DNA of 64,000 nucleotides, from contig JAOZFT010000035.1 in the NCBI GenBank assembly GCA_027492035.1, positions 32,001 through 96,000 of the forward strand. Direction: 5' to 3'. The notes beneath the pieces were generated by a model that was given only the letters and a program-made list of their open reading frames with translations, did no database searches and was not told where the DNA came from. This stretch comes from Thermoproteota archaeon. Its GTDB lineage: Archaea > Korarchaeota > JAOZGF01 > JAOZFZ01. Below are positions 1-64,000 of this stretch, in pieces. Numbering within the stretch: the first letter of the stretch is position 1; the number at the start of each line of letters is the position of its first letter. A program made the translations under genes and the position numbers.

Positions 1-3
1 TAC

Positions 4-852
4 TTGAAAAGTTTGAAAAGCATGGAGAGAACAGCTTACGAAAGAGACATAATGTTGGCCCGTGTAACCCTGAAACTAAGGGGGCTTCTTGACAAAAAAA
101 TTTGGGAAACATCTAAAACTAAATCAAATCCTTACACGAGCTTAACATTAAAAAATTCTGAAATAACGAAAATAACTCAGGAAGAAACAGATAAAGCTAA
201 GGAGAAGGGGTTTCAGTTAAAACTTGCACTGAAGGTTTATCTTAAAGAACTGAAAAATTACTGCCCTGTTGATATAGAATTTAATAGAGTGATCTTAAGC
301 GCCACAACAGGTGAGAAGGAAGAAGATAAAGGAGCTGTACAAACAATCATACACACAAATTATTTATTGACTGATTCCTTGGGTAACACCTTTATAAAGG
401 AGAAGAGGGAAATTGACATAGTTCACCCCGTAAGAATTTACCTACTTTACAAAGTCAGCGAAGCACTTGAAAAAATAAATTTCACCCAACACCTCAATAA
501 ATCCTTCTTCATAAACAAAAACGGAACACTTACGCCGAAAGAAACAATTGTTGCAAATTTGGAAAAACAAATGGACGAAGAAATTTCCAATTGCCTCTTC
601 AAACTGCTCGGCTACAGGGAACTAGACGTCATTAAGTCTCAACTTAAACTAGAAATAAAAGTAAACAAGGAAGTTATAGTTGAAGTAAAGCCTCAGCCAA
701 GTAACCAATCAAAAAAATTATTTTCTATAACCCTTTACTTGGAAGGTTACGTTAAAGATGTAAAAACTGACTCCCTAATTTATATCAGAAACCGCCTGGA
801 AAAAGTCAAATACAGGTTTGAAAACCTAGAAAAGGTTTCATTTATTTTATAA
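4..852 (+). CDS. Hypothetical protein, probably 5'-truncated by the window edge; possibly a surface/pilus-associated component
   Basis: 282-aa ORF open from the window start; no catalytic motif; lies upstream of a secreted protein and a MinD-like ATPase. Confidence 0.55.
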   Translation: MKSLKSMERTAYERDIMLARVTLKLRGLLDKKIWETSKTKSNPYTSLTLKNSEITKITQEETDKAKEKGFQLKLALKVYLKELKNYCPVDIEFNRVILSATTGEKEEDKGAVQTIIHTNYLLTDSLGNTFIKEKREIDIVHPVRIYLLYKVSEALEKINFTQHLNKSFFINKNGTLTPKETIVANLEKQMDEEISNCLFKLLGYRELDVIKSQLKLEIKVNKEVIVEVKPQPSNQSKKLFSITLYLEGYVKDVKTDSLIYIRNRLEKVKYRFENLEKVSFIL

Positions 853-1050
853 AAGAGAAAAATTACTTATTTTTTGTCAGAAACACGTCTTAAACTTTCT
901 TTTAATAATTAAAATTTATTAAATTACCTTTTACTAAACTCTCCCCCCTCCCCCCTTTTTCTTGACTTATGAAACTAAAAAAGTAGAAGCAAAGCTTTTT
1001 TCCGCAACCAACTCTACTTTACTTTAATTGATGGTAAGAGGGGACTAGAA

Positions 1051-2757
1051 TTGTTAAGAAGGCCTCAAAAAATAATTCTTTTCTTGCTTGTACTTCTCCT
1101 TTCGTTCACCTCTTTTACGTTGTTAACAGCTTCCAAAACTGAACGATTTAAGACTCATGAATCTGTCGGCGGCCTTTCGTGGAGCGGTAGAACAGTTTAC
1201 GCCTACTGCAGAACTGGACCCCATAAAATAACCTTTTCACAACCTGTTTCAAAAAACACAGCGTATTCCAAGGCTTGCAGTTACTGCACAGGAACATTAA
1301 CAGTGAACATCCACGGCCAAAACTGTTGGTGGGACAATCAACAAAACAAGTATGTTTGTTCAGGAGCTTCCTGTGGAGAAGGAAGCGCACCTTTAAAACC
1401 TGCAACTGTACAGTACAGCTTCAACAATGAAGGTAAAGTTACAGAGGTAACTTTCTACTGTTTAGCAAACCTATACGTTACCGCAAGCAGTCATTGCTGC
1501 GGAAGCTTAACAGCAACGGCAACTTCACCATGTGGACACATGCAAAAAACAACATACATAAGCTGTCCAAAACCACCAAGCAGCGGCTCAAGTAACTCAG
1601 GCAGTTCAGGAAACTCTGCATCCAGTAACAATAATGAAGGCAGTTCAGGTAACTCAGGCAGTTCAGAAAATACTGGTTCCAGCAACCAAGGATCCAATGG
1701 GCAAGGTACTGCCTCAGGAAATTCCTCCATCAATTCAGGCAGTAGTTCAAGGTCCAAATCTTCACCTCACGCCTCTCTTGAAATTTCCAGCATTCCTCCT
1801 CTGAATTTAAGAGTTGGTGAAACTTTAAATTTTGAAGTTAAGGTTTCAAATACAGGAAATGACTACGCGACAAGTATTAGAGTTGTCTCTGAAGTTAATG
1901 GCGGTTTCAAACCTTCACATATGGAGAAAAAAATAAATTTGTTAGCTCCTAAGCAAATTAAATTGCTTAAGTTTTCCACACTAGCCATTAAAAATGGAAC
2001 CTACCGGTTTAAAATTATAGCTACTGCAAACAATGGTTTAAGTGCATGGACAGGTTTTACCGTGATTGTTGAAGGTGAAGAAACCAATTTAAGCCGTGAA
2101 AGAAATCAGTTAAATCCCTCCAATGAAAACTGCTGCCAAGAAACAGTTAACTTCCTTTTACCTGAAATTAAGGCTTGGTTAAGTAAGTCAATAGTTAAAC
2201 CTAAAGAATTAATTTATTGTTTCGCTGAAGTTAAGCCTGGAAGCTATCCAATAAGAAAGGTTACTTTTAACGATAAACAAATGACTGCTTTGCCAAGCAA
2301 CTTATGGAGAACCTTTATTTACGCCCCAGATAAACCTGGAATCTACAACTACTTAATTGAAGCATTCGACTCTAAAAACAATAAAGTAACAGCTGAAGTA
2401 GTTTTGAAAGTTACAGAAATAAAATCAAAAAAATTAACTAATACCTCTAATGTTGCATCTAGAGGTAATGAAACTTACCTAAAAATAAAGGTAAGTATCC
2501 AAGAGATAAAAGTTTTTCAACCAATTTTAACAAATTCCACATCTCGCTATGAAAAAAATTTAAACAGTGGAATGAAGCCTGAAGATGGTGTTGTTAACAG
2601 CTTTATTTACTTTCTACCCTTAGTGGTTGTTCCACTTCTGCTTATAATTCTTGCAAACAGAGAAAAAGCTGAGAAACACACTAAAATTAAACCAGCGTTC
2701 ATAAGGGAATATTTAACGATAGAAAAAAAGAAATCTAAAATAAAGAAAGCGTTTTAA
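1051..2757 (+). CDS. Membrane-anchored cell-surface protein: signal peptide, Cys-rich domain, Ser/Gly/Asn linker, CARDB/Ig-like domains, C-terminal TM helix
   Basis: Basic then hydrophobic N-terminus (RRPQKIILFLLVLLL); 11 Cys in about 120 aa; SSGNSGSS linker; CARDB-like VGETLNFEVKVSNTG; TM segment FIYFLPLVVVPLLLIILA followed by a Lys-rich tail. Confidence 0.75.
   Translation: MLRRPQKIILFLLVLLLSFTSFTLLTASKTERFKTHESVGGLSWSGRTVYAYCRTGPHKITFSQPVSKNTAYSKACSYCTGTLTVNIHGQNCWWDNQQNKYVCSGASCGEGSAPLKPATVQYSFNNEGKVTEVTFYCLANLYVTASSHCCGSLTATATSPCGHMQKTTYISCPKPPSSGSSNSGSSGNSASSNNNEGSSGNSGSSENTGSSNQGSNGQGTASGNSSINSGSSSRSKSSPHASLEISSIPPLNLRVGETLNFEVKVSNTGNDYATSIRVVSEVNGGFKPSHMEKKINLLAPKQIKLLKFSTLAIKNGTYRFKIIATANNGLSAWTGFTVIVEGEETNLSRERNQLNPSNENCCQETVNFLLPEIKAWLSKSIVKPKELIYCFAEVKPGSYPIRKVTFNDKQMTALPSNLWRTFIYAPDKPGIYNYLIEAFDSKNNKVTAEVVLKVTEIKSKKLTNTSNVASRGNETYLKIKVSIQEIKVFQPILTNSTSRYEKNLNSGMKPEDGVVNSFIYFLPLVVVPLLLIILANREKAEKHTKIKPAFIREYLTIEKKKSKIKKAF
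1580..1760 (+). repeat. Low-complexity coding repeat (ggcagttcag units) encoding the S/G/N linker
   Basis: ggcagttcag(g/a) occurs three times, with aactcagg variants. Confidence 0.6.
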
Positions 2758-2791
2758 CAAACTTACTACTTCCATTTTTAAAAAAGGGTGC

Positions 2792-3760
2792 ATGGGAATG
2801 ATGAGTATAGGATTCGCTAATTTCCGTGGAGGAGTGGGTAAAACAACAATCGCTTTCTCTACAATTCTTTCAATGGCTCAGCTAAAACCAGCTGAGAAGG
2901 AGAAAAAATACATTTTTGTTGAAGCTGATTTCGGAAGCAACGCTGCAACACGGATATGGGACCCAAATTTTGAAATGGAAAAATTCCGGACGTTAAGCGA
3001 TTACTTAAAAGGTAAGTGTGAAGTTGACGAAATAGCCTATGTAAGTGATAGATACCCTATTTACAGAGAAATAGCCTTCATACCTTCAGGCAAACTAAAT
3101 ATTGAAGAAACAAGTTCAATCAAAGAAACAAATAACCTCTTAAACAAGATGAGAGAATTAAAAGAGTTTCTTGCCTCCAGAGCTGAAAAAGTAGTAATTG
3201 ACTACCCTGGCGGGGGAGGTTTAAACCATTTAGAGAACTACTTCCTTTTGTTCACTGTCACAGATGAAATAGTGCCTGTGATTCAACCTGATCCCCCAAG
3301 TATAGAAGCAGCAGATAAACTCATAAATTTCGCCCTCCTCAGCGGAGTTAAATACAGAATGGTTGTTGTTAACAAATACAGTAAAAAATTTAAGAAATTA
3401 CTTAAAGTATCTGAAGAAAAACTGGCTGTAAATGGGCAAGAAATCAAAATATTTACGGTAAACAAAGATGAGCAGGTGCCGCTTCATTGGAGTAAATTAA
3501 AACCAGTAGTTGTTAAGAAAAACCGCGTCAGAAAAGACATTGAAAAAATAGCGGCCTTTCTTCTAGATTTAGAAAATGGAACTGAAACAAAAAGCCAAGA
3601 GCAAACTGTTGAGTCTTCCCTTAAGCTAAAAACTAACAAGTTGAAAAAGATTTTTTATATCCTGAAAAACAAAGCAATTTTCTTAGGTAGGGAAAAAAGA
3701 AGTAAAGAAGAAATTTTCAAGGAATTAGAGGCTTGGCTTGAAGAAAACGAAACTGCATGA
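2792..3760 (+). CDS. MinD/ParA-family ATPase with variant Walker A
   Basis: FRGGVGKTT (deviant Walker A), VEADFG, Walker B VIDYPGG, VVVNK. Confidence 0.8.
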   Translation: MGMMSIGFANFRGGVGKTTIAFSTILSMAQLKPAEKEKKYIFVEADFGSNAATRIWDPNFEMEKFRTLSDYLKGKCEVDEIAYVSDRYPIYREIAFIPSGKLNIEETSSIKETNNLLNKMRELKEFLASRAEKVVIDYPGGGGLNHLENYFLLFTVTDEIVPVIQPDPPSIEAADKLINFALLSGVKYRMVVVNKYSKKFKKLLKVSEEKLAVNGQEIKIFTVNKDEQVPLHWSKLKPVVVKKNRVRKDIEKIAAFLLDLENGTETKSQEQTVESSLKLKTNKLKKIFYILKNKAIFLGREKRSKEEIFKELEAWLEENETA

Positions 3761-3803
3761 AAAATACTTTGTTTTCACAAAAGGCTAAAGGCTTGAGGTA
3801 GAA

Positions 3804-4523
3804 ATGAATAAAACATTTATTTTTTTTCAGCCTTTAGCCTTCTTCGTGGGTGTTGCGGCGAATTTATTTATTGAAAACATATCTTTTAACCACTTCTATT
3901 TCTACCTCACAGGAACAGGGGCAGTTACATCGTTACTACTTTCCTCTTTCTTAAACGCATCCCTTTTCCTTTTACTAGGGTACTTAAACCTGGCTGCACC
4001 CACCACATTTACTGTGTTCATTAATGGGCTTTACTTCGGGGAAACCCTAAGAAAAATAGGCAACCCTACCTTACTTTTAGTTTTCATCCCTACAAAGGAG
4101 TTAGTTAAGGAGGTAATCCCTGGTTTAACTGCTTTCCTAAATGTTTTTGCAGGGCTTCAAATTTTTAAACTGGGAAGCGAAATAAGAAAAAGAAATTCCT
4201 CTTTGGCCTTAAACACTGTAAAATTTTCAGTTCTACAATTTATTTCCTTAATTCCATTCATTACCCTAAGTTTTTTAGAAAATAATGGCATTCCAGCCTT
4301 TGAATGGGTTTTTGAATTAAAAACCAGCATCTCCAACCCATACTTCACCCTCCTTTTCTTTCTTTCAGGTTTCGAGTTCCTATTAAAACGATTGATTAAC
4401 TGGAGGACAAGGAAGTTTCAAGTTTATGTAGGGGAGAGTGTGAAGGATATAAAAACAGTAAAGGATAGAGAAAAAGAAGCTGTAAAAGAAATACTTTTCC
4501 TTCTAGAGGAAGAAAAAAATTAA
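3804..4523 (+). CDS. Multi-pass membrane protein, SpoIIM/DUF95-like
   Basis: Several hydrophobic helices; FINGLYFG, AGL and SFLE spacing resembles SpoIIM; the PHG motif is not conserved. Confidence 0.5.
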   Translation: MNKTFIFFQPLAFFVGVAANLFIENISFNHFYFYLTGTGAVTSLLLSSFLNASLFLLLGYLNLAAPTTFTVFINGLYFGETLRKIGNPTLLLVFIPTKELVKEVIPGLTAFLNVFAGLQIFKLGSEIRKRNSSLALNTVKFSVLQFISLIPFITLSFLENNGIPAFEWVFELKTSISNPYFTLLFFLSGFEFLLKRLINWRTRKFQVYVGESVKDIKTVKDREKEAVKEILFLLEEEKN

Positions 4524-4897
4524 ACAGTCTCTTTAATTAACTTTTCACCTTTCCTGTCGTAAACATGGACGTCTTCAACTGAAAGAAAGGGGTAAGTTAA
4601 GATGACTATGACAAAGCCGTATGCATTGTTTAAATCAGCCACTGAGGGGTTAGGGTTGCCTGAAGGATGGGAATGTACAGAACCAATAATTGACGCATCC
4701 ATTGGGATAAGGTAAGGGTTAAAACCTGCTGAAGCAAAACCTTGAAAAAACATGGGAGGAACAACGAATTCGTTCACAAAAATTTCTTTCTTCTTAACTT
4801 TACCCCTAAGTAAAAGAATCATCTCTTTTGGGAAAGATTTCCTTGCAGCTTCTAAAAGCTCTTTCAACAACTTCTTATCAAATAATACCTTTTTCAC
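4520..4897 (-). CDS. JAB1/MPN/Mov34 (JAMM) metalloprotease
   Basis: FPKE...GSVHSHPSGNPNPSVADL matches E...HxH-x7-S-x2-D. Confidence 0.88.
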   Translation of the reverse strand: MKKVLFDKKLLKELLEAARKSFPKEMILLLRGKVKKKEIFVNEFVVPPMFFQGFASAGFNPYLIPMDASIIGSVHSHPSGNPNPSVADLNNAYGFVIVILTYPFLSVEDVHVYDRKGEKLIKETV

Positions 4898-5036
4898 GGC
4901 TACCTACCCTTCTCTCTTAATCTTACAACGAAAAAAGAGAGTTTAAGGGAATTGAAGGAGAAATAAAGAAAAAAACCTTTAAAAACAATACAGAATGATG
5001 AAAAATAAAAAGAACCAATTTTAAAAAGGTAAAGAA

Positions 5037-5735
5037 ATGAACCCCTACAATTTAACTTTAACACAAATCCTTTTAACCTTAACAGGCTTATTTATAGGTT
5101 TAACTTCCTGGTGGAGCCTAACCAAAAAATATAAAGAAACCTGGATTACACCACGCTACCACCTCCTCTCCCCCTTAATAATTGCCATCTCCTTTCCCTC
5201 AATAATCCTTTCAGGTTCCCAACGCAGCATATTAGGTACGTACATCTTCTACTCTCTAATGTTAATAACTCCATTCGTTGACAAAATAATTACGAAAAGA
5301 AACTGGAAAGAGTACGGGTTCAAAAAAGACAGCCTCCCTTCAGACCTCTTGTTAGGCCTGGGGTTCGGATTAGCGGGGTTAGTAGGTGCTCTATTTAAAG
5401 AACCCTCCTGGACAATAACAAAGGAATTTATCCTTTACAACATGTTCTTCTTTATTCCAGCTGAAGAAATATACTTCAGAGGATTTATTCAACCAGTCAC
5501 CCAATCTAAACTCAATAAAAACTTGTCAAACCTAATCCAAGCAACACTTTTCTCTTTAGCATTCTATGCCTGGGGCTACAACTTGAAAAAAACATTCTTG
5601 GTTTTTGCGGCAGGGGTAATTGAAGGTGAAATATATAACAAAACACACTCCGTTTTCTGCACCTATGTTACACAAACAGCAGGTGATATTTTGCCCTCCG
5701 TAATAATTTATAACATCTTGAAAGTAAACCTTTAA
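5037..5735 (+). CDS. CPBP/Abi (CAAX protease-like) membrane protein with degenerate His motifs
   Basis: EEIYFRG motif 1 present; FxxxH appears as FSLAF and HxxxN/D as QTAGD; multiple TM helices. Confidence 0.7.
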   Translation: MNPYNLTLTQILLTLTGLFIGLTSWWSLTKKYKETWITPRYHLLSPLIIAISFPSIILSGSQRSILGTYIFYSLMLITPFVDKIITKRNWKEYGFKKDSLPSDLLLGLGFGLAGLVGALFKEPSWTITKEFILYNMFFFIPAEEIYFRGFIQPVTQSKLNKNLSNLIQATLFSLAFYAWGYNLKKTFLVFAAGVIEGEIYNKTHSVFCTYVTQTAGDILPSVIIYNILKVNL

Positions 5736-5887
5736 CCACTCCCTCTCTTAAAAACTAGAAATTAAAATAAAAACTAAAGAGATTTACACCGAGTTCTCTC
5801 TTATTCGAAAATTGTTCTTCAAATAAACAAAAGTTAAAAAAATAAATTTTAAACCAAAATATAAGAACCCTTTTAAAGGAGGTTTCT

Positions 5888-6820
5888 ATGAAAGAAGTAA
5901 TTGAAGCCCTAGAGAAAATAGGTATTCCAGGCAAGGACTTATATGAACTCCCAACATCCAAAAAAAAATTTCCAGATGGTTGCAACTGGAGAATTGAAAT
6001 CTCAGGTGTTGAAAGGCCATCAGTGCTAGAAACAGTTGTTAAAGAAGCAGAGGAAAGAAACATCCCAGTTCATAGGTTGATAAGTACCGTAATGGGTTCA
6101 ACCCTACTTTCCAAGGAAGAACTTAAAAAATTTGCGGAAAAAGCTGCTGAAGCAGAGGTTGAAGTCATATTGACACCTGGTCCAAGAACTTCTTGGGATA
6201 TTGGGAGACAATTAGTCACCCCTGAAGGCGCATACTCCGGTTTAAGATACCGGGGATCTGATCAATTAACCTACGTGGTAGCTGACATAAAAAGGGGTAT
6301 AGAGATAGGCTTCAGAGGATTCCTCATAGTGGATGAAGGCTTACTCTGGGTTGTTAATGAACTTAGAAAAACCGGGGAAATACCGAAAGACACAAAGTTT
6401 AAAGTTTCAATTTATGCTGGTCATGCTAATCCTGCAGGTGCTAAAGTACTCGAAAAACTTGGTGCAGACACATTTAACCCGGTGGGAGACCTAACATTAC
6501 CAATGATTGCCGCTATAAGAAAAGCAGTAGACATACCCTTAGATCTACACGTTTACCTTTTTGACTCCTTCGGCGGATTCAACAGATTCTATGAATGCCC
6601 AGAATTCGCAAGAATAGCATCTCCATGCTACTTTAAAATAGAGCCAGGAAGCTCAGTTACAAACCTCTACAAACCATGGACAGACCCAAAACTTCTAAAC
6701 TTTCTTGCAAAAGAAAAAGTGAAATACGCAGAAATAATTAAGGAATTAGTAGAGACACATTACCCAGAAGCTAAACTTTCTAAGCAAGGGGCGAAAGATC
6801 TAGCTATACCACAACCATAA
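5888..6820 (+). CDS. Conserved TIM-barrel protein of the 'U32 peptidase-like' uncharacterised family
   Basis: DLYELPTSKKKFPDG-x3-RIEI, GFRGFLIVDEGLLW, GHANPA and PCYFK segments typical of this family. Confidence 0.6.
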   Translation: MKEVIEALEKIGIPGKDLYELPTSKKKFPDGCNWRIEISGVERPSVLETVVKEAEERNIPVHRLISTVMGSTLLSKEELKKFAEKAAEAEVEVILTPGPRTSWDIGRQLVTPEGAYSGLRYRGSDQLTYVVADIKRGIEIGFRGFLIVDEGLLWVVNELRKTGEIPKDTKFKVSIYAGHANPAGAKVLEKLGADTFNPVGDLTLPMIAAIRKAVDIPLDLHVYLFDSFGGFNRFYECPEFARIASPCYFKIEPGSSVTNLYKPWTDPKLLNFLAKEKVKYAEIIKELVETHYPEAKLSKQGAKDLAIPQP

Positions 6821-6866
6821 CCCCTCCCTATTTTTCTTTTAAAAAAGGAAACTTTGGCGGTAAAAA

Positions 6867-8282
6867 GTGGCGAAAACAAAATACACTCTTCAAGACATAC
6901 TTTTTCCAAAAACAGTTGCGGTAATAGGTGCTTCAAGAAACCTTTCAAAAGCAGGCACAATTATTCTAAAAAACCTTTTGAATCACGGTTTTAAAGGTAA
7001 AATCTACCCTGTTAATCCTAAAGCAGAAGAAATACTTGGGTTAAAAACTTACAAAGAAATCGGGGAGATACCCGAAAAAGTTGATGTGGCAGTTGTGGCT
7101 GTTAAAGCTGAAAAAGTGCCCAAAATAATGGAGGAATGTGTCAAAAAAGGTGTTAAGGGCACAGTAATAATTTCTTCAGGTTTCGCTGAAGAAGGAAGAA
7201 AAGATTTAGAAGAAGAAATACTGAAGATAGCTAAAAGGAAAGGGTTAAGGATAATAGGGCCCAACACAACAGGGGTCTATAACACAGAAAATAACTTCAT
7301 AACCTCTTTTGTACAGTTAATCAAGTCTGGAAAAGGAGACATAGCGTTCATTGCTCAAACAGGTCTGTTCCTAGGTTTTCAACTGGAACACTTATTAACC
7401 CATGAAAAACTAAAACTAAGCAAAGTAATTGGTTTAGGAAATAAATGCGACATAGATGATGCTGAAGCCTTAAATTACTTAAGAAAAGATAAACAAACAA
7501 AGGTTGTGGCAATTTACTTAGAAGGATTAAAAGACGGCAGAAAATTTCTTGAAGAAGCAAAAAAAACCTCAGCTTCAAAACCAATCATAATACTTAAATC
7601 AGGAATTACTCCAGAAGGTTCAAAAGTAGCTCTTTCACATACAGGGTCACTTACAGGTAAAAAGGAAGTATTTAATGCTGCTTGCAAACAAGCTGGTTTA
7701 ATTCAAGTAAAAACATTCACAGAAATGACAACTTTATTGAAATCCTTTTCAAAACTTCCGCTTCCGAAAGGAAACAAACTTGCGGTCATGAGTGTAACAG
7801 GTGCGGGGTGTGTGTTAGCCGCAGATTATGTCTCCTCAACAAACCTAAAAATAACTCCTCTATCCAAAAAAACAGTTACTCACCTACAATCCAAATCACC
7901 TAATTGGCACAAAGTAAAAAATCCTGTTGACATGTGGCCGATCCTGGAAAAAATAGGCATAGAAGAGGGATACAAGGAAATTCTATACTCTCTCTACAGA
8001 GATAAAAAAGTAGATAACATACTCATCGTCTTTGGGGACATGAAAAAACTAGAAGCCTCAATAAGTAATGTTAAGCCCCCATGGAAAAACAAACCAAAGA
8101 AACCTATAGTGGCTACATTAACAGGTTACAGAAGCAAAGTCGAAAGAACTAAAGAAGAACTTGAGAAACAAGGGATACCGGTTTACCATGACATAAGGGA
8201 CTCTGTTTTCGCCCTCTCCAAACTTTATCAATACAAGAAATATAAAGAAAAAAATAAAGAATCAGCAAAGAGGGAAAAGTAA
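6867..8282 (+). CDS. acdA: Acyl/acetate-CoA ligase (ADP-forming), alpha subunit
   Basis: CoA-binding VAVIGAS...YPVNP, IIGPN, GNKCDI, phospho-His SHTGSL, NPVD. Confidence 0.85.
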   Translation: MAKTKYTLQDILFPKTVAVIGASRNLSKAGTIILKNLLNHGFKGKIYPVNPKAEEILGLKTYKEIGEIPEKVDVAVVAVKAEKVPKIMEECVKKGVKGTVIISSGFAEEGRKDLEEEILKIAKRKGLRIIGPNTTGVYNTENNFITSFVQLIKSGKGDIAFIAQTGLFLGFQLEHLLTHEKLKLSKVIGLGNKCDIDDAEALNYLRKDKQTKVVAIYLEGLKDGRKFLEEAKKTSASKPIIILKSGITPEGSKVALSHTGSLTGKKEVFNAACKQAGLIQVKTFTEMTTLLKSFSKLPLPKGNKLAVMSVTGAGCVLAADYVSSTNLKITPLSKKTVTHLQSKSPNWHKVKNPVDMWPILEKIGIEEGYKEILYSLYRDKKVDNILIVFGDMKKLEASISNVKPPWKNKPKKPIVATLTGYRSKVERTKEELEKQGIPVYHDIRDSVFALSKLYQYKKYKEKNKESAKREK

Positions 8283-8463
8283 AATTCGCATCTCTAACGA
8301 ATTATAATTTTTCCCAAAGAAATCACTTTATTTTTAGTAAAAAATACCTATTTAAACATTACAGTCATAATACATAAATAAATTTATAAATGCGAAAAGT
8401 ATTTTATTTCTTAAATTTCCCCAGTTTTCAACTGTTCAATTCCTGGAAAGGGAAGGATCTCTA

Positions 8464-10917
8464 ATGGTTGCCCACTACGGTGTTCAGCAAGTAAAAAATA
8501 GAAATAAATCATTGGAGAAAGAGTTTATAAGCATGATCATAAAGAAAGGAATAAGTAAGTTAGAGGAAGAATATCCACTACCTCGCCACACGGAGAAAAA
8601 TGCTTTCATATTAACTGACTCATCCGGTAAAATATTGGCTGCAAACGAAAACATTGAAAAAATTCTGAAATACAATGAAACTGAATTGTTAGGAAGAAGT
8701 TTCCTCTCCCTTTTCACTCCACAAATTCAAGGGCATTTATTAGCTGTTTTTAACTCCTTATCAGCTATATCAACAAAAACAGGTAGAGAATTTTCAGTAC
8801 TTCTTTCTTCTTTCGAATTAATGGATAAAAATGGTTCAAAGATCCCAATTAAAACATATCTTGCTCAGCTAAATCTTAACAACAAGAAATATTTTCTTTT
8901 CCTTTTTAAAAAGGATTCAAAAAAACAAGAAAAAATTGAAAAAACAAAGAAAATCACGGAAAGAATAAGTAGCTATGCATATAACATACTTGACTTCTTC
9001 CCAGAAGCCACAATACTCTTTGATGCAGAAGGGAAAATAATCTACTGTAACAATGCAGCTAAAGAAATTTTGGGGTACGAAAAAAATGAATTGATAGGTA
9101 AGAAAATAACTTCACTTTTCTCAAAAAAATACCGAAAATGGTTTGAAGAAAAACATCTCCCCTTTCTTAGAAGCCTGAAATTTTTTAAACCTCATTATCA
9201 TTTAGAAAAGGAGGTTGTTACAAAAGATGGAGAAACTATCAAAATGGAAACACGGGTTTCAATTCCCAAACACACAGACAAAAAAGACTTTTTAGGCATC
9301 GTCACACTTAAACCCATTTTCTCAATTAAGACGGGCAAAATTCTTTTGCCAAGTGGAAAAGAATTGAAGGAAACATCAGAAGCATTCAAAGAACTGCTGT
9401 TGACAAGCTTGGATCATGCAAACTACGGCCTAATAATTTTAAACCCTAAAATGAAAATTGTTTGGGTAAACAAATGGATTGAAAGATTTTATGGTTTGAA
9501 AAAGGAAGAAACGATAGGGAGAGGCAAAAAAGAAATCATTAAAGAGAAAATTAAATGGTTTTTTGAAAACCCAGACGAATTTGAACGTAGAATACTGGAA
9601 ACCTACGAAAAAAACCTTTACTTAAGCAAAGCAATATTCCATGTTTTACCTGGGGAGAAAAGGATGGATAAGTACGTAGAATACTCTAGCTATCCAATAA
9701 CTGCAGGAGATTTCCAAGGTGGAAGAATAGAAATTTACTATGATGTAACAGAAAGAGTGGAAAAGGAGAGGGAACTTGAGCAACTTAAAGAATTTAATGA
9801 GAGAATAGTTGAGAGTTTGAATGAAGGGTTATTGTTGGAAAATGAGAAGGGGAAAATAATTTTTGTTAACTCAAAACTCTGTGAAATGCTTGGGTACAAT
9901 GAGAAAGAATTAATAAATCATCACTGGTCAAAAATAGTCCCTGAAAAATACTTGAAAATTGTCCAGGAGGAAACTGATAAGAGGCCCTATGGCGTGGCTA
10001 GCACATATGAAACTTTCCTCTTAACTAAGGAAGGAAAAGAAATCCCGGTAATTGTTTCAGCCACTCCTTTATTTGAAAATGGAGTATATAAAGGCGTGAT
10101 ATCTTCACTTATAGAAATAAAGGAGAGGAAAGAACTGGAGGAGAAGTTAAGGAAAAGTTATGAGGAATTGTCCAGCTTTGCTCACCATGTTTCCCATGAA
10201 TTGAAAGAACCCTTAAGGAGCATGACTCTTTTTTCAATCTGTTTAAAGGAAAAACTTGAAAAAATAGACGTGGATCAAGTTTTGCGCAAAGAAATGGATG
10301 ACTACCTTTCAAGGGTAATTAAAGCTGGTAAAAGATTAAATGCAATGGTTAATGAGACCCTGAAACTAGCTTCTGTAGAAGCTGAAACTGAACCTCCTGA
10401 ACCAATTGACTTAAATGAATTATTAAATGATGTTCTTTTCGACCTTGAAGCGTTAATAAGGGAAAAAAATGCTAAAATAGTTGTGGAAAAACCATTACCT
10501 AAAATAATGGGTAGGAAAACACAAATATGTGAAGTTTTCCAAAACCTGGTCAGCAACGCTTTAAAATTCAATGATAAACCAAACCCCAGAGTTGAAATAG
10601 GTTATAGAAAAGAAAACATGCACAGCGTGTTCTATGTAAAAGATAATGGGATAGGAATGAAGGAAGAGGACATAACCAAAATATTCATTCCTTTTCTAAG
10701 GTTAAAAAATAGTAGAGAGTATCCGGGGACAGGTCTTGGTTTATCTGTAGTTAAGAAAATAATTGAGAGGCATAACGGTAAAATATGGGTTGAAAGCCAA
10801 CCCGGGAAGGGAAGCACGTTCTTTTTTACACTTCCATCCGCCCTACTCAAAAAGTCCTCGTCCCCCGCCTCTCCGCTCGGGGGGGGGGGTGGTTCTACGC
10901 AAGATAAAAAAAAGTAA
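8464..10917 (+). CDS. Cytoplasmic multi-PAS sensor histidine kinase
   Basis: Four PAS-like repeats; H-box VSHELKEPL, N-box FQNLVSNALKF, DNGIG, GTGLGL, GSTFFF. Confidence 0.92.
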   Translation: MVAHYGVQQVKNRNKSLEKEFISMIIKKGISKLEEEYPLPRHTEKNAFILTDSSGKILAANENIEKILKYNETELLGRSFLSLFTPQIQGHLLAVFNSLSAISTKTGREFSVLLSSFELMDKNGSKIPIKTYLAQLNLNNKKYFLFLFKKDSKKQEKIEKTKKITERISSYAYNILDFFPEATILFDAEGKIIYCNNAAKEILGYEKNELIGKKITSLFSKKYRKWFEEKHLPFLRSLKFFKPHYHLEKEVVTKDGETIKMETRVSIPKHTDKKDFLGIVTLKPIFSIKTGKILLPSGKELKETSEAFKELLLTSLDHANYGLIILNPKMKIVWVNKWIERFYGLKKEETIGRGKKEIIKEKIKWFFENPDEFERRILETYEKNLYLSKAIFHVLPGEKRMDKYVEYSSYPITAGDFQGGRIEIYYDVTERVEKERELEQLKEFNERIVESLNEGLLLENEKGKIIFVNSKLCEMLGYNEKELINHHWSKIVPEKYLKIVQEETDKRPYGVASTYETFLLTKEGKEIPVIVSATPLFENGVYKGVISSLIEIKERKELEEKLRKSYEELSSFAHHVSHELKEPLRSMTLFSICLKEKLEKIDVDQVLRKEMDDYLSRVIKAGKRLNAMVNETLKLASVEAETEPPEPIDLNELLNDVLFDLEALIREKNAKIVVEKPLPKIMGRKTQICEVFQNLVSNALKFNDKPNPRVEIGYRKENMHSVFYVKDNGIGMKEEDITKIFIPFLRLKNSREYPGTGLGLSVVKKIIERHNGKIWVESQPGKGSTFFFTLPSALLKKSSSPASPLGGGGGSTQDKKK
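10879..10889 (+). repeat. G11 homopolymer in a GC-rich patch at the kinase 3' end
   Basis: ctc-ggggggggggg-tgg; can pair with the upstream cccccgcctctcc. Confidence 0.8.
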
Positions 10918-11012
10918 CATTTAAAACTACAACACACCTTTACCCTAAAAGCCCACAAAGAAGTATGTTAACAACTTTTTAAAAATGCAGTTAAGGTTTT
11001 AGAGGCAAAAAG

Positions 11013-11348
11013 ATGTTTTATTTTCTTTCTTTCAGCTTGTCCTCCAGAATAGCCAATTTATTGATTTCTTGGTTCATTTTAGCAATCGCTGTCTGGTTAA
11101 GTCAAAAACTTGTATTAATTAAAGAAAAAGAAAAGGGGTTTTTATCCTGCCTATTTTTATCTCTTGCAGGGAATCTAGTAGGTTCTGTGTTGATTTGGAT
11201 TCATCCATTGGGAACAGTATTGGTTGCTTTTATCTGGGTTTTACTTATAAAAGTTTGGTTTGAAACTGGATGGCTTCAAGCAATAGTTATAGCTGCTGTA
11301 GCTTGGGTAGTGGAAATAGTGATAAGCCGCCTAAAGATTCATTTTTAA
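11013..11348 (+). CDS. Small hydrophobic membrane protein (about 4 TM)
   Basis: 111 aa, almost entirely hydrophobic; FETGWLQAIVIA motif. Confidence 0.65.
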   Translation: MFYFLSFSLSSRIANLLISWFILAIAVWLSQKLVLIKEKEKGFLSCLFLSLAGNLVGSVLIWIHPLGTVLVAFIWVLLIKVWFETGWLQAIVIAAVAWVVEIVISRLKIHF

Positions 11349-12238
11349 ATCATTCTTTCAATGTTAAACTCTGCAAGTTTAATGAGTTTCTCTTTAGCTT
11401 GGCAATTCGTAAACGTGTTCAATGAATTCAAAGCCTTTCTTGTGTACTCCAAAGTTTTTTCTGAAGCCCTCTTCAAAGCTTCCTCTAAACTAAGCCCCTT
11501 TCTTTTGAGCAGTAAAGGGTAGGAGGGTCTACCTAAAACCAAATCCCTCAATGAGTCCTTTCCTGTCTGAAGAGAATTGTTTGAAAAATCTAGAATGTCA
11601 TCCTTTATTTGGAAAGCTACTCCTAAATTTAGACCGTAACTTCTTAAAGCCTGAAGTTCCTTTTGGCTACCTCCACCTAGAATTCCTCCTGAAACAGCTG
11701 AGGCTTTAAAAAGTTCAGCTGTTTTTTTAAAAGCTACTCTCAAGTAATCTTCTTCATTGAAACCGTTTCCCACTGTAGAAATAGAATCCAAATATTCACC
11801 TTCACACAATATCTTCGTGGCATGGCTTAATATAGCAAACACCTTTCTCATTTTCTTCAAGTCAGGGATGTTAAGGATTGATCTCACCACCTCTGAAAGC
11901 ACAAAGTCAGCAAGCAAAATAGCTGTAGTTAACCCATACCTTTTGTGAAAAGCAATTTTTCCTCTTCTGAAAGCAGCCATATCTATTATGTCATCGTGTA
12001 TCAAGGAAGATGCATGAATCAATTCCACAGCCAAAGCAGCAGGTAAAGCTGATTTAGCCTCTCCACCAACTATCTCAGCTGAAGCCAGCGCAATCGACGG
12101 CCGCATCCTTTTCCCAGTGGACAAAAAGAAATCCTTAAAAAGGGAACCTAAGGCATGTTTAGACCAACTGCGTACCTTTTCTTCTGCATACCTTTGAAAC
12201 ATTTTAATTTCTTCAGAAAAGATTTCTTGCAGCATCAT
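11345..12238 (-). CDS. trans-Polyprenyl diphosphate synthase
   Basis: GKRMRP, FARM LIHDDIID..RRG, KTA, SARM FQIKDDILD. Confidence 0.92.
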   Translation of the reverse strand: MMLQEIFSEEIKMFQRYAEEKVRSWSKHALGSLFKDFFLSTGKRMRPSIALASAEIVGGEAKSALPAALAVELIHASSLIHDDIIDMAAFRRGKIAFHKRYGLTTAILLADFVLSEVVRSILNIPDLKKMRKVFAILSHATKILCEGEYLDSISTVGNGFNEEDYLRVAFKKTAELFKASAVSGGILGGGSQKELQALRSYGLNLGVAFQIKDDILDFSNNSLQTGKDSLRDLVLGRPSYPLLLKRKGLSLEEALKRASEKTLEYTRKALNSLNTFTNCQAKEKLIKLAEFNIERMI

Positions 12239-12658
12239 TTGTTAGCATCTTCCTTTTCATTTCTTCCTAACTTTAACATACTTTAAAATACTTCTTTAAA
12301 GAGAAATCTATCATAGAGATTCCTTCAAGAAACCAACTTTTTAAATTTTTACTTTCTTAAAAACAAAAGGTTTTGTGTAGAGTTAAATTCCATATTTTTA
12401 TGGAAAAGGAAAGAGTAGTAACGTTTCTAAAATGAAAATTTGAAGACTCGTTAACAGTTAATTGTGTTTCTGATCAAGGGACTACTCCCTTTTAAAAGAG
12501 AACAATTGATCACTTAAAATTTAAAGAAAGATTCTGAAAAAGAAAAATATTCCCTTGTTTAATAAATTGCTCTCCTAAATTTAGTCGATAACTTTATTTA
12601 ATGAAAAAATCATAATGTAATTTATAACATAAAAAATTTCCCTTAAAAACAAAATTTA

Positions 12659-12970
12659 GTGGTTGAATTGGTTCAAAAATTAATTCAAAACACGGAGTTA
12701 AAAAAACTGGCTTTTTTCTTGAAAGCTTTAGGGAACCCCACTAGACTAAAAATTCTTTTTCTAGTAGCTAACTCTGAAAAGCCTTTACATATTAAAGCGG
12801 TTGTTAAGAAGTTGGGAATGGACTACGCAGCGACCTATAGACACATTAAAATGCTTGAAAAGGCACAAATAATAAAAATATTTGAAGTTGGAAGGTCTCG
12901 GGTTCTGGCTGTAAATAAATCAAGAGAAATATTCCAAGTCTTAGATTACGTTAAAAAATGTGTATCTTAA
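12659..12970 (+). CDS. ArsR/SmtB-family winged-helix regulator
   Basis: KALGNPTRLKIL...HIKMLEKAQII. Confidence 0.8.
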   Translation: MVELVQKLIQNTELKKLAFFLKALGNPTRLKILFLVANSEKPLHIKAVVKKLGMDYAATYRHIKMLEKAQIIKIFEVGRSRVLAVNKSREIFQVLDYVKKCVS

Positions 12971-13221
12971 CATTATTTACTTTTCCTTGGGTAACATGAA
13001 TTCACTCTTCTAAATCACTTTATTAACTTCAACATAGAACTAGAAGGTTTCTTCTTGGGAACAAGGGTCCCTTAACATTCAGTTGCTACTCTTAAACCGC
13101 ACCTATTGTTTCTGTGTTTTTCAACGGAATTATGACTTTTATTTTAAATTTTTCATGCGTAAAATTTAAATAATATATGCCTTTGTGAATAATTATTTTG
13201 CCATAAATTGTAAATTGGGGT

Positions 13222-13779
13222 TTGATAATGGCTAGGAACAGTAAAGAATTAAAAGGCTCTGAAGTGAAAAAGTTGACTTTAATTTCTGTGTTAGCTGCCC
13301 TTTCGGTTGTTTTGAAATTTTCCCCCTTAAAAATCCCGTTTCCTTTGCTTCCATATATAAAATTCGACTTAATTGAGCTTCCGCTGCTATTTGCTTTCTT
13401 TGTTTTAGGTTTACGTCTAAGCTTAGTCGGAGGAGTTGTCATGGGCTTCTCAATAGCTGTTTTCAATCCTGGAAGTGCTTTCATGAAATTCTTAGCTTTT
13501 ACTTCTACAATGCTTCCGCTCACCTTTTTCTGGAGAAACAATAAATGGTTAAGAAATAAATACCTTGGTTATCTCTCCTCTGTCCTTTCTAGAGTAGCAA
13601 TTATGGCAGTAGCAAATCTTTTAATAACCCCCCTTATCCATAATATACCTGTAGAATTTGTCCTAAAAATATTGCCTTTTATTTGCTTGTTTAATTTAGT
13701 AGCTGCAAGTTACAATGTTTTAGGTGGATACTGGATTTACTTAGCTGTGGAAAAACGCATAGGCCGAATTTCTTTCTGA
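13222..13779 (+). CDS. ECF transporter S-component (RibU/PanT-like)
   Basis: LAALSVVL..IPFPLLPYIKFDLIELP motif; about 6 TM helices; FNL near the C-terminus. Confidence 0.75.
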   Translation: MIMARNSKELKGSEVKKLTLISVLAALSVVLKFSPLKIPFPLLPYIKFDLIELPLLFAFFVLGLRLSLVGGVVMGFSIAVFNPGSAFMKFLAFTSTMLPLTFFWRNNKWLRNKYLGYLSSVLSRVAIMAVANLLITPLIHNIPVEFVLKILPFICLFNLVAASYNVLGGYWIYLAVEKRIGRISF

Positions 13780-13813
13780 ATGAAAATCCTCATGTAACCA
13801 GCTTCCTGAACTA

Positions 13814-15061
13814 TTAAGTTAATTTTTCTATTTGTTTAAGAACTTCTATAAATTTATCTATTTCATCTTTCGTGTTGTAAAGGTAAAAACTTGCTCTCGT
13901 AGATCCTGAAACAGCCTTTACTTCCTTTAATTCATGCAGAGGCTGTGCGCAATGGAAGCCGCTTCTAACAGCTATTCCCTGTTCATCAAGTAATAAAGCT
14001 GTTTCGTGAGGGCTTAAACCTTCAATATTAAACGATATTATCCCCCCTCTCTCTTCAACGTTTCTGGGTCCATAAATTACTGTTTTTTCAAGTTCCTCCT
14101 CCATCCTTTCCAAGGCATAGGAAGTAAGTTCCTTTTCATGTTTCCTTACATTATCCATTCCTATCTTTTCAAGGTAATCTATTGCTGCACTTAACCCTAC
14201 CCCTCCTGCAATGTTAGGGGTTCCTGCCTCGAATTTCCAAGGCAATTCGTTCCAGTTTATTTTGAACTCTTCTTTTTCGTAATGGACAGAACTTATCATA
14301 TCTCCCCCTCCTAGGAATGGATTCATTTCATCTAAAACATCCCTCCTTCCGTAAAGCACTCCTATACCAGTCGGTCCAAGCATTTTATGTCCACTGAATA
14401 CCAAAAAGTCACAATTCATGTCTTTAACATTTATTTCCATATGAGGAACTGACTGGGCGGCATCAATTAAGGCTAAGGCTCCATGTTCATGAGCTATTTC
14501 ACAAATTTCCTTTACATCATTTATTGTACCTAAAAAATTTGAAACATGAGTTACTGCAACAATTCTTGTCCTATTATTTATTTTTTGTTCAAGTTCATCC
14601 TTTTTAAGTTTCCCTTCACTTGTTACCCCCACTACCTTCACTTTTAGCTTCCTTATTTTTGAAATAAGGTACCAAGGCACAATGTTGCTATGGTGCTCCA
14701 TAACAGTAGTAATTATCTCATCTCCCTCTTTTAGTTTCCATAAACCAAGGGAATAAGCTACTAAATTTATTGCTTCCGTGGTATTCCTTACAAAAATTAT
14801 TTCTCTCCACTTATCAGCCTTTATGAACTTAGCTACTTTTATATGGGCTTCTTCATAAAGTTCAGAAGCTTCTTGGCTCAACAAATGGACTCCTCGGTGG
14901 ATATTAGCATTTTTTTCCCTGTAAAAGTTATTTATTGCTTCAATTACTTGTTTAGGCTTTTGTGAAGTTGCTGTGTTGTCAAAATAAATCAAAGGTTTAC
15001 CTTGAATTTTCCTTTTCAAAATAGGGAAGTCCTCCCTTATTTTCTCAACGTTGCACCCCAT
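13814..15061 (-). CDS. sufS: Cysteine desulfurase, SufS type
   Basis: YFDNTATSQKP, EHHSN, PLP Lys in SGHKMLGPTG, catalytic RSGFHCAQP. Confidence 0.95.
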   Translation of the reverse strand: MGCNVEKIREDFPILKRKIQGKPLIYFDNTATSQKPKQVIEAINNFYREKNANIHRGVHLLSQEASELYEEAHIKVAKFIKADKWREIIFVRNTTEAINLVAYSLGLWKLKEGDEIITTVMEHHSNIVPWYLISKIRKLKVKVVGVTSEGKLKKDELEQKINNRTRIVAVTHVSNFLGTINDVKEICEIAHEHGALALIDAAQSVPHMEINVKDMNCDFLVFSGHKMLGPTGIGVLYGRRDVLDEMNPFLGGGDMISSVHYEKEEFKINWNELPWKFEAGTPNIAGGVGLSAAIDYLEKIGMDNVRKHEKELTSYALERMEEELEKTVIYGPRNVEERGGIISFNIEGLSPHETALLLDEQGIAVRSGFHCAQPLHELKEVKAVSGSTRASFYLYNTKDEIDKFIEVLKQIEKLT

Positions 15062-15095
15062 AAACTGCCTCTCCTTTCAAACTTTTTGGAAAAGA

Positions 15096-16061
15096 TTAAA
15101 GAAAGCAGTCAGCCATTGCTTTGCAAGAAACGTAAGGCATTTCCTTATCAATTCCTTCAAGGCATGACTGGACAGAAAAAGCCGCTAGTGCTCCATCACC
15201 TACAGCTGATGATATTTGACCAGCTGAAGCTGATCTACAATCACCAGCAGCGAAAATACCAGGTTCTGAAGTCCTCAAATACTTATCAGTCAAAATAAAC
15301 CCCTTTTCATCCTTCTTTACATCTATAAAACCTGTGTTAGGTACTCTCCCAATATAAATGAACAAGGCATCAACTCCAATTATTTTTTCAACATTGTTTT
15401 TTAAATTTTTAACCACTATCCCCCTAACTTCTCCATTTCCAATTATTTCCTTTACTGCTGTGTTCCAAATGAATTGTATCTTTTTATTTTGTAAAGCTTT
15501 TTCGCGCAAAACTTTCTGGGCTTTAAGTTCGTTTCTTCTGTGGATCAGCAAAACCTTCTTAGCTATTTTAGTTAGGAACAATGCTTCAGTGACAGCTGCA
15601 TCACCGCCACCCACTACTGCAACTTCTTTATTCTTGAAGAAGGGTCCATCACAAGTTGCACAGTAAGAAACTCCCCTACCTAAAAATTCCTTTTCTCCCT
15701 TAACTCCAAGTTTTTTCGGCTCTGAACCAGAAGCAACAATTACTGTTAACCCCTTTACTTCACCCATGTTTGTTTCAATCACTTTTTCATTTCGTTGAGT
15801 AAGTTTCACTTTCGTGACTTCAGCTGTAACTATTTTTAACCCAAGCTTTTTCGCTTGAACTTCCATTTTTTTAGCTAATTCAGGTCCTGAAATAGATAAA
15901 TACCCGGGATAATTCTCTATTTTTTCAGTTAAATTCATTTGTCCACCCAAGACAGGTGACCTATCAACTAGAACTGCATCAAAACCAGCTCTGCATAAAT
16001 ATATTCCAGCAGTTAACCCTGCAGGTCCTCCACCAATAATAACTGCGTCATGTAAAAACAT
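15096..16061 (-). CDS. trxB: Thioredoxin reductase
   Basis: GGGPAG, GVSYCATCDG, GGGDAA, HRR, FAAGD. Confidence 0.93.
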   Translation of the reverse strand: MFLHDAVIIGGGPAGLTAGIYLCRAGFDAVLVDRSPVLGGQMNLTEKIENYPGYLSISGPELAKKMEVQAKKLGLKIVTAEVTKVKLTQRNEKVIETNMGEVKGLTVIVASGSEPKKLGVKGEKEFLGRGVSYCATCDGPFFKNKEVAVVGGGDAAVTEALFLTKIAKKVLLIHRRNELKAQKVLREKALQNKKIQFIWNTAVKEIIGNGEVRGIVVKNLKNNVEKIIGVDALFIYIGRVPNTGFIDVKKDEKGFILTDKYLRTSEPGIFAAGDCRSASAGQISSAVGDGALAAFSVQSCLEGIDKEMPYVSCKAMADCFL

Positions 16062-16173
16062 ATTATCACCCCTTCCAAGTTAAAAAGAGTGAAAATGTAG
16101 TTTTGCTAATTTTTAATTATTCCTCCCTGAAACTAAAAACTTGTTTTCTGGGCAGGTTTCTTTATAAAAGTGT

Positions 16174-17016
16174 TTAATTCCTTCTTAAGGTTGGAATTTT
16201 CTCTCTGTTTAAGTAGTTGTAATCTCTTGGCTCAAAATAAACTTTTATTTTTCCTTTTAGCCAGTCTCTGATCACTATTTTTGCCACTTCGCCAAGTTTT
16301 ACTTCTCCCCTTCCTGAAACTAACCCTCTTATTTTCCCAATCCCTTTCAGTATTTTTAAAGGTTCTTTCTCCTTTACTCCATACACCTCCTCGAACACCT
16401 TGCCTTTTTTCTTCATCAATTTTTTAATTAATTCAATAGCTGAAACAACGGGGTCAGTTATTTTTTCAGGTTCTATGCATCCTTTAAACACAGCTTCAAC
16501 TTCATTTTTCTCCCTATAAACTCCTGGTGTATCTAGAACCTTTAGCCAAGTAGAGGCTTTGATCAATGTGGATTTTTTTGTGAAACCAGGTTTAGGGGAG
16601 GTGCCAACTGAATGCTTCCCTTTTAAAATATTTATTATTGCTGATTTGCCTGTGTTGGGGTAACCTACAACTGCTGCTTTAACTGGTTTATTGCTGATTT
16701 TCTCTTTAGCTACTTTTTTAATTATGAACCATAGCTTCTTTGTTCCAAGTCTTTCTCTTGCACTGATGTAAACAGTTAGAAACTCTTTAGAAAAAACTCT
16801 TCTCCATTGTTCCAAAACGCTCCTTGGAACCAAATCCGATTTATTTATCACTATGACTATATTTTTACCTGATTTTAGAGCATATTTTTCGATTTCTTTG
16901 TTCCTTGTTCCTTCAGGGTTCCTTGCATCCACTACCTCCAAAACCAAGTCAGCTTCAGAAATAAGTTTCTTAACCTGTACCCATTTCCTTCTCTCAAAAA
17001 ACAAGGGAATTAACAC
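16174..17016 (-). CDS. Circularly permuted GTPase, YlqF/RbgA/MJ1464 family
   Basis: DAR, NKSD (G4) and SA (G5) precede GYPNTGKS (G1), GFT (G2) and DTPG (G3). Confidence 0.9.
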   Translation of the reverse strand: MLIPLFFERRKWVQVKKLISEADLVLEVVDARNPEGTRNKEIEKYALKSGKNIVIVINKSDLVPRSVLEQWRRVFSKEFLTVYISARERLGTKKLWFIIKKVAKEKISNKPVKAAVVGYPNTGKSAIINILKGKHSVGTSPKPGFTKKSTLIKASTWLKVLDTPGVYREKNEVEAVFKGCIEPEKITDPVVSAIELIKKLMKKKGKVFEEVYGVKEKEPLKILKGIGKIRGLVSGRGEVKLGEVAKIVIRDWLKGKIKVYFEPRDYNYLNREKIPTLRRN

Positions 17017-17152
17017 CTTCTAAAATTGAACTTGCTGGGAAAGGAATATATTTAAAAATTTTCCCGGTTTTTTATAGAATCTAGAAAATGTAACCTAAAA
17101 ATTTCTCCCTTTTCCCGGAAATAACTCGGGGAAAATTGGTAGTTTTTGGTAG

Positions 17153-17917
17153 GTGAGTGGGTTAGGAATGAAATGTCCTAATTGCGGTTTTGAAAACGCT
17201 GATAGCGCTAAGTTCTGTGGAAAATGTGGGTACCCTTTAACAAGTGGAGGAAAAGAACCTCCTACTCCTGAAACATCTGTTGTCTCAGCACCTACTTCTG
17301 CTTCACAGCCTCCCACTCTAACCCTTCCACAGACACAGCCTCAACTATCTACCTCTACGGCTCAAGCTATTCCTTCCTCATCTACGCATTTCGGTTTCAA
17401 AACATGCCCTAACTGTGGCTATATACTTCCACCGGAAGCTTTTTATTGTAGCGTATGTGGGACAGCACTCGAAAAAACCACTGAAAAAGTTGAAGAAGGA
17501 AAGGTTATTCCTGCCGGTGTGGAAAAATCAACTCTTTCGGATGAAGTTGGTAAACTGATTACTGAAAGAGAGAAGCTCATTGAGAAAAGGAAGAAATTAA
17601 GGGAACTTTTTGAAAAGAAAGAGGTTGATGAAGAACTTTATCTTAAACTCGACTCAGAATACTCTCAAAAACTAAACTCAGTTGTAAGTGAGCTGGACAG
17701 TAAAAAAGTTGCTGTGGACGTTAGGTTGGAGGAAGTGGAAAACATAATCCTTCAAAAGAAAAAAGAGATAGAAGAATTAAGGGTACGGATGAAACTTGGT
17801 GAAGTGCCTCAAGATGAATTCCTTAAAAAGAAAGAAGAAACTGAGAAATTGCTTAACACTTTAGAAAAGGAAAAATCAGTCCTTGAAAAATCAAGGGAAA
17901 TAATAAAAATAAGTTAA
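17153..17917 (+). CDS. Double zinc-ribbon x2 protein with a C-terminal CdvA-like coiled coil (start may be ATG 17168)
   Basis: CPNCG..CGKCG, P/S/T linker, CPNCG..CSVCG; then LRELFEKKEVDEELY...RMKLGEVPQDEF, a CdvA-type helical repeat. Confidence 0.7.
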   Translation: MSGLGMKCPNCGFENADSAKFCGKCGYPLTSGGKEPPTPETSVVSAPTSASQPPTLTLPQTQPQLSTSTAQAIPSSSTHFGFKTCPNCGYILPPEAFYCSVCGTALEKTTEKVEEGKVIPAGVEKSTLSDEVGKLITEREKLIEKRKKLRELFEKKEVDEELYLKLDSEYSQKLNSVVSELDSKKVAVDVRLEEVENIILQKKKEIEELRVRMKLGEVPQDEFLKKKEETEKLLNTLEKEKSVLEKSREIIKIS

Positions 17918-18020
17918 AAAATTAAAAATTTTTAATCGAAGAAAAGAATAGGAAGGGGTAATTGTGTGTCCCTCTTTATTTTTAAAAAAGTCGAGGAAGG
18001 TTTTAGAGGTTTGAAATGAA

Positions 18021-18545
18021 ATGAGTGAAAATAGGCCTTTAGGAGTAACAATATTGGCTATATTGATGGCTATAGGTGGAATACTTGGCATAATAGGAGC
18101 TATCCAAATCCTAACTAATCCCTGGATAAGAATTGCTGCTGCACTAAGGGCAGTAAATATTGGGTTAATTTACTTTTCCCTTCTACTTTCTATAGTTGCT
18201 TTACCTATAGCTTACGGCTTCTGGACAGGCTTAACTTGGTCATGGTATGCAGGTTTAGCTGTGAGTGGTTTATCAGCAATTACAAACCTCCTACAATTAC
18301 CAGGTGGTATACTTGGGTTAATAATTGATGCAGTAGTAATTTACTATTTGCTTCAACCAAATGTTAAAGAATGGTTTAAGGTTATGGGTGGCCCTACGCT
18401 CCCGGAAATAAGTTTACAAGCTAAACCTTCAACTTCAGAACCGTCCTCAACCCCCCCTCCTGGAATGAAGTTCTGCGTAACTTGTAGAAGAGCTATCCCA
18501 TCCTCTAACGTGTACTGCCCATATTGTGGAGCCAAGCAACCTTAA
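18021..18545 (+). CDS. 4-TM membrane protein (RPxGVTILA family) with a C-terminal double zinc ribbon
   Basis: RPLGVTILAIL start, IYYLLQPNVKEWF, P/S linker, CVTC..CPYCG. Confidence 0.75.
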   Translation: MSENRPLGVTILAILMAIGGILGIIGAIQILTNPWIRIAAALRAVNIGLIYFSLLLSIVALPIAYGFWTGLTWSWYAGLAVSGLSAITNLLQLPGGILGLIIDAVVIYYLLQPNVKEWFKVMGGPTLPEISLQAKPSTSEPSSTPPPGMKFCVTCRRAIPSSNVYCPYCGAKQP

Positions 18546-18923
18546 ATGAGAGGTGTTCAGCAAATGTCCCAGGTAAGTTTTCCCGTTGTGACAAAAAACA
18601 TCAATTATATGCTTATGAGGCTTGAGAAAAATTTAAGGTCTATGCCAGGCCTCCAAGTTATTAGGCAAGGAAACAGTGCGGTAGAGGTAACTGCAAGCGC
18701 ACTGGGTGGCTTGCTTAAATCAAAAGCAACAGTCACGCTGAACTTATCAGGAAACTACTATTTTGTTTCGATAACCAGTACTCCCTCTCCCTTGGGGGGT
18801 AATGAAGCCTTAAACTATGCAAATGTAGCTGTTCAAAGAGCATTTTCAACTAAGCAATGCAACAACTGCAAAAAATTCATTTTCTTAGACGATAAATACT
18901 GCATGTTCTGCGGCCAAAAATAA
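18546..18923 (+). CDS. Small protein with a C-terminal double zinc ribbon (start may be 18564)
   Basis: CNNC..CMFCG at the C-terminus; abuts the previous stop; GAGGTG SD before the second ATG. Confidence 0.7.
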   Translation: MRGVQQMSQVSFPVVTKNINYMLMRLEKNLRSMPGLQVIRQGNSAVEVTASALGGLLKSKATVTLNLSGNYYFVSITSTPSPLGGNEALNYANVAVQRAFSTKQCNNCKKFIFLDDKYCMFCGQK

Positions 18924-18947
18924 CCCTTTTCTTTTCTCCCTTTCTTT
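18924..18947 (+). terminator. Pyrimidine/T-rich archaeal terminator candidate
   Basis: cccttttcttttctccctttcttt directly after the stop, between convergent genes. Confidence 0.4.
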
Positions 18948-18956
18948 AGAAAGGTT

Positions 18957-20702
18957 TTAAATTTTGAGGTGGGTTACCCACTTTATTTCTCTAAGATATT
19001 CTTTCGGTGCTTTAGTAGGTGAGTTAGTTAATAAATCTATTCCATCTTTGTTTTTTGGGAAAGCAATAACCTCTCTTATACTGTTTAAACCTAGTAACAC
19101 AGAAACCAACCTTTCTAAGCCTAAAGCTATTCCTCCATGTGGAGGAGCTCCGTATCTGAAAGATTCTAAGAGAAAGCCGTATCTTTCCATGTACTCATCC
19201 CTTTTTAAGCCGAGTAACTTAAATATTTTCTCTTGAATCTCTGCTTTATTGTTTCTTATGCTTCCTCCCCCAACCTCCCACCCATTCAAAACTAGGTCGT
19301 AAGCATCAGCTTCAACCTTTAAAGGGTTCTCTTCAAGTAATGCTTCCTCCCCCCTCTTCGGCGCCGTGAAAGGATGATGTGTTGGTTTAAGTTTTCCATC
19401 CTCTTGGCTCAATTCGAAAAGAGGGGGATTTATAATCCAGACAAACCTGTATTTTTCTTCATCCAACAAATCTAGGCTGTAGGCTATCACTCTCCTGGCT
19501 TCATTTAATGCTTTCAAAACGTTCTCTCTCTCCCCAAGTGCAAGGATGGATGTTGAATTTTCCATTTCTTTCCTTGGCGAACTGTCATTTTTACTTGTTC
19601 CAATAAATTCTTTTCTTTTCTCCCCTTCCTTGAATAAGTAAAGGTTTACTCTGTTTCTTTCAGCTATTTCCTTCAGTTTTTGATTCATTTTTCCAGTTTC
19701 TCTGTTTAATAATTCGTTAATTGTTTCTTTTTCTAGAACAATTTTTCCTCCTTCAACTGGTTCTTTAAATCTAACTATCTCTAGCCCTTTTATTCTCAAA
19801 TCAGGCTTGTCTGTTCCATACTTGTTTACTGATAAACTGTAACGTATTTTCTTGAAAGGTGTTTCAATTTTTACTTGCAAAGTTTCTTCAACCAATTGTT
19901 TCATCATCTCTTCCACTATTTCCATTAAATCCTGTGCTTCAATGAATGACATTTCTATGTCTAACTGTGTAAACTCGGGTTGCCTATCAGCTCTTAAATC
20001 TTCATCTCTGAAACATCTTGCAAATTGGTAGTATCTGTCGAATCCTGAAACCATCAAGAGCTGCTTATACAGTTGAGGACTTTGCGCTAAAGCATAAAAT
20101 TTTTTTGGGTGAAGTCTACTTGGTACAAGGAAGTCTCTGCTCCCCTCCGGTGTTGATTTAGCTAGGTAGGGGGTTTCAACTTCTACAAAACCTTTTAAAT
20201 CAAGATATTTCCTTAAAACCTTAACCACTTCGTTTTTAAACAAAATATTTCTTTGCATGAAAGGGGTTCTTAGGTCTAAGTACCTGTACCTAAGCCTTGT
20301 TTCTTCATGTGGATAAACCTCCTTTTTGAAACTCACGGGGAGTTTTTCAGCTTTGTTTAGAATTTTTAGTTCCAATATTTCTACTTCCACTTCACCTGTT
20401 TTCATTTCGGGATTTATTTGTGTTTCAGGTCTTTCTTTAACTTTCCCCTTTAATTGAATAACTGTTTCCTGAGTTATGTTCTTTAATTCTTTAAAGAAAG
20501 GATTCTTGTGATTCATCACTGCTTGGACAATCCCTGCTCTATCTCTTAAATTAATAAAAGCTAACTTGCCATGAACCCTTACACTGTCAACCCAGCCGCA
20601 AAGAACCACTTCTTTTCCAACTTCTTCCCTACTTAAATCTCCACACATGTGAGTGCGGTAACTTGTTCGGTAAACATGCTTTATTTCTACTTCAGGTTTC
20701 AT
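18957..20702 (-). CDS. aspS: Aspartyl-tRNA synthetase, bacterial-type architecture, probably non-discriminating
   Basis: RTHMCG, STPEGSRDFLVP, QSPQLYKQLLM, CFRDEDLRADRQPEFTQ, HHPFT, GAPPHGGIALG; 581 aa with a GAD-position insert. Confidence 0.95.
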   Translation of the reverse strand: MKPEVEIKHVYRTSYRTHMCGDLSREEVGKEVVLCGWVDSVRVHGKLAFINLRDRAGIVQAVMNHKNPFFKELKNITQETVIQLKGKVKERPETQINPEMKTGEVEVEILELKILNKAEKLPVSFKKEVYPHEETRLRYRYLDLRTPFMQRNILFKNEVVKVLRKYLDLKGFVEVETPYLAKSTPEGSRDFLVPSRLHPKKFYALAQSPQLYKQLLMVSGFDRYYQFARCFRDEDLRADRQPEFTQLDIEMSFIEAQDLMEIVEEMMKQLVEETLQVKIETPFKKIRYSLSVNKYGTDKPDLRIKGLEIVRFKEPVEGGKIVLEKETINELLNRETGKMNQKLKEIAERNRVNLYLFKEGEKRKEFIGTSKNDSSPRKEMENSTSILALGERENVLKALNEARRVIAYSLDLLDEEKYRFVWIINPPLFELSQEDGKLKPTHHPFTAPKRGEEALLEENPLKVEADAYDLVLNGWEVGGGSIRNNKAEIQEKIFKLLGLKRDEYMERYGFLLESFRYGAPPHGGIALGLERLVSVLLGLNSIREVIAFPKNKDGIDLLTNSPTKAPKEYLREIKWVTHLKI

Positions 20703-20706
20703 TTCT

Positions 20707-22038
20707 CTAAATCCCTTCTCTCTTACTTTTCAGTTCTTTTTTGATCTCTATTGTTTCTTCTCTTCCGGGTCCCACAGAAATTATTTTTATTGGTAGATTC
20801 ACTCTTCTCTCTATTTCCTCGACATAGTTTTTAGCCTCTTGAGGCAAGGCATCGTAGCCCTTTTTAGCTATTTCTCTCCATTCCTCCCTACCTAAATCAC
20901 TCCACCCCTCTAACTCAACATATTTTGGTTTACACTTTTCTACCAGTTCAGTTGAAACAGGGAAGTTTTTAAGCTTTTTTCCGTTTAAATTATATGCCAC
21001 ACAAATTTTTAAGGGAGTTATGCCGCTTAAAACATCAAGCTTGGTTAAAGCTAACTCAGTTAATCCATTTACTCTTTTGGCATAGTTTAGGATCAAAATA
21101 TCAAGCCATCCACATCTTCTGGGTCTGCCTGTGGTTGTCCCATACTCCCCTCCTTTCTCCCTTATCAAATCCCCTGTTTCCTCCTTGAGTTCAGTTGGGA
21201 AAGGACCCCTCCCCACCCTCGTCGTGTAAGCCTTAGCTACACCTATAATCCTTTTTATTTTGTTGGGGCCAACCCCTGCTCCTGTACATGCTCCACCTGC
21301 TACTGCATTTGAAGAAGTAACATAAGGATATGTTCCGTGGTCAACGTCAAGTAAAGTCCCTTGTGCGCCTTCAAACAAAACCTTCTTACCTTGATCAAGT
21401 GCTTCGTTAATGATTAAGGAGTCATCTCCAACATACTTCTTCAATTTTTCACCATAATTAGTATATTCATTTAAGATTACGTTTTTGTATTTCTCTATTT
21501 CGTTTTTGTCCTTTATTGCTCCATACTCTATTAACCATTTCTTTTTAGCTTCCAGAACCTTAGAAATTTTTTCCTTGAATTTATTACTGACCAAATCCTC
21601 GATTCTAATGGCTTCAACTCTTTTCATTTTGTCTGAGTAAGTTGGCCCTATCCCCTTCCCTGTGGTGCCGATTTTTTCTTCCCCCTTCCTTTTTTCACTT
21701 GCTCTGTCAAAAACAGGGTGGTAAGGGAGTGTTACATGGGCTCTTAAACTCACTACTAAATCAGGTTCTATTCCCCTCCTCTCTAAAAACCTTATTTCCT
21801 CAATTAATTCCTGCGGGTTTATAACCATTCCTCCACTGCAAACAACTTTTTTACCTCTAACAGCGCCTGAGGGAATTAAGTGAAACTTAAAAACTTTGTT
21901 TTCAACTTTTACAGTGTGTCCAGCATTGCTTCCCCCGTTATATCTCACAACCATGTCAACTTTTTCAGCTAAAAAATCAACAATCTTCCCTTTACCTTCA
22001 TCTCCGAACTGTGCACCTACTACCACTATTCCAGGCAA
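20707..22038 (-). CDS. purA: Adenylosuccinate synthetase (long form)
   Basis: GAQFGDEGKGK, NAGHT, GTTGKGIGP, EGAQG, GTTTGRPRR. Confidence 0.97.
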   Translation of the reverse strand: MPGIVVVGAQFGDEGKGKIVDFLAEKVDMVVRYNGGSNAGHTVKVENKVFKFHLIPSGAVRGKKVVCSGGMVINPQELIEEIRFLERRGIEPDLVVSLRAHVTLPYHPVFDRASEKRKGEEKIGTTGKGIGPTYSDKMKRVEAIRIEDLVSNKFKEKISKVLEAKKKWLIEYGAIKDKNEIEKYKNVILNEYTNYGEKLKKYVGDDSLIINEALDQGKKVLFEGAQGTLLDVDHGTYPYVTSSNAVAGGACTGAGVGPNKIKRIIGVAKAYTTRVGRGPFPTELKEETGDLIREKGGEYGTTTGRPRRCGWLDILILNYAKRVNGLTELALTKLDVLSGITPLKICVAYNLNGKKLKNFPVSTELVEKCKPKYVELEGWSDLGREEWREIAKKGYDALPQEAKNYVEEIERRVNLPIKIISVGPGREETIEIKKELKSKREGI

Positions 22039-22179
22039 AGAATCACCCCATGAAAAAGAAGACTGCTAAATTTTTTAAATATCCCCTTCACACTTTCTAC
22101 TTTTTAAAAAAGGAACAATAATTTTAAAAATAAAGAAAGCGCTCAATCAAATGAAATTTTTCCAAGGAAAGGGAAGATA

Positions 22180-22572
22180 ATGTCGGAACAACTTTTACAA
22201 ATTGAAAATATTTTGAAGAAACTCACTTCAGCAGGAACAAAAATAACAAGTTCTTTACTGGTTACTTCAGAAGGGCTACCTATGGCTGGAGCCATCCCTG
22301 GAGAATATGAACAGGAATCTTTAGGGGCTATGGCGGCATTAATGCTTTCCATGAGTGATGAAGTAGCAGAGGAGCTGCTTAAAAGCAAAAGCGAACTAAG
22401 TATTGTTATGAATAATAAAGGATATGTAGTTTCTTCCAGGATAAATGATGACTTATCCTTGTTAGTGACAGCTAAACCTGAAGCTAAGTTAGGTTTACTA
22501 ATTTACTTTCTTAAAAAAGCATCTAAAGAAATAAAGGAAGCACTTGAAACAAAATCTTTAACTCTAACTTAA
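22180..22572 (+). CDS. Roadblock/LC7 domain protein
   Basis: LLVTSEGL, GAMAA, and C-terminal AKLGLL typical of the Roadblock/MglB fold. Confidence 0.85.
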   Translation: MSEQLLQIENILKKLTSAGTKITSSLLVTSEGLPMAGAIPGEYEQESLGAMAALMLSMSDEVAEELLKSKSELSIVMNNKGYVVSSRINDDLSLLVTAKPEAKLGLLIYFLKKASKEIKEALETKSLTLT

Positions 22573-22598
22573 AAGGGTTTTTGAGAGTTTAAGGATCT

Positions 22599-23240
22599 CT
22601 AGGAAAAAGTGGACTGTATAGCTAGTAGGACAGATGCTAGAAAGGCTTCAATGGTTCCCTTCGCCTGAGTAGCAACTGTTTCATAAACTAAATAATTTTC
22701 TAAACGAAGATTCTTTATTAGAAAATCTGATGGGTAAATATTCCATAAATCCCTTTTGTTTAACTGAACTACAACCGGTATTTTTTTGTTCAGTTTTTCA
22801 CCGAAAAACCTTTTTAATTCCTCTAAACTTCTTTTGTTTTCAATAAATTTTTCTCTTTGGCTGTCAATCACAAAAACAATTGTATCTGCCCCCTTCACAA
22901 CAGGTGCTCTTAAAGGAGCGTAGAAATCCTGTCCAGTAGCTGCCCAACCATGAACTCCTAAATTGAAATCTCCTAACCAAGTCAAGTCCAATTGTATGCC
23001 AAATTTTTCAAGTACAGAACTAAGAATTTCTCTATTTAATGAAAAGAACTGGTAATCATAATACAGTGTCCTGCCTCCAGAAGTAGATATACTTATTGTT
23101 TTCGTAGATGTACAGTTCCGGTTTATAGTTTGTAAGTACCTTTTCACTGCATATAAACTGGTTGTTTTCCCTGATTCTCCACACCCGTAATAAACTAGTT
23201 TTAAATGGATTTCATGCTTCTTTACGTCTATTTGAACCAA
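22599..23240 (-). CDS. mglA: MglA-family small GTPase (likely TTG start at 23240; ORF track extends to 23285)
   Basis: EIHLKLVYYGCGESGKTT (G1), RTLYYD (G2 with Arg), TGQDFY (G3), NKRD (G4), ETVAT (G5); GGTGGA SD before the TTG. Confidence 0.85.
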   Translation of the reverse strand: MVQIDVKKHEIHLKLVYYGCGESGKTTSLYAVKRYLQTINRNCTSTKTISISTSGGRTLYYDYQFFSLNREILSSVLEKFGIQLDLTWLGDFNLGVHGWAATGQDFYAPLRAPVVKGADTIVFVIDSQREKFIENKRSLEELKRFFGEKLNKKIPVVVQLNKRDLWNIYPSDFLIKNLRLENYLVYETVATQAKGTIEAFLASVLLAIQSTFS

Positions 23241-23730
23241 GTGTTCCACCGAGATGTTTAAGAGCTGACTGTAGATCCTTTCCAATCCCGAATTTTTCCT
23301 TTAAAAGCATCTCGGTCTCTTCGATTTTTTCTCTTCTTTCAATAAGTAACTTTCTAATTTGAGGCAAGCTGTTTTTAACAGTTAACCTTAATAAACCCAA
23401 ATTAACTTTAGGTAGGGTCTTTATGACTAAAAGGGAGCTTTCCTCTACATCATAAATAAAAATCTTGGATGTTTCAGTTTCAGCAAGTATCTGTTCAGGA
23501 TCAGGTTCATTCATTATTTCATGTTGAGCTATGTGAGCACCGAAAATACCTGCACATGCAGATGAGAAATTAGCTAAAAAATCTTCTCCTAAATTAAAAG
23601 GAGTTATAGCAGGCAGAACACCATCTTTCCTAATAATTACAGCGAAAACAATGCCTGGAATATCATTTAACTTACTTAGCAGCGCCTTTAACTTGTTTTC
23701 ATTTTCAATTAATTCTCTACCAAACTCCAA
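23212..23730 (-). CDS. Roadblock/MglB-like protein with a C-terminal helical extension
   Basis: PGIVFAVIIRKDG and VNLGLLRL Roadblock signatures; overlaps the GTPase start. Confidence 0.8.
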   Translation of the reverse strand: MEFGRELIENENKLKALLSKLNDIPGIVFAVIIRKDGVLPAITPFNLGEDFLANFSSACAGIFGAHIAQHEIMNEPDPEQILAETETSKIFIYDVEESSLLVIKTLPKVNLGLLRLTVKNSLPQIRKLLIERREKIEETEMLLKEKFGIGKDLQSALKHLGGTLGSNRRKEA

Positions 23731-24214
23731 GAAGGAAACACCTCACACCCATATTCCCTAAAAACTTTTCAGAAAACTTCAACATTAAATTTATTGATTT
23801 TTAACCAAACAGTTTTCAAGCATTACTTTTGTTTCTTCTATTATATAAATTTTAAGGTTTCAATTCCGAAAATTTCAATTCAAAAATTGGCAAACCTGTT
23901 TTTTCTATAACTTTTCTTGTTTCCACTGTCTTCTTTTTTCTTTTTTAATGTGAAAAACTAGAAAATAAGTAAAGAATTCTTCTTTCTCCAGAATCTATGG
24001 TTATCTTCCCTGAAAAACATATTTTTAGGGGTAAAGGTGGAAAAGGAAATAAAAAAGGCTTTAACTCTTTTCTTCCAATGGAAAAGTTTGAAAGAGTAAT
24101 CATTTAAAAGAGGAATGTTTAAATATTTTTTAAACAAAGATTCTATTACCTTTCACATTCTTACTTCACCTTTTTTTAACGTTTTCCTTCCTTATTTGGG
24201 GACGGTGAAAGCAC

Positions 24215-24649
24215 GTGGATAGAAAAGTGAATTTGCAAATAAAATTGTCGAGTCCTTTCTTTTATGTAGGAAAAAACTTAAAAGGAGAGGTAGAAGTTGA
24301 ATGTGTTGGGGATATAGAGTTTGAGGAAATCAGATTAGAGTTTGAAGGCACCGAAAAAATCAATTTTCCATGTAGAGACTCTAATGTCTGTCCCTCCCCC
24401 ACTATCTTTTTGGCTTCCCAAATTTTTGAAACAAAGAGAAGAATAAAGGAGGGTAATAGAATAGTTTGTCCCTCCCAGATCAAAATACCTTTTGAACTTT
24501 TTATCCCCCCCTGGACTCCTCCAACTTATAGAGGAAAATACGTCCAAACAAATTATGTTTTGAGGGTTAAACTGATGAGGGAAGGGGTAACCTTATTTTC
24601 TAAAGAATTACCCATTAAAATTTTCCTTGCTCCCCCTGCAATAAGGTAA
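24215..24649 (+). CDS. Stand-alone arrestin N-terminal (arrestin/Vps26/SpoOM-fold) domain protein
   Basis: FYVGKNLKGEV, IRLEFEGTEK, IPFELFIPPWTPPTYRGKYVQTNYVLRV match the arrestin-N pattern F-x-F-x-LP..LPPS-x-G..I-Y. Confidence 0.72.
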   Translation: MDRKVNLQIKLSSPFFYVGKNLKGEVEVECVGDIEFEEIRLEFEGTEKINFPCRDSNVCPSPTIFLASQIFETKRRIKEGNRIVCPSQIKIPFELFIPPWTPPTYRGKYVQTNYVLRVKLMREGVTLFSKELPIKIFLAPPAIR

Positions 24650-24736
24650 TAAAGGGTTTAAAAATTAAAAATAAAACTAAGTGGAGTCCGAAAACATATT
24701 CCCTATTATTAACTTTTTTAAGAGAGGCCTAAAAAA

Positions 24737-26005
24737 TTGCAAGAAATGAAAGGCAAAGTTTGTTTAGTTCCTTTTGTGTCACCTTTCCATAAGAAGGAAG
24801 CCTACATCGGAAAACTAAATTTTTTCAAAAAATTTCCTTGGCTGAGCTTCTACAGTCCAGTGTCAGGGGAAGATGAAGTCCTGGACGTTATTGAATGGGT
24901 TGAACAGTTTAAACTAGCCTTACTTTACCCCTTGACAGGCGGAACTTCTCAGTTGTTGGTGTCAACAATTATTTCCACTTCTACACCGACTGTGTTGTTA
25001 ACGGATGGAAGAAACAACTCCTTGCCTTCAGCGTTAACTTGTAAAAGGAAAATTGGCAAATTTAATGGAAATACCCTGATCAAGTTAATTTTCTTGGACG
25101 AAAAAAGTCTCTTCTCATTTGAAGAAACAGTTTCAGAAATTCTAAAAGTGGCTGAAGCCTTCCAAGAATTTATAGGCATGAAAATACATTTCTTGGGTTA
25201 TTTAAGCAACAAAAAGAAGTCATTCTATGACCCCTACACATTAAAAGAAAAATTCAACATCAACATTATACAAGAAAACATGGATTTTAAGAAGTACTTA
25301 AGAATTAAACTTGAACCTCAATGGCTAGAAACCTTCAAAGGCTACGAAATAATTGAGCCTTCTCAACAAGAGCTAGAGAAGGCATTTAAATTTTACCTTC
25401 TACTAAAAAAATTCCTTGAAGGAAAGGAAGCAGAAGTTTTGACGCTTGACTGTTTCCAATTAATAAACCAGGTAGGGTTTCCTCCATGCTTTGCAGCGGC
25501 AAAACTGCTTGAAAAAGGAGTGATTTTTGGTTGCGAAGCCGACTTGGCCTCAACAGTCACTATGTTTATCTTAAAAAAACTAACAGGTTCCCAGCCTTTC
25601 ATAATGAACCTATCAGCAATTTATCCAGAAAAAAATGAAGTGCTCCTTTCCCACTGCACAGCCCCCTTGAACTTAAGTGCCGGAAAGAAAAAATTACGCT
25701 CCCATTTCGAGTCAGGGTTAGGTGTCTCTGTTGAACTCACCTTTAAAAAAGGGCCTGTAACTCTTGTTCAATTTATTAACCCCGACTACGAAAAAATGTA
25801 TATTGCAGAAGGAGAAATTGTGGATGGAAATCCTAAAATTGAAAGCAATTGTAGAAGCCAAATAAAAGTGAAACCGAAATTTTCAGTTAAAAAGTTCTTG
25901 GAAGAAAATTTTGGAAATCATTTCACAGTTGTTTACGGTAAACACTCTGAAAAAATAAACAATTTCTGCAAACTAGCTGGTATTGCAACAAAAATTTACA
26001 ATTGA
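24737..26005 (+). CDS. L-fucose/L-arabinose isomerase-related protein
   Basis: DCF, PC, GCEAD, SHCT, SHFES, CRSQ and GNH motifs. Confidence 0.75.
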   Translation: MQEMKGKVCLVPFVSPFHKKEAYIGKLNFFKKFPWLSFYSPVSGEDEVLDVIEWVEQFKLALLYPLTGGTSQLLVSTIISTSTPTVLLTDGRNNSLPSALTCKRKIGKFNGNTLIKLIFLDEKSLFSFEETVSEILKVAEAFQEFIGMKIHFLGYLSNKKKSFYDPYTLKEKFNINIIQENMDFKKYLRIKLEPQWLETFKGYEIIEPSQQELEKAFKFYLLLKKFLEGKEAEVLTLDCFQLINQVGFPPCFAAAKLLEKGVIFGCEADLASTVTMFILKKLTGSQPFIMNLSAIYPEKNEVLLSHCTAPLNLSAGKKKLRSHFESGLGVSVELTFKKGPVTLVQFINPDYEKMYIAEGEIVDGNPKIESNCRSQIKVKPKFSVKKFLEENFGNHFTVVYGKHSEKINNFCKLAGIATKIYN

Positions 26006-26019
26006 AAACTGAGGAAATA

Positions 26020-26382
26020 CTAAAATTTCTTTTTAAGGGTAAGGATCAATTCGTTAATTAATTCATCCACATTATTTAGTAACTCTTTTATTTCTTGTTT
26101 TTCAGCCTTTTCTATGTGTATTCCGGCTATAACCACAGTTTTAACACCCACCTTACCAGTAATTTCCTTAGCTGCCTTACTTGCCACCTTTCCCTCTTTA
26201 TGTCTATGTGAAACCAGGGTTTTCACTGAAACACTTTCTCCCTCTTTTTCAGCTAAAGATACAGCACCGACATGAGGTTTCTCTCCACCACCAATCAAAA
26301 CAACCAAGTCATTCCCTAAAGTTAAAAGTTTCAGAAAAACATGAAGCCTACCTTCCCCAGCTTCAAAGCTAAACCCTTCCAT
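26020..26382 (-). CDS. LpdD / PAC-like small protein
   Basis: GGGEKPHVGAVS, HKE, AGIH. Confidence 0.7.
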   Translation of the reverse strand: MEGFSFEAGEGRLHVFLKLLTLGNDLVVLIGGGEKPHVGAVSLAEKEGESVSVKTLVSHRHKEGKVASKAAKEITGKVGVKTVVIAGIHIEKAEKQEIKELLNNVDELINELILTLKKKF

Positions 26383-26508
26383 TTCATTTCCTCTACTTCA
26401 AAGGACTTAACGTGTTCAATGAAATTGTACCATTATTCAAAAAAATAGATTTAAAGATTCCATTATAAAGTTGAAGTAGTAAAACTTCTCTCCCTAAATT
26501 AAGAAGAG

Positions 26509-27420
26509 GTGCCTAATTTGAACATCGTCCATAACTTGTTTAATAAAAGAAAAATACTTTATTTAACAATTTTTGCAGTCTCTGTAATAGTTACAGGGTT
26601 CCTATTTTCATTTTTCCTGTCCCCTATACAAAAAAGCTTTTACCCTAACCGAGAAAAACTTCCTTTAAAGGCTCCTCTTCCGTTACCAACACCTGCACCT
26701 ACAATAAACAGAGAGGAAGGTGTACTTCCACACCAAACCTTTCAAAGTGAAACTTCACTCCTGGAAACAACTAACCGATTAATGATTTACACTGCAACTG
26801 TGTCTTTAAAGGTAAAAAACGTAACAACAGCCATAAACAAAATAACTTCGTTAACAGAGGAATTCGGTGGGTTTATTCAAGAAATAAACATTTACGGGAC
26901 AGAAAGAAAAGAGGGATATATAACAGTGAGAATTCCTCAAACAAACTTCCAAGAATTCCTTAAAAAAATTGCTTCAATTGGAAAACTAGAAAACAAAAAA
27001 GTTGAAGGGCAAGATGTAACTGAGAAATTCATTGATTTACAAGCCAGGTTAAACAACAGTAAAAAAGAGGAGCAAAGGCTTCTACAAATACTTGAAAAAG
27101 CAGAAACAGTAGATGAAATCCTTAAAGTTGAAAAAGAAATAAAAACAGTAAGAACGGAAATAGACACCTTGACAGGGCAAATAAAATTCCTACAAAGAAG
27201 AATAACTTACTCAACAATAAAAATATCACTTGAAGAACCAGCTCCTCAACCGCCCTGGCTTCAACTCCCAGAAACAGATTGGAGTTACCCTCTAGAATTG
27301 GGGTTAACTATACTTTTAGATTTAATTCAAGCAATCATTACTTTAACCATAGCCCTCAGCCCAATAGCTATCCCAGGTTTCCTAATATATAAACTTTACA
27401 GGAGAAAGAAGAAATCTTGA
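26509..27420 (+). CDS. DUF4349 domain membrane protein
   Basis: RLMIYTATVSLKV, TVRIP, DVTEKFIDLQARL coiled coil, YSTI; N- and C-terminal TM segments. Confidence 0.85.
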   Translation: MPNLNIVHNLFNKRKILYLTIFAVSVIVTGFLFSFFLSPIQKSFYPNREKLPLKAPLPLPTPAPTINREEGVLPHQTFQSETSLLETTNRLMIYTATVSLKVKNVTTAINKITSLTEEFGGFIQEINIYGTERKEGYITVRIPQTNFQEFLKKIASIGKLENKKVEGQDVTEKFIDLQARLNNSKKEEQRLLQILEKAETVDEILKVEKEIKTVRTEIDTLTGQIKFLQRRITYSTIKISLEEPAPQPPWLQLPETDWSYPLELGLTILLDLIQAIITLTIALSPIAIPGFLIYKLYRRKKKS

Positions 27421-27579
27421 AACCTTTTTTCTTAATTCCGCACTAAAATAAACTTTTTTTAAATGAATCAAGTTCAAAACTTCTTTTTTTATACTAATTC
27501 CCTTTTAAAAATATTTAAAATTTTTAGAAAGAAAAAGAATGAAAATAAATATTATAAGCATTAATTAAAAATGTTTAAA

Positions 27580-28791
27580 CTAGATTTCCTCCTCTTCTAA
27601 AGAACTTAAATAATCCTTAATTGCTCTAAAATAAATCTCAGCAACCTTAAATATGGATTTAATATTAACCCATTCATTTTTACTGTGAGCTCCCTCTCCA
27701 TCAGGCCCAAAACCACATATACACGGTACACCGTGAGTTATAAACATCCATCCGTCATTCCAAGGTCCACACCCCTCAACTTTAGGTTTAAACCCTAAAA
27801 CATCAAAAAAAACTTTAACTAAAACATTAACAATTTCTTCATCCGGAGAAATTTCAACTGGAGGTACGTAAAGCAAATCCTCTAAAACATAATCAACACC
27901 CAAACCCTCCAACCTACTCCTAATTAAGTTTTTCACTTGCTCTTTATTATTGCTAGGAAGTAATCTAACATCTCCATAAGCTACACATTCATCAGGGACC
28001 ATGTTAACACCTTTACCGCCTTCAATCAACGTTGGAAAAGTAAAAACAGGTTTCCTACCTGGAAAAGTTTTACTTGGAACAAAAGGAACCTCCAAACCTT
28101 TCAAAGCATTAATTACTTTAAACATATCTAAAACAGCGTTTCTTCCTCTCCACCTCCTCTCCCACTCCAGTAAACCGGTGTGAACAGCTTCACCGAAAAC
28201 TTTAATCCTAAACCTGTAACCTCCACGATGGCCAATGGTCACCCTTTCACAACCAGGTTCCCCAATAATTGCAGCGTCTCCCTTTAAACCATGTTTTAAA
28301 AGAAAAAGGGTTCCGTAACTGGAACAAGCACAAGGTTCCTCGTCAACAACAAAAGTTAAAATTAACTTGCCCTGTAAGTCGTCTTCAAAATTAAGCAGCC
28401 TCTTAGTTACGTAAACAAAAATCCCTAAAGAAGCCTTCATATCCAAAGAACCTAAACCATACAATTTACCATTCTTCACTTCACCAGAAAAAGGGTTAAA
28501 GCTGTAGCCTGCAGCCGGTGGAACAGTGTCCATGTGACCATTTAAGACCAAAGTTTTACCTTTACCAAACTTAACTTCAGCTACAACGTTGGGTCTGAAA
28601 AGGGAAACTCCTTTAAACACAGGGGATAAACCAAATTTCTCCAATTCATCAAAAACAGCTCTAGCAACATTTAACTCAACAGGTTCATCAGCTAAACTTC
28701 CACCAGGCTTAAAAAAATTAACACTTTTAATCCTAACAATTTTCCGAATAAACTTCAACATTTCAAAATTTAACTGCTGCAATGGCTCCAA
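27580..28791 (-). CDS. M20 metallopeptidase/deacylase (ArgE/DapE family)
   Basis: NGHMDTV, GLGSLDMK, DEE, GEP, GAHSKNE. Confidence 0.9.
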   Translation of the reverse strand: MEPLQQLNFEMLKFIRKIVRIKSVNFFKPGGSLADEPVELNVARAVFDELEKFGLSPVFKGVSLFRPNVVAEVKFGKGKTLVLNGHMDTVPPAAGYSFNPFSGEVKNGKLYGLGSLDMKASLGIFVYVTKRLLNFEDDLQGKLILTFVVDEEPCACSSYGTLFLLKHGLKGDAAIIGEPGCERVTIGHRGGYRFRIKVFGEAVHTGLLEWERRWRGRNAVLDMFKVINALKGLEVPFVPSKTFPGRKPVFTFPTLIEGGKGVNMVPDECVAYGDVRLLPSNNKEQVKNLIRSRLEGLGVDYVLEDLLYVPPVEISPDEEIVNVLVKVFFDVLGFKPKVEGCGPWNDGWMFITHGVPCICGFGPDGEGAHSKNEWVNIKSIFKVAEIYFRAIKDYLSSLEEEEI

Positions 28792-28966
28792 AAAACAACT
28801 CCCCCAAGATTCCTTTAAACAAAATTTCTTTAAAAAAATAAAAAGCTAAGAAGTTTTATTAAGTTTATTAAAAACGTTAATTTTAAATAAAAGCATAAAC
28901 ATTTCCAGCATCGAATCCCTTCCATCAATAAATATTTATTTAAACAGTGAAAAGGTGAAGTAAAAC

Positions 28967-31564
28967 TTGAAACACGCATTAAGGAAGAGAGTAAACCCTA
29001 GAAAGAAGTCTTCCCTAATATTCACCTTAATACTTATAACAACCCTCCTTTTAATTGCTCAAATACCTTACCAAACTGCAGCAGTAAAAATTAACAAGAA
29101 AAACTCTGAAATAGCCTCCGTAACTTTAGAACCAGTAAAGGATAACTATCTCACTGACCACTACCCAACTAGTTCATTCGGAGGATTGACCTTTCTAGTA
29201 ATTGGAGCGTATGTTCCGGCAGGAACCACTTACCGGTACCGACCCATTTTGCAATTCGATCTTAGCAGCATCCCTTCAGGTTCCACAATAACAAGTGCAA
29301 AGTTAAGGTTAACAAAATGTTGCGCGACAGGGGGGCCAGGTGGTAACTTTTATGTCTATGTTTATAGGTTAACAACTAACTGGGATGAAACTCACTCTTC
29401 TTGGAATTATAAAGAAACCGGGGTCTTGTGGGCGCATCCTGGAGGAGATTATTCAGGGTACTATGGTTCTTTTTATGTCACATCTGGTGTTGCTTACGGA
29501 ACCCATTTTGAAGTTGACGTAACAAATCTGGTTAAGAAATGGGTGGATGGCACTTACCCAAACTACGGGATATTGCTTAGATCATCTGTTGAGAGCAGTG
29601 CTACTACGAACTGGATTAAATTTGCTTCAAAAGAATATAGTGATTCAGACTGGAGGCCTAAACTAATTATTGAGTATACTCCCCCAGTTACTCCCACTAT
29701 CACTTTAACACCTACTCCTGTTTCTAGAAGTGTTGAGCAGGGAAGTTCAACTAGTTACTTAGTTTCTGTTACAGCTACCGCTGTTTCCGGTGATATTGGT
29801 TTAACTGTTTCTGGTCTGCCTTCCGGTGCAACCTACAGTTTCACCAGCAACAACCAACCTGCCCCTTACACTTCAACTTTAACAATTTCAACCAGCGGCA
29901 CAACACCAACTGGAACCTACACTTTAACCATTACCGGCGCCGGTGGAGGTGTAACAGGTACTGCTCATGTTACTTTAGAAGTTACTGCCCCAGCTGTTAC
30001 ACCTGACTTTTCTATCGATGTTTCCCCGAATTCTCAAACAGTTTCTCCTGGCAACAGTGTCGATTACAGTGTTTCTGTTAATCCTTCACCGATTTTTTCA
30101 AACCCTGTTTCTTTAACTGTTTCTGGTCTGCCTTCCGGTGCAACCTACAGTTTCACCAGCAACAACCAAGTTCCAGGTTTCACTTCAACTCTGAGCATTT
30201 CCACTTCAAGCTCTACTCCAACTGGAACCTACACTTTAACCGTTACAGGTTCAAGTGGGAGCTTAACTCACAGTGAAACAGTAACTTTGGTTGTTAGTCC
30301 TGCTGCTGATTTCTCAATAAGTGTCACTCCACCTAACTTAGCTGTTAAGGCTGGTGAAAGAGCTAACTTTGCAGTTACAATAACCCATATAGGAGGGTTT
30401 AGTTCCTCTACCCAAATTTTAATTTCTGTTGAAGGGTTACCCTCAGATGCTTCCCCCTCCTTGTCTTCATTCACAACTACAAGTACAGGGAGACATGGGT
30501 ATTTACGTATAGCTACAGGCTCAACTACTGGCACATTTCCTTTGACGATTATAGCCACTGGAGGAGGAAAAACTCACACTGCAGCTGTGACTTTAACCAT
30601 TACTCCAGGAGGTGCTACCCCCACAGCTTCACCTACTGCTTCCCCTTCGGCTCCACCCACAGCTTCACCTACTCCTTCCCCTTCACCTACTCCTTCCCCT
30701 GGAGCCTTTGATTTCACTTTAACTCTTTCTCCTTCAAGCAGTGAAATTTTCCAAGGTGAAGTTGCTACGTTTGTTGTTCAAGCTAGTCTTGTTTCAGGCA
30801 CTGCTCAACCTTTAACATTAACTGTTTCTGGTCTGCCAAGCGATGCTACTTACACATTTAACCCACCTACTGTAACTCCTACAGGTACTTCAACCTTAAC
30901 TGTTACGGCTGGTTCATCAACTGGTTCATTCACCTTCGTCATTACTGCCAGTGGTGGGGGCTTAACTAAAACAGTGACTGGTTCCTTAAAAATTTCAACT
31001 AAGAAATGCATAATTGCTACTGCTACATATGGTTCTGAGCTTTCAAGTGAAGTAATGTTCCTAAGAAAATTCAGAAACAATTTAATACTGAAAACTTACA
31101 GTGGTAAACAGTTCTATAAAGTTTTTGATGCATTCTATTACTCTTTCAGTCCCCAGGTTGCTCAATTTATTTTGGAACATCCACAAATTAAACCTTTAAT
31201 GAAAGCTCTACTTTACCCGTTAATGGCTTCTCTGCATGTTTCTGCTTTAACTCAGCCCTTGTTCAGTTTAAACCCTGAACTTGGAACAATTACTGCCGGT
31301 TTAATTGCTAGTGCTTTAATAGGATTGCTTTACTTAACACCTTTACTTATAGCTTTAAGTTTCATAGTTAGAGGGTGGAATTGGAAAACTAGAAAATTAG
31401 TTCTTGTTTTCGCAACTGCTTCCTTAACTTCCTTTGTTACACTGGTCAGTGGAACAATTCTCTCTATAGATTACTTAACAATGCTTTCCTCTGCAGTGTT
31501 TGTAGTTTCTACAATGTTACTTACTCCGTCAACTTTTCTTATTGGTTTACTTAAAAATAAATAA
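28967..31564 (+). CDS. Large surface (glyco)protein: DNRLRE-like domain, four Thr/Ser-rich Ig-like repeats, Pro/Ser linker, CFI-box-CTERM sorting domain and TM helices
   Basis: LQFDLSSIPSGSTITSAKLRL, NYGILL, RPKLIIEY; repeated DFS..SP..GLPS..GTYTLT units; KCIIATATYGSELSSEVMFLRKFRN..YYSFSP. Confidence 0.85.
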   Translation: MKHALRKRVNPRKKSSLIFTLILITTLLLIAQIPYQTAAVKINKKNSEIASVTLEPVKDNYLTDHYPTSSFGGLTFLVIGAYVPAGTTYRYRPILQFDLSSIPSGSTITSAKLRLTKCCATGGPGGNFYVYVYRLTTNWDETHSSWNYKETGVLWAHPGGDYSGYYGSFYVTSGVAYGTHFEVDVTNLVKKWVDGTYPNYGILLRSSVESSATTNWIKFASKEYSDSDWRPKLIIEYTPPVTPTITLTPTPVSRSVEQGSSTSYLVSVTATAVSGDIGLTVSGLPSGATYSFTSNNQPAPYTSTLTISTSGTTPTGTYTLTITGAGGGVTGTAHVTLEVTAPAVTPDFSIDVSPNSQTVSPGNSVDYSVSVNPSPIFSNPVSLTVSGLPSGATYSFTSNNQVPGFTSTLSISTSSSTPTGTYTLTVTGSSGSLTHSETVTLVVSPAADFSISVTPPNLAVKAGERANFAVTITHIGGFSSSTQILISVEGLPSDASPSLSSFTTTSTGRHGYLRIATGSTTGTFPLTIIATGGGKTHTAAVTLTITPGGATPTASPTASPSAPPTASPTPSPSPTPSPGAFDFTLTLSPSSSEIFQGEVATFVVQASLVSGTAQPLTLTVSGLPSDATYTFNPPTVTPTGTSTLTVTAGSSTGSFTFVITASGGGLTKTVTGSLKISTKKCIIATATYGSELSSEVMFLRKFRNNLILKTYSGKQFYKVFDAFYYSFSPQVAQFILEHPQIKPLMKALLYPLMASLHVSALTQPLFSLNPELGTITAGLIASALIGLLYLTPLLIALSFIVRGWNWKTRKLVLVFATASLTSFVTLVSGTILSIDYLTMLSSAVFVVSTMLLTPSTFLIGLLKNK
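29800..30169 (+). repeat. 58-bp exact direct repeat (29800-29857 and 30112-30169), period 312 bp
   Basis: tttaactgtttctggtctgccttccggtgcaacctacagtttcaccagcaacaaccaa occurs twice; ccaactggaacctacactttaacc also repeats at +312; partial third copy near 30818. Confidence 0.9.
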
Positions 31565-31584
31565 TAAAGTAAGGAACCTTTAAT

Positions 31585-31614
31585 TCACCTTTTTTTTCTT
31601 TTTTAATTCTTTTC
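31585..31614 (+). terminator. T-rich terminator candidate between convergent genes
   Basis: cctttttttttcttttttaattcttttc-like T tract after the surface-protein stop. Confidence 0.4.
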
Positions 31615-31620
31615 TGAATA

Positions 31621-32742
31621 TTAGTTGCCTATTGTTACTGTTTCATGGATGTGCTCCATTATATCTCTAACTTGAACTCTTACTTTCCATTCTATCTGGT
31701 TTAATTGTTTCTGAAGTGTTTCTTCACAGGTTGGGCAAGCTGAAACAATTACTTCAGGTTTAGTTGAAAGAAGGTCTTTAAGTCTTTTTTTTGCTATTTC
31801 CTCAGCTATTTTGGGATTTGAAAACCTAAGTAAGCCTCCACTTCCGCAACAAAATGTTTCCTTGCCTTTATGTGGAGGACTCAATATTTTCACTCCTGTT
31901 TTTCTTAAAAGAAACCTAGGTTCATTTACTATGTTTAGCTGTCTAGCTAGTATGCAAGGGTCATGATAAACTACCCTTTCTTTCTCCCTGTACTTTCCAA
32001 TTTTAATTTTTCCTTTATTTACTAGTTCGATTAAGAAGGAAGTTATGTGTTTAATTCTCTTTTTTATTTTTAAACCGTATTTGGGATATATTTCTTTGAA
32101 CGTGTAAGTACAGCTTGGACATAAAGTAATTATTTCCTTAACTTCTAAATTGTTTATTTCTTCAGCATTCACTTTCCCTATCTCTATAAACTCTTTTTTG
32201 AACCCTGCTTGAAGTAAAGGTAAACCGCAACATTTCTCATGGACAGGTGAAGTCATGAACCCTGTTTTTGTTTTTCTTAAAAAATTGATTACAGCTTCCA
32301 CTGTCTTGCCTCTAAATCTTGAGGCTGAACAACCTATATAGAGAAGTACTTCAGGTTTTCCTTCTTTCTCGCCTGCATACTTTTCAGAGTACTCCATTCC
32401 GAAAAGGTTCATTTTTTCCGTTATTTCTTTTACTTGTTTCAAATAGAAGGGCACTAAATTATTTTCTCCAAGTTCCTCCTTTATTTTTCTCAACTCTTCC
32501 CCCAAAGAAATGTTTAACGGACAAATTATTTGACAGGCTGAACATTCAGTGCAAAGGTAGAAAAGATTAACTGAGTTTGTGACGTCCAAAATCTTCTTTT
32601 TAAGATATAAGTAAGCTACTCTAGCTTTTCCTGAAGGTGAAACTGTTTCTGTGTTTTTTGCAAGAAAAACTGGGCAATTTGCTCCGCAAATGTTTGGACA
32701 GACTGAACAAATTAAAATGTTTCTGTATTTTCCTCTCCACAT
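31621..32742 (-). CDS. Fe-S oxidoreductase, GlpC/HdrD/GlcF-like (two 4Fe-4S motifs plus two CCG domains)
   Basis: CSVCPNICGANCP, CTECSACQIICP, KCCG, CPSC, YHDPC, FCCG, ACPTC. Confidence 0.88.
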   Translation of the reverse strand: MWRGKYRNILICSVCPNICGANCPVFLAKNTETVSPSGKARVAYLYLKKKILDVTNSVNLFYLCTECSACQIICPLNISLGEELRKIKEELGENNLVPFYLKQVKEITEKMNLFGMEYSEKYAGEKEGKPEVLLYIGCSASRFRGKTVEAVINFLRKTKTGFMTSPVHEKCCGLPLLQAGFKKEFIEIGKVNAEEINNLEVKEIITLCPSCTYTFKEIYPKYGLKIKKRIKHITSFLIELVNKGKIKIGKYREKERVVYHDPCILARQLNIVNEPRFLLRKTGVKILSPPHKGKETFCCGSGGLLRFSNPKIAEEIAKKRLKDLLSTKPEVIVSACPTCEETLQKQLNQIEWKVRVQVRDIMEHIHETVTIGN

Positions 32743-32777
32743 ATTAATAATCCTTCTTTCAAATGTTTTCCAAAAAT

Positions 32778-34229
32778 TTAGATGAGTTTACCTGGATTCA
32801 TTATTTCTGAGGAATCGAAAACTTCCTTTATTTTCTTTAGTAACCTATATGTTGATTCACCTATTTCTTCTTTTAACCACTTCTTTCTAAGTAGCCCTAT
32901 TCCATGGTGGTGACTTATTGTTCCACCTGACTCTAAACATGCTTTCATGGCTTTGCTCCAGAAGTTAAAGTAGAAATCTTCAAGTTTAACGTCTTCCGGA
33001 GGTATCCCCCCTATTGTAAAGTAAAGACATGCTCCGTTAAGGTAGAAATGAGAAGCATGAGCTGAAGATAATAGTACCCCCTCTATGGAAGATATTTCTT
33101 TTTTCATTTTTCTATAAAGAGTAGGTATTTTGCTCCAAGTTGCAGCTACTTCAACTGTGTCAAAAACAACTTTCATTGGTAAATATTGGGAAATATCTGT
33201 TATGACATCGAATCTTTCATTCAGCCATTTTTTCACGGGTTCTTCGCCGCAATTTTTAGCTCCTTCATTTTTGCAGATTCTTTCGATTGCTTTCTTCTCC
33301 TGTCCAGTTATTTCCTTCATTCCCTCAACAATGAAAATACCTAACGACTCCCTATCCTCAGTAAAATCTTGAAATTTCAGCTCTGTCTCGTCTTCATCAT
33401 ATAAACGTATAACTGCAGGGTAAATCCCCTTTCTTAAAATCTTTCTTGCCGCTTCCAAACTTTCGGTGAAGCTTTTAAATTTAAAGGATAAAAGCTTTTT
33501 TTCCTCTGGTAAAGGCCAAATTTTAAGTGTTGCTTTAGTTATTACTCCTATTGTTCCTTCAGAGCCTAGAAATAATTTTTCAATTTCTGGGCCTGTGGAG
33601 GAAGCTGGTTTAATTTTGGAATTAATTATTTCGCCATTAGGTAAAACTGCTTCTAAACCTAAAACTAAATTTTCTATTTTCCCATATTTTGTTGAAAACT
33701 GTCCTGCAGCTTTAGTAGCTATCCATCCGCCTAATGTAGAAGCTGGGAGAGATTGAGGAATATGCCTGGAAGTGTATCCTCTAGAATTAAGTTTCTCTTC
33801 CAGTATTTTTCCGTTTATTCCAGCTTCAGCAGTGACTGTTAAGTCTAAATCATTTATTTCAATTATTTTGTTCATTTTTTTTAAATCTATAACTATTCCC
33901 CCTTTTAAAGGAACTACTCCCCCTGTAACGCTTGTTCCTCCTCCATAGGGGATCACAGGCACTTTTTCTTCCTTTGCTAACTTAAGGATTTCTGAAACTT
34001 GCTCAGTGTTAATGGGCCATGTGACGAAGTTAGGAAGTGAAGGCAAGTACCCCTTAAGAAACCATTGAAGAGAAATTGGCCAATAACCTCTTGAGTAAGA
34101 AATAAGGTCTATTTCTTTTTCAGAGAAGTTTTTTTCATCTAATATCTTAACAAGTTTTTTCTTGATTCTCCTCTTCTTTTCTTCTGGAAACTTGATTTTA
34201 CCTGTGTAAATTTCCTTGTAGTTATTCAT
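32778..34229 (-). CDS. FAD-linked oxidase, alkyl-dihydroxyacetonephosphate synthase (AGPS)-like
   Basis: PYGGGTSVTGG, HIPQS..STLGGWIAT, YGKIE, GSEGTIG, GACLYFT, SHHHGIG, MNPGKL. Confidence 0.85.
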   Translation of the reverse strand: MNNYKEIYTGKIKFPEEKKRRIKKKLVKILDEKNFSEKEIDLISYSRGYWPISLQWFLKGYLPSLPNFVTWPINTEQVSEILKLAKEEKVPVIPYGGGTSVTGGVVPLKGGIVIDLKKMNKIIEINDLDLTVTAEAGINGKILEEKLNSRGYTSRHIPQSLPASTLGGWIATKAAGQFSTKYGKIENLVLGLEAVLPNGEIINSKIKPASSTGPEIEKLFLGSEGTIGVITKATLKIWPLPEEKKLLSFKFKSFTESLEAARKILRKGIYPAVIRLYDEDETELKFQDFTEDRESLGIFIVEGMKEITGQEKKAIERICKNEGAKNCGEEPVKKWLNERFDVITDISQYLPMKVVFDTVEVAATWSKIPTLYRKMKKEISSIEGVLLSSAHASHFYLNGACLYFTIGGIPPEDVKLEDFYFNFWSKAMKACLESGGTISHHHGIGLLRKKWLKEEIGESTYRLLKKIKEVFDSSEIMNPGKLI

Positions 34230-35718
34230 TTTTGCTTAACCATTCCCTAGATCTTTCAACTGCCCTTTTCCAGTTTAAGTAAAGTGTTTCTATTTTTTTC
34301 TCTTCAATTCCTGGTTTAAACACCTTATCAACTTCTCTTCTTTCCGTTATTTCTTTAAGAGAATTGTAGATACCTGCTCCTAAACAGGCAAGATAAGCTG
34401 CACCCAAACTTGTAGCTTCCGAAACTTTAGTTCTCTCAACTTCCAAGTTTAAACAATCAGCCATAAATTGGGCAACAAAATTATTCTTGGAAACTCCCCC
34501 GTCCAGCCTTAACTTTTCAATTTTAAGTTTTAAATCCTTTTCCATAACTTCCACGATATCCTTTACTCTGTAAACTATTGACTCCAGAACAGCTCTAACT
34601 ATATTTTCTCTGCTTATTTCTCTAGTTAAACCTATCAGTAACCCGCGTGCGTAAGAATCCCAGTAAGGGGAAGATAAACCTGTGAAAGCAGGTACAAAAT
34701 AAACTCCTTTGTTGCTTCCAGCTTTAAAAGCCAGTTTTTCTGATTCATCAACTTCCTTAATGATTTTCAAGTTATCTTTTAACCAAAGAACAGCTTCACC
34801 TGCCACATATGAGTAACCTTCAACCATAAAAAATGTTTTGCCGTTTATTTTCCAAGCCACTAAAGGAACTAGGCCGTGGCCGGGGATTTTAAACTTTCTT
34901 CCTATGTTGACATCTACAAACCCTCCTGAGCCTAAAGTGCATTTTGTGTCTCCCTTACTGAAACATGCTTCACCGAAAAGGGCTGATTGCTGATCCCCTG
35001 TAGCAGAAATTATCTCTAAAGGTTCTCCAAAAAATGATTTATCTACGTAGCCAAATCCTCCATTGGTTTCCCTTATTTCAGGAAGTATTTCTGAAGGAAT
35101 TCCAAACATTTCAAGTAAATCTTCCCACCAAGTAAGTTCAAAATAATCAAACATTCCTGTAGAGCTTGCGTTTGAAAAATCTGTAGCGTGAATTTTCCCT
35201 TTAGTTAATCTCCAAATAATGTATGTGTCTATTGTGCCGAAAATTATTTTTCCATTTTTGATTTTCTCTCTTATATCATTAACGTTTTCAATTAACCACT
35301 TAATGTACATTGAGGAAAGGGAAGGGTTAAATATTCTCTGAAGCTCTTCAGGCATTTCTTCACCGTATTCCCTCTTCATTTCAGCACTTAACTGAGAAGT
35401 TCTTGTATCCATCCAAGTTAAAGCGTTATATACAGGTAATCCCTTATCCTTATCCCAAAGTATCGTAGTTAATCTCTGGTTAGTAACAGCTAAACCTTTA
35501 ACTTCACTTACTTCAACTTTGCTCTTAACCAAAACCTTCTTTAAAACTTTTAAACTTTTTTTAAAAATTGTTTCAGGGTCTTGTTCGACCCAGCCGGGTT
35601 TAGGGTGTTTCAAAGGAAGTTTCTCAGAAACTGAAGCTAGAAAACCTTTCTCTTCATCGTAAACGAATGCCTTTACGTTTCTTGTCCCTTCATCTAAAAT
35701 TAAAATATATTTTTCCAA
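34222..35718 (-). CDS. glpK: FGGY glycerol-kinase-family kinase, GK5/Archaeoglobus-like subgroup
   Basis: PGWVEQDP, TNQR, FGTIDT, GDQQSALFG, VPAFTGL; NASST and GDTKCTLGSGGFVDVN resemble GK5. Confidence 0.8.
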   Translation of the reverse strand: MEKYILILDEGTRNVKAFVYDEEKGFLASVSEKLPLKHPKPGWVEQDPETIFKKSLKVLKKVLVKSKVEVSEVKGLAVTNQRLTTILWDKDKGLPVYNALTWMDTRTSQLSAEMKREYGEEMPEELQRIFNPSLSSMYIKWLIENVNDIREKIKNGKIIFGTIDTYIIWRLTKGKIHATDFSNASSTGMFDYFELTWWEDLLEMFGIPSEILPEIRETNGGFGYVDKSFFGEPLEIISATGDQQSALFGEACFSKGDTKCTLGSGGFVDVNIGRKFKIPGHGLVPLVAWKINGKTFFMVEGYSYVAGEAVLWLKDNLKIIKEVDESEKLAFKAGSNKGVYFVPAFTGLSSPYWDSYARGLLIGLTREISRENIVRAVLESIVYRVKDIVEVMEKDLKLKIEKLRLDGGVSKNNFVAQFMADCLNLEVERTKVSEATSLGAAYLACLGAGIYNSLKEITERREVDKVFKPGIEEKKIETLYLNWKRAVERSREWLSKNE

Positions 35719-35728
35719 TTTATTTTCC

Positions 35729-36088
35729 TCAAACCCTTTTAACTCTCCGTGAAGCTACAACTTTAACATTTTCAACTAAAAAATCCTTAATTATTACTTG
35801 TCCAGTTTTTACAGGTGCTTCAACTTCTACGTAAGCCAGCTTTTTCATTGCTTCCATCAAAACTTTTCTAGGCAGAGGTTTACTTGTTTTTATAGGTAAA
35901 AACTTTATTTCTCCATTCTTTACAGGTACAGTAGTAGTTAATATCCTAACAGGATTCAAAGCTTCTGTTTTTGCAAACTTTAAGCCTTTCTCACATTTAT
36001 TACCTTTAACTGACACTTCCCCCTTTTCAACTGTGATAACTACTTCACAGCCTACAGGACAAACTATACAAATGATTTTTTTCTTCAA
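35729..36088 (-). CDS. DUF1667 small subunit (CxxCPxGC)
   Basis: CIVCPVGC, GNKCEKG, RILTTTV, APVKTG; usual partner of archaeal/firmicute G3P dehydrogenase. Confidence 0.88.
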   Translation of the reverse strand: MKKKIICIVCPVGCEVVITVEKGEVSVKGNKCEKGLKFAKTEALNPVRILTTTVPVKNGEIKFLPIKTSKPLPRKVLMEAMKKLAYVEVEAPVKTGQVIIKDFLVENVKVVASRRVKRV

Positions 36089-37332
36089 CTTTTCCTCACT
36101 AATTTAAAAGTTATTTTCTCACCTTTTATTTTTAGCAATTCCTCCCTTTTCAAATTTACTTTAACCATTTCATTTGGTTTAATTTTTTGGAAGTATTTTC
36201 TCCAATTTATTTCTTTAATTGAAAGAAAAACTTTTTCTTCAGGTTTCTTCACTCTTAAATAAAACGAAACGTCCTTTAAGCAAGTCACTCTTTGAGGAAC
36301 AACAAATTTTATTTTTTTGTTAAAAGAAACCTTTCTTTCTTCTGCTTTTTTCATTCCTTTTTTTAAGTAAAAATTCACTCCCTCAGCTGCGGTTTCAGCG
36401 TTTTCTACAACATAATCAACTAAATCAAATATTACTAAACTGTTTCCGCAAGAGAACAGAAAGGGAGCTGTTGTTTGGAAGTAGTCATTAACTACTGGCC
36501 CTAAAGTATTACTGTCCATTTCAATACCTATTTCACTAACTAATTCGTTTTCAGGTACTAATCCAACGGAAAAAATTACTGTGTCACATTTTATTTCTTT
36601 CTCGGTTCCTTTTAAAGGATTTAAGTTTTCATCCACTTTAACTATCTTAATTCTTTCCACTCTTTCCCTTCCTCTTATTTCTGTAGCTGCATGGCTTAAA
36701 TAAAGTGGTATGTTGAAGTCCTGAAGGCATTGAACAATGTTTCTTTGTAACCCTCCAGGGTAAGGCATTATTTCAATCACTCCTTTCACCTTAACTCCTT
36801 CCAATGTTAATCTTCTGGCCATAATTAACCCTACATCTCCTGAACCTATAATTACTGCTTCTTTCCCTGGAAGATAGCCTTCAATATTGATAAGTTTCTG
36901 AACTAAACCTGCTGTAAAAACTCCTGCTGGTCTGTCACCCGGAATTTTAACATCCCATCTTGTCTTCTCTCTAGCTCCAGTGGCTAAAATTACAGCTTTA
37001 GATTTTATTTTCATTACTCCCAATTTCTTGTTTACAGCTATAACTTCTCCTTTTCTACTTATTTTTAGGGCTGTTGTGTCAGTGAATGTTCCTATACCAA
37101 TTTCTTCAACTTTATCTATAAATCTTTGAATGAATTCAGGCCCTGTTAATTCTTCTTTGAAATATTTTAAACCGAAACCTGGATGTATACATTGAGGAAG
37201 TACACCCCCTAAATATTTCTCTCTTTCAATCACCACCTGGTTAGTTAAACCTAGTTTGTAAGCCTTAATTGAAGCAGCTAAACCTGCAGGACCTGAACCT
37301 ATAACCACTAAATCAACTTTCCTCTCAATCAT
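36085..37332 (-). CDS. FAD/NAD(P)-dependent oxidoreductase subunit of the G3P dehydrogenase complex
   Basis: GSGPAG, LPQCIHPGFG, ELTGPE, GSGDVGLIMARRLTLEG. Confidence 0.88.
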   Translation of the reverse strand: MIERKVDLVVIGSGPAGLAASIKAYKLGLTNQVVIEREKYLGGVLPQCIHPGFGLKYFKEELTGPEFIQRFIDKVEEIGIGTFTDTTALKISRKGEVIAVNKKLGVMKIKSKAVILATGAREKTRWDVKIPGDRPAGVFTAGLVQKLINIEGYLPGKEAVIIGSGDVGLIMARRLTLEGVKVKGVIEIMPYPGGLQRNIVQCLQDFNIPLYLSHAATEIRGRERVERIKIVKVDENLNPLKGTEKEIKCDTVIFSVGLVPENELVSEIGIEMDSNTLGPVVNDYFQTTAPFLFSCGNSLVIFDLVDYVVENAETAAEGVNFYLKKGMKKAEERKVSFNKKIKFVVPQRVTCLKDVSFYLRVKKPEEKVFLSIKEINWRKYFQKIKPNEMVKVNLKREELLKIKGEKITFKLVRKS

Positions 37333-38805
37333 TCAGGCACCTTTCAAAAGCTCCTTTATTTTATATAGAAGAATCAATGATTTTCCTCCCTTTTTAGTTA
37401 TTTTCTTAACTGGGATTTTCAGTTCCCTGCTCAGTATCTCCAAAATTTTTGGTGTGCAGAAGCTTCCTTGGCACCTTCCCATCCCTGCCCTTGTTCTAAA
37501 TTTCACACCGTCCAAAGTTTTTGCTCCTCTTTTAATTGCTTCAACAACTTCAGCTTCAGTTACTTGTTCACATCTGCAAATTATTCTTCCGTAACCAGGG
37601 TTTTCCTTTATCATTTTATCTTGTTCTTCAGGAGGGTAATCAGTAAGTTTGTTTATTCTTTTTCTGTAAGGGTTAAAACTTCCCTTCCTTTCAAGTTTTA
37701 ATCCTTCCTTTCTCAGCAGCTCTGTAACCATTTTAGCTATTGCAGGTGCAGCTGTCAAGCCAGGAGACTGTATACCTGCAACGTTTATGAAACCTTTAAC
37801 TTTTGTTCTTTCAATTACGAAGTCTCCCTTTTCAGAAGCAGCTCTTACTCCTGCGAAGCAAGTTATTATTTTTAGGGGAAAGTCAGGAAACAAAACATTG
37901 TAAGTGTTAATTATCTCCTCTATATCCTTTCTAGACACTGAAGTATCTTCTTTACTTCCTGTTTCCTTTAGATTAGGTCCCCATAAGGGGTTCCCTTCAA
38001 CTGTTAATAAAGCCCCTCCTCCCTTTGTTCTTGGATCCTGCTTAATTTTAGCTTCTGCAACATAGTGTCTGTAATATCCTCTAAGTTTCTTATCAAAAAC
38101 AATCATGCACCCTTTCCTAGGAACTATTTTAAAGTTTCTTACACCGGCTGTTTCAGCTACTTCATCTGAATAAAGACCTGCAGCATTAACAACGTAACTT
38201 GTTTCAATTACTCCCTTATTTGTTTTTACTCCCTTAACTTCTCCATTCTCAACTAACACCTCCTCAACTTTTGTTCCGAGTAATGTTTTCACTCCGTTCT
38301 TTTGTGCATTTTCAATCAAGGCGAAAGTTAATTCATAAGGGGAAATAACTCCACCTGAAGGGAAAAGGAGTGCACACTTAGCTTTATTTGTTAAATTAGG
38401 TTCAACTTTCCTTAGCTCCCTTTTATTAAGAAACTTAACCTGTATCCCTCTCCATTTCATCACTAAATAAACCAAGAAAAGAAAAAATGTTTCTTTCCTG
38501 TTTAAAGAAACGAAAAGTAAACCACAACGATTAAAAGGAACATCTAGCTCCTCAGTTAACTTGTCCATTAATTTATTACCTTCAACACAAAGTTTTCCCT
38601 TCAAAGAATTAAAAGGGGTAACGAAAGGGTGGATAATGCCTGAACAACCCTTACTGGCGCCTTGGCAGAAATCAACTTCTTTTTCAACAACAACTACGTC
38701 CACTTTGTATTTAGAAAGCTCCCTAGCTATACTGCACCCTACAACTCCACCTCCAACTATTACAACATCTGTTTTTAAAGAAGGTTTCAAAAAAAATTTA
38801 GACAA
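37333..38805 (-). CDS. glpA: FAD-dependent glycerol-3-phosphate dehydrogenase-like subunit with C-terminal BFD [2Fe-2S]
   Basis: GGGVVG, SGIIH, NAAGLYSD, GIQSPGLTAAPA, CRCE..RAGMGRCQGSFC. Confidence 0.85.
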   Translation of the reverse strand: MSKFFLKPSLKTDVVIVGGGVVGCSIARELSKYKVDVVVVEKEVDFCQGASKGCSGIIHPFVTPFNSLKGKLCVEGNKLMDKLTEELDVPFNRCGLLFVSLNRKETFFLFLVYLVMKWRGIQVKFLNKRELRKVEPNLTNKAKCALLFPSGGVISPYELTFALIENAQKNGVKTLLGTKVEEVLVENGEVKGVKTNKGVIETSYVVNAAGLYSDEVAETAGVRNFKIVPRKGCMIVFDKKLRGYYRHYVAEAKIKQDPRTKGGGALLTVEGNPLWGPNLKETGSKEDTSVSRKDIEEIINTYNVLFPDFPLKIITCFAGVRAASEKGDFVIERTKVKGFINVAGIQSPGLTAAPAIAKMVTELLRKEGLKLERKGSFNPYRKRINKLTDYPPEEQDKMIKENPGYGRIICRCEQVTEAEVVEAIKRGAKTLDGVKFRTRAGMGRCQGSFCTPKILEILSRELKIPVKKITKKGGKSLILLYKIKELLKGA

Positions 38806-38849
38806 AAAATCCCCCCTTAAAAAATTTTACGCTAACATTTCTCGCCAAG

Positions 38850-39750
38850 ACCCAGTTTACACAGGTTTTGGTAAGCCTATGTAAACTTTGGTGTGCATCA
38901 GCCTCTTCTCCCTCCATTTCATTGGGAGTAAGTCATAGGTTCCGCACCCTTTCATGAAGCCTTTTCAGAGTTCTTATAGATGTGCCTTTCCGTCTTTCCA
39001 TAAACCTCACCAGTGGTCTCGAAACTAAATGGCAAAAGATGCTTGGACTCTAGGAGCCTACATCCCCTAAAATATATACCTACTACTCTAAATAACTGTC
39101 TATCGAGTGTAGCCTACATCTGGAGGTGCTTAACCACCTATCCCTTTTCGAAGCTTCATTAACATGTATCTACACACATATTTTTTAATGTAAGGTTAAA
39201 TTATTTCTAAAAAGGTTTTACATGGCTTATTTTCCTCAATAAGGATTTTAGAAGAGATTTTCAGTTCCTTTTCTCTGTCTCAGATTGCTTTTAATATTAA
39301 AATAGTTTTTTATAACGTTTTTACTATGTTCTAAAACTCCTAATTTATGTTTTACAGTCCTTATACGTAAATGCTTATGCGATTTCTTTCTTAAATCTAA
39401 TGCTTTCTGGTTGGTAAAAACCCTGCAGAAGATCTATTTAGTGTCTTTTCACAATTTTTTTGGCTTTCTTAAGAATGAACAAAGTATTTTATGGTTAACA
39501 AGCTTTACCCTGGATTCGTAGCTCATGAACTGGGCTATTGCCTTTCAGTTCTGTTTAGCAATGCCCTTATTATGTTTCTTTCCTTTGGTGTACCTTCCTA
39601 CTTCTCTAAATTCTTAAAACCGTGTCCAATATCAGAAATAATCTAAACATTAACCACATAATTTAATGTAGAAAGTCTCTAACCCTCGCCTCTTTCCCTT
39701 CCTACCTGCTTCTGAATAATCTTAATATCTTTCCATCTTTTTACTTACTA
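38850..39750 (-). pseudogene. tnpB: Decayed IS200/IS605-family tnpB (IS1341-type) in several frames
   Basis: Collinear minus-strand fragments: EARVRDFLH (39692-39666), HGFKNLEK (39624-39601), YTKGKKHNKGIAKQN*KAIAQFMSYESRVKLVN (39592-39494), MKLRKG (39159-39142), TLDRQL (39110-39093), KGCGTYDLLPM (38952-38920). Confidence 0.72.
38854..38887 (-). ncRNA. 12-bp hairpin at the tnpB 3' end, candidate right-end/omegaRNA stem
   Basis: Minus-strand AGUUUACAUAGG-N10-CCUGUGUAAACU; the single non-Watson-Crick pair is U-G on this strand. Confidence 0.45.
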
Positions 39751-40062
39751 AGTATTACATTCGCTTAATAAATATTCGCAGTTTCATCTAATTTGTTTTC
39801 TGAACAGGTTAAAAGTAAAAAACCAGGTTAAAAAAGGAATTTATAGAAAAAGAAACGTTGCTGATGCTTTTCTTAAAAAAATTGAAAAATTTCCTGATCT
39901 GAAAATGTAAAAAAGCCAATAAAGACAACTCTGTCACTCTTCAGTTAAACAATTTAAAAAGAGAAACCGCAAAGATTTCTTGTTCAGAGGAACTGTTCAG
40001 GTAGAAAAGGAGGAATTCCTGGGTAGGAATTAAAAATAGTTTTAGGTTAAAAAAAGAAAAAA

Positions 40063-40776
40063 TTACCTCATGTATGAAGCAATCGTTTTTATCCCATGTT
40101 TATTGGCTTCCTTCTCAGCTGAAGGGTGAATAAGAAATCCAAACATGAATTTGTATACTTCTTTACCTTCAAACAGCCTACTTATTTTATTTAACTTCAA
40201 CAAGAACTCCCTTACATCTCTTCCATAAATCCTAGACTTAATTTCGCCCAATATGTAAATGTTTCTTTGTCTCCTCATCCCCTCACCGTAAAGGTTCACC
40301 TCTACAATTTCACCATCCACTTCAAAAAACTTTCTTACGAGACCCTTCACATAAATTTTTTCATGTCTCTCAAGCCAACCTGGAACAACAACTCTTGCAA
40401 TGTCTTCAAGGCCGAAACCTATAACATCACTCAATCTACCCACACTTAATGATAAATTATTCATTTGAATAGCTAATTTTGCAACAGCTTCTTCTGTTTT
40501 CTTTTGTGCTTCTGCTAATTCATTTACTCTTTCAGTTAATTTATCTACTCTTTCAGTTAATTTTGCAACAGCTTCTTCTGTTTTCTTTTGTGCTTCTGCT
40601 AATTCATTTACTCTTGTTGCTAGCCTGTCCAGATTTTCTGCGATTTTCGTTACTTCATTTGATAACTTATCAAACTCTTCTCTCCTAACTTTTATATCTT
40701 TCACTTCGTCTTTTACTATTTTAACAATCAGGCTGTAAAGCTCAGGTGACAAAGACATGTTCATCAACTGAAACAA
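40063..40776 (-). CDS. Heptad-repeat coiled-coil protein with a C-terminal PD-(D/E)XK-like domain
   Basis: RVNELAEAQKKTEEAVAKL repeats; GFGLEDIA, EVNLYG, GEIKS. Confidence 0.75.
   Translation of the reverse strand: MFQLMNMSLSPELYSLIVKIVKDEVKDIKVRREEFDKLSNEVTKIAENLDRLATRVNELAEAQKKTEEAVAKLTERVDKLTERVNELAEAQKKTEEAVAKLAIQMNNLSLSVGRLSDVIGFGLEDIARVVVPGWLERHEKIYVKGLVRKFFEVDGEIVEVNLYGEGMRRQRNIYILGEIKSRIYGRDVREFLLKLNKISRLFEGKEVYKFMFGFLIHPSAEKEANKHGIKTIASYMR
40474..40615 (-). repeat. 58-bp exact duplication (period 84 bp) plus 21-bp heptad units
   Basis: 40474-40531 is identical to 40558-40615; actctttcagttaattt occurs twice, 21 bp apart. Confidence 0.9.
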
Positions 40777-41145
40777 GTGCTTCCTATTACTTTAAAGGGT
40801 TTTGATCTTCATAAATATTACTTAAAATAATTTGCTATAAAGAAAATTAAATAAAAATAAACTTTTTTAAATATGAACAAAGCAACTAGGTAACTATGTA
40901 ACCCTTCAGCTGCAACATTTTTCCTTTTTAATTATCTACAACGAAACTAACTCACCTACTTTAAGAAGGATGTATGTAAGAGAAATCTGAATCCCCGGAA
41001 GAAACCACTACCCTTTATTAAAGTCAAAACTACGCCCTATTCAGGATATCTACTCACTTTTTCTTCTCCATCTCCTAAAAGCTTTTGTTCAAGACCATAA
41101 CTTTGCCAATTATGAAACAGTAAAAGGTTTAATTGTTACCTTTTT

Positions 41146-41544
41146 CTAATCCCTGTATATAATAAGAGGTAATTTTTTCCCTTCACGGGTGTAGCAAGCC
41201 ACTGAAGAGAAACTATAGGGCGGAATAACTATGATATTTGCTTTTCCGAAAAAGAAAATGTTTAAGTCCTCAATTGTTGGTTTTATTTCTCCATCAGGAT
41301 GGCTATGGACACAACCTTTGATAGAAGGGTCTATAGGGTTCATATGGAAGAAGATAGAGGAAGTGTTGAATTTGTACCTGATGTTGGGTTCAAAAATAAC
41401 TTCAGTTATTTCATTCCCTCTAATTCTAAGTTTTCCGATGAACTCTTTAGGGTGCAAGTTTTTTGAAGCGACAAGTATTAATTCCAAAGTTTCTCGTGAA
41501 ATTCTCAAAATGTATCCCCTGTTTTTCAAGATACTTAATGGCAA
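41146..41544 (-). CDS. Second JAMM/Mov34 metalloprotease
   Basis: HPKE...GCVHSHPDGEIKPTIEDL. Confidence 0.8.
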   Translation of the reverse strand: MPLSILKNRGYILRISRETLELILVASKNLHPKEFIGKLRIRGNEITEVIFEPNIRYKFNTSSIFFHMNPIDPSIKGCVHSHPDGEIKPTIEDLNIFFFGKANIIVIPPYSFSSVACYTREGKKLPLIIYRD

Positions 41545-41559
41545 TTTACCTTTATTAAA

Positions 41560-42438
41560 TTATTTTTTCACGAGTTTAATTACATGTTTCAAGATTTCTT
41601 CAGCTATGTTCTTTTCTGTAACTGTTTGAAGTCCTCTCCATGCAGGGATACTGTTTACTTCAATAAAATAATACTTTCCGTCTTCTGACTTCAAAATATC
41701 TACTCCAGCATATTCACAACCAAGAAATTGAGTAATTTTCAAACTTTTCTCTTTCAACTCCTTTGCTGGCTTTATTTTTTCAGCAACTGCTCCTTGGCTA
41801 ATGTTTGTTTTCCATGTTTCACCCTTTCTTTTCATTGCCGAGACGACTTTGTCACCCACGATAAAAACCCTTATGTCCTCCTTGTTGTGGGGAATAAACT
41901 CCTGTAAGTAAAAAGTATTTCTTGATAGTTGCAGAAACCTAAAATATCTGTGCGCAACGTCTCTGTTATCTACCCTAAATGTCCCTTTACCTTGAGCCCC
42001 AAATAAAGGCTTAACCACTACATCTTCACCCAATTCCTTAAAGGCATCCATTGCCTCCCAAAAATCTTCAGTAACTACTGTTTTAGGTGTAGGTAAACCT
42101 AAATCCTCAAATAAATAAGAAGTGTAATATTTATCGCATGTTTTTTCTATGCAGGAGGGTGAATTAATCACTTTCACCCCCAAATCCTCTAATCTATGCA
42201 AAACATCCATTCTAAAAATTAAATGCTCTAAAGAAGCTATAGGTGCCTCTCTAACAATTACAGCGTCCATATCTTCCAAAACATTTCCTTCGCTTGCCAC
42301 CTTGGGTTTCAAACCTATTTTTGCCATAAATTTCTTTATTGAGAAAAGGTAAGGCGTCAAATTGTAGCGATTAAAAACTTCAACAAGTTTCCTTACATGC
42401 CACTCTCCAGGTGTAGAAGTCAGAATACCTATTTTCAT
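41560..42438 (-). CDS. RimK-family ATP-grasp glutamate ligase (MptN/Orf5-like, C1-carrier glutamylation)
   Basis: FRMDVLHRL, DK, KPLFGAQG, QEFI, WKTNISQG, GVD, EVNSIPAW; adjacent to fwdC. Confidence 0.85.
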   Translation of the reverse strand: MKIGILTSTPGEWHVRKLVEVFNRYNLTPYLFSIKKFMAKIGLKPKVASEGNVLEDMDAVIVREAPIASLEHLIFRMDVLHRLEDLGVKVINSPSCIEKTCDKYYTSYLFEDLGLPTPKTVVTEDFWEAMDAFKELGEDVVVKPLFGAQGKGTFRVDNRDVAHRYFRFLQLSRNTFYLQEFIPHNKEDIRVFIVGDKVVSAMKRKGETWKTNISQGAVAEKIKPAKELKEKSLKITQFLGCEYAGVDILKSEDGKYYFIEVNSIPAWRGLQTVTEKNIAEEILKHVIKLVKK

Positions 42439-42660
42439 TTCCGAAATCCTAAGAGTATTTCAAGAATAACTTTTTTCTTTAAAAAGAGCCTTGAAAGTAA
42501 ATTAAAGAAGGGGGAAGAACCTATAAAATTTTTTCTGTTAAGGGATTTACTAAGTAAGGAGTGTCTACTTCTCAGGTGCTTTAGAGAAAGGAAATTTAAT
42601 ATTAATTAGTTTATATAGCTTCTAAGCCCTTAAAAAGTTGGGAAAGGAGAATAGAGACAG

Positions 42661-43491
42661 TTATCCTTTATAAATGAATATTTCTCCTTTACCTAACTCT
42701 GAAACATCACCATGGTAACGTTCATAAAGGCCTTCAACTTTAACAGGGACTCTAATATTTAGTTTCTCTCTCAACTCCTTGAAATAGTACCTTATAAACA
42801 GAGGGGAATATGTGTTGTCGTAAATAAATGTAGGAAGCATTTCCTGTATTTTACCGAAACAAATTATTGTTCCTCTTTTCATCAGCATTCCTGGCCTGTT
42901 TCCAATATTCCCTAAACTTATAACTGTGCCTGCTATCATCTGGGCTGCCAGGTTATCTCCTACACTGTCATAAACAATTATTGTTCCTCTTCTCATTTTC
43001 CTAGCTAAACTGTTTCCAGCTTTACCTTCAATCACTATTATTCCGCCTCTCATCCCTCTAGGGTTTCCAGGGTAGGCTGAAGCAAACATGTTCCCAACGT
43101 TGCCCTTAATCCGTAATATGCCATTCCTAAACTCTGTTGCAGACCAATCTGACACGTTTCCCTCTACAACTATTTCTCCTCCTCTCATCTCATCGGCTAA
43201 GTGCATGCCTGCGTTTCCTTTAACCGTAATTTTTCCAGTAGCCATTTGTTTCCCAATATACTTAACCTTGGATAAATCCCCTTTCAAAATTATGTGGGTT
43301 TCTGAAACTTCTTCAGATTTTTCACCTTCAACCTTAAAGTAATCCCCTAATTCCTCTTTTCTCTTCCCTCTCCAAACTATTAATTTCTTGATTTCGTCCA
43401 GGGTCCTGCCTGCAAAATTTTCAGGTGTAATTGTTTCGGCTTCAATAGGTAGTGCAGGTTCCTTCTTAAGGGTTAAAATTATTTTCTTCAT
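42661..43491 (-). CDS. fwdC: Formylmethanofuran dehydrogenase subunit C
   Basis: GXGXG beta-helix repeats (MRGGEIVVEGN, GMRGGIIVIEG), GKGEI at the C-terminus. Confidence 0.92.
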   Translation of the reverse strand: MKKIILTLKKEPALPIEAETITPENFAGRTLDEIKKLIVWRGKRKEELGDYFKVEGEKSEEVSETHIILKGDLSKVKYIGKQMATGKITVKGNAGMHLADEMRGGEIVVEGNVSDWSATEFRNGILRIKGNVGNMFASAYPGNPRGMRGGIIVIEGKAGNSLARKMRRGTIIVYDSVGDNLAAQMIAGTVISLGNIGNRPGMLMKRGTIICFGKIQEMLPTFIYDNTYSPLFIRYYFKELREKLNIRVPVKVEGLYERYHGDVSELGKGEIFIYKG

Positions 43492-43510
43492 TTCTCACTC
43501 CCTCCAAGAA

Positions 43511-44425
43511 TCAAAAACAATCCTTTAATTTTATACTGTACTGTCCCAGTTTCCCTCCGTAATTGGCAGCAGTAATCATTTTCACTCCTTCAACCTGTGT
43601 AGCAGCTTCAATTCCAACTTTCATGGCCTCCTTAACAGCTTCGAGCGATAAACCGTCAATAACAATTTCAAATATTGAAGCAACCCCTTCAGGCACTCTT
43701 GTTCCTTCCACCATCCCCTTTATTGATGGGCAAAAGGCTGTATTGGTTGAAGCGTGTAAAAACTTATACTTGGAGCCCACTTTGCTTCCGCTTCTGCAAA
43801 CCCCGCCAGGGAATGGGGTAACTGCATCCTCGACTCCAGCAATTGCTTCAACAGCTTTCTCTGAGGCCTTAAGAGCTGACTCAACCGTTTCACCAAGTAT
43901 TAAAAAGTTTCCTCCACCAACACTCTTTTTAGCCTTGAATTTTTCTTCTAAGAAGAACTCCCCCTCCATTACAGGGATCCTCCAAAGTCTCCTACCAAAA
44001 ATTTTCTTACTTATCTGGTAACCATCACCAAAAAACCTTAACTGAGCACCAATTTTAAACTCGGTATCTCCCACACCTAACCAATCATAGGCTGCAGTAG
44101 TAGGACACGTTAAAACAGTCTGTCCAATTCTTCTCATCAATTGATCCTTCAACTGTTTCTTGGTGTTTGCAAACACTAAAACACTGACACCAGGCCTTCC
44201 GTCAGGTGTTTCACTTGGCGGAACAACTTTTTCGATTGCAACTTCACCTCCGCACATAATTACTGACGTTCCAAAACCACTCATGGACCGTGCTGAATTC
44301 ATAGCCCATCTCTCGTTTATTGCAGTAATTAATACTTTGCTTCCCCACATTTTAAAGGCTTCAGCAAACGTATCCTTAACCTTTACTCCATTTACTTCAA
44401 AAAAAGAGTCTGCAGGCATCGTCAC
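43511..44425 (-). CDS. ftr: Formylmethanofuran:H4MPT formyltransferase
   Basis: DTFAEAF, TPDGRPG, RIGQTVLTCPTT, GGGNF, SGSKVGS, ANYGGKLG. Confidence 0.95.
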   Translation of the reverse strand: MTMPADSFFEVNGVKVKDTFAEAFKMWGSKVLITAINERWAMNSARSMSGFGTSVIMCGGEVAIEKVVPPSETPDGRPGVSVLVFANTKKQLKDQLMRRIGQTVLTCPTTAAYDWLGVGDTEFKIGAQLRFFGDGYQISKKIFGRRLWRIPVMEGEFFLEEKFKAKKSVGGGNFLILGETVESALKASEKAVEAIAGVEDAVTPFPGGVCRSGSKVGSKYKFLHASTNTAFCPSIKGMVEGTRVPEGVASIFEIVIDGLSLEAVKEAMKVGIEAATQVEGVKMITAANYGGKLGQYSIKLKDCF

Positions 44426-44466
44426 TTCCTCCTCATACCTTTTTTAAAGTCAGGAAACCACCTTGC

Positions 44467-44481
44467 TTTTATATATATATT
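44467..44481 (-). promoter_or_regulatory. TATA-box candidate for ftr-fwdC
   Basis: Minus-strand ATATATATATAAAA about 45 nt upstream of the start; GAGGAGG SD in between. Confidence 0.4.
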
Positions 44482-44639
44482 TGTGTTTTTGTTTACACAT
44501 CCCACTTATATTTTTTTCTTTATATTTAGTTCATAACCCGAATGTTTCTAACCCTTACCTTAACTCCCCTTCAAGCATTACCCTCTTTAAAGATAGTCCA
44601 ATGTTTTCACCGTCTTTTTCCACTTTTTTGGAAGGGTTG

Positions 44640-44780
44640 CGAGTGGCTTTTTTTAGAGGACACTGTGAAGCATCTACGTGGAAGATTTTAAAAACATGTT
44701 CCAGCAGCAACCAAGTATCCACCTGCCACAAAACCGCATTCTTTACAACAACATAAACTTCTGTTCGGTTATTTAGTTTC
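44640..44780 (-). pseudogene. Short probable tnpB C-terminal (Zn finger/RuvC-III) remnant
   Basis: CKECGFVA (44747-44724) followed by LVAA and frameshifted WNM, resembling CxxCGxxxDRDxxAAxNI. Confidence 0.4.
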
Positions 44781-44870
44781 TAAAAAGAAAAGAAGAAGTT
44801 CATTAATTTTCCCAGTATTTTTAAGGCTGTTGTTAACCCTTTCTGTAACTTTGTTTATCCACTAGAGTCT

Positions 44871-46565
44871 TCACTTTACTTCTATTTTTATTGGTTTGTT
44901 GTTTGGTAAATAAGTTAAGGGCACTTCAAAATTACTTAAACTCACTGTGTAGTAGTCCCGAAAAACTTTTTCCAAATCTTCCCTTAACTCTTCATCTTCA
45001 GTGTACTGGAAATTTGTCCAATAAGTTTTGCCATAAACTTCTTTAACCACTTCCCCATCCTTTACAACCACTTCTCCATCCTTTATAGTGTAAGCGGCCC
45101 TTGAAAAAGCTTTAATGATTTCATTGTAATTACCCCTATCCAGTTTTTCAGGGTTCAAATTGTAAATTGCAACGTCAGCGTCTGCTCCAACCCCTAAGTG
45201 GCCTTTCTCACTTAAACCTAGAGCCTTAGCTGTCCCAGCCCTTGTGCAAACAGCAACTTCGAACAGGCTATACTCTCTATCTATACTTGCTAACTGGGTC
45301 CTTGAATGCACAACTTTATGCACCTTCTGAATCATCTCTTCTCGGGCTTTCCTGCTCATCAACCAAGCTATAATTAAGGGGTAAAAAGTGAAAGGCCCTC
45401 CATTTGGGTGATCGGTTCCAATAAAGACTTTCCATGGTTCTTTAGTTAAAAGCATCAACTCCAGCCCTATAGCCCACTGAATGGTATTTACCGGGTTCTT
45501 CTTTTTGAAAATGTAAGGCACTATACCGCCGCTTGTTTCTAGCTCTGTATCTGCACCCGCCCATTTATTCTTTGTTAACAAATATAACCTGTATTGCCAT
45601 GGTCCGTCGCTTGTTATTGTTGTAGTGTTTGTGAATATAACTTGACCTATGCAAGTTGTAATGTGGCCATGTTTATTTAAGTATTCAGCTATTTCTGCTG
45701 CTCCTGAGCTGAAGTTGCCCCAGTTTTCTCCTGCGTAACTGTTGAATTGTGAATGAGCTATATGGAGTACATTCTTTCTTCCCTTTTTAGGTTTTATCCC
45801 TTCAACTGCTTTCATTGTTTCCAATGTTACTTCATAGTTTCCTGGTGAACCTAAGTTGTTACAGTGCACATGGTTTGTGTGAGGAAAATTTAGTTCTTCA
45901 TTCACTTTAGTTAGGTTTGTAACTATATCTCGGGGGGTTATGTCATACCCCTTTACTTTATCATCTAAGTTGTTTACATTCTTACCCCATTTCCATGTCT
46001 CTTGTCCCCCAGGGTTTACTACCTTTAATGAGTACCCTTTCACTGTTTTTAAAAGCCAGGCTATGAAATGTTTCAATTTCTCGTATTCTCCTTCCTTTAT
46101 GTATTTCAGTACAAAGTAGTTGTTTCCTACGCAAACGAATATTCCTTTATCTATCATTGGTGTATCTATTAGTTCCTCGTGTGCATGTTTTGCTTCTAAA
46201 GGTGTAACTGCTGGTTCGAAAACTGTCGTATAACCCATGGCTGAGTATCTATATCCTGTAACAAATGTTGACGGTAAAGAGTACCCTACTCCGCTTCTTG
46301 TGACGCTTGTTTTAGGTACAGGATCTGTTCTGTGGTCTTCTGGTCTAAACACTCTAGCTGAATTTAGTTTCCCTGCTATATGGCTATGGATATCTACTCC
46401 TCCAGGCATCACTGTTTTCCCTTCTGCATTTATTATTTCTGTACTGTTTCCAGTGAATTCTTCAACTATTTTGCCGTTTTCAATGTATATGTCCATTTTT
46501 TCTCCGTTGATTTTGTTTATGGGGTCGTAAACATATCCGTTCTTTATTATCATCCTACTTTTCAT
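44871..46565 (-). CDS. fwdA: Formylmethanofuran dehydrogenase subunit A (amidohydrolase)
   Basis: DIHSHIAG, KVVNPGG, HVHCNNLG, QWAIGLEL, TDHPNGGPF. Confidence 0.96.
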   Translation of the reverse strand: MKSRMIIKNGYVYDPINKINGEKMDIYIENGKIVEEFTGNSTEIINAEGKTVMPGGVDIHSHIAGKLNSARVFRPEDHRTDPVPKTSVTRSGVGYSLPSTFVTGYRYSAMGYTTVFEPAVTPLEAKHAHEELIDTPMIDKGIFVCVGNNYFVLKYIKEGEYEKLKHFIAWLLKTVKGYSLKVVNPGGQETWKWGKNVNNLDDKVKGYDITPRDIVTNLTKVNEELNFPHTNHVHCNNLGSPGNYEVTLETMKAVEGIKPKKGRKNVLHIAHSQFNSYAGENWGNFSSGAAEIAEYLNKHGHITTCIGQVIFTNTTTITSDGPWQYRLYLLTKNKWAGADTELETSGGIVPYIFKKKNPVNTIQWAIGLELMLLTKEPWKVFIGTDHPNGGPFTFYPLIIAWLMSRKAREEMIQKVHKVVHSRTQLASIDREYSLFEVAVCTRAGTAKALGLSEKGHLGVGADADVAIYNLNPEKLDRGNYNEIIKAFSRAAYTIKDGEVVVKDGEVVKEVYGKTYWTNFQYTEDEELREDLEKVFRDYYTVSLSNFEVPLTYLPNNKPIKIEVK

Positions 46566-46589
46566 TTTTCTCTTCTCCTCCCCTTCATC

Positions 46590-47882
46590 TTAAATTCTTT
46601 TCAATATCTTTTCCATTATTTCTTCATCTGGCAGTACTCCTTCTTTCGGCTCTATTAGTTTTTTCAGCCTTATCGGTACCCCATCCATTCTATAAGCTGT
46701 TCCTTCTGTTTCTATCCCTGCTAAAGCGCAAGGTATAACTACGTCAGCTGTTAAAGAGGTCATACTTATTTTCGGGTCAACAACTATTGTGGGTATCTGT
46801 GTTAAATACTTGGCTGCTGGTGAAGGGAACGTTGCAACAGGATCTGACGCCACTATCAACGCTGCATCTACCTCTCTGTTTACTAGTAAATTTACTGCCG
46901 CGTATTCTCCCGGGTTATATCTTGGGTACCCTCTTGTAAAGTCTACGGCGTATGGATACCCTGTTTGCCAAGCTAAAACCATCCCTGCCCCTTTAACATT
47001 GAAATGTCCCCTCATAGGTATTACAACAAATCTTGTGTATTTATGTAAGTCTCTTACAAGGTTAAGCGTCGCTATTATGTTATAGTGTTTTCCTCTACTC
47101 ATTGTTAACCCAAGTCCGAAAAATATTACTCCATACCTACAGTTCTTCATTTTCTCCACAAGTTCCTTTATTTTATTCATTGAGACTCCTGCAACTTCTT
47201 CTGCATTTATTTTAGCTCCATTTACCAATGCCCTGATTACTGATAGAAGTTCAAAGTCTTTTCCTGGAGTTATTTTTAGGAACATGTCCGCTAATTTAGT
47301 TGTTCTCGTCTCCCTTACATCAACCGCTACAATGTATCTTTCTTTTCTCCCCTTTTCTGTGTACATTCCTTTCGGAAAAACCGAATACCTTACAAAATGG
47401 TTTAAGTGAGCTTGTAAGGGGTTGCATCCCCAGAAAATAACTAAGTCTGACCTGTTTTTTATCTCTCCAAGGGTTGCATGGATTTCGCCGGTTTCTTGGA
47501 AAGCTACAACTGTAGGGGCATGGCAGACAGTGGCTGTTTGGTCAATTATTCCCCCCGTTTTTTCAGCTATTTCCACGCATTTTCTTTGTGTTTCACAAGT
47601 TGTTGAACTTAAACCATAAATTAAGGGTCTGTCAGCATTCCTTAATATTTCAGCAGCTTTCTTTATGCTTTCTTCTAAGCTCACCCTTTCATGTTTCCCG
47701 TTAATTTTCATCATTGGGTAAGGTACTCTGTCTCTGTTATAATTTACAAACCTGCTTCTTGAAACTGTACAAGCTTTACTTAACGGCCTTATTTCTCCGT
47801 TTTCAACTTCGATTTCCAAGTTGTCGCACAGGCAGCCGCAAAATGAACAAACTACATCTTTAAACACTTGCTTCATTTTCAT
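46590..47882 (-). CDS. fwdB: Formylmethanofuran dehydrogenase subunit B (Mo/W, Cys ligand)
   Basis: CSFCGCLCD, VCHAPT, TLGEIKNRSD, MRGHFNV, GTAYRMD. Confidence 0.96.
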   Translation of the reverse strand: MKMKQVFKDVVCSFCGCLCDNLEIEVENGEIRPLSKACTVSRSRFVNYNRDRVPYPMMKINGKHERVSLEESIKKAAEILRNADRPLIYGLSSTTCETQRKCVEIAEKTGGIIDQTATVCHAPTVVAFQETGEIHATLGEIKNRSDLVIFWGCNPLQAHLNHFVRYSVFPKGMYTEKGRKERYIVAVDVRETRTTKLADMFLKITPGKDFELLSVIRALVNGAKINAEEVAGVSMNKIKELVEKMKNCRYGVIFFGLGLTMSRGKHYNIIATLNLVRDLHKYTRFVVIPMRGHFNVKGAGMVLAWQTGYPYAVDFTRGYPRYNPGEYAAVNLLVNREVDAALIVASDPVATFPSPAAKYLTQIPTIVVDPKISMTSLTADVVIPCALAGIETEGTAYRMDGVPIRLKKLIEPKEGVLPDEEIMEKILKRI

Positions 47883-47897
47883 TAAACACCTTCCTCT

Positions 47898-48296
47898 TTA
47901 TTCATAGCCCTCAACTATTTCCTGAATAGTGAGAATTCTTTCACCTGATGCTTTATACACTTTAGCCTTTATTCCTTTAAAGGAAGGCATACTTATTCCT
48001 TCCGTATCCACGGGTGAAATTAAACTTGTCCAGGGACCGTAAGGCATGAAGATGATTCCGCGATCTATTTCCCTTGAAGCTTTACATTTCACAGCCACGG
48101 AACCGTACTCTGTTTCAACTTTCACAGTGTCTCCTTCCTTTACATTTATCTCACTCATGTCCTGTTGATTCATTTGGACAGTTGACAAGTGTTCAAAGTA
48201 TTCCTTTGAAGTTTTACCTATCTCTAAGGTTTCTCCTTGTTTATCTGTCCTCCCAGTTATCAAAACAGCTTCTAACTTCTTCATTTGATTCACCAT
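47898..48296 (-). CDS. fwdD: Formylmethanofuran dehydrogenase subunit D
   Basis: LITGRT..QG, FMPYGPW, MPSFKG. Confidence 0.92.
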   Translation of the reverse strand: MVNQMKKLEAVLITGRTDKQGETLEIGKTSKEYFEHLSTVQMNQQDMSEINVKEGDTVKVETEYGSVAVKCKASREIDRGIIFMPYGPWTSLISPVDTEGISMPSFKGIKAKVYKASGERILTIQEIVEGYE

Positions 48297-48547
48297 CCAG
48301 ATCTTAGAGGAAAAAAGGTTTTACAAACCTTCTCCTTAACGCGATTCCATTTTCAGCAGCTTATTCCCTAAACAAACTAAAATTTAAGTTAGATCTACTT
48401 TGCATGGGAACTTAAAAGCTTAAAAAATTTTACTTAATTTTCTTAACTCAGTCTTTCTTAATGGAATTTTTCCCAAACTTGTTCTTTGCTGGTATGTACT
48501 GGTAGATTAAGGTATTTCACCACAAATTACGTCTTGAAAGGTAATGA

Positions 48548-49510
48548 TTAAAGGAAGCTTATTGATTTCTTTATTGCTTCAGGATTTATTTTTCCTGCCC
48601 TGTAAACTTTGCCGTTCGCTTTGTTGAAAACTGTAATGGATGCTGGAGCGAAGAGGCTGACGTCCAGTTTGTAAAAATCGAAACCTGCTGCCTTATATGC
48701 TTCATAAAACAGTTTGCCATAGTCCTTTGATGTTGATGAGGGAGCTTTCTCCATTATGTCCCTCAACTTATCTTCATCAGAATAGTTTAGGATGTATTGG
48801 GTTTCTCCGCCATAGGAGAGTGAATCATTCCCCCTACTCATTGATTTTGTCGGGTCAGGATGGGTAGGCATTACAGGAGCTGAACCTGTCCCATGTAAAA
48901 CAGTTAAGGGGTCTAAACCCAAGAAATCAAGCCTGTAAAGGCCCGTTTCAACTATTCTCCCAGCTATCTGGGTTAAACCTGTTATACTTTTGTTTGAAAC
49001 AAGCACAAAATAAATGTTTTCGGGTTTAACATCACATTTCTCCTTAATAAGTTCAACAACTTGTTCATCAGGTTTCTTCTCAGTTTCAAGTACAAGTATT
49101 GCCACATCTGCTTCATCTTGATAGCCCAGTTTCTTAAAAAGCTTTTTCGGTTTCAAGGAAAGAGCTCGGGCAGGACCGGATCCTACGGCTGAAAAATTCT
49201 CTGTTTTAATGTTCCAGCCTGCAAGTTGGGAGGCAAGTAAAGCAATTGCTGGGTAATCAGTTAAAACATGAACAGTTGGAAGAGTTAATCCTCCGAAGTT
49301 TTTCTCGAAAAGTGAAGCCTTCCCAAGTCCACCTAAACATATTTCAGTCACTTTCAACCCTGTTAAATAACCCCCTTTTGCTTCAACACCGGCATCAATA
49401 ATTGTTGCTCCACTTCCAAGTTTCTCAACATACACATTAAAAAGGGAAGGGTTGTTAAGTATTTCTCTAACTATTTTAAGAGCTTCTTGGTTAACACTCA
49501 CTTTCTCCAT
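48548..49510 (-). CDS. mch: Methenyl-H4MPT cyclohydrolase (likely ATG 49510)
   Basis: EICLGGLG, SQLAGW, GSGPARAL, QIAGRIVETG, FAPA. Confidence 0.95.
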   Translation of the reverse strand: MEKVSVNQEALKIVREILNNPSLFNVYVEKLGSGATIIDAGVEAKGGYLTGLKVTEICLGGLGKASLFEKNFGGLTLPTVHVLTDYPAIALLASQLAGWNIKTENFSAVGSGPARALSLKPKKLFKKLGYQDEADVAILVLETEKKPDEQVVELIKEKCDVKPENIYFVLVSNKSITGLTQIAGRIVETGLYRLDFLGLDPLTVLHGTGSAPVMPTHPDPTKSMSRGNDSLSYGGETQYILNYSDEDKLRDIMEKAPSSTSKDYGKLFYEAYKAAGFDFYKLDVSLFAPASITVFNKANGKVYRAGKINPEAIKKSISFL

Positions 49511-49551
49511 CCTTTTCACCTTTAGAGCCAAGGAAAAGAGAAAAGGTTTTT

Positions 49552-50391
49552 TTAGGTTTTTTCAGCCCTAGGCTTCTCAATTAATTTCCTTTTCATCAAA
49601 ATTGTTCCGTCATCATAATGGGGTCTTCTCTGTACACTATCACCATACTTCTCTATCTCCCTTGCTTCATCAGCTAACTTCCCAGCAAACCTCATCAATT
49701 CATGAGCTGCTGAAACAATTAAAGTATACTTTTTCCAATCCTTTTCAATAAAGCACCCCTTAACAGTTAAGTCAGCAACTTTTTCAGCCATAATGTAGGC
49801 TGCGTAAGCCTTTGATTCGGCATAGGGATTTATGAAACCTGCCTTCTTCAATGCTTTGTTAACCCTAACCTTTATTTTTGGCGGCTCAGGTTTCTTCCCT
49901 TGCTTAACTTCATCAATCATTCTATCTATTTCCTCATAGATTAAGTTAAGAACTCCTGTAATAGCTAAAACCTTGATTAAGTCGGTGTTGTAAAGACTCA
50001 TTTCCACAGGGTCTAGAAACTCCCTCCTAGCCCCTATCATCGAATCAGCTGAAACAAAAACATACCCTGCACCCATATCCTCGAATTCCTCAATAGCTTT
50101 CTCAGCTGGTTTATCAGAAACAACAACTACAGGAATCCCTGAATCAATAAGTTTCTTAACAGCCCCTTTAGGCCCTTTTAAAGCTGCGTTAGGTGAGGTT
50201 AGTATACAGAAGTCAGGTTTAGCTTCAATCATTAGAGGAACGTTTGCATCCACCCAATCCTTGGTGATTTTCGAACCTGTACCTATAGTCACTGTCTGAA
50301 TATCTTGCCTTTCAGCCCGTTCGTCAAGTAAAAACTCAATCAAAGCTGCTGAACCCAAACTGCCCAGTTTCATAAAACCGACTTTAACCAT
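49552..50391 (-). CDS. mtd: F420-dependent methylene-H4MPT dehydrogenase (start ATG 50391, not 50562)
   Basis: VKVGFMKLG, LLDERAER, SPN, MIGARREFLDPVEM, AAHE; AGGTG SD before 50391. Confidence 0.95.
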   Translation of the reverse strand: MVKVGFMKLGSLGSAALIEFLLDERAERQDIQTVTIGTGSKITKDWVDANVPLMIEAKPDFCILTSPNAALKGPKGAVKKLIDSGIPVVVVSDKPAEKAIEEFEDMGAGYVFVSADSMIGARREFLDPVEMSLYNTDLIKVLAITGVLNLIYEEIDRMIDEVKQGKKPEPPKIKVRVNKALKKAGFINPYAESKAYAAYIMAEKVADLTVKGCFIEKDWKKYTLIVSAAHELMRFAGKLADEAREIEKYGDSVQRRPHYDDGTILMKRKLIEKPRAEKT

Positions 50392-50816
50392 TTCAAAACA
50401 CCTATTGTTTGAGGGGGAAGAATTGAAAATAAAAATCCTTTCCCTTTTTAAATTTTTTATTTGTTCAATTAAGAATGAAAGAAAAAAAGTCATTCCGTTG
50501 GTAAATTTAAAAGGGAAAGCCTTTTCTACAAAAGAAAAGGCTTCATTGTCCTTCAATGTCATTTAAGAAATGAAAATGGTAAAAATATTGAAAGGAAGCT
50601 GGCGAAACAGTGACCTTTTACTTTAATTAAAAAAGTGCAATTAATATGCAGCAATATTAAAATATTTTTACATAATCTTTGCTAACGGTTTTAAACATGT
50701 TTTTGCTTCTTTTGTTTTTTAGACTGTAGCGGCTTCTTTCAATTTTTGCGAAGCAAAGTTTTCTCAGCTTGTTTAAGTGCTAAAAATGGAGGAAGGGTGA
50801 GTTTGGGATTTTCCCT

Positions 50817-52175
50817 TTATTTTGTGGGTTTTGTAAAATGTAGATTTTTTGCATAAATGATTGGGGTTAAAATTGGGGTTTGCATCTCCATCCACCAATG
50901 TAATGTTTGTTCTCTATCTTTTGTTAATCCTTCAATGTTCTCCATGAGATTTATCATGTTTTCACTTAACCTTAACCCCTTTACTGCATGTTTTATTTCT
51001 CCTTTCTCGACGTAATAAACTCCGTCTCTTGGGATGCTTGAGAAATCTCCTTGAGCATAGTTTTGGAAGCGTGTGTAGGTTGTATTTTTAATTATTAAAC
51101 CTCTCTTTATTTCTTCTATTAATTCGTTGTATTCCCTCTTTCCTGGTTCAATGACTAGGTTCCAGCTTCTTGGAATTATCCAACCTGCATTTGCAGTTGA
51201 TTCAGTGTTGAATTTTTTCGCTGTGATTCTGTTATGTAGGAAAGTGTTCAGTTTACCTTCTTTAATGATAGTGGTTTTTCTTGTTGGGTAGCCTTCGTAG
51301 TCAAATTTTATCGAGTTTAACCCTCCAGGCAGATTCCCTATGTCATGAATTGTAAGTTTTTTCGATGCTACCTTCTTCCCTATTTTGTTTGCGAAAAAGG
51401 AGTATCCCGCATCTACATAAAACGCTGATGAAGCCAAAGTTAAGTAATCAAGAAGTGTTCCTACTGCCGCTCTTCCCAGCACCGTATCATATTTTCCTTC
51501 CTTCAAAGTTTTAGAGTTTAAACTTAACACTGCATCCCTCCCTGCTTCTGAACCGGCTTTTTCAGGCTTGAAATCGTTTAAGTTTGTTGCGCATGTGTTT
51601 CCATGGCCTGCAGCATCTTTGTTAGCTAAAGCCCTCAAATCCAAAATTATTGCTGTAGATTTATATTCTGCTTCAACTTCGCTTGTAGTGGCTAAGTAAA
51701 TGTTCCTTGCTTCTATTTTTAAAGTTCCTGCTGTTCTTTCTGCGCCTTCATTTAAAGATGCATTTATTGCCTTTTCAACAATGTCTCCTGCTTCACTGGC
51801 CAAATTAGCTATTTTACTGTCGTAGCAATTCCTAACTTGTTTGTAACTTGAAGGAGGAGGCAGTTTAACATATTTTTCAACAGGATCTATAAGTTTCATC
51901 ATTTTCAATGAATCTTCCAATGTTCTCTCGATATTTCCTTTAGAAAATTCGCTGACCGCACAAATTACTTGTTTCTTTTCTTTAACTATTAAAACAGAGG
52001 CTTCTAAAGAATCCCATGTTTTAGAAATAGTTATTTTATTGTTTGCAAACCTTACTTGTCTACTTAAACTGGAGTTAATAACTACTGCCACTTCTTCAAC
52101 TCCCAACTTTAAGGCTTCCTTAATTATTTGTTCACAAATAGAAGCGTTGTCCAAACTTAAGGGTTTTTTCTTCAT
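50817..52175 (-). CDS. TldD/PmbA family protein, TldE/PmbA type (no HExxH)
   Basis: VRFANN, FDYEGYPT, STANAG, GDFS, VEKGEI; ATG 52175. Confidence 0.85.
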   Translation of the reverse strand: MKKKPLSLDNASICEQIIKEALKLGVEEVAVVINSSLSRQVRFANNKITISKTWDSLEASVLIVKEKKQVICAVSEFSKGNIERTLEDSLKMMKLIDPVEKYVKLPPPSSYKQVRNCYDSKIANLASEAGDIVEKAINASLNEGAERTAGTLKIEARNIYLATTSEVEAEYKSTAIILDLRALANKDAAGHGNTCATNLNDFKPEKAGSEAGRDAVLSLNSKTLKEGKYDTVLGRAAVGTLLDYLTLASSAFYVDAGYSFFANKIGKKVASKKLTIHDIGNLPGGLNSIKFDYEGYPTRKTTIIKEGKLNTFLHNRITAKKFNTESTANAGWIIPRSWNLVIEPGKREYNELIEEIKRGLIIKNTTYTRFQNYAQGDFSSIPRDGVYYVEKGEIKHAVKGLRLSENMINLMENIEGLTKDREQTLHWWMEMQTPILTPIIYAKNLHFTKPTK

Positions 52176-52326
52176 AATCTTCCACTTACCAACAAAAAAA
52201 AACAAGAAATGTGGATTAACTTAAGAATTTAAAATTTTTTTACCTATAAAAACACTTGACTCAAGCCAAAAACATTAGATATTTCCTAGATCAATTGAGG
52301 TTTTTCTGGTCAAGTTTTTAAATTGT

Positions 52327-54015
52327 TTAAGTTGCCCCTAAGAGAGAAAGGAGTTCTTTATTTTCAACGTAAACATATTTCAGTGTTGTCATTTCGAGAG
52401 GGAAATATTTTGCACCTGTTATTCCTGACCATTTCACTCCTCCCAGATTCGGAAGCTTAACATCTAAATACATATGGTCTTCACTGTTGATAAGCACTCC
52501 CCCAGATTCTATCATTGTAGCGAAAATTTTTTGCACCTCTTCATTTGAAGAAAGAAGCGAGGCTCTTAAACCATATTTTGAACGATTTGCAAGTTCAATT
52601 GCTTCCTTTATTTTTCTAGCCTTTTGTACTGTTAGAATCGGGTAAAATGGTTCTGTTTCAGGCTTTGCAAGAATCATTTCTGGTTTGATTTCAGTAATTA
52701 CTGTAGGCGCCAAGAACATTCCTGCTTCATCTCTCTCTCCTAAGTAATTTATTCTGTACCCTCCTGTAAGGATTTTTGCTCCTTTACCTACTGCATCCCT
52801 TATTGCTTTTTCAGCTCTTTGCATTACTGTTGGAGGCAATACAGCTAAATCTGTCTCTGGATTAGAAGGTAAACCTGGCTTATATTTACTTGCTTCCTCA
52901 ACCAACTTCTCAATAAATTCCTCAGCTATGTATTCATCAAGAATTAATCTTTTTATTGACATGCAAAATTGGCCAGAACCTAAAAATCTGTATTTAGCCA
53001 CGTACTTGACTGCTTTTTCAATATCTACATCTCTCCAGACAATGCATGGGTCGCTGCCTGCAAGTTCAGGCAGGAACTTCTTACCTCTCTTAACGGTTTC
53101 AGCCATAAGTTGTAAACCTATCTGGCTTCTGCCGTAAAAAACTATCCCTCCAACTCTTTCATCCTTTATCAACAAATCAATAATTTTTTGTCCAGGAACA
53201 GTTACTACACTGAAAGTTTCCCCCACTCCCCATTCCTCCATCACCTCAGCGAACAATGTTCCTAAATGAATAGTGGAACATGGGTTTTGACTTGGTGGTT
53301 TAACTATTGTGGAGTTACCGGAAAGCATTGAGGAAATTGTTGCGAACAAACCTAAACCTATCGCTGCATTGTAAGGGGAGAAAATAGTTAGAACACCGTA
53401 TGGCTGCCTTAAAAGAAATATCATTCCTTTTCCCGTCTCGGTAGATAACCCTTTCTCCTCGATTAATGAACCAAACCATTCAAGCAAGTTTGTTTCAAAG
53501 GATTTCTTTATGGCTGAAAACTCCCAATCGAAAACTTTCAAAGGTTTCCCTTCAGCTATTGAAATTTCTTTAAAGAGGTTCTTATCCTTAATTATCTTCT
53601 TACCCACTTCACGCAGCAAATCAATCCTTTCTTGAATAGTTAAACCTTCTGCTGGTTCACCGAATTTTTCAGACCTGTAAAGCTTGTTCTTATGGATATA
53701 GGCACTTGATAAGGCTTCGTTTAAATCTTTTAGTGAAGCTAAAGAATATTTCGCGTAAATTGTTTCCTCCAACCTGTTTTCTTCAATTCTTGGTTTACCA
53801 TGCACCTTCATGTACTTCTTTATGTAAAGTAGGTTTGCGTTACTGTTCCTAATTAACGTAATAAGTTTAGTTGGTACTTTGCTGAGAAAAGTTTTTTTTA
53901 GGGCGTAAGCAATCATTAAACCTGGTTCCTTAATGACCTTTTCCAAGTTTAACTGGTAACCGTAAACTCCAGTATCTATGCTTTTCGACCCTACAATCAA
54001 AGGGAAATTTTTCAT
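52327..54015 (-). CDS. Aldehyde dehydrogenase family protein with a long N-terminal extension
   Basis: PYGV..SPYN, GNSTIVKP, ELAGSDP (catalytic Glu), GQFC (catalytic Cys), YGL, GGVKWSG. Confidence 0.85.
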   Translation of the reverse strand: MKNFPLIVGSKSIDTGVYGYQLNLEKVIKEPGLMIAYALKKTFLSKVPTKLITLIRNSNANLLYIKKYMKVHGKPRIEENRLEETIYAKYSLASLKDLNEALSSAYIHKNKLYRSEKFGEPAEGLTIQERIDLLREVGKKIIKDKNLFKEISIAEGKPLKVFDWEFSAIKKSFETNLLEWFGSLIEEKGLSTETGKGMIFLLRQPYGVLTIFSPYNAAIGLGLFATISSMLSGNSTIVKPPSQNPCSTIHLGTLFAEVMEEWGVGETFSVVTVPGQKIIDLLIKDERVGGIVFYGRSQIGLQLMAETVKRGKKFLPELAGSDPCIVWRDVDIEKAVKYVAKYRFLGSGQFCMSIKRLILDEYIAEEFIEKLVEEASKYKPGLPSNPETDLAVLPPTVMQRAEKAIRDAVGKGAKILTGGYRINYLGERDEAGMFLAPTVITEIKPEMILAKPETEPFYPILTVQKARKIKEAIELANRSKYGLRASLLSSNEEVQKIFATMIESGGVLINSEDHMYLDVKLPNLGGVKWSGITGAKYFPLEMTTLKYVYVENKELLSLLGAT

Positions 54016-55745
54016 TTTAAGCCCTCTCCACCTCTCATTTTTCGGGCAGCTTCTTCCCTAAGTACTCTACGTAAAATTTTTCCAACCATGTTTTTCTTAA
54101 GCTGCTTCCTAAATTCCACTTTCTTCGGTACTTTGAAAGGGGCCAATCTCACTTTGCACCAGTCGATAATATCTTTCTCGGTTGCTTTCGCTCCCTCCTT
54201 CAAAACAACATAAGCCTTAATTATTTGGCCTACAGTTTCAGTAGGCACTCCTACTACGCAGGCTTCTTTAACTGAAGGGTGACTATAAATAACGTTTTCG
54301 ATTTCCTTTGGAAAAACAGAGTATCCCTTATATTTTATCATGTCTTTCTTTCTTTCCATTATATAAAGGAAACCTTCATCATCGAGTTTACCTATGTCTC
54401 CTGTTCTTAACCAAATTTTTCCGTTTATCTCAACCAATGCTTCATTGTTTCTTTCAGGGTCGTTCAAGTACCCTTTCATTACTTGCGGCCCGTGTACAAG
54501 AATTTCACCTACTTCACCAAGTTCAAGGAACTTGTTTTCTTCAGGATCCGCTATGGCCACAGTGGTTCCAGGTAAAGGAACGCCTGCAGTGCTTGGTTTC
54601 CTTAATTCTTTCCAGGGAGGATTAATACATACTGCAGGCCCTGCCTCTGTTAAACCGTAACCTTCAACAATAATTGAACCTGTCATTTCTTCAAATTTTC
54701 TTTGTACTTCACTCGGTAAAACATCTGCAGCACAAATGCATACTTTCAACTTCTTTAAGTTGTACTTTTGAACTTTTCCGTAGTTAGCTAATAAATTATA
54801 AATGGTGGGTACCCCTGCAAACAAGGCTGCTTTATATTTACTTAATTTTTCTAAAACTTCTTTTGTTTCAAATTTTGGAAGCAGCACTACACTTATTCCA
54901 CTGTACAAGGCTGTTAACAACTGTATACAGCCAAAACTGTGAAAAATAGGTAAAACCAAGACTGTGGATTCTTTTTTCTCGATTAAAGGCGGTAAAACCC
55001 ATTTGTTGATCTGGATAACATTGGCTAAGACGTTGTAATGGGTAAGTAAAACCCCTTTAGGCGTACCTGTAGTTCCTCCAGTGAATAAAAGCAGTGCAAC
55101 ATCTTCTTTGGGATTATTTTTTAAAAAAACAGGTGTAGGTTTATTTTTAAGTAATTCATTGAAGAAATAAATGTTCCTTCCATGTTTAACTTTTCTAGTG
55201 GGTACTTTCCTAAACAGTTTACCTAGGAAACCTTTAAATGGAGGAAGAAATTCTGTTAGACACGTATATATAACGCTGAGCTTCTGCTCCTTTTCTGAAA
55301 TCTCTCTTTCCAAATTTTCCACTTTATCTTCGAAAATATCCAGCGAAACCAAAAACTTTGCTTTAGATGCTTTAACTATATATTTAATTTCTCTTACTGT
55401 GTAAAGGGGGTTAATGGGTAAAACTGCTCCTCCTGCCTTCAATACCCCAAACAAAGCTATAACAAATTGGGGACAGTTGGGAAGTAAAACGCCTACAACA
55501 TCCCCTTTTTCCATGCCAAGTTTATCTTTTAAACCTGAAGCAAGCCTCCAAGCTAAGTCCTTTATCTCCAAATAAGAAATTTTCTTTCCAAAGAAATACA
55601 CTGCAGGGAAATCTTTGTATTTTTCAGCTCCCTCCTCCAAAACGCTAAAAAGCGGTTTGTTTGGTACTTTAACGTCAGGAGTTGCGTTTCCTCCATACTT
55701 TGTCAACCAAGGTTTTGATTTAATGTAGTCGGGAACTTTACTCAT
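54012..55745 (-). CDS. fadD: Long-chain fatty acid-CoA ligase
   Basis: FTGGTTGTPKG, EGYGLTE, GPQVMKGY, TGD, RKKDMI, GKILRR. Confidence 0.92.
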   Translation of the reverse strand: MSKVPDYIKSKPWLTKYGGNATPDVKVPNKPLFSVLEEGAEKYKDFPAVYFFGKKISYLEIKDLAWRLASGLKDKLGMEKGDVVGVLLPNCPQFVIALFGVLKAGGAVLPINPLYTVREIKYIVKASKAKFLVSLDIFEDKVENLEREISEKEQKLSVIYTCLTEFLPPFKGFLGKLFRKVPTRKVKHGRNIYFFNELLKNKPTPVFLKNNPKEDVALLLFTGGTTGTPKGVLLTHYNVLANVIQINKWVLPPLIEKKESTVLVLPIFHSFGCIQLLTALYSGISVVLLPKFETKEVLEKLSKYKAALFAGVPTIYNLLANYGKVQKYNLKKLKVCICAADVLPSEVQRKFEEMTGSIIVEGYGLTEAGPAVCINPPWKELRKPSTAGVPLPGTTVAIADPEENKFLELGEVGEILVHGPQVMKGYLNDPERNNEALVEINGKIWLRTGDIGKLDDEGFLYIMERKKDMIKYKGYSVFPKEIENVIYSHPSVKEACVVGVPTETVGQIIKAYVVLKEGAKATEKDIIDWCKVRLAPFKVPKKVEFRKQLKKNMVGKILRRVLREEAARKMRGGEGLK

Positions 55746-55781
55746 TTACAACCTCTCCCTTTTTTCTTTTTTGAATTTCTT

Positions 55782-56939
55782 CTAAATGAAAATTTTACCA
55801 AGCAAGCTTTTCATCAAAATATACCTCTGCACTTCATTTGTTCCTTCCCCTATCTCCACTAACTTGGCGTCTCTGTAATATCTCTCTAGGTTGTTCTCTC
55901 TGCTGTAGCCGTAACCACCGAAAATTTGGATGGCGTTTCTAGTTATTTCAACAGTTTTCATAGCTGAATAAAGTTTAGCCATTGAAGCAAGTTTCACATA
56001 TTCAAGGTCTCCTTTATCCTTTAACCAGGCTGCTTTATAAGTTAACAGTCTCATTATTTCGATATCCATAGCCATGTCTGTTAACATCCTTTGGATAGCC
56101 TGTCTTTTGATTAATGGTTTACCGAAAGCTACTCTTTGTTTAGCGTACTTTAAAGATTCTTCATAGGCTGCTTGACTTAACCCTATACCAGCGGATGAAG
56201 CATAAATTCTGCTTTCGTCCAGTGAAAACATTGCTACACTGAATCCTTCATTTTTCTCCCCTATCAAGTTTTCTTTTGGTACGTGACAGCCTTTAAAAGT
56301 CACTTCAGCTGTTCCCGTTCCCCTGAAACCCATAACAGGTACTTTACGTGTTTCAACGTTTTCATCTCTCTCAACGATAAATGCTGAAATGCCCCTATGT
56401 TTATCCTCAACCTTACCTGTCCTGGCAAAAACTACAAAGAAATCAGCCACTAAACCAGCTGAAATAAATGTTTTAGTTCCTTCAATGACATATTCATCCC
56501 CCTGTTCCACAGCCTTTGTTTGTATTGAACCTGCATCACTTCCACAGCAAGGTTCGGTTAAAGCGAAAGCCCCAATAAATTTACCTTTAGCTATCCCGGT
56601 TAAATACTTCTCTTTCTGTTCTTCACTGCCAAATAAGGTTATAGGTAAAGACGTTAATGCTTCTATTCCTGATAACAGTCCCACTGAGCAACTCACTCTA
56701 GCCATTTCTTCACCCACGATCACTGTGTCAAGTACGTTGAAACCTAGGCCTCCATATTTTTCAGGAATCCTTACTGCTGGATAACCCATTTTAACAAGTT
56801 TTTTATAAATTTCTAACGGGTACTCATCTCTTTCATCTATTTCCCTAGCGTAAGGCTTAATTTCTTCCTCAGCAAACTCTCTAACAGCTTTTCTCAAAAC
56901 TTTATGTTTAGTTTCAAATTCGAAATTCAATTTAAGCAA
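55782..56939 (-). CDS. Acyl-CoA dehydrogenase
   Basis: FALTEPCCGSD, GTKTFIS, RVAFG, GGYGY, RDAK..IGEGTNEVQR. Confidence 0.93.
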   Translation of the reverse strand: MLKLNFEFETKHKVLRKAVREFAEEEIKPYAREIDERDEYPLEIYKKLVKMGYPAVRIPEKYGGLGFNVLDTVIVGEEMARVSCSVGLLSGIEALTSLPITLFGSEEQKEKYLTGIAKGKFIGAFALTEPCCGSDAGSIQTKAVEQGDEYVIEGTKTFISAGLVADFFVVFARTGKVEDKHRGISAFIVERDENVETRKVPVMGFRGTGTAEVTFKGCHVPKENLIGEKNEGFSVAMFSLDESRIYASSAGIGLSQAAYEESLKYAKQRVAFGKPLIKRQAIQRMLTDMAMDIEIMRLLTYKAAWLKDKGDLEYVKLASMAKLYSAMKTVEITRNAIQIFGGYGYSRENNLERYYRDAKLVEIGEGTNEVQRYILMKSLLGKIFI

Positions 56940-57155
56940 CCTCAGCCTTGAATAAGTTTTTAAGCAATCAGGAATTTCTATTTTTTAAAAAACTTAATAC
57001 AATATCCCCCTAAAGAAAAAGGTAAAGGAAAGAGTTTTTTATTCATTTCTTCCTCTATAACTTCATGGAACAGGGGGAGATGAATTAATGAACTTTAGAA
57101 AAGTTCTTTCCTTCATTAATCCCTAAAAACCTTTTTCTTCCAGTTTCAATTTTAG

Positions 57156-57950
57156 GTGGTGTTCTTTTTGGTTGCAGAAACGGCTTGGCGGGAATGGGTA
57201 ATTACAGAAATTGACTTCACTAAGTTTTCCTGTGAAAAAAAGAAGGTTAGACTTGCAGTTGAGAAACCTTTAACTCTTTACATTAACGGTAAACATTACG
57301 CAACCTTTCTAGTTACTCCAAATTTTGTAAAGGAACTGGTAATTGGCCACTTATTCTCTACAGGCGTAATTTCTTCTCTGCAAGACATTTCCTCTTTTCA
57401 ACAAATTTCTTCAAAAGTAATGGTTGAACTGAAAAGAGGTAACCTGGCTGAAACCAAAAGAATTTACAAGTTGATATCTACTGCTTGTGGCGCAATAGGG
57501 AAGGAGTCACTAATAAACGAAATTAAACTCCGTAAAATAAAATGCGAAAACTCTATAACTGTAGGAACAATTGTTGAAGTATACAAAGATGCAAACAAAA
57601 GGGCTGAAACACATAAATTAACAGCAGGTACACATATAGCAGGTGCTTACACCCTTCAAGGCAAAAATGTTTTCTTTGTGGAAGACATAGGGAGACATAA
57701 CGCCATAGATAAATTAATAGGGTTGACCATTACAAGGAAAAGGGAAGAAACTCCAATAATTGTCACTTCAGGCAGACCAACCATAGACCTGGTTTCAAAA
57801 ATAGTAAGAACTAAAACTCCCTTCTTGATCTCTTTTTCTAGACCAACTCACAGAGCTTCAAAACTGGCTGAAGAAAAAAACTTAACCTTAATCACAATTA
57901 AAAAGAAAATTTATTTATTCAGCGGCAAAGAAAGGGTGGAAACAAACTAG
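57156..57950 (+). CDS. fdhD: Formate dehydrogenase accessory sulfurtransferase
   Basis: VEKPL, TACG, TAGTH, EDIGRHNAIDK, TSGR. Confidence 0.88.
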   Translation: MVFFLVAETAWREWVITEIDFTKFSCEKKKVRLAVEKPLTLYINGKHYATFLVTPNFVKELVIGHLFSTGVISSLQDISSFQQISSKVMVELKRGNLAETKRIYKLISTACGAIGKESLINEIKLRKIKCENSITVGTIVEVYKDANKRAETHKLTAGTHIAGAYTLQGKNVFFVEDIGRHNAIDKLIGLTITRKREETPIIVTSGRPTIDLVSKIVRTKTPFLISFSRPTHRASKLAEEKNLTLITIKKKIYLFSGKERVETN

Positions 57951-58192
57951 AAATCTTTATAAAACCGTCACTTTAATCCATAAACTTTATCCATTATTTA
58001 TTGGGAAAATTTTGGAGAAAGAGGAGCTGGATCTTTCTAAATCATTTCAAATGTTCCTTTAAAGTTTCTACCCTCTTCTGTTGTTTGAAACAACTTTCTC
58101 TCTTAAAAAAGGAAATAATTTTATAAAAAATAAAGGGACATTTCTCTCTTTACTTCCTTTACAAAACAACACTTCTGTAGAGGTGTCTCTTT

Positions 58193-59203
58193 TTGAAATT
58201 TTATAAAAACATGCTTGAACTTGTTGGTAATACTCCTATCATTAAGCTTCAAAAGATAACTAAAAAAGTAGACGCTAATATTTATGTTAAATGTGAATAT
58301 TTCAACCCTAGTGGAAGCATAAAGGACAGGATAGCACTTAAAATGGTTGAAGAAGCTGAAAAAGAAGGTGAATTGAAAAAGGGAGGCGTAATTGTTGAAG
58401 TAACAAGCGGAAACACAGGGCCAGCACTGGCTTTTGTAGGGGCCGTTAAAGGATATAAAGTCCATATTTTCATCCCTTCACAATGGACAGGAACCTACAA
58501 CCCGGAAGACAGAGTAAAAACGATGAAAATATATGGTGCAAAAGTAACCCCTTTCCTAACTGAAAAATATGAAGAAATCTTCCAAGGCTTATCTGAAAAC
58601 GAAGCAGCAGCAGCAACAATAGCTGTAGGATTGAAGGAATGCTATGAATTCGAAAAAAGAAATAATTTGGTGTGGTGGCCGAATCAACTCTGTAACAGAA
58701 ACAATGTTTTAGCTCATAAAGAATCAACAGGTAAAGAAATAATTGAACAACTTAACGGAGAAATTGATGCTTGGGTTGCTTCTGTAGGCACAGGCGGAAC
58801 CTTACTTGGGGTGGCTGAGGCATTAAAGGAAGAAATAGGAAACGTAAAAACAGTGGCTGTTGAACCTGAAGATGCAAGAGTTACAGAATGGGCTGAGAAA
58901 AAATTAATGAGTAAATTCATGAAACAACTTAATCTTCCACAAAGGAAATCAATAATGGAAATAGCTTTAGAAAAGGGGGTACCTGACAAGGTAATAAGAG
59001 TCAGTCATGAAGAAGCAAGAAAAATGGCTAACAAACTATGTAAAGAAGAAGGATTATTCTGTGGCATATCTTCCGGAGCAAATGTTTATGCAGCCTTGAA
59101 AGCAGCTAAGGAAATAGGTGAAGGAGCAAATATTGTAACTGTTCTAGTGGACAGCAGAGACAGGTACTTTCCTGAGTACCCAAACGAACAGTACACCATC
59201 TAA
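58193..59203 (+). CDS. PLP-dependent cysteine synthase / cystathionine beta-synthase family
   Basis: GNTP, NPSGSIKDR, TSGNTG, GTGGT, GISSGAN, DSRDRY. Confidence 0.88.
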   Translation: MKFYKNMLELVGNTPIIKLQKITKKVDANIYVKCEYFNPSGSIKDRIALKMVEEAEKEGELKKGGVIVEVTSGNTGPALAFVGAVKGYKVHIFIPSQWTGTYNPEDRVKTMKIYGAKVTPFLTEKYEEIFQGLSENEAAAATIAVGLKECYEFEKRNNLVWWPNQLCNRNNVLAHKESTGKEIIEQLNGEIDAWVASVGTGGTLLGVAEALKEEIGNVKTVAVEPEDARVTEWAEKKLMSKFMKQLNLPQRKSIMEIALEKGVPDKVIRVSHEEARKMANKLCKEEGLFCGISSGANVYAALKAAKEIGEGANIVTVLVDSRDRYFPEYPNEQYTI

Positions 59204-59535
59204 AACCTTATCCTTACAAAGTAATGCTCCAGATTTCTTTTCAGCAATTACTTCCTAAAAGAAATAAATCTAACCCTCTCCATTACTGAACTTGAAGGAT
59301 AGAAGTCAATTCAAGCTACGACTGAAAATCTTTACTATGCGCATTTTTAAAAAATAAAGCTGTCTTTCAGAAACTTAACAGGTTCCCATACTCAATATAC
59401 TTAATGAATAATTGACAGGTAATAGAGTCTGAAACAAAGAAAAGCAAAATTAAAAAATTTATCCCCCTTAATCTTTACGTAGAAAAAGTGAAAAATTCCT
59501 TTCTTTAAAGATTTATTAAAGGTTAAGGAAAAAGG

Positions 59536-60936
59536 TTGAAAACGGAGAAAGTAGAAATGAGTTTAGACCAAGAAATTATTTCTTCCTTTAAAAAACTTGG
59601 TTTAACAGAGTATGAAGCCAAGACTTACTTAACTTTAGTTAAGAAAGCAGAAGCTTCTCCTTTAGAGATAACATTAGCTTCTAAAGTTCCTCAACCTAAA
59701 GTTTATACTTCCCTCAACTCTTTAGCAGCAAAAGGGTTAGTTGAAGTGGTTAGTGAGAGACCTAGAAAATGTAAAGCTGTAAACATAAGAGAAGCTGTCA
59801 GGAGGCTTTTTGAAAAAAAAATAACTGAACTAGGTGAAAACGCCAAAAAAATAATTGAGAAAACAATTAAGGAGGAGTTAGAGGGAAAAATTCAGCCTCA
59901 TGAAATATATAACTTAATAGGGGAGGCTGAAACAAAAAAGAAATTGATAGATATGCTATCCCTTGCAGAAAAAGAAGTTTTATTAGCAACTAAAAACTTA
60001 GAAATTCTTAGGTTTAAGAAAATAAAGGATGTGCTTTCCAAGTTAGCAATGAAAGGGGTGGAATTTAAGGTTTTGGTTGAGTTCGACTCTTTAGATACAG
60101 AAACCCTTCTTTTTCTAAAAAATTTTGGGACAAGAGTGGTTGATGTGTTGGAGGAACAGTCCCTTGTCACAGTTGATGGAAAGATAGCAATTACTACTTC
60201 GGTAATCGAAACTGGAATAGGGCCTTCGGTTTGGTTCTCAACCTTTACAACCTGTACTGAATGCGTAAAGGCTTATGTGCAGAAACTCAACTCTGCATGG
60301 CTTAAAGGTTCTAAACTTCCTCAAGAAACAAGGAATAAAGGAGTAAAAATAGCAGCTATAGTGCTTGCAGCAGGGAAACCAAGTTCAGAAAACAAAAACG
60401 TACTTCTTTATCCTTGGAGGAACAAACCAGTAATTTGTCACGTAATAGAAGCATTAATGTTTTCTGATGTCGACGAAATAGTGGTAGTAACAGGTTATCA
60501 ATCCAAAAAAATACAGAAGGTAATAAATGAAAGATTTAGCAATGTTTCATTTGTTCATAATAAAAACTACGGTGAAGGGATGCTTTCCTCTTTTAAGAAG
60601 GGACTTGAAAAAGTTAAAGAGTCAGATGCTGTTCTTCTAATGCTTGGAGACCAACCCTTCATTGAACCATCAATAATAAACGAAATGATAAAGGAATTTA
60701 AACGAAATAAAGAAAAGAAAAAAGTCATAAACCCAGTGTTCAAAGGAAAAAGAGGACATCCTGTGCTTATCTCTTCCCATTTATATAAAGAAATACTGGG
60801 CACAAACAATAAGAAAACTGTAAGGGAAGTTTTAAACCAATACAAGGAGTCCACAGTACTAATTGAAGGGAAAGATTGGGTTTTAATGGATGTAAACACA
60901 ATTAAAGACTTAGAAAAAGCCGAAAAAATAATTTAA
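59536..60936 (+). CDS. TrmB-family regulator fused to a MocA/MobA-like nucleotidyltransferase domain (start may be ATG 59557)
   Basis: LGLTEYEAKTY..VPQPKVYTSLNSL..KGLV; effector domain with VDGK; then IVLAAG, GMLSS, LGDQP, GHPV, DVNT..DL. Confidence 0.85.
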   Translation: MKTEKVEMSLDQEIISSFKKLGLTEYEAKTYLTLVKKAEASPLEITLASKVPQPKVYTSLNSLAAKGLVEVVSERPRKCKAVNIREAVRRLFEKKITELGENAKKIIEKTIKEELEGKIQPHEIYNLIGEAETKKKLIDMLSLAEKEVLLATKNLEILRFKKIKDVLSKLAMKGVEFKVLVEFDSLDTETLLFLKNFGTRVVDVLEEQSLVTVDGKIAITTSVIETGIGPSVWFSTFTTCTECVKAYVQKLNSAWLKGSKLPQETRNKGVKIAAIVLAAGKPSSENKNVLLYPWRNKPVICHVIEALMFSDVDEIVVVTGYQSKKIQKVINERFSNVSFVHNKNYGEGMLSSFKKGLEKVKESDAVLLMLGDQPFIEPSIINEMIKEFKRNKEKKKVINPVFKGKRGHPVLISSHLYKEILGTNNKKTVREVLNQYKESTVLIEGKDWVLMDVNTIKDLEKAEKII

Positions 60937-60939
60937 CCA

Positions 60940-61860
60940 TTAAAAAGCCTTCAATATAAATCCTTCATCGGTGATTTCGCACCTAATTCTTTCCTTGTTT
61001 TCCAGATAACTCACCATAGCTTTAACAGGTACTATTGTCAAATAAAACTGTAAAATACTCTTCTTCACCCCGTAACAGTTTAAAAGGTAAACAGTTAAGG
61101 AATCAACTCTGTTTACTCCTTTCTTAACTGCTGAAACAATTAATCTCTCCACTTCAAACACTCTAGAAACATTTAATTTAACCAAATTTTCTGCTTCATT
61201 TGCTTTAAGGGGGTAGCCGTGACTGGGAACCACGATCTTAACTTTTTCGCCATTTAAATAATCCAAAATCTTTTTTAAACTGTTTAAATATTCTTCAGTG
61301 TTACTGTGGAAAGGTACACCATACTTAGAAAGAATGCTTTTTGAAAAGAAAGAGTCAGCAGCTAGAAAAACCTTTTTCGGAGTTAAAATCCCCACCTGGC
61401 CCAAAGAATGACCGGGAATAGACACAACTTTCAATTTACTCCCTGAAAAATCCACATCTAATTCCTCAGCTTCATCAAGAAATAATTTGTTAGTAACCAA
61501 GGAAGGTTTAGCCAGTAATTCTCTTCCCTTTAACTCAACCAAAGGGTCAGCTAAACCATAAATGGCAAAGGGTTCAAAATATGGGTTCTCAATAAAGCAA
61601 GCCTCTTTGGCCTCAGAATAAATTGAAGCATTAAATTTCCCCTGAAGATAACTATTCCCACCGATGTGGTCGCTGTGGTGGTGAGTGTTAAAAATAGAAA
61701 CTTCAGAAAGGCCTAAATGATTTAGAACCTTAAATATCTTCCGTCCTCTCTCCTTGCCGCTGCCAGTATCTACAATAAGAGCTTTGGTCCCAGTTAAAGG
61801 AAAAACAAAGACATTAATAGCTCCTGGAAGCATTAAAACGTCTCTAATTTTTATGTACAA
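60940..61860 (-). CDS. Metallo-beta-lactamase-fold hydrolase
   Basis: VDTG, THHHSDHIGG, PGHS, AD, PSHG. Confidence 0.88.
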   Translation of the reverse strand: MYIKIRDVLMLPGAINVFVFPLTGTKALIVDTGSGKERGRKIFKVLNHLGLSEVSIFNTHHHSDHIGGNSYLQGKFNASIYSEAKEACFIENPYFEPFAIYGLADPLVELKGRELLAKPSLVTNKLFLDEAEELDVDFSGSKLKVVSIPGHSLGQVGILTPKKVFLAADSFFSKSILSKYGVPFHSNTEEYLNSLKKILDYLNGEKVKIVVPSHGYPLKANEAENLVKLNVSRVFEVERLIVSAVKKGVNRVDSLTVYLLNCYGVKKSILQFYLTIVPVKAMVSYLENKERIRCEITDEGFILKAF

Positions 61861-62000
61861 AATAACCCACCATTAAACTTGTGAAAACAATTCTTTTAAC
61901 ACAGGCCAAAAATAAAAATATTTTTTAAAGGAAGTTCTGTAAAAGAGTTATGAATCAGTTTAAAAAGATTTAGAAAGAAAGGAAGGGTAAGGAGGAATCA

Positions 62001-62471
62001 ATGAAGAAAATTTATACCATTGGACACAGTAATAGAAGCCAAGAAGAATTCGTTCTCCTCTTGAAAACGTATAAAATAAAAAAAGTTGTAGATGTTAGAA
62101 GATTCCCAACAAGCAAAATTCAGTACTTTAATAAAGAAAATCTGCAAAAAATTCTTAAACGGGAAGGGATAAAGTATACTTACTTAGGTAACCAGCTAGG
62201 GGGATATAGGAAAGAAGGGTACAGAGACTACATGGAAACTTCCATGTTCAAGGAAGGACTAAAAAAACTTGAAGAAACAGCTGAGAAAAGTGAAACAGCC
62301 ATAATGTGCACTGAAAAGCTTCCATGGAAGTGCCACCGAAAACACATAAGCATGATGCTGCAGAAAAAGGGATGGGTAGTAACTCATATTATAGACAGGC
62401 AAAAAACATGGACACCTAAAAAGCCTGAAAATAAAAACTTAAATGATGAAACTCTAACAAACTTTCTTTAA
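62001..62471 (+). CDS. DUF488 family protein
   Basis: IYTIGHSNR, DVRRFPTS, LGGYR, MCTE..CHR. Confidence 0.88.
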   Translation: MKKIYTIGHSNRSQEEFVLLLKTYKIKKVVDVRRFPTSKIQYFNKENLQKILKREGIKYTYLGNQLGGYRKEGYRDYMETSMFKEGLKKLEETAEKSETAIMCTEKLPWKCHRKHISMMLQKKGWVVTHIIDRQKTWTPKKPENKNLNDETLTNFL

Positions 62472-62486
62472 ACCTCCTGGGCGCCT

Positions 62487-62936
62487 CTATTTCTCTTCAA
62501 GAATATACTTTTCGTTGTTTCGATGTTCTCTCATTATACATTTACCCATTATTACAGTTAGTCCAGCTGAAACTGCCTTTTCAGCTGCTTTATCATCTCT
62601 TATTCCAAGCTGCATCCATATAACATAAGGAGTCCCGTATTTCCTCCTCAACTTTATAGCTTGATTCACTATCGACATAACTTCTTCCGATGGCCTAAAA
62701 ATATTTATAACCTCCAATCTTTTTTTCTTATTTTCTGGTAGGTCCAATATACTTCCATAACATTTCTCGCCTAATACTTCATCAGCAAAAGGATTAATTG
62801 GTATTACTTCATATCCCTTTGATTTAAGGTAGGACGCAACTTGGAAACTGTCCTTTTCAGGGTTTCTAGATACACCTACAACTGCTATTGTCCTGTACTT
62901 TCTAAGCACATTCAAAATTGTTTCCCTTAAACTCAC
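62487..62936 (-). CDS. Stand-alone CoA-binding protein (YccU-like)
   Basis: IAVVGVS..KDS, IPINP, IFRPS, WMQLGI, C-terminal C..REH. Confidence 0.88.
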   Translation of the reverse strand: MSLRETILNVLRKYRTIAVVGVSRNPEKDSFQVASYLKSKGYEVIPINPFADEVLGEKCYGSILDLPENKKKRLEVINIFRPSEEVMSIVNQAIKLRRKYGTPYVIWMQLGIRDDKAAEKAVSAGLTVIMGKCIMREHRNNEKYILEEK

Positions 62937-63043
62937 ATTCCTCCCCTACTTAACTATAAAATTTAAGTTATGTATGTGAAAAGGAACACCTGAAAGGAAC
63001 CCTTTTTAAAATTTCCTTCATGAAGCATCTCCCTAACTTATTT

Positions 63044-63667
63044 TTACAATGTTTCTTGGACGAACGAGTTCTCTTTCGGCAAAATCTCTTTTTTATAAAG
63101 GGTTAAGCAAGAATTGCAGCAGAAGTATAGTTCTCTGTCATCAACAACCAATTTAAGAGGTTCTTCCTTTATTTCCTTCCCGCAATATGTACATGAAACT
63201 TTAACTCCGAATCCTGGCCTTAATTTCGGCCCGTAATCCTCTTTAAGTGTTTTAACAACCACAAATGTGTTAACAGTCTCAATTCCTTCTATTTTACTCA
63301 ATTTATTCCTCAAAAACTCTTGGTAACCGGAGAAACTAGGTGTTGAAACTTTGAGGATTAAATCGAAAGATCCACTAGTCATATATAAACCGGTAACGTC
63401 CTCTATTCTGAGAATATCCTTAATAGCTTTGTTCATTAATGACACCTTTGTTTTTAACCCTATAAAGAAAGTTAATCCACCAATAAGTTTTTCAGGGTCT
63501 ATTTCTACCGTGAAACCTTTAATTACACCGAGAGATCTCAATTTTCTAACCCTATTCTTTACAGTAGGTAAGCTGACACCTGTCTTTTCAGCGATTTTTG
63601 AGAAACTCATCCTGGCATCTTTCTGTAAGAGAATCATTATCTCTATATCTAAATTATCAAGTATCAA
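63044..63667 (-). CDS. Lrp/AsnC regulator with a C-terminal TRASH metal-binding domain (CopR/CopT-like)
   Basis: LDNLDIEI..LQKDAR HTH, SGSFDL RAM domain, CTYCGKEI..YFCCNSC. Confidence 0.88.
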   Translation of the reverse strand: MILDNLDIEIMILLQKDARMSFSKIAEKTGVSLPTVKNRVRKLRSLGVIKGFTVEIDPEKLIGGLTFFIGLKTKVSLMNKAIKDILRIEDVTGLYMTSGSFDLILKVSTPSFSGYQEFLRNKLSKIEGIETVNTFVVVKTLKEDYGPKLRPGFGVKVSCTYCGKEIKEEPLKLVVDDRELYFCCNSCLTLYKKEILPKENSFVQETL

Positions 63668-63916
63668 AACGGCTTCAACTCCTCATGAGGGAAAAGCTGG
63701 AAAAGACAAAATAAGTTCCTTATATATCTCTCTTTCGTTATTGAAAAAAAGTTCCCCTTTTTTTTCAAAAAAATAAATTTTTCTACTTCGGAAAATTATA
63801 TAAAAAAGGTTTTTTTCTCCTTTATTCTTCAGAAACTGAAAAGGAAGATTTTTAATCAGTAAAACACCTGTAGTAACTGGCGTAAAAGTAAACAAGGAAT
63901 ACTTAGAGGTAAAAAG

Positions 63917-64000
63917 ATGACAGAAAATCGTAAGAAAAATTTTGAACTCAAAATATCTGACATGTTTTCTGAAGCTCATGCTTTAGAAATTAAGAATACC
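63917..64000 (+). CDS. 5' end of a gene cut by the window edge; HMA-like N-terminus (CopA/CopZ?)
   Basis: GAGGT SD, then ATG; MTENRKKNFELKISDMFSEAHALEIKNT aligns to xLKIxGMxCxxCAxxIE; divergent from the TRASH regulator. Confidence 0.45.
   Translation, partial: MTENRKKNFELKISDMFSEAHALEIKNT

What the first reader, a model, noticed from the sequence alone, without database searches (positions are those of the whole stretch)
31621..38805. Six-gene operon joining a G3P dehydrogenase complex, a GK5-like kinase and an alkyl-DHAP-synthase homologue: candidate ether-lipid/alkylglycerol pathway
Seen: glpA-like, flavoprotein, DUF1667, kinase, AGPS-like and Fe-S(CCG) genes with overlapping or near-abutting ends. 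The FAD enzyme keeps the AGPS catalytic signatures GACLYF (Tyr) and HHH. Known: eukaryotic AGPS exchanges acyl for alkyl groups on DHAP to create ether bonds; plain glycerol use needs only kinase plus dehydrogenase. Inferred: substituted glycerol is phosphorylated, oxidised to alkyl-DHAP, and the ether is cleaved or exchanged (possibly oxidatively through the CCG partner), giving anaerobic ether-lipid scavenging; synthesis of bacterial-type ethers is the alternative. Similar gene sets exist in other archaea, but I know of no characterised function.
Basis: partly seen in the sequence, partly recalled or inferred. Interest (0 to 1): 0.78.

Follow-up and report, generated by a model that had tools for sequence, protein, structure and literature searches.

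The report
Glycerol-type operon with AGPS-like enzyme
Six tightly packed archaeal genes join a recently characterised glycerol-phosphate dehydrogenase complex and an altered glycerol-kinase relative to an uncharacterised cousin of the ether-lipid enzyme AGPS and its iron-sulfur partner; the gene set recurs in many sediment archaea, and its substrate, possibly ether-linked glycerol, is still unknown.

Summary
Six co-directional genes lie at 31621-38805 on the minus strand, with junctions of 0, -4, +10, -8 and +35 nt. They encode an FngA/GlpA-like dehydrogenase, an FngB-like flavoprotein, an FngC-like DUF1667 protein, an FGGY kinase, an AGPS-like flavoprotein and a 2x[4Fe-4S]+2xCCG protein.

The flavoprotein's best solved relative is AGPS. 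It keeps the Arg, Tyr and His-His-His of AGPS. It lacks the GDGNLH/GEHG-type motifs seen in GlcD/YdiJ-type relatives.

New here:
- Genes 1-3 match the FngABC architecture purified from Pyrococcus furiosus in 2026.
- The kinase belongs to a GlpK-derived sister group that has lost two of the five glycerol-specificity residues, Glu84 and Tyr135.
- AGPS-like and CCG genes are adjacent in 77 of 80 archaeal loci. An FGGY kinase follows in 44 of 44 loci with enough flank.
- Natural fusions join AGPS-like to CCG, to G3P dehydrogenase and to FGGY domains.
- The window protein falls outside the clade of true, acyltransferase-linked AGPS.

Best reading (0.4): a catabolic route for O1-substituted glycerol, run as kinase, then dehydrogenase, then AGPS-type C-O cleavage with a redox partner. 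No lipid link was shown. Biosynthesis, plain glycerol or polyol use, and a small-substrate dehydrogenase remain open.

The parts
37333..38805 (-). FngA/GlpA-like FAD dehydrogenase with a C-terminal BFD-like [2Fe-2S] domain (490 aa, TTG start)
   Evidence: Pfam DAO 230 bits and Fer2_BFD 59 bits. NCBIfam type-2 G3P oxidase 229 bits and GlpA 168 bits, both below their equivalog cut-offs. Best solved relatives are 1y56_B at 116 bits and GlpO 4x9m at 106 bits. The architecture matches FngA as defined in PMC13689815.
36085..37332 (-). FngB-like pyridine-nucleotide-disulfide-oxidoreductase-type flavoprotein (415 aa)
   Evidence: Pfam Pyr_redox_2 107 bits. It abuts the preceding gene with 0 nt between them. 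It co-occurs with the FngA-like and DUF1667 genes in 12 of 80 related loci.
35729..36088 (-). FngC-like DUF1667 iron-sulfur protein (119 aa)
   Evidence: Pfam DUF1667 92 bits. It overlaps the FngB-like gene by 4 nt.
34222..35718 (-). GlpK-derived FGGY kinase with an altered substrate pocket (498 aa)
   Evidence: FGGY_N and FGGY_C. NF000756 553 bits, above the cut-off of 498. TIGR01311 536 bits, below the cut-off of 590. Best solved relative is T. kodakarensis glycerol kinase at 478 bits. The signature at the GlpK specificity positions is R-L-S-L-D-F, against R-E-Y-F-D-F in 98 of its 120 nearest homologues. It lies on the variant side of a 45/98 split with support 100.
32778..34229 (-). AGPS-like FAD enzyme (483 aa) with Arg275, Tyr403 and His440-442
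   Evidence: phmmer against PDB: AGPS 4bby 229 bits, against mouse LDHD 156 bits. AF2 model pLDDT 83.4. Foldseek best match is AGPS with TM 0.86 and 31% identity. The residues are invariant in alignment A1. It falls in the archaeal clade, sister to the Bacillota CCG-fused forms and outside the true-AGPS clade.
31621..32742 (-). HdrD/GlpC/GlcF-type iron-sulfur protein with two [4Fe-4S] motifs and two CCG domains (373 aa); no membrane segment
   Evidence: Pfam CCG 97 bits in 2 stretches, plus Fer4_8. Best NCBIfam hits are TfrB 142 bits and LdhH 142 bits, both below cut-off. Cys residues are invariant in alignment A3. The highest 19-residue hydropathy is 1.72, over the Cys motif. It is adjacent to the AGPS-like gene in 77 of 80 loci and fused to it in P0123, P0124, P0127, P0128 and P0130.

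Best explanation
The six genes form one catabolic unit built from two modules. Module 1 is an FngABC-type glycerol-phosphate dehydrogenase (ferredoxin/NAD-linked in the characterised P. furiosus enzyme) plus a GlpK-derived kinase. Module 2 is an AGPS-family flavoenzyme with a soluble CCG iron-sulfur partner.

The most likely substrate is not free glycerol but glycerol carrying a substituent on O1, with an ether-linked alkyl or isoprenyl chain as first candidate.

Inferred steps:
1. The kinase has lost the two residues (Glu84, Tyr135) that hydrogen-bond glycerol hydroxyls. It phosphorylates the free primary hydroxyl.
2. The FngA-like enzyme oxidises C2, giving a 1-O-substituted dihydroxyacetone phosphate.
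3. The AGPS-like enzyme uses the AGPS apparatus (Tyr as base, flavin N5 as electrophile, Arg and His-His-His loop) to expel the substituent as an alcohol.
4. The CCG protein either carries away two electrons (oxidative cleavage) or keeps the flavin oxidised in a reducing cytoplasm.

Shown: gene content, active-site conservation, the kinase's altered signature, conserved linkage and the fusions. Inferred: substrate, order of steps, direction, and the role of the CCG protein.
For: 1. Operon structure: junctions of 0, -4, +10, -8 and +35 nt.

2. The AGPS-like gene is followed directly by the CCG gene in 77 of 80 archaeal loci. The 3 misses each hold under 420 nt downstream. An FGGY kinase is present in 59 of 80 loci, and in 44 of 44 with at least 7.5 kb downstream.

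3. The two modules occur in a different order in Thermoplasmatota (AGPS-like, CCG, FngABC, kinase) than in the window. Their flanks are unrelated housekeeping genes.

4. Natural fusions exist:
- AGPS-like+CCG: P0123, P0124, P0127, P0128, P0130.
- DAO-type G3P dehydrogenase+AGPS-like: P0122, P0146, P0154-P0159, P0165, P0169, P0170, P0185, P0205.
- FGGY+AGPS-like: P0171.

5. Arg, Tyr and HHH are kept in 19 of 19 archaeal rows, 5 of 5 CCG-fused rows and 10 of 11 G3PDH-fused rows. GlcD/YdiJ-type rows carry Glu, GDGNLH-type and GEHG motifs instead.

6. Kinase: Arg83, Glu84, Tyr135 and Asp245 hydrogen-bond glycerol, and Phe270 packs on it (PMC3245297, passage read; Glu149 in the fungal enzyme, PMC7765489). 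The window has R-L-S-L-D-F. Of its 120 nearest homologues, 98 are R-E-Y-F-D-F, including named GlpKs of Thermococcus, Sulfolobus, Thermotoga and Bacillus. The other 22, the window included, lack both Glu and Tyr. Those 22 plus 23 GlpK-like kinases from AGPS-like loci make up the 45 variant rows, which form one side of a branch with support 100.

7. No other GlpK-like gene and no MIP/GlpF channel was found in the 93% complete genome.

8. No PF01553 acyltransferase was found in the genome. That argues against AGPS-type synthesis, which needs acyl-DHAP.

9. In Asgard loci the triad is flanked by an alpha/beta hydrolase (36 loci) and by a 492-aa protein (38 loci). The alpha/alpha barrel of the 492-aa protein best matches protein prenyltransferase beta subunits (Z 15.2 to 12.9, six top rows; next Z 10.7).
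Against: - Nothing in the operon or its flanks handles lipid: there is no lipase, transporter or lipid-binding protein.
- None of the six proteins has a hydrophobic segment.
- The protein has 483 residues against 658 for guinea-pig AGPS. The alignment starts at AGPS residue 175, so the N-terminal part of AGPS is missing.
- The protein lies outside the clade of true AGPS, which is defined by linkage to acyltransferase and reductase domains.
- AGPS chemistry is redox-neutral and needs no iron-sulfur partner, yet here a partner is nearly universal. In related FAD+CCG enzymes such a partner marks a real dehydrogenase.
- FngABC with a kinase has a published plain-glycerol role in P. furiosus.
- In 45 of 45 Asgard loci no FngA-like gene is nearby. 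Most Asgard kinases are XylB/LsrK-like rather than GlpK-like. Four of the 66 kinases compared do carry a Glu after the Arg (L044, L055, L072, L073).
- Bacterial G3PDH-fused relatives have no conserved lipid neighbours. The largest foreign ORF cluster occurs in 7 of 80 loci.
- The prenyltransferase-like match is for an Asgard neighbour, not a window gene. For helical folds a Z of about 14 can be a common arrangement (note).
Confidence: 0.4

Rival explanations
1. Small-molecule route. The operon catabolises free glycerol or another small polyol. The AGPS-like/CCG pair is a true dehydrogenase for a phosphorylated three- to five-carbon intermediate, for example a second, non-bifurcating glycerol-phosphate dehydrogenase (G3P or sn-G1P) or an oxidase of the keto-phosphate product. 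Electrons leave through the CCG protein to an unknown acceptor.
For: - FAD_binding_4 + CCG is the usual build of substrate:acceptor dehydrogenases. NCBIfam hits of the CCG protein are to TfrB, LdhH, GlpC and GlcF.
- The iron-sulfur partner is almost always present: 77 of 80 loci, and a Fer4 protein in the variant cluster of same-phylum relatives.
- The FngABC paper states that many FngABC homologues sit beside sugar kinases and polyol enzymes rather than glycerol genes (section read).
- Asgard kinases score best as XylB/LsrK.
- No hydrophobic segments.
Against: - The residues that make AGPS what it is, and that GlcD-type dehydrogenases lack, are invariant.
- Two glycerol-phosphate dehydrogenases in one operon would be redundant.
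- The kinase has lost two glycerol ligands.
- G3P dehydrogenase fused directly to AGPS-like suggests consecutive steps rather than parallel enzymes.
Confidence: 0.3
2. Biosynthesis. The enzyme is a genuine alkyl-DHAP synthase making bacterial- or eukaryote-type ether lipids. Kinase and FngABC supply DHAP from glycerol.
For: - Best solved relative is AGPS, by sequence and by fold.
- The catalytic residues are kept.
- JGI names many homologues alkyldihydroxyacetonephosphate synthase.
- A LUCA reconstruction counts this family as an ether-lipid synthesis enzyme (passage read).
Against: - It lies outside the true-AGPS clade, which has a long stem of 0.98 and support 100.
- No PF01553 acyltransferase was found in the 93% complete genome to make acyl-DHAP.
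- No reductase or acyltransferase gene is linked in 80 archaeal loci.
- The step between DHAP and AGPS (acylation) is missing from every fusion seen.
- A preprint on plasmalogen origins reports no evidence of that pathway in Archaea (passage read).
- The kinase is not a canonical glycerol kinase.
Confidence: 0.12
3. D-lactate, glycolate or 2-hydroxyacid dehydrogenase (GlcD/GlcF or LDHD type), placed beside glycerol genes by chance or to remove methylglyoxal-derived D-lactate.
For: - NCBIfam GlcD TIGR00387 scores 239 bits, below its cut-off of 568.
- Mouse LDHD is the second-best fold match, with TM 0.80.
- The genome holds another GlcD-like + CCG pair on contig C24.
Against: - The window protein has Arg, xxYF and SHHHG where GlcD/YdiJ-type rows have Glu, GDGNLH-type and GEHG motifs.
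- It falls in the Arg/Tyr/HHH superclade, separated from GlcD-type rows with support 99.
- Its linkage to a kinase is conserved in 44 of 44 long loci.
Confidence: 0.05

Closest known systems
[quoted passage not shown]
   Same: Three subunits with the same domains (DAO+BFD, Pyr_redox_2, DUF1667), encoded together with an FGGY kinase.
   Different: - Orthology to the P. furiosus genes was not tested directly.
- The kinase here lacks Glu84 and Tyr135.
- An AGPS-like/CCG pair is part of the operon. The paper's main text does not mention such a pair. Its supplements as held give no match for 'alkyldihydroxyacetonephosphate' or 'FAD-linked oxidase', and their CCG (IPR004017) entries shown are GlpC.
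Alkyl-DHAP synthase (AGPS, EC 2.5.1.26) of guinea pig and Dictyostelium (PDB 4bby, 2uuu)
   Same: - Same fold (TM 0.86).
- 31% identity.
- The aligned Arg, Tyr and His-His-His are kept.
   Different: - No N-terminal region of about 170 residues.
- It lies outside the clade of AGPS linked to acyltransferase and reductase domains.
- It is always paired with an iron-sulfur protein.
- It is linked to a kinase and a dehydrogenase, not to FAR or GNPAT.
FAD + CCG dehydrogenases: glycolate oxidase GlcDEF, the D-lactate dehydrogenases, YdiJ-type fusions
   Same: A FAD_binding_4/FAD-oxidase_C enzyme teamed or fused with a 2x[4Fe-4S]+2xCCG protein.
   Different: The active site differs: Arg, Tyr and HHH stand in place of the Glu, GDGNLH-type and GEHG motifs of these enzymes.
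Glycerol kinase GlpK (E. coli, T. kodakarensis 2zf5)
   Same: 478 bits to the T. kodakarensis enzyme. Arg83, Asp245 and Phe270 equivalents are kept.
   Different: Glu84 is replaced by Leu and Tyr135 by Ser. The protein belongs to a separate 45-row group beside 98 canonical GlpKs.
Erythritol pathway EryA/EryB of Brucella (recalled from the literature; only the EryA table row was seen)
   Same: An FGGY kinase followed by a GlpD-like FAD dehydrogenase acting on the phosphorylated polyol.
   Different: That pathway has no AGPS-like or CCG component. It is recalled, not tested here.

Membership tests
AGPS (alkyl-DHAP synthase) | VAO-type two-domain FAD fold nearest to solved AGPS | tested here: met
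   phmmer 229 bits to 4bby against 156 bits to LDHD. Foldseek TM 0.86.
AGPS (alkyl-DHAP synthase) | Catalytic Arg419, Tyr578 and the His-His-His loop (His numbering recalled) | tested here: met
   Arg275, Tyr403 and His440-442 align with them. All are invariant in 18 of 18 sequences.
AGPS (alkyl-DHAP synthase) | Placement inside the clade of enzymes tied to ether-lipid synthesis (eukaryotic, and acyltransferase/reductase-fused) | tested here: not met
   A quick ML tree of 62 rows puts true AGPS as a separate clade of 15 rows (support 100, stem 0.98). The window protein lies in an archaeal clade, sister to the CCG-fused Bacillota forms.
AGPS (alkyl-DHAP synthase) | Partner enzymes for acyl-DHAP and fatty alcohol supply (GNPAT-type acyltransferase, FAR) | tested here: not met
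   PF01553 was not found in the 93% complete genome. PF07993 hits are weak, and the control matches all 14 control genomes. None is linked in 80 loci.
AGPS (alkyl-DHAP synthase) | Hydrophobic tunnel for the alkyl chain | not testable with these tools
The structural paper on AGPS is not held.
GlcD/LDHD-type 2-hydroxyacid dehydrogenases | His/His/Glu metal-site motifs (GDGNLH-type and GEHG; their role as metal ligands is recalled) | tested here: not met
   The window has NGACLYFTI and SHHHG at these columns. GlcD/YdiJ-type rows have GDGNLH and AEHG/GEHG.
FngABC bifurcating G3P oxidoreductase | A subunit with DAO + BFD domains, B subunit of Pyr_redox type, C subunit DUF1667, encoded together | tested here: met
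   Pfam. Adjacency. Definition taken from PMC13689815.
FngABC bifurcating G3P oxidoreductase | G3P + reduced ferredoxin + NAD+ activity | not testable with these tools
   Needs an enzyme assay.
Glycerol kinase GlpK | Five specificity residues: Arg83, Glu84, Tyr135, Asp245, Phe270 (PMC3245297) | tested here: not met
   3 of 5 are kept. Glu84 is replaced by Leu83 and Tyr135 by Ser133.
Glycerol kinase GlpK | Curated NCBIfam cut-offs | tested here: inconclusive
   The subfamily model NF000756 is passed (553 against 498). The equivalog TIGR01311 is failed (536 against 590).
HdrD/GlpC/GlcF-type CCG iron-sulfur proteins | Two [4Fe-4S] motifs plus two CCG domains | tested here: met
   Pfam CCG in 2 stretches, plus Fer4_8. 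Cys residues are invariant in A3.

The most novel reading that the evidence does not exclude
The AGPS-like/CCG/kinase set is an oxygen-independent pathway that cleaves glycerol ether lipids. It would phosphorylate a glycerol monoether, oxidise it to alkyl- or isoprenyl-DHAP, then expel the alcohol by covalent flavin chemistry. It is widespread in the main heterotrophic archaea of anoxic sediments (Asgard, Thermoplasmatota, Bathyarchaeota, Theionarchaea-like lineages). Eukaryotic and myxobacterial AGPS would then be a late offshoot of this catabolic family, run in the synthetic direction.
Probability: 0.3. Interest if true: 0.9.

Novelty: new variant of a known kind. Interest (0 to 1): 0.7.

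Why it matters
To my knowledge (recalled; the searches surfaced none) no anaerobic enzyme route for breaking glycerol ether bonds is known. Yet archaeal and bacterial ether lipids are a large, slowly turning-over carbon pool in sediments. A conserved gene set that couples an AGPS-type active site to a kinase and a dehydrogenase makes that question testable with three recombinant proteins.

Whatever the substrate, the result changes how 'alkyl-DHAP synthase' hits in prokaryotes should be read. Most lie outside the true-AGPS clade and are wired to iron-sulfur proteins, G3P dehydrogenases and kinases. They should therefore not be taken as evidence of ether-lipid synthesis in archaea or in LUCA reconstructions (passage in PMC11383801).

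The result also adds a partner module and a kinase subtype to the newly described FngABC family.

Tried and rejected
- The AGPS structural paper was not held by DOI. Searches for its residue names found nothing, so the list of tunnel-lining residues could not be used.
- Complex prediction for AGPS-like + CCG was never accepted. The queue was full on all 16 hand-ins. No result exists.
- No sequencing run was listed for the operon, so expression is untested.
- Rfam found no match at gathering score in the window.
- Sigma-70 and terminator scans gave counts at or below those of shuffles. They are also not suited to archaea.
- Foldseek found no match at E <= 0.001 for the Asgard 492-aa neighbour. 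Only the wide structural search gave the prenyltransferase-like match.
- The neighbourhoods of bacterial G3PDH-fused relatives (80 metagenome loci) showed no conserved partner, so they did not reveal the substrate.
- 'GK5-like' was not testable. The ESM Atlas only returned glycerol-kinase clusters.
- Literature: searches, and reads 11, 29, 31, 54, 62 and 82, found no description of this gene set. One search was poorly targeted: its listed rows held none of the AGPS terms.
- An early note said that Tyr135 aligns with a Leu and that no linked kinase has a Glu. Both were corrected. Tyr135 aligns with Ser133, and 4 of 66 linked kinases, all XylB/LsrK-like, have Arg-Glu.

Full report
**Observation.** The window holds six co-directional ORFs on the minus strand at exactly the stated coordinates. 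The junctions are 0, -4, +10, -8 and +35 nt, with purine-rich stretches before the starts. Pfam and NCBIfam give, in the order of transcription:

| Coordinates | Product | Domains |
|---|---|---|
| 37333-38805 | FngA/GlpA-like dehydrogenase | DAO + BFD [2Fe-2S] |
| 36085-37332 | flavoprotein | Pyr_redox_2 |
| 35729-36088 | small iron-sulfur protein | DUF1667 |
| 34222-35718 | kinase | FGGY_N + FGGY_C |
| 32778-34229 | AGPS-like flavoenzyme | FAD_binding_4 + FAD-oxidase_C |
| 31621-32742 | iron-sulfur protein | dicluster motif + two CCG domains |

None of the six has a membrane-like segment. The window is part of contig C38 of a 1.87-Mb, 93%-complete archaeal genome. That genome also carries methanopterin-type C1 genes nearby.

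**The FAD enzyme.**
- Against all solved structures its best sequence matches are AGPS: guinea pig 229 bits, Dictyostelium 211 bits. Mouse D-lactate dehydrogenase scores 156 bits.
- An AlphaFold model (pLDDT 83.4) matches AGPS best (TM 0.86, 31% identity), then LDHD (TM 0.80).
- In the alignment, Tyr403 pairs with the Tyr that is Phe in the entry titled Tyr578Phe. Arg275 pairs with the Arg of the Arg419His entry. His440-442 pair with the AGPS His-His-His.
- All five residues are invariant in 18 of 18 aligned archaeal sequences.
- In a wider motif table these residues are kept in archaeal, CCG-fused, G3PDH-fused (10 of 11), FGGY-fused and true AGPS rows. GlcD/YdiJ-type rows instead carry Glu, a GDGNLH-type motif and GEHG.

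**Where the FAD enzyme sits in the family.** I built a quick maximum-likelihood tree: 62 rows, LG+G4, SH-aLRT only. The rows were 45 of the 120 long homologues listed, of which P0206, P0220 and P0187 were dropped before building, plus the 18 rows of A1, one same-phylum relative and one GlcD-like outgroup from the same genome. Many rows, the window's among them, were flagged for unusual composition.
- The Arg/Tyr/HHH proteins separate from the GlcD-type rows with support 99.
- The window protein lies in an archaeal clade (99), sister to Bacillota proteins in which the same domain is fused to a CCG iron-sulfur domain (96).
- Proteins tied to ether-lipid synthesis (eukaryotic AGPS, and forms fused to acyltransferase and reductase domains) form a separate clade of 15 rows on a long stem (0.98, support 100), next to a bacterial group fused to G3P dehydrogenase.
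- The window protein therefore works with AGPS-type residues but is not a member of the characterised AGPS clade.

**Genes 1-3 and the kinase.** A 2026 paper (PMC13689815; abstract and distribution section read) purified FngABC from Pyrococcus furiosus. It is a heterotrimer with exactly these three domain types, encoded with a glycerol kinase. It couples oxidation of G3P and of reduced ferredoxin to NAD+ reduction. The window's first three genes match that architecture.

The kinase is different.
- Its best solved relative is the T. kodakarensis glycerol kinase at 478 bits. It passes the NCBIfam subfamily model and fails the GlpK equivalog cut-off.
- Published specificity residues of GlpK are Arg83, Glu84, Tyr135, Asp245 and Phe270 (passage in PMC3245297; the Glu also binds glycerol in the fungal enzyme). 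The window has Arg, Leu, Ser, Asp and Phe at these positions.
- Among its 120 nearest homologues, 98 carry R-E-Y-F-D-F, including named GlpKs of Thermococcus, Sulfolobus acidocaldarius, Thermotoga and Bacillus. The other 22, the window among them, have lost Glu and Tyr together.
- In a FastTree of 143 rows, the 45 variant kinases (these 22 plus 23 GlpK-like kinases taken from AGPS-like loci) form one side of a branch with local support 100. The window's branch is long.
- No other GlpK-like gene and no MIP channel was found in the genome.

**Conservation of the linkage.** A scan of one genome per species gave 238 confirmed relatives, of which the best 80 loci were kept. They come from Thermoplasmatota, Promethearchaeota and other Asgard groups, Bathyarchaeota, Theionarchaea, a Thermococci MAG and Methanolliviera.

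| Feature | Count |
|---|---|
| CCG gene directly after the AGPS-like gene | 77 of 80 (the 3 misses hold under 420 nt downstream) |
| FGGY kinase in the locus | 59 of 80 |
| FGGY kinase where at least 7.5 kb downstream is held | 44 of 44 |
| FngA-like gene nearby | 17 of 80 |
| of these, Thermoplasmatota | 14 of 19 |
| of these, Asgard | 0 of 45 |

- In Thermoplasmatota the module order is AGPS-like, CCG, FngABC, kinase. The same six genes are thus permuted relative to the window, between unrelated housekeeping flanks.
- Within the window's own small phylum (43 genomes held) only this genome has the kinase. The same-family and same-order relatives lack an AGPS-like orthologue. The unit looks mobile.
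- Seven or eight more distant members of the phylum carry a variant cluster: GlpA-like, a 313-aa FAD protein, a divergent FGGY kinase, AGPS-like and a Fer4 protein.

**Fusions.** Longer homologues include:
- AGPS-like+CCG (five Bacillota proteins, 42-44% identity);
- DAO-type G3P dehydrogenase+AGPS-like (thirteen proteins, from KSB1, Riflebacteria, Elusimicrobiota and unnamed sources);
- one FGGY+AGPS-like protein.

These tie the enzyme physically to an iron-sulfur partner, to a glycerol-phosphate dehydrogenase and to a kinase.

**Reading.** The kinase, the dehydrogenase and the AGPS-like/CCG enzyme belong to one pathway. The chemistry that fits all parts is this: phosphorylation of a glycerol whose distal hydroxyl is occupied, oxidation at C2 to a 1-O-substituted DHAP (the very class of molecule AGPS binds), and AGPS-type expulsion of the substituent. 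An ether is the most sensible substituent, because esters, glycosides and phosphodiesters have simple hydrolases.

Weak side support comes from three points:
- An alpha/beta hydrolase (36 loci) and a 492-aa protein (38 loci) flank the Asgard triads. The barrel of the 492-aa protein best matches protein prenyltransferase beta subunits.
- An aldehyde dehydrogenase, acyl-CoA synthetase and acyl-CoA dehydrogenase block lies 13 kb away in the window.
- No PF01553 acyltransferase was found in the genome, which argues against synthesis.

Against the lipid reading:
- The operon has no lipid-handling gene and no hydrophobic segment.
- The N-terminal part of AGPS is missing.
- The iron-sulfur partner is nearly universal, which redox-neutral AGPS chemistry does not need.
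- Asgard clusters lack FngA and mostly use XylB/LsrK-like kinases.
- Four of the 66 linked kinases keep Arg-Glu.
- Bacterial fused relatives have no informative neighbours.
- The tunnel could not be inspected.

I put the substituted-glycerol (ether) catabolic reading at 0.4, a small-molecule dehydrogenase or polyol route at 0.3, ether-lipid synthesis at 0.12 and a 2-hydroxyacid dehydrogenase at 0.05.

**Novelty.** In the held library I found no description of this gene set (searches; reads 11, 29, 31, 54, 62, 82). Supplements of bioRxiv preprints were closed, and file 5 of the FngABC paper's supplements is cut, so a mention there cannot be excluded. One paper counts 'alkyldihydroxyacetonephosphate synthase' among LUCA's lipid-synthesis enzymes. 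The present data advise caution with that reading.

Noticed in passing
window 38806-40062: A stretch of about 1.25 kb upstream of the operon has no ORF over 51 aa that lies wholly within it, no Rfam match and only short chance-like repeats. It is unexplained.
   Followed up: partly
window 52327-56939 (minus strand): Three adjacent genes encode an aldehyde dehydrogenase, an AMP-binding acyl-CoA synthetase and an acyl-CoA dehydrogenase, 13 kb from the operon. They could process a released fatty alcohol or aldehyde, or serve amino-acid fermentation. The genome holds 7 acyl-CoA dehydrogenase matches.
   Followed up: partly
window 41560-50562 (minus strand): A block of methanopterin-type C1 genes: MptN-like ligase, FwdC, Ftr, an amidohydrolase (FwdA-like), molybdopterin subunits, Mch and Mtd. 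Whether the genome has mcr was not checked.
   Followed up: no
window 28967-31564 (plus strand): An 865-aa protein with a DNRLRE/disaggregatase-related domain and a CFI-box-CTERM domain, probably a surface protein. It converges on the end of the operon.
   Followed up: no
L031-L096 (Asgard loci), e.g. L091:6359-7837: A conserved 492-aa protein with no Pfam family lies directly upstream of the AGPS-like gene in 38 loci. Its model (pLDDT 85) has an alpha/alpha barrel that best matches protein prenyltransferase beta subunits (Z 15.2 to 12.9). An alpha/beta hydrolase follows the kinase in 36 loci.
   Followed up: partly
L011, L012, L013, L015 (same-phylum genomes G005, G007, G031, G024): A variant cluster: GlpA-like, a 313-aa protein with an FAD-binding N-terminus, a divergent FGGY kinase, AGPS-like and a 251-aa Fer4 protein. 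In L011 an amino-acid-type ABC transporter lies divergently upstream.
   Followed up: partly
P0121, P0125, P0126, P0129, P0131-P0145 and others (880-992 aa): Bacterial proteins, the named ones labelled Deltaproteobacteria, hold a full AGPS-like domain followed by a second, partial FAD_binding_4-like domain. They form their own clade with support 100.
   Followed up: no
G000 contig C24:42304-44885: A second, GlcD-type FAD oxidase without the Arg/Tyr/HHH residues sits beside another CCG protein, and at least eight CCG-protein genes occur across the genome.
   Followed up: no
window 27580-28791 and L022:15621-17105: An M20 (ArgE/DapE-type) peptidase gene lies near the six-gene unit both in the window and in one Thermoplasmatales locus. 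This is probably chance.
   Followed up: no
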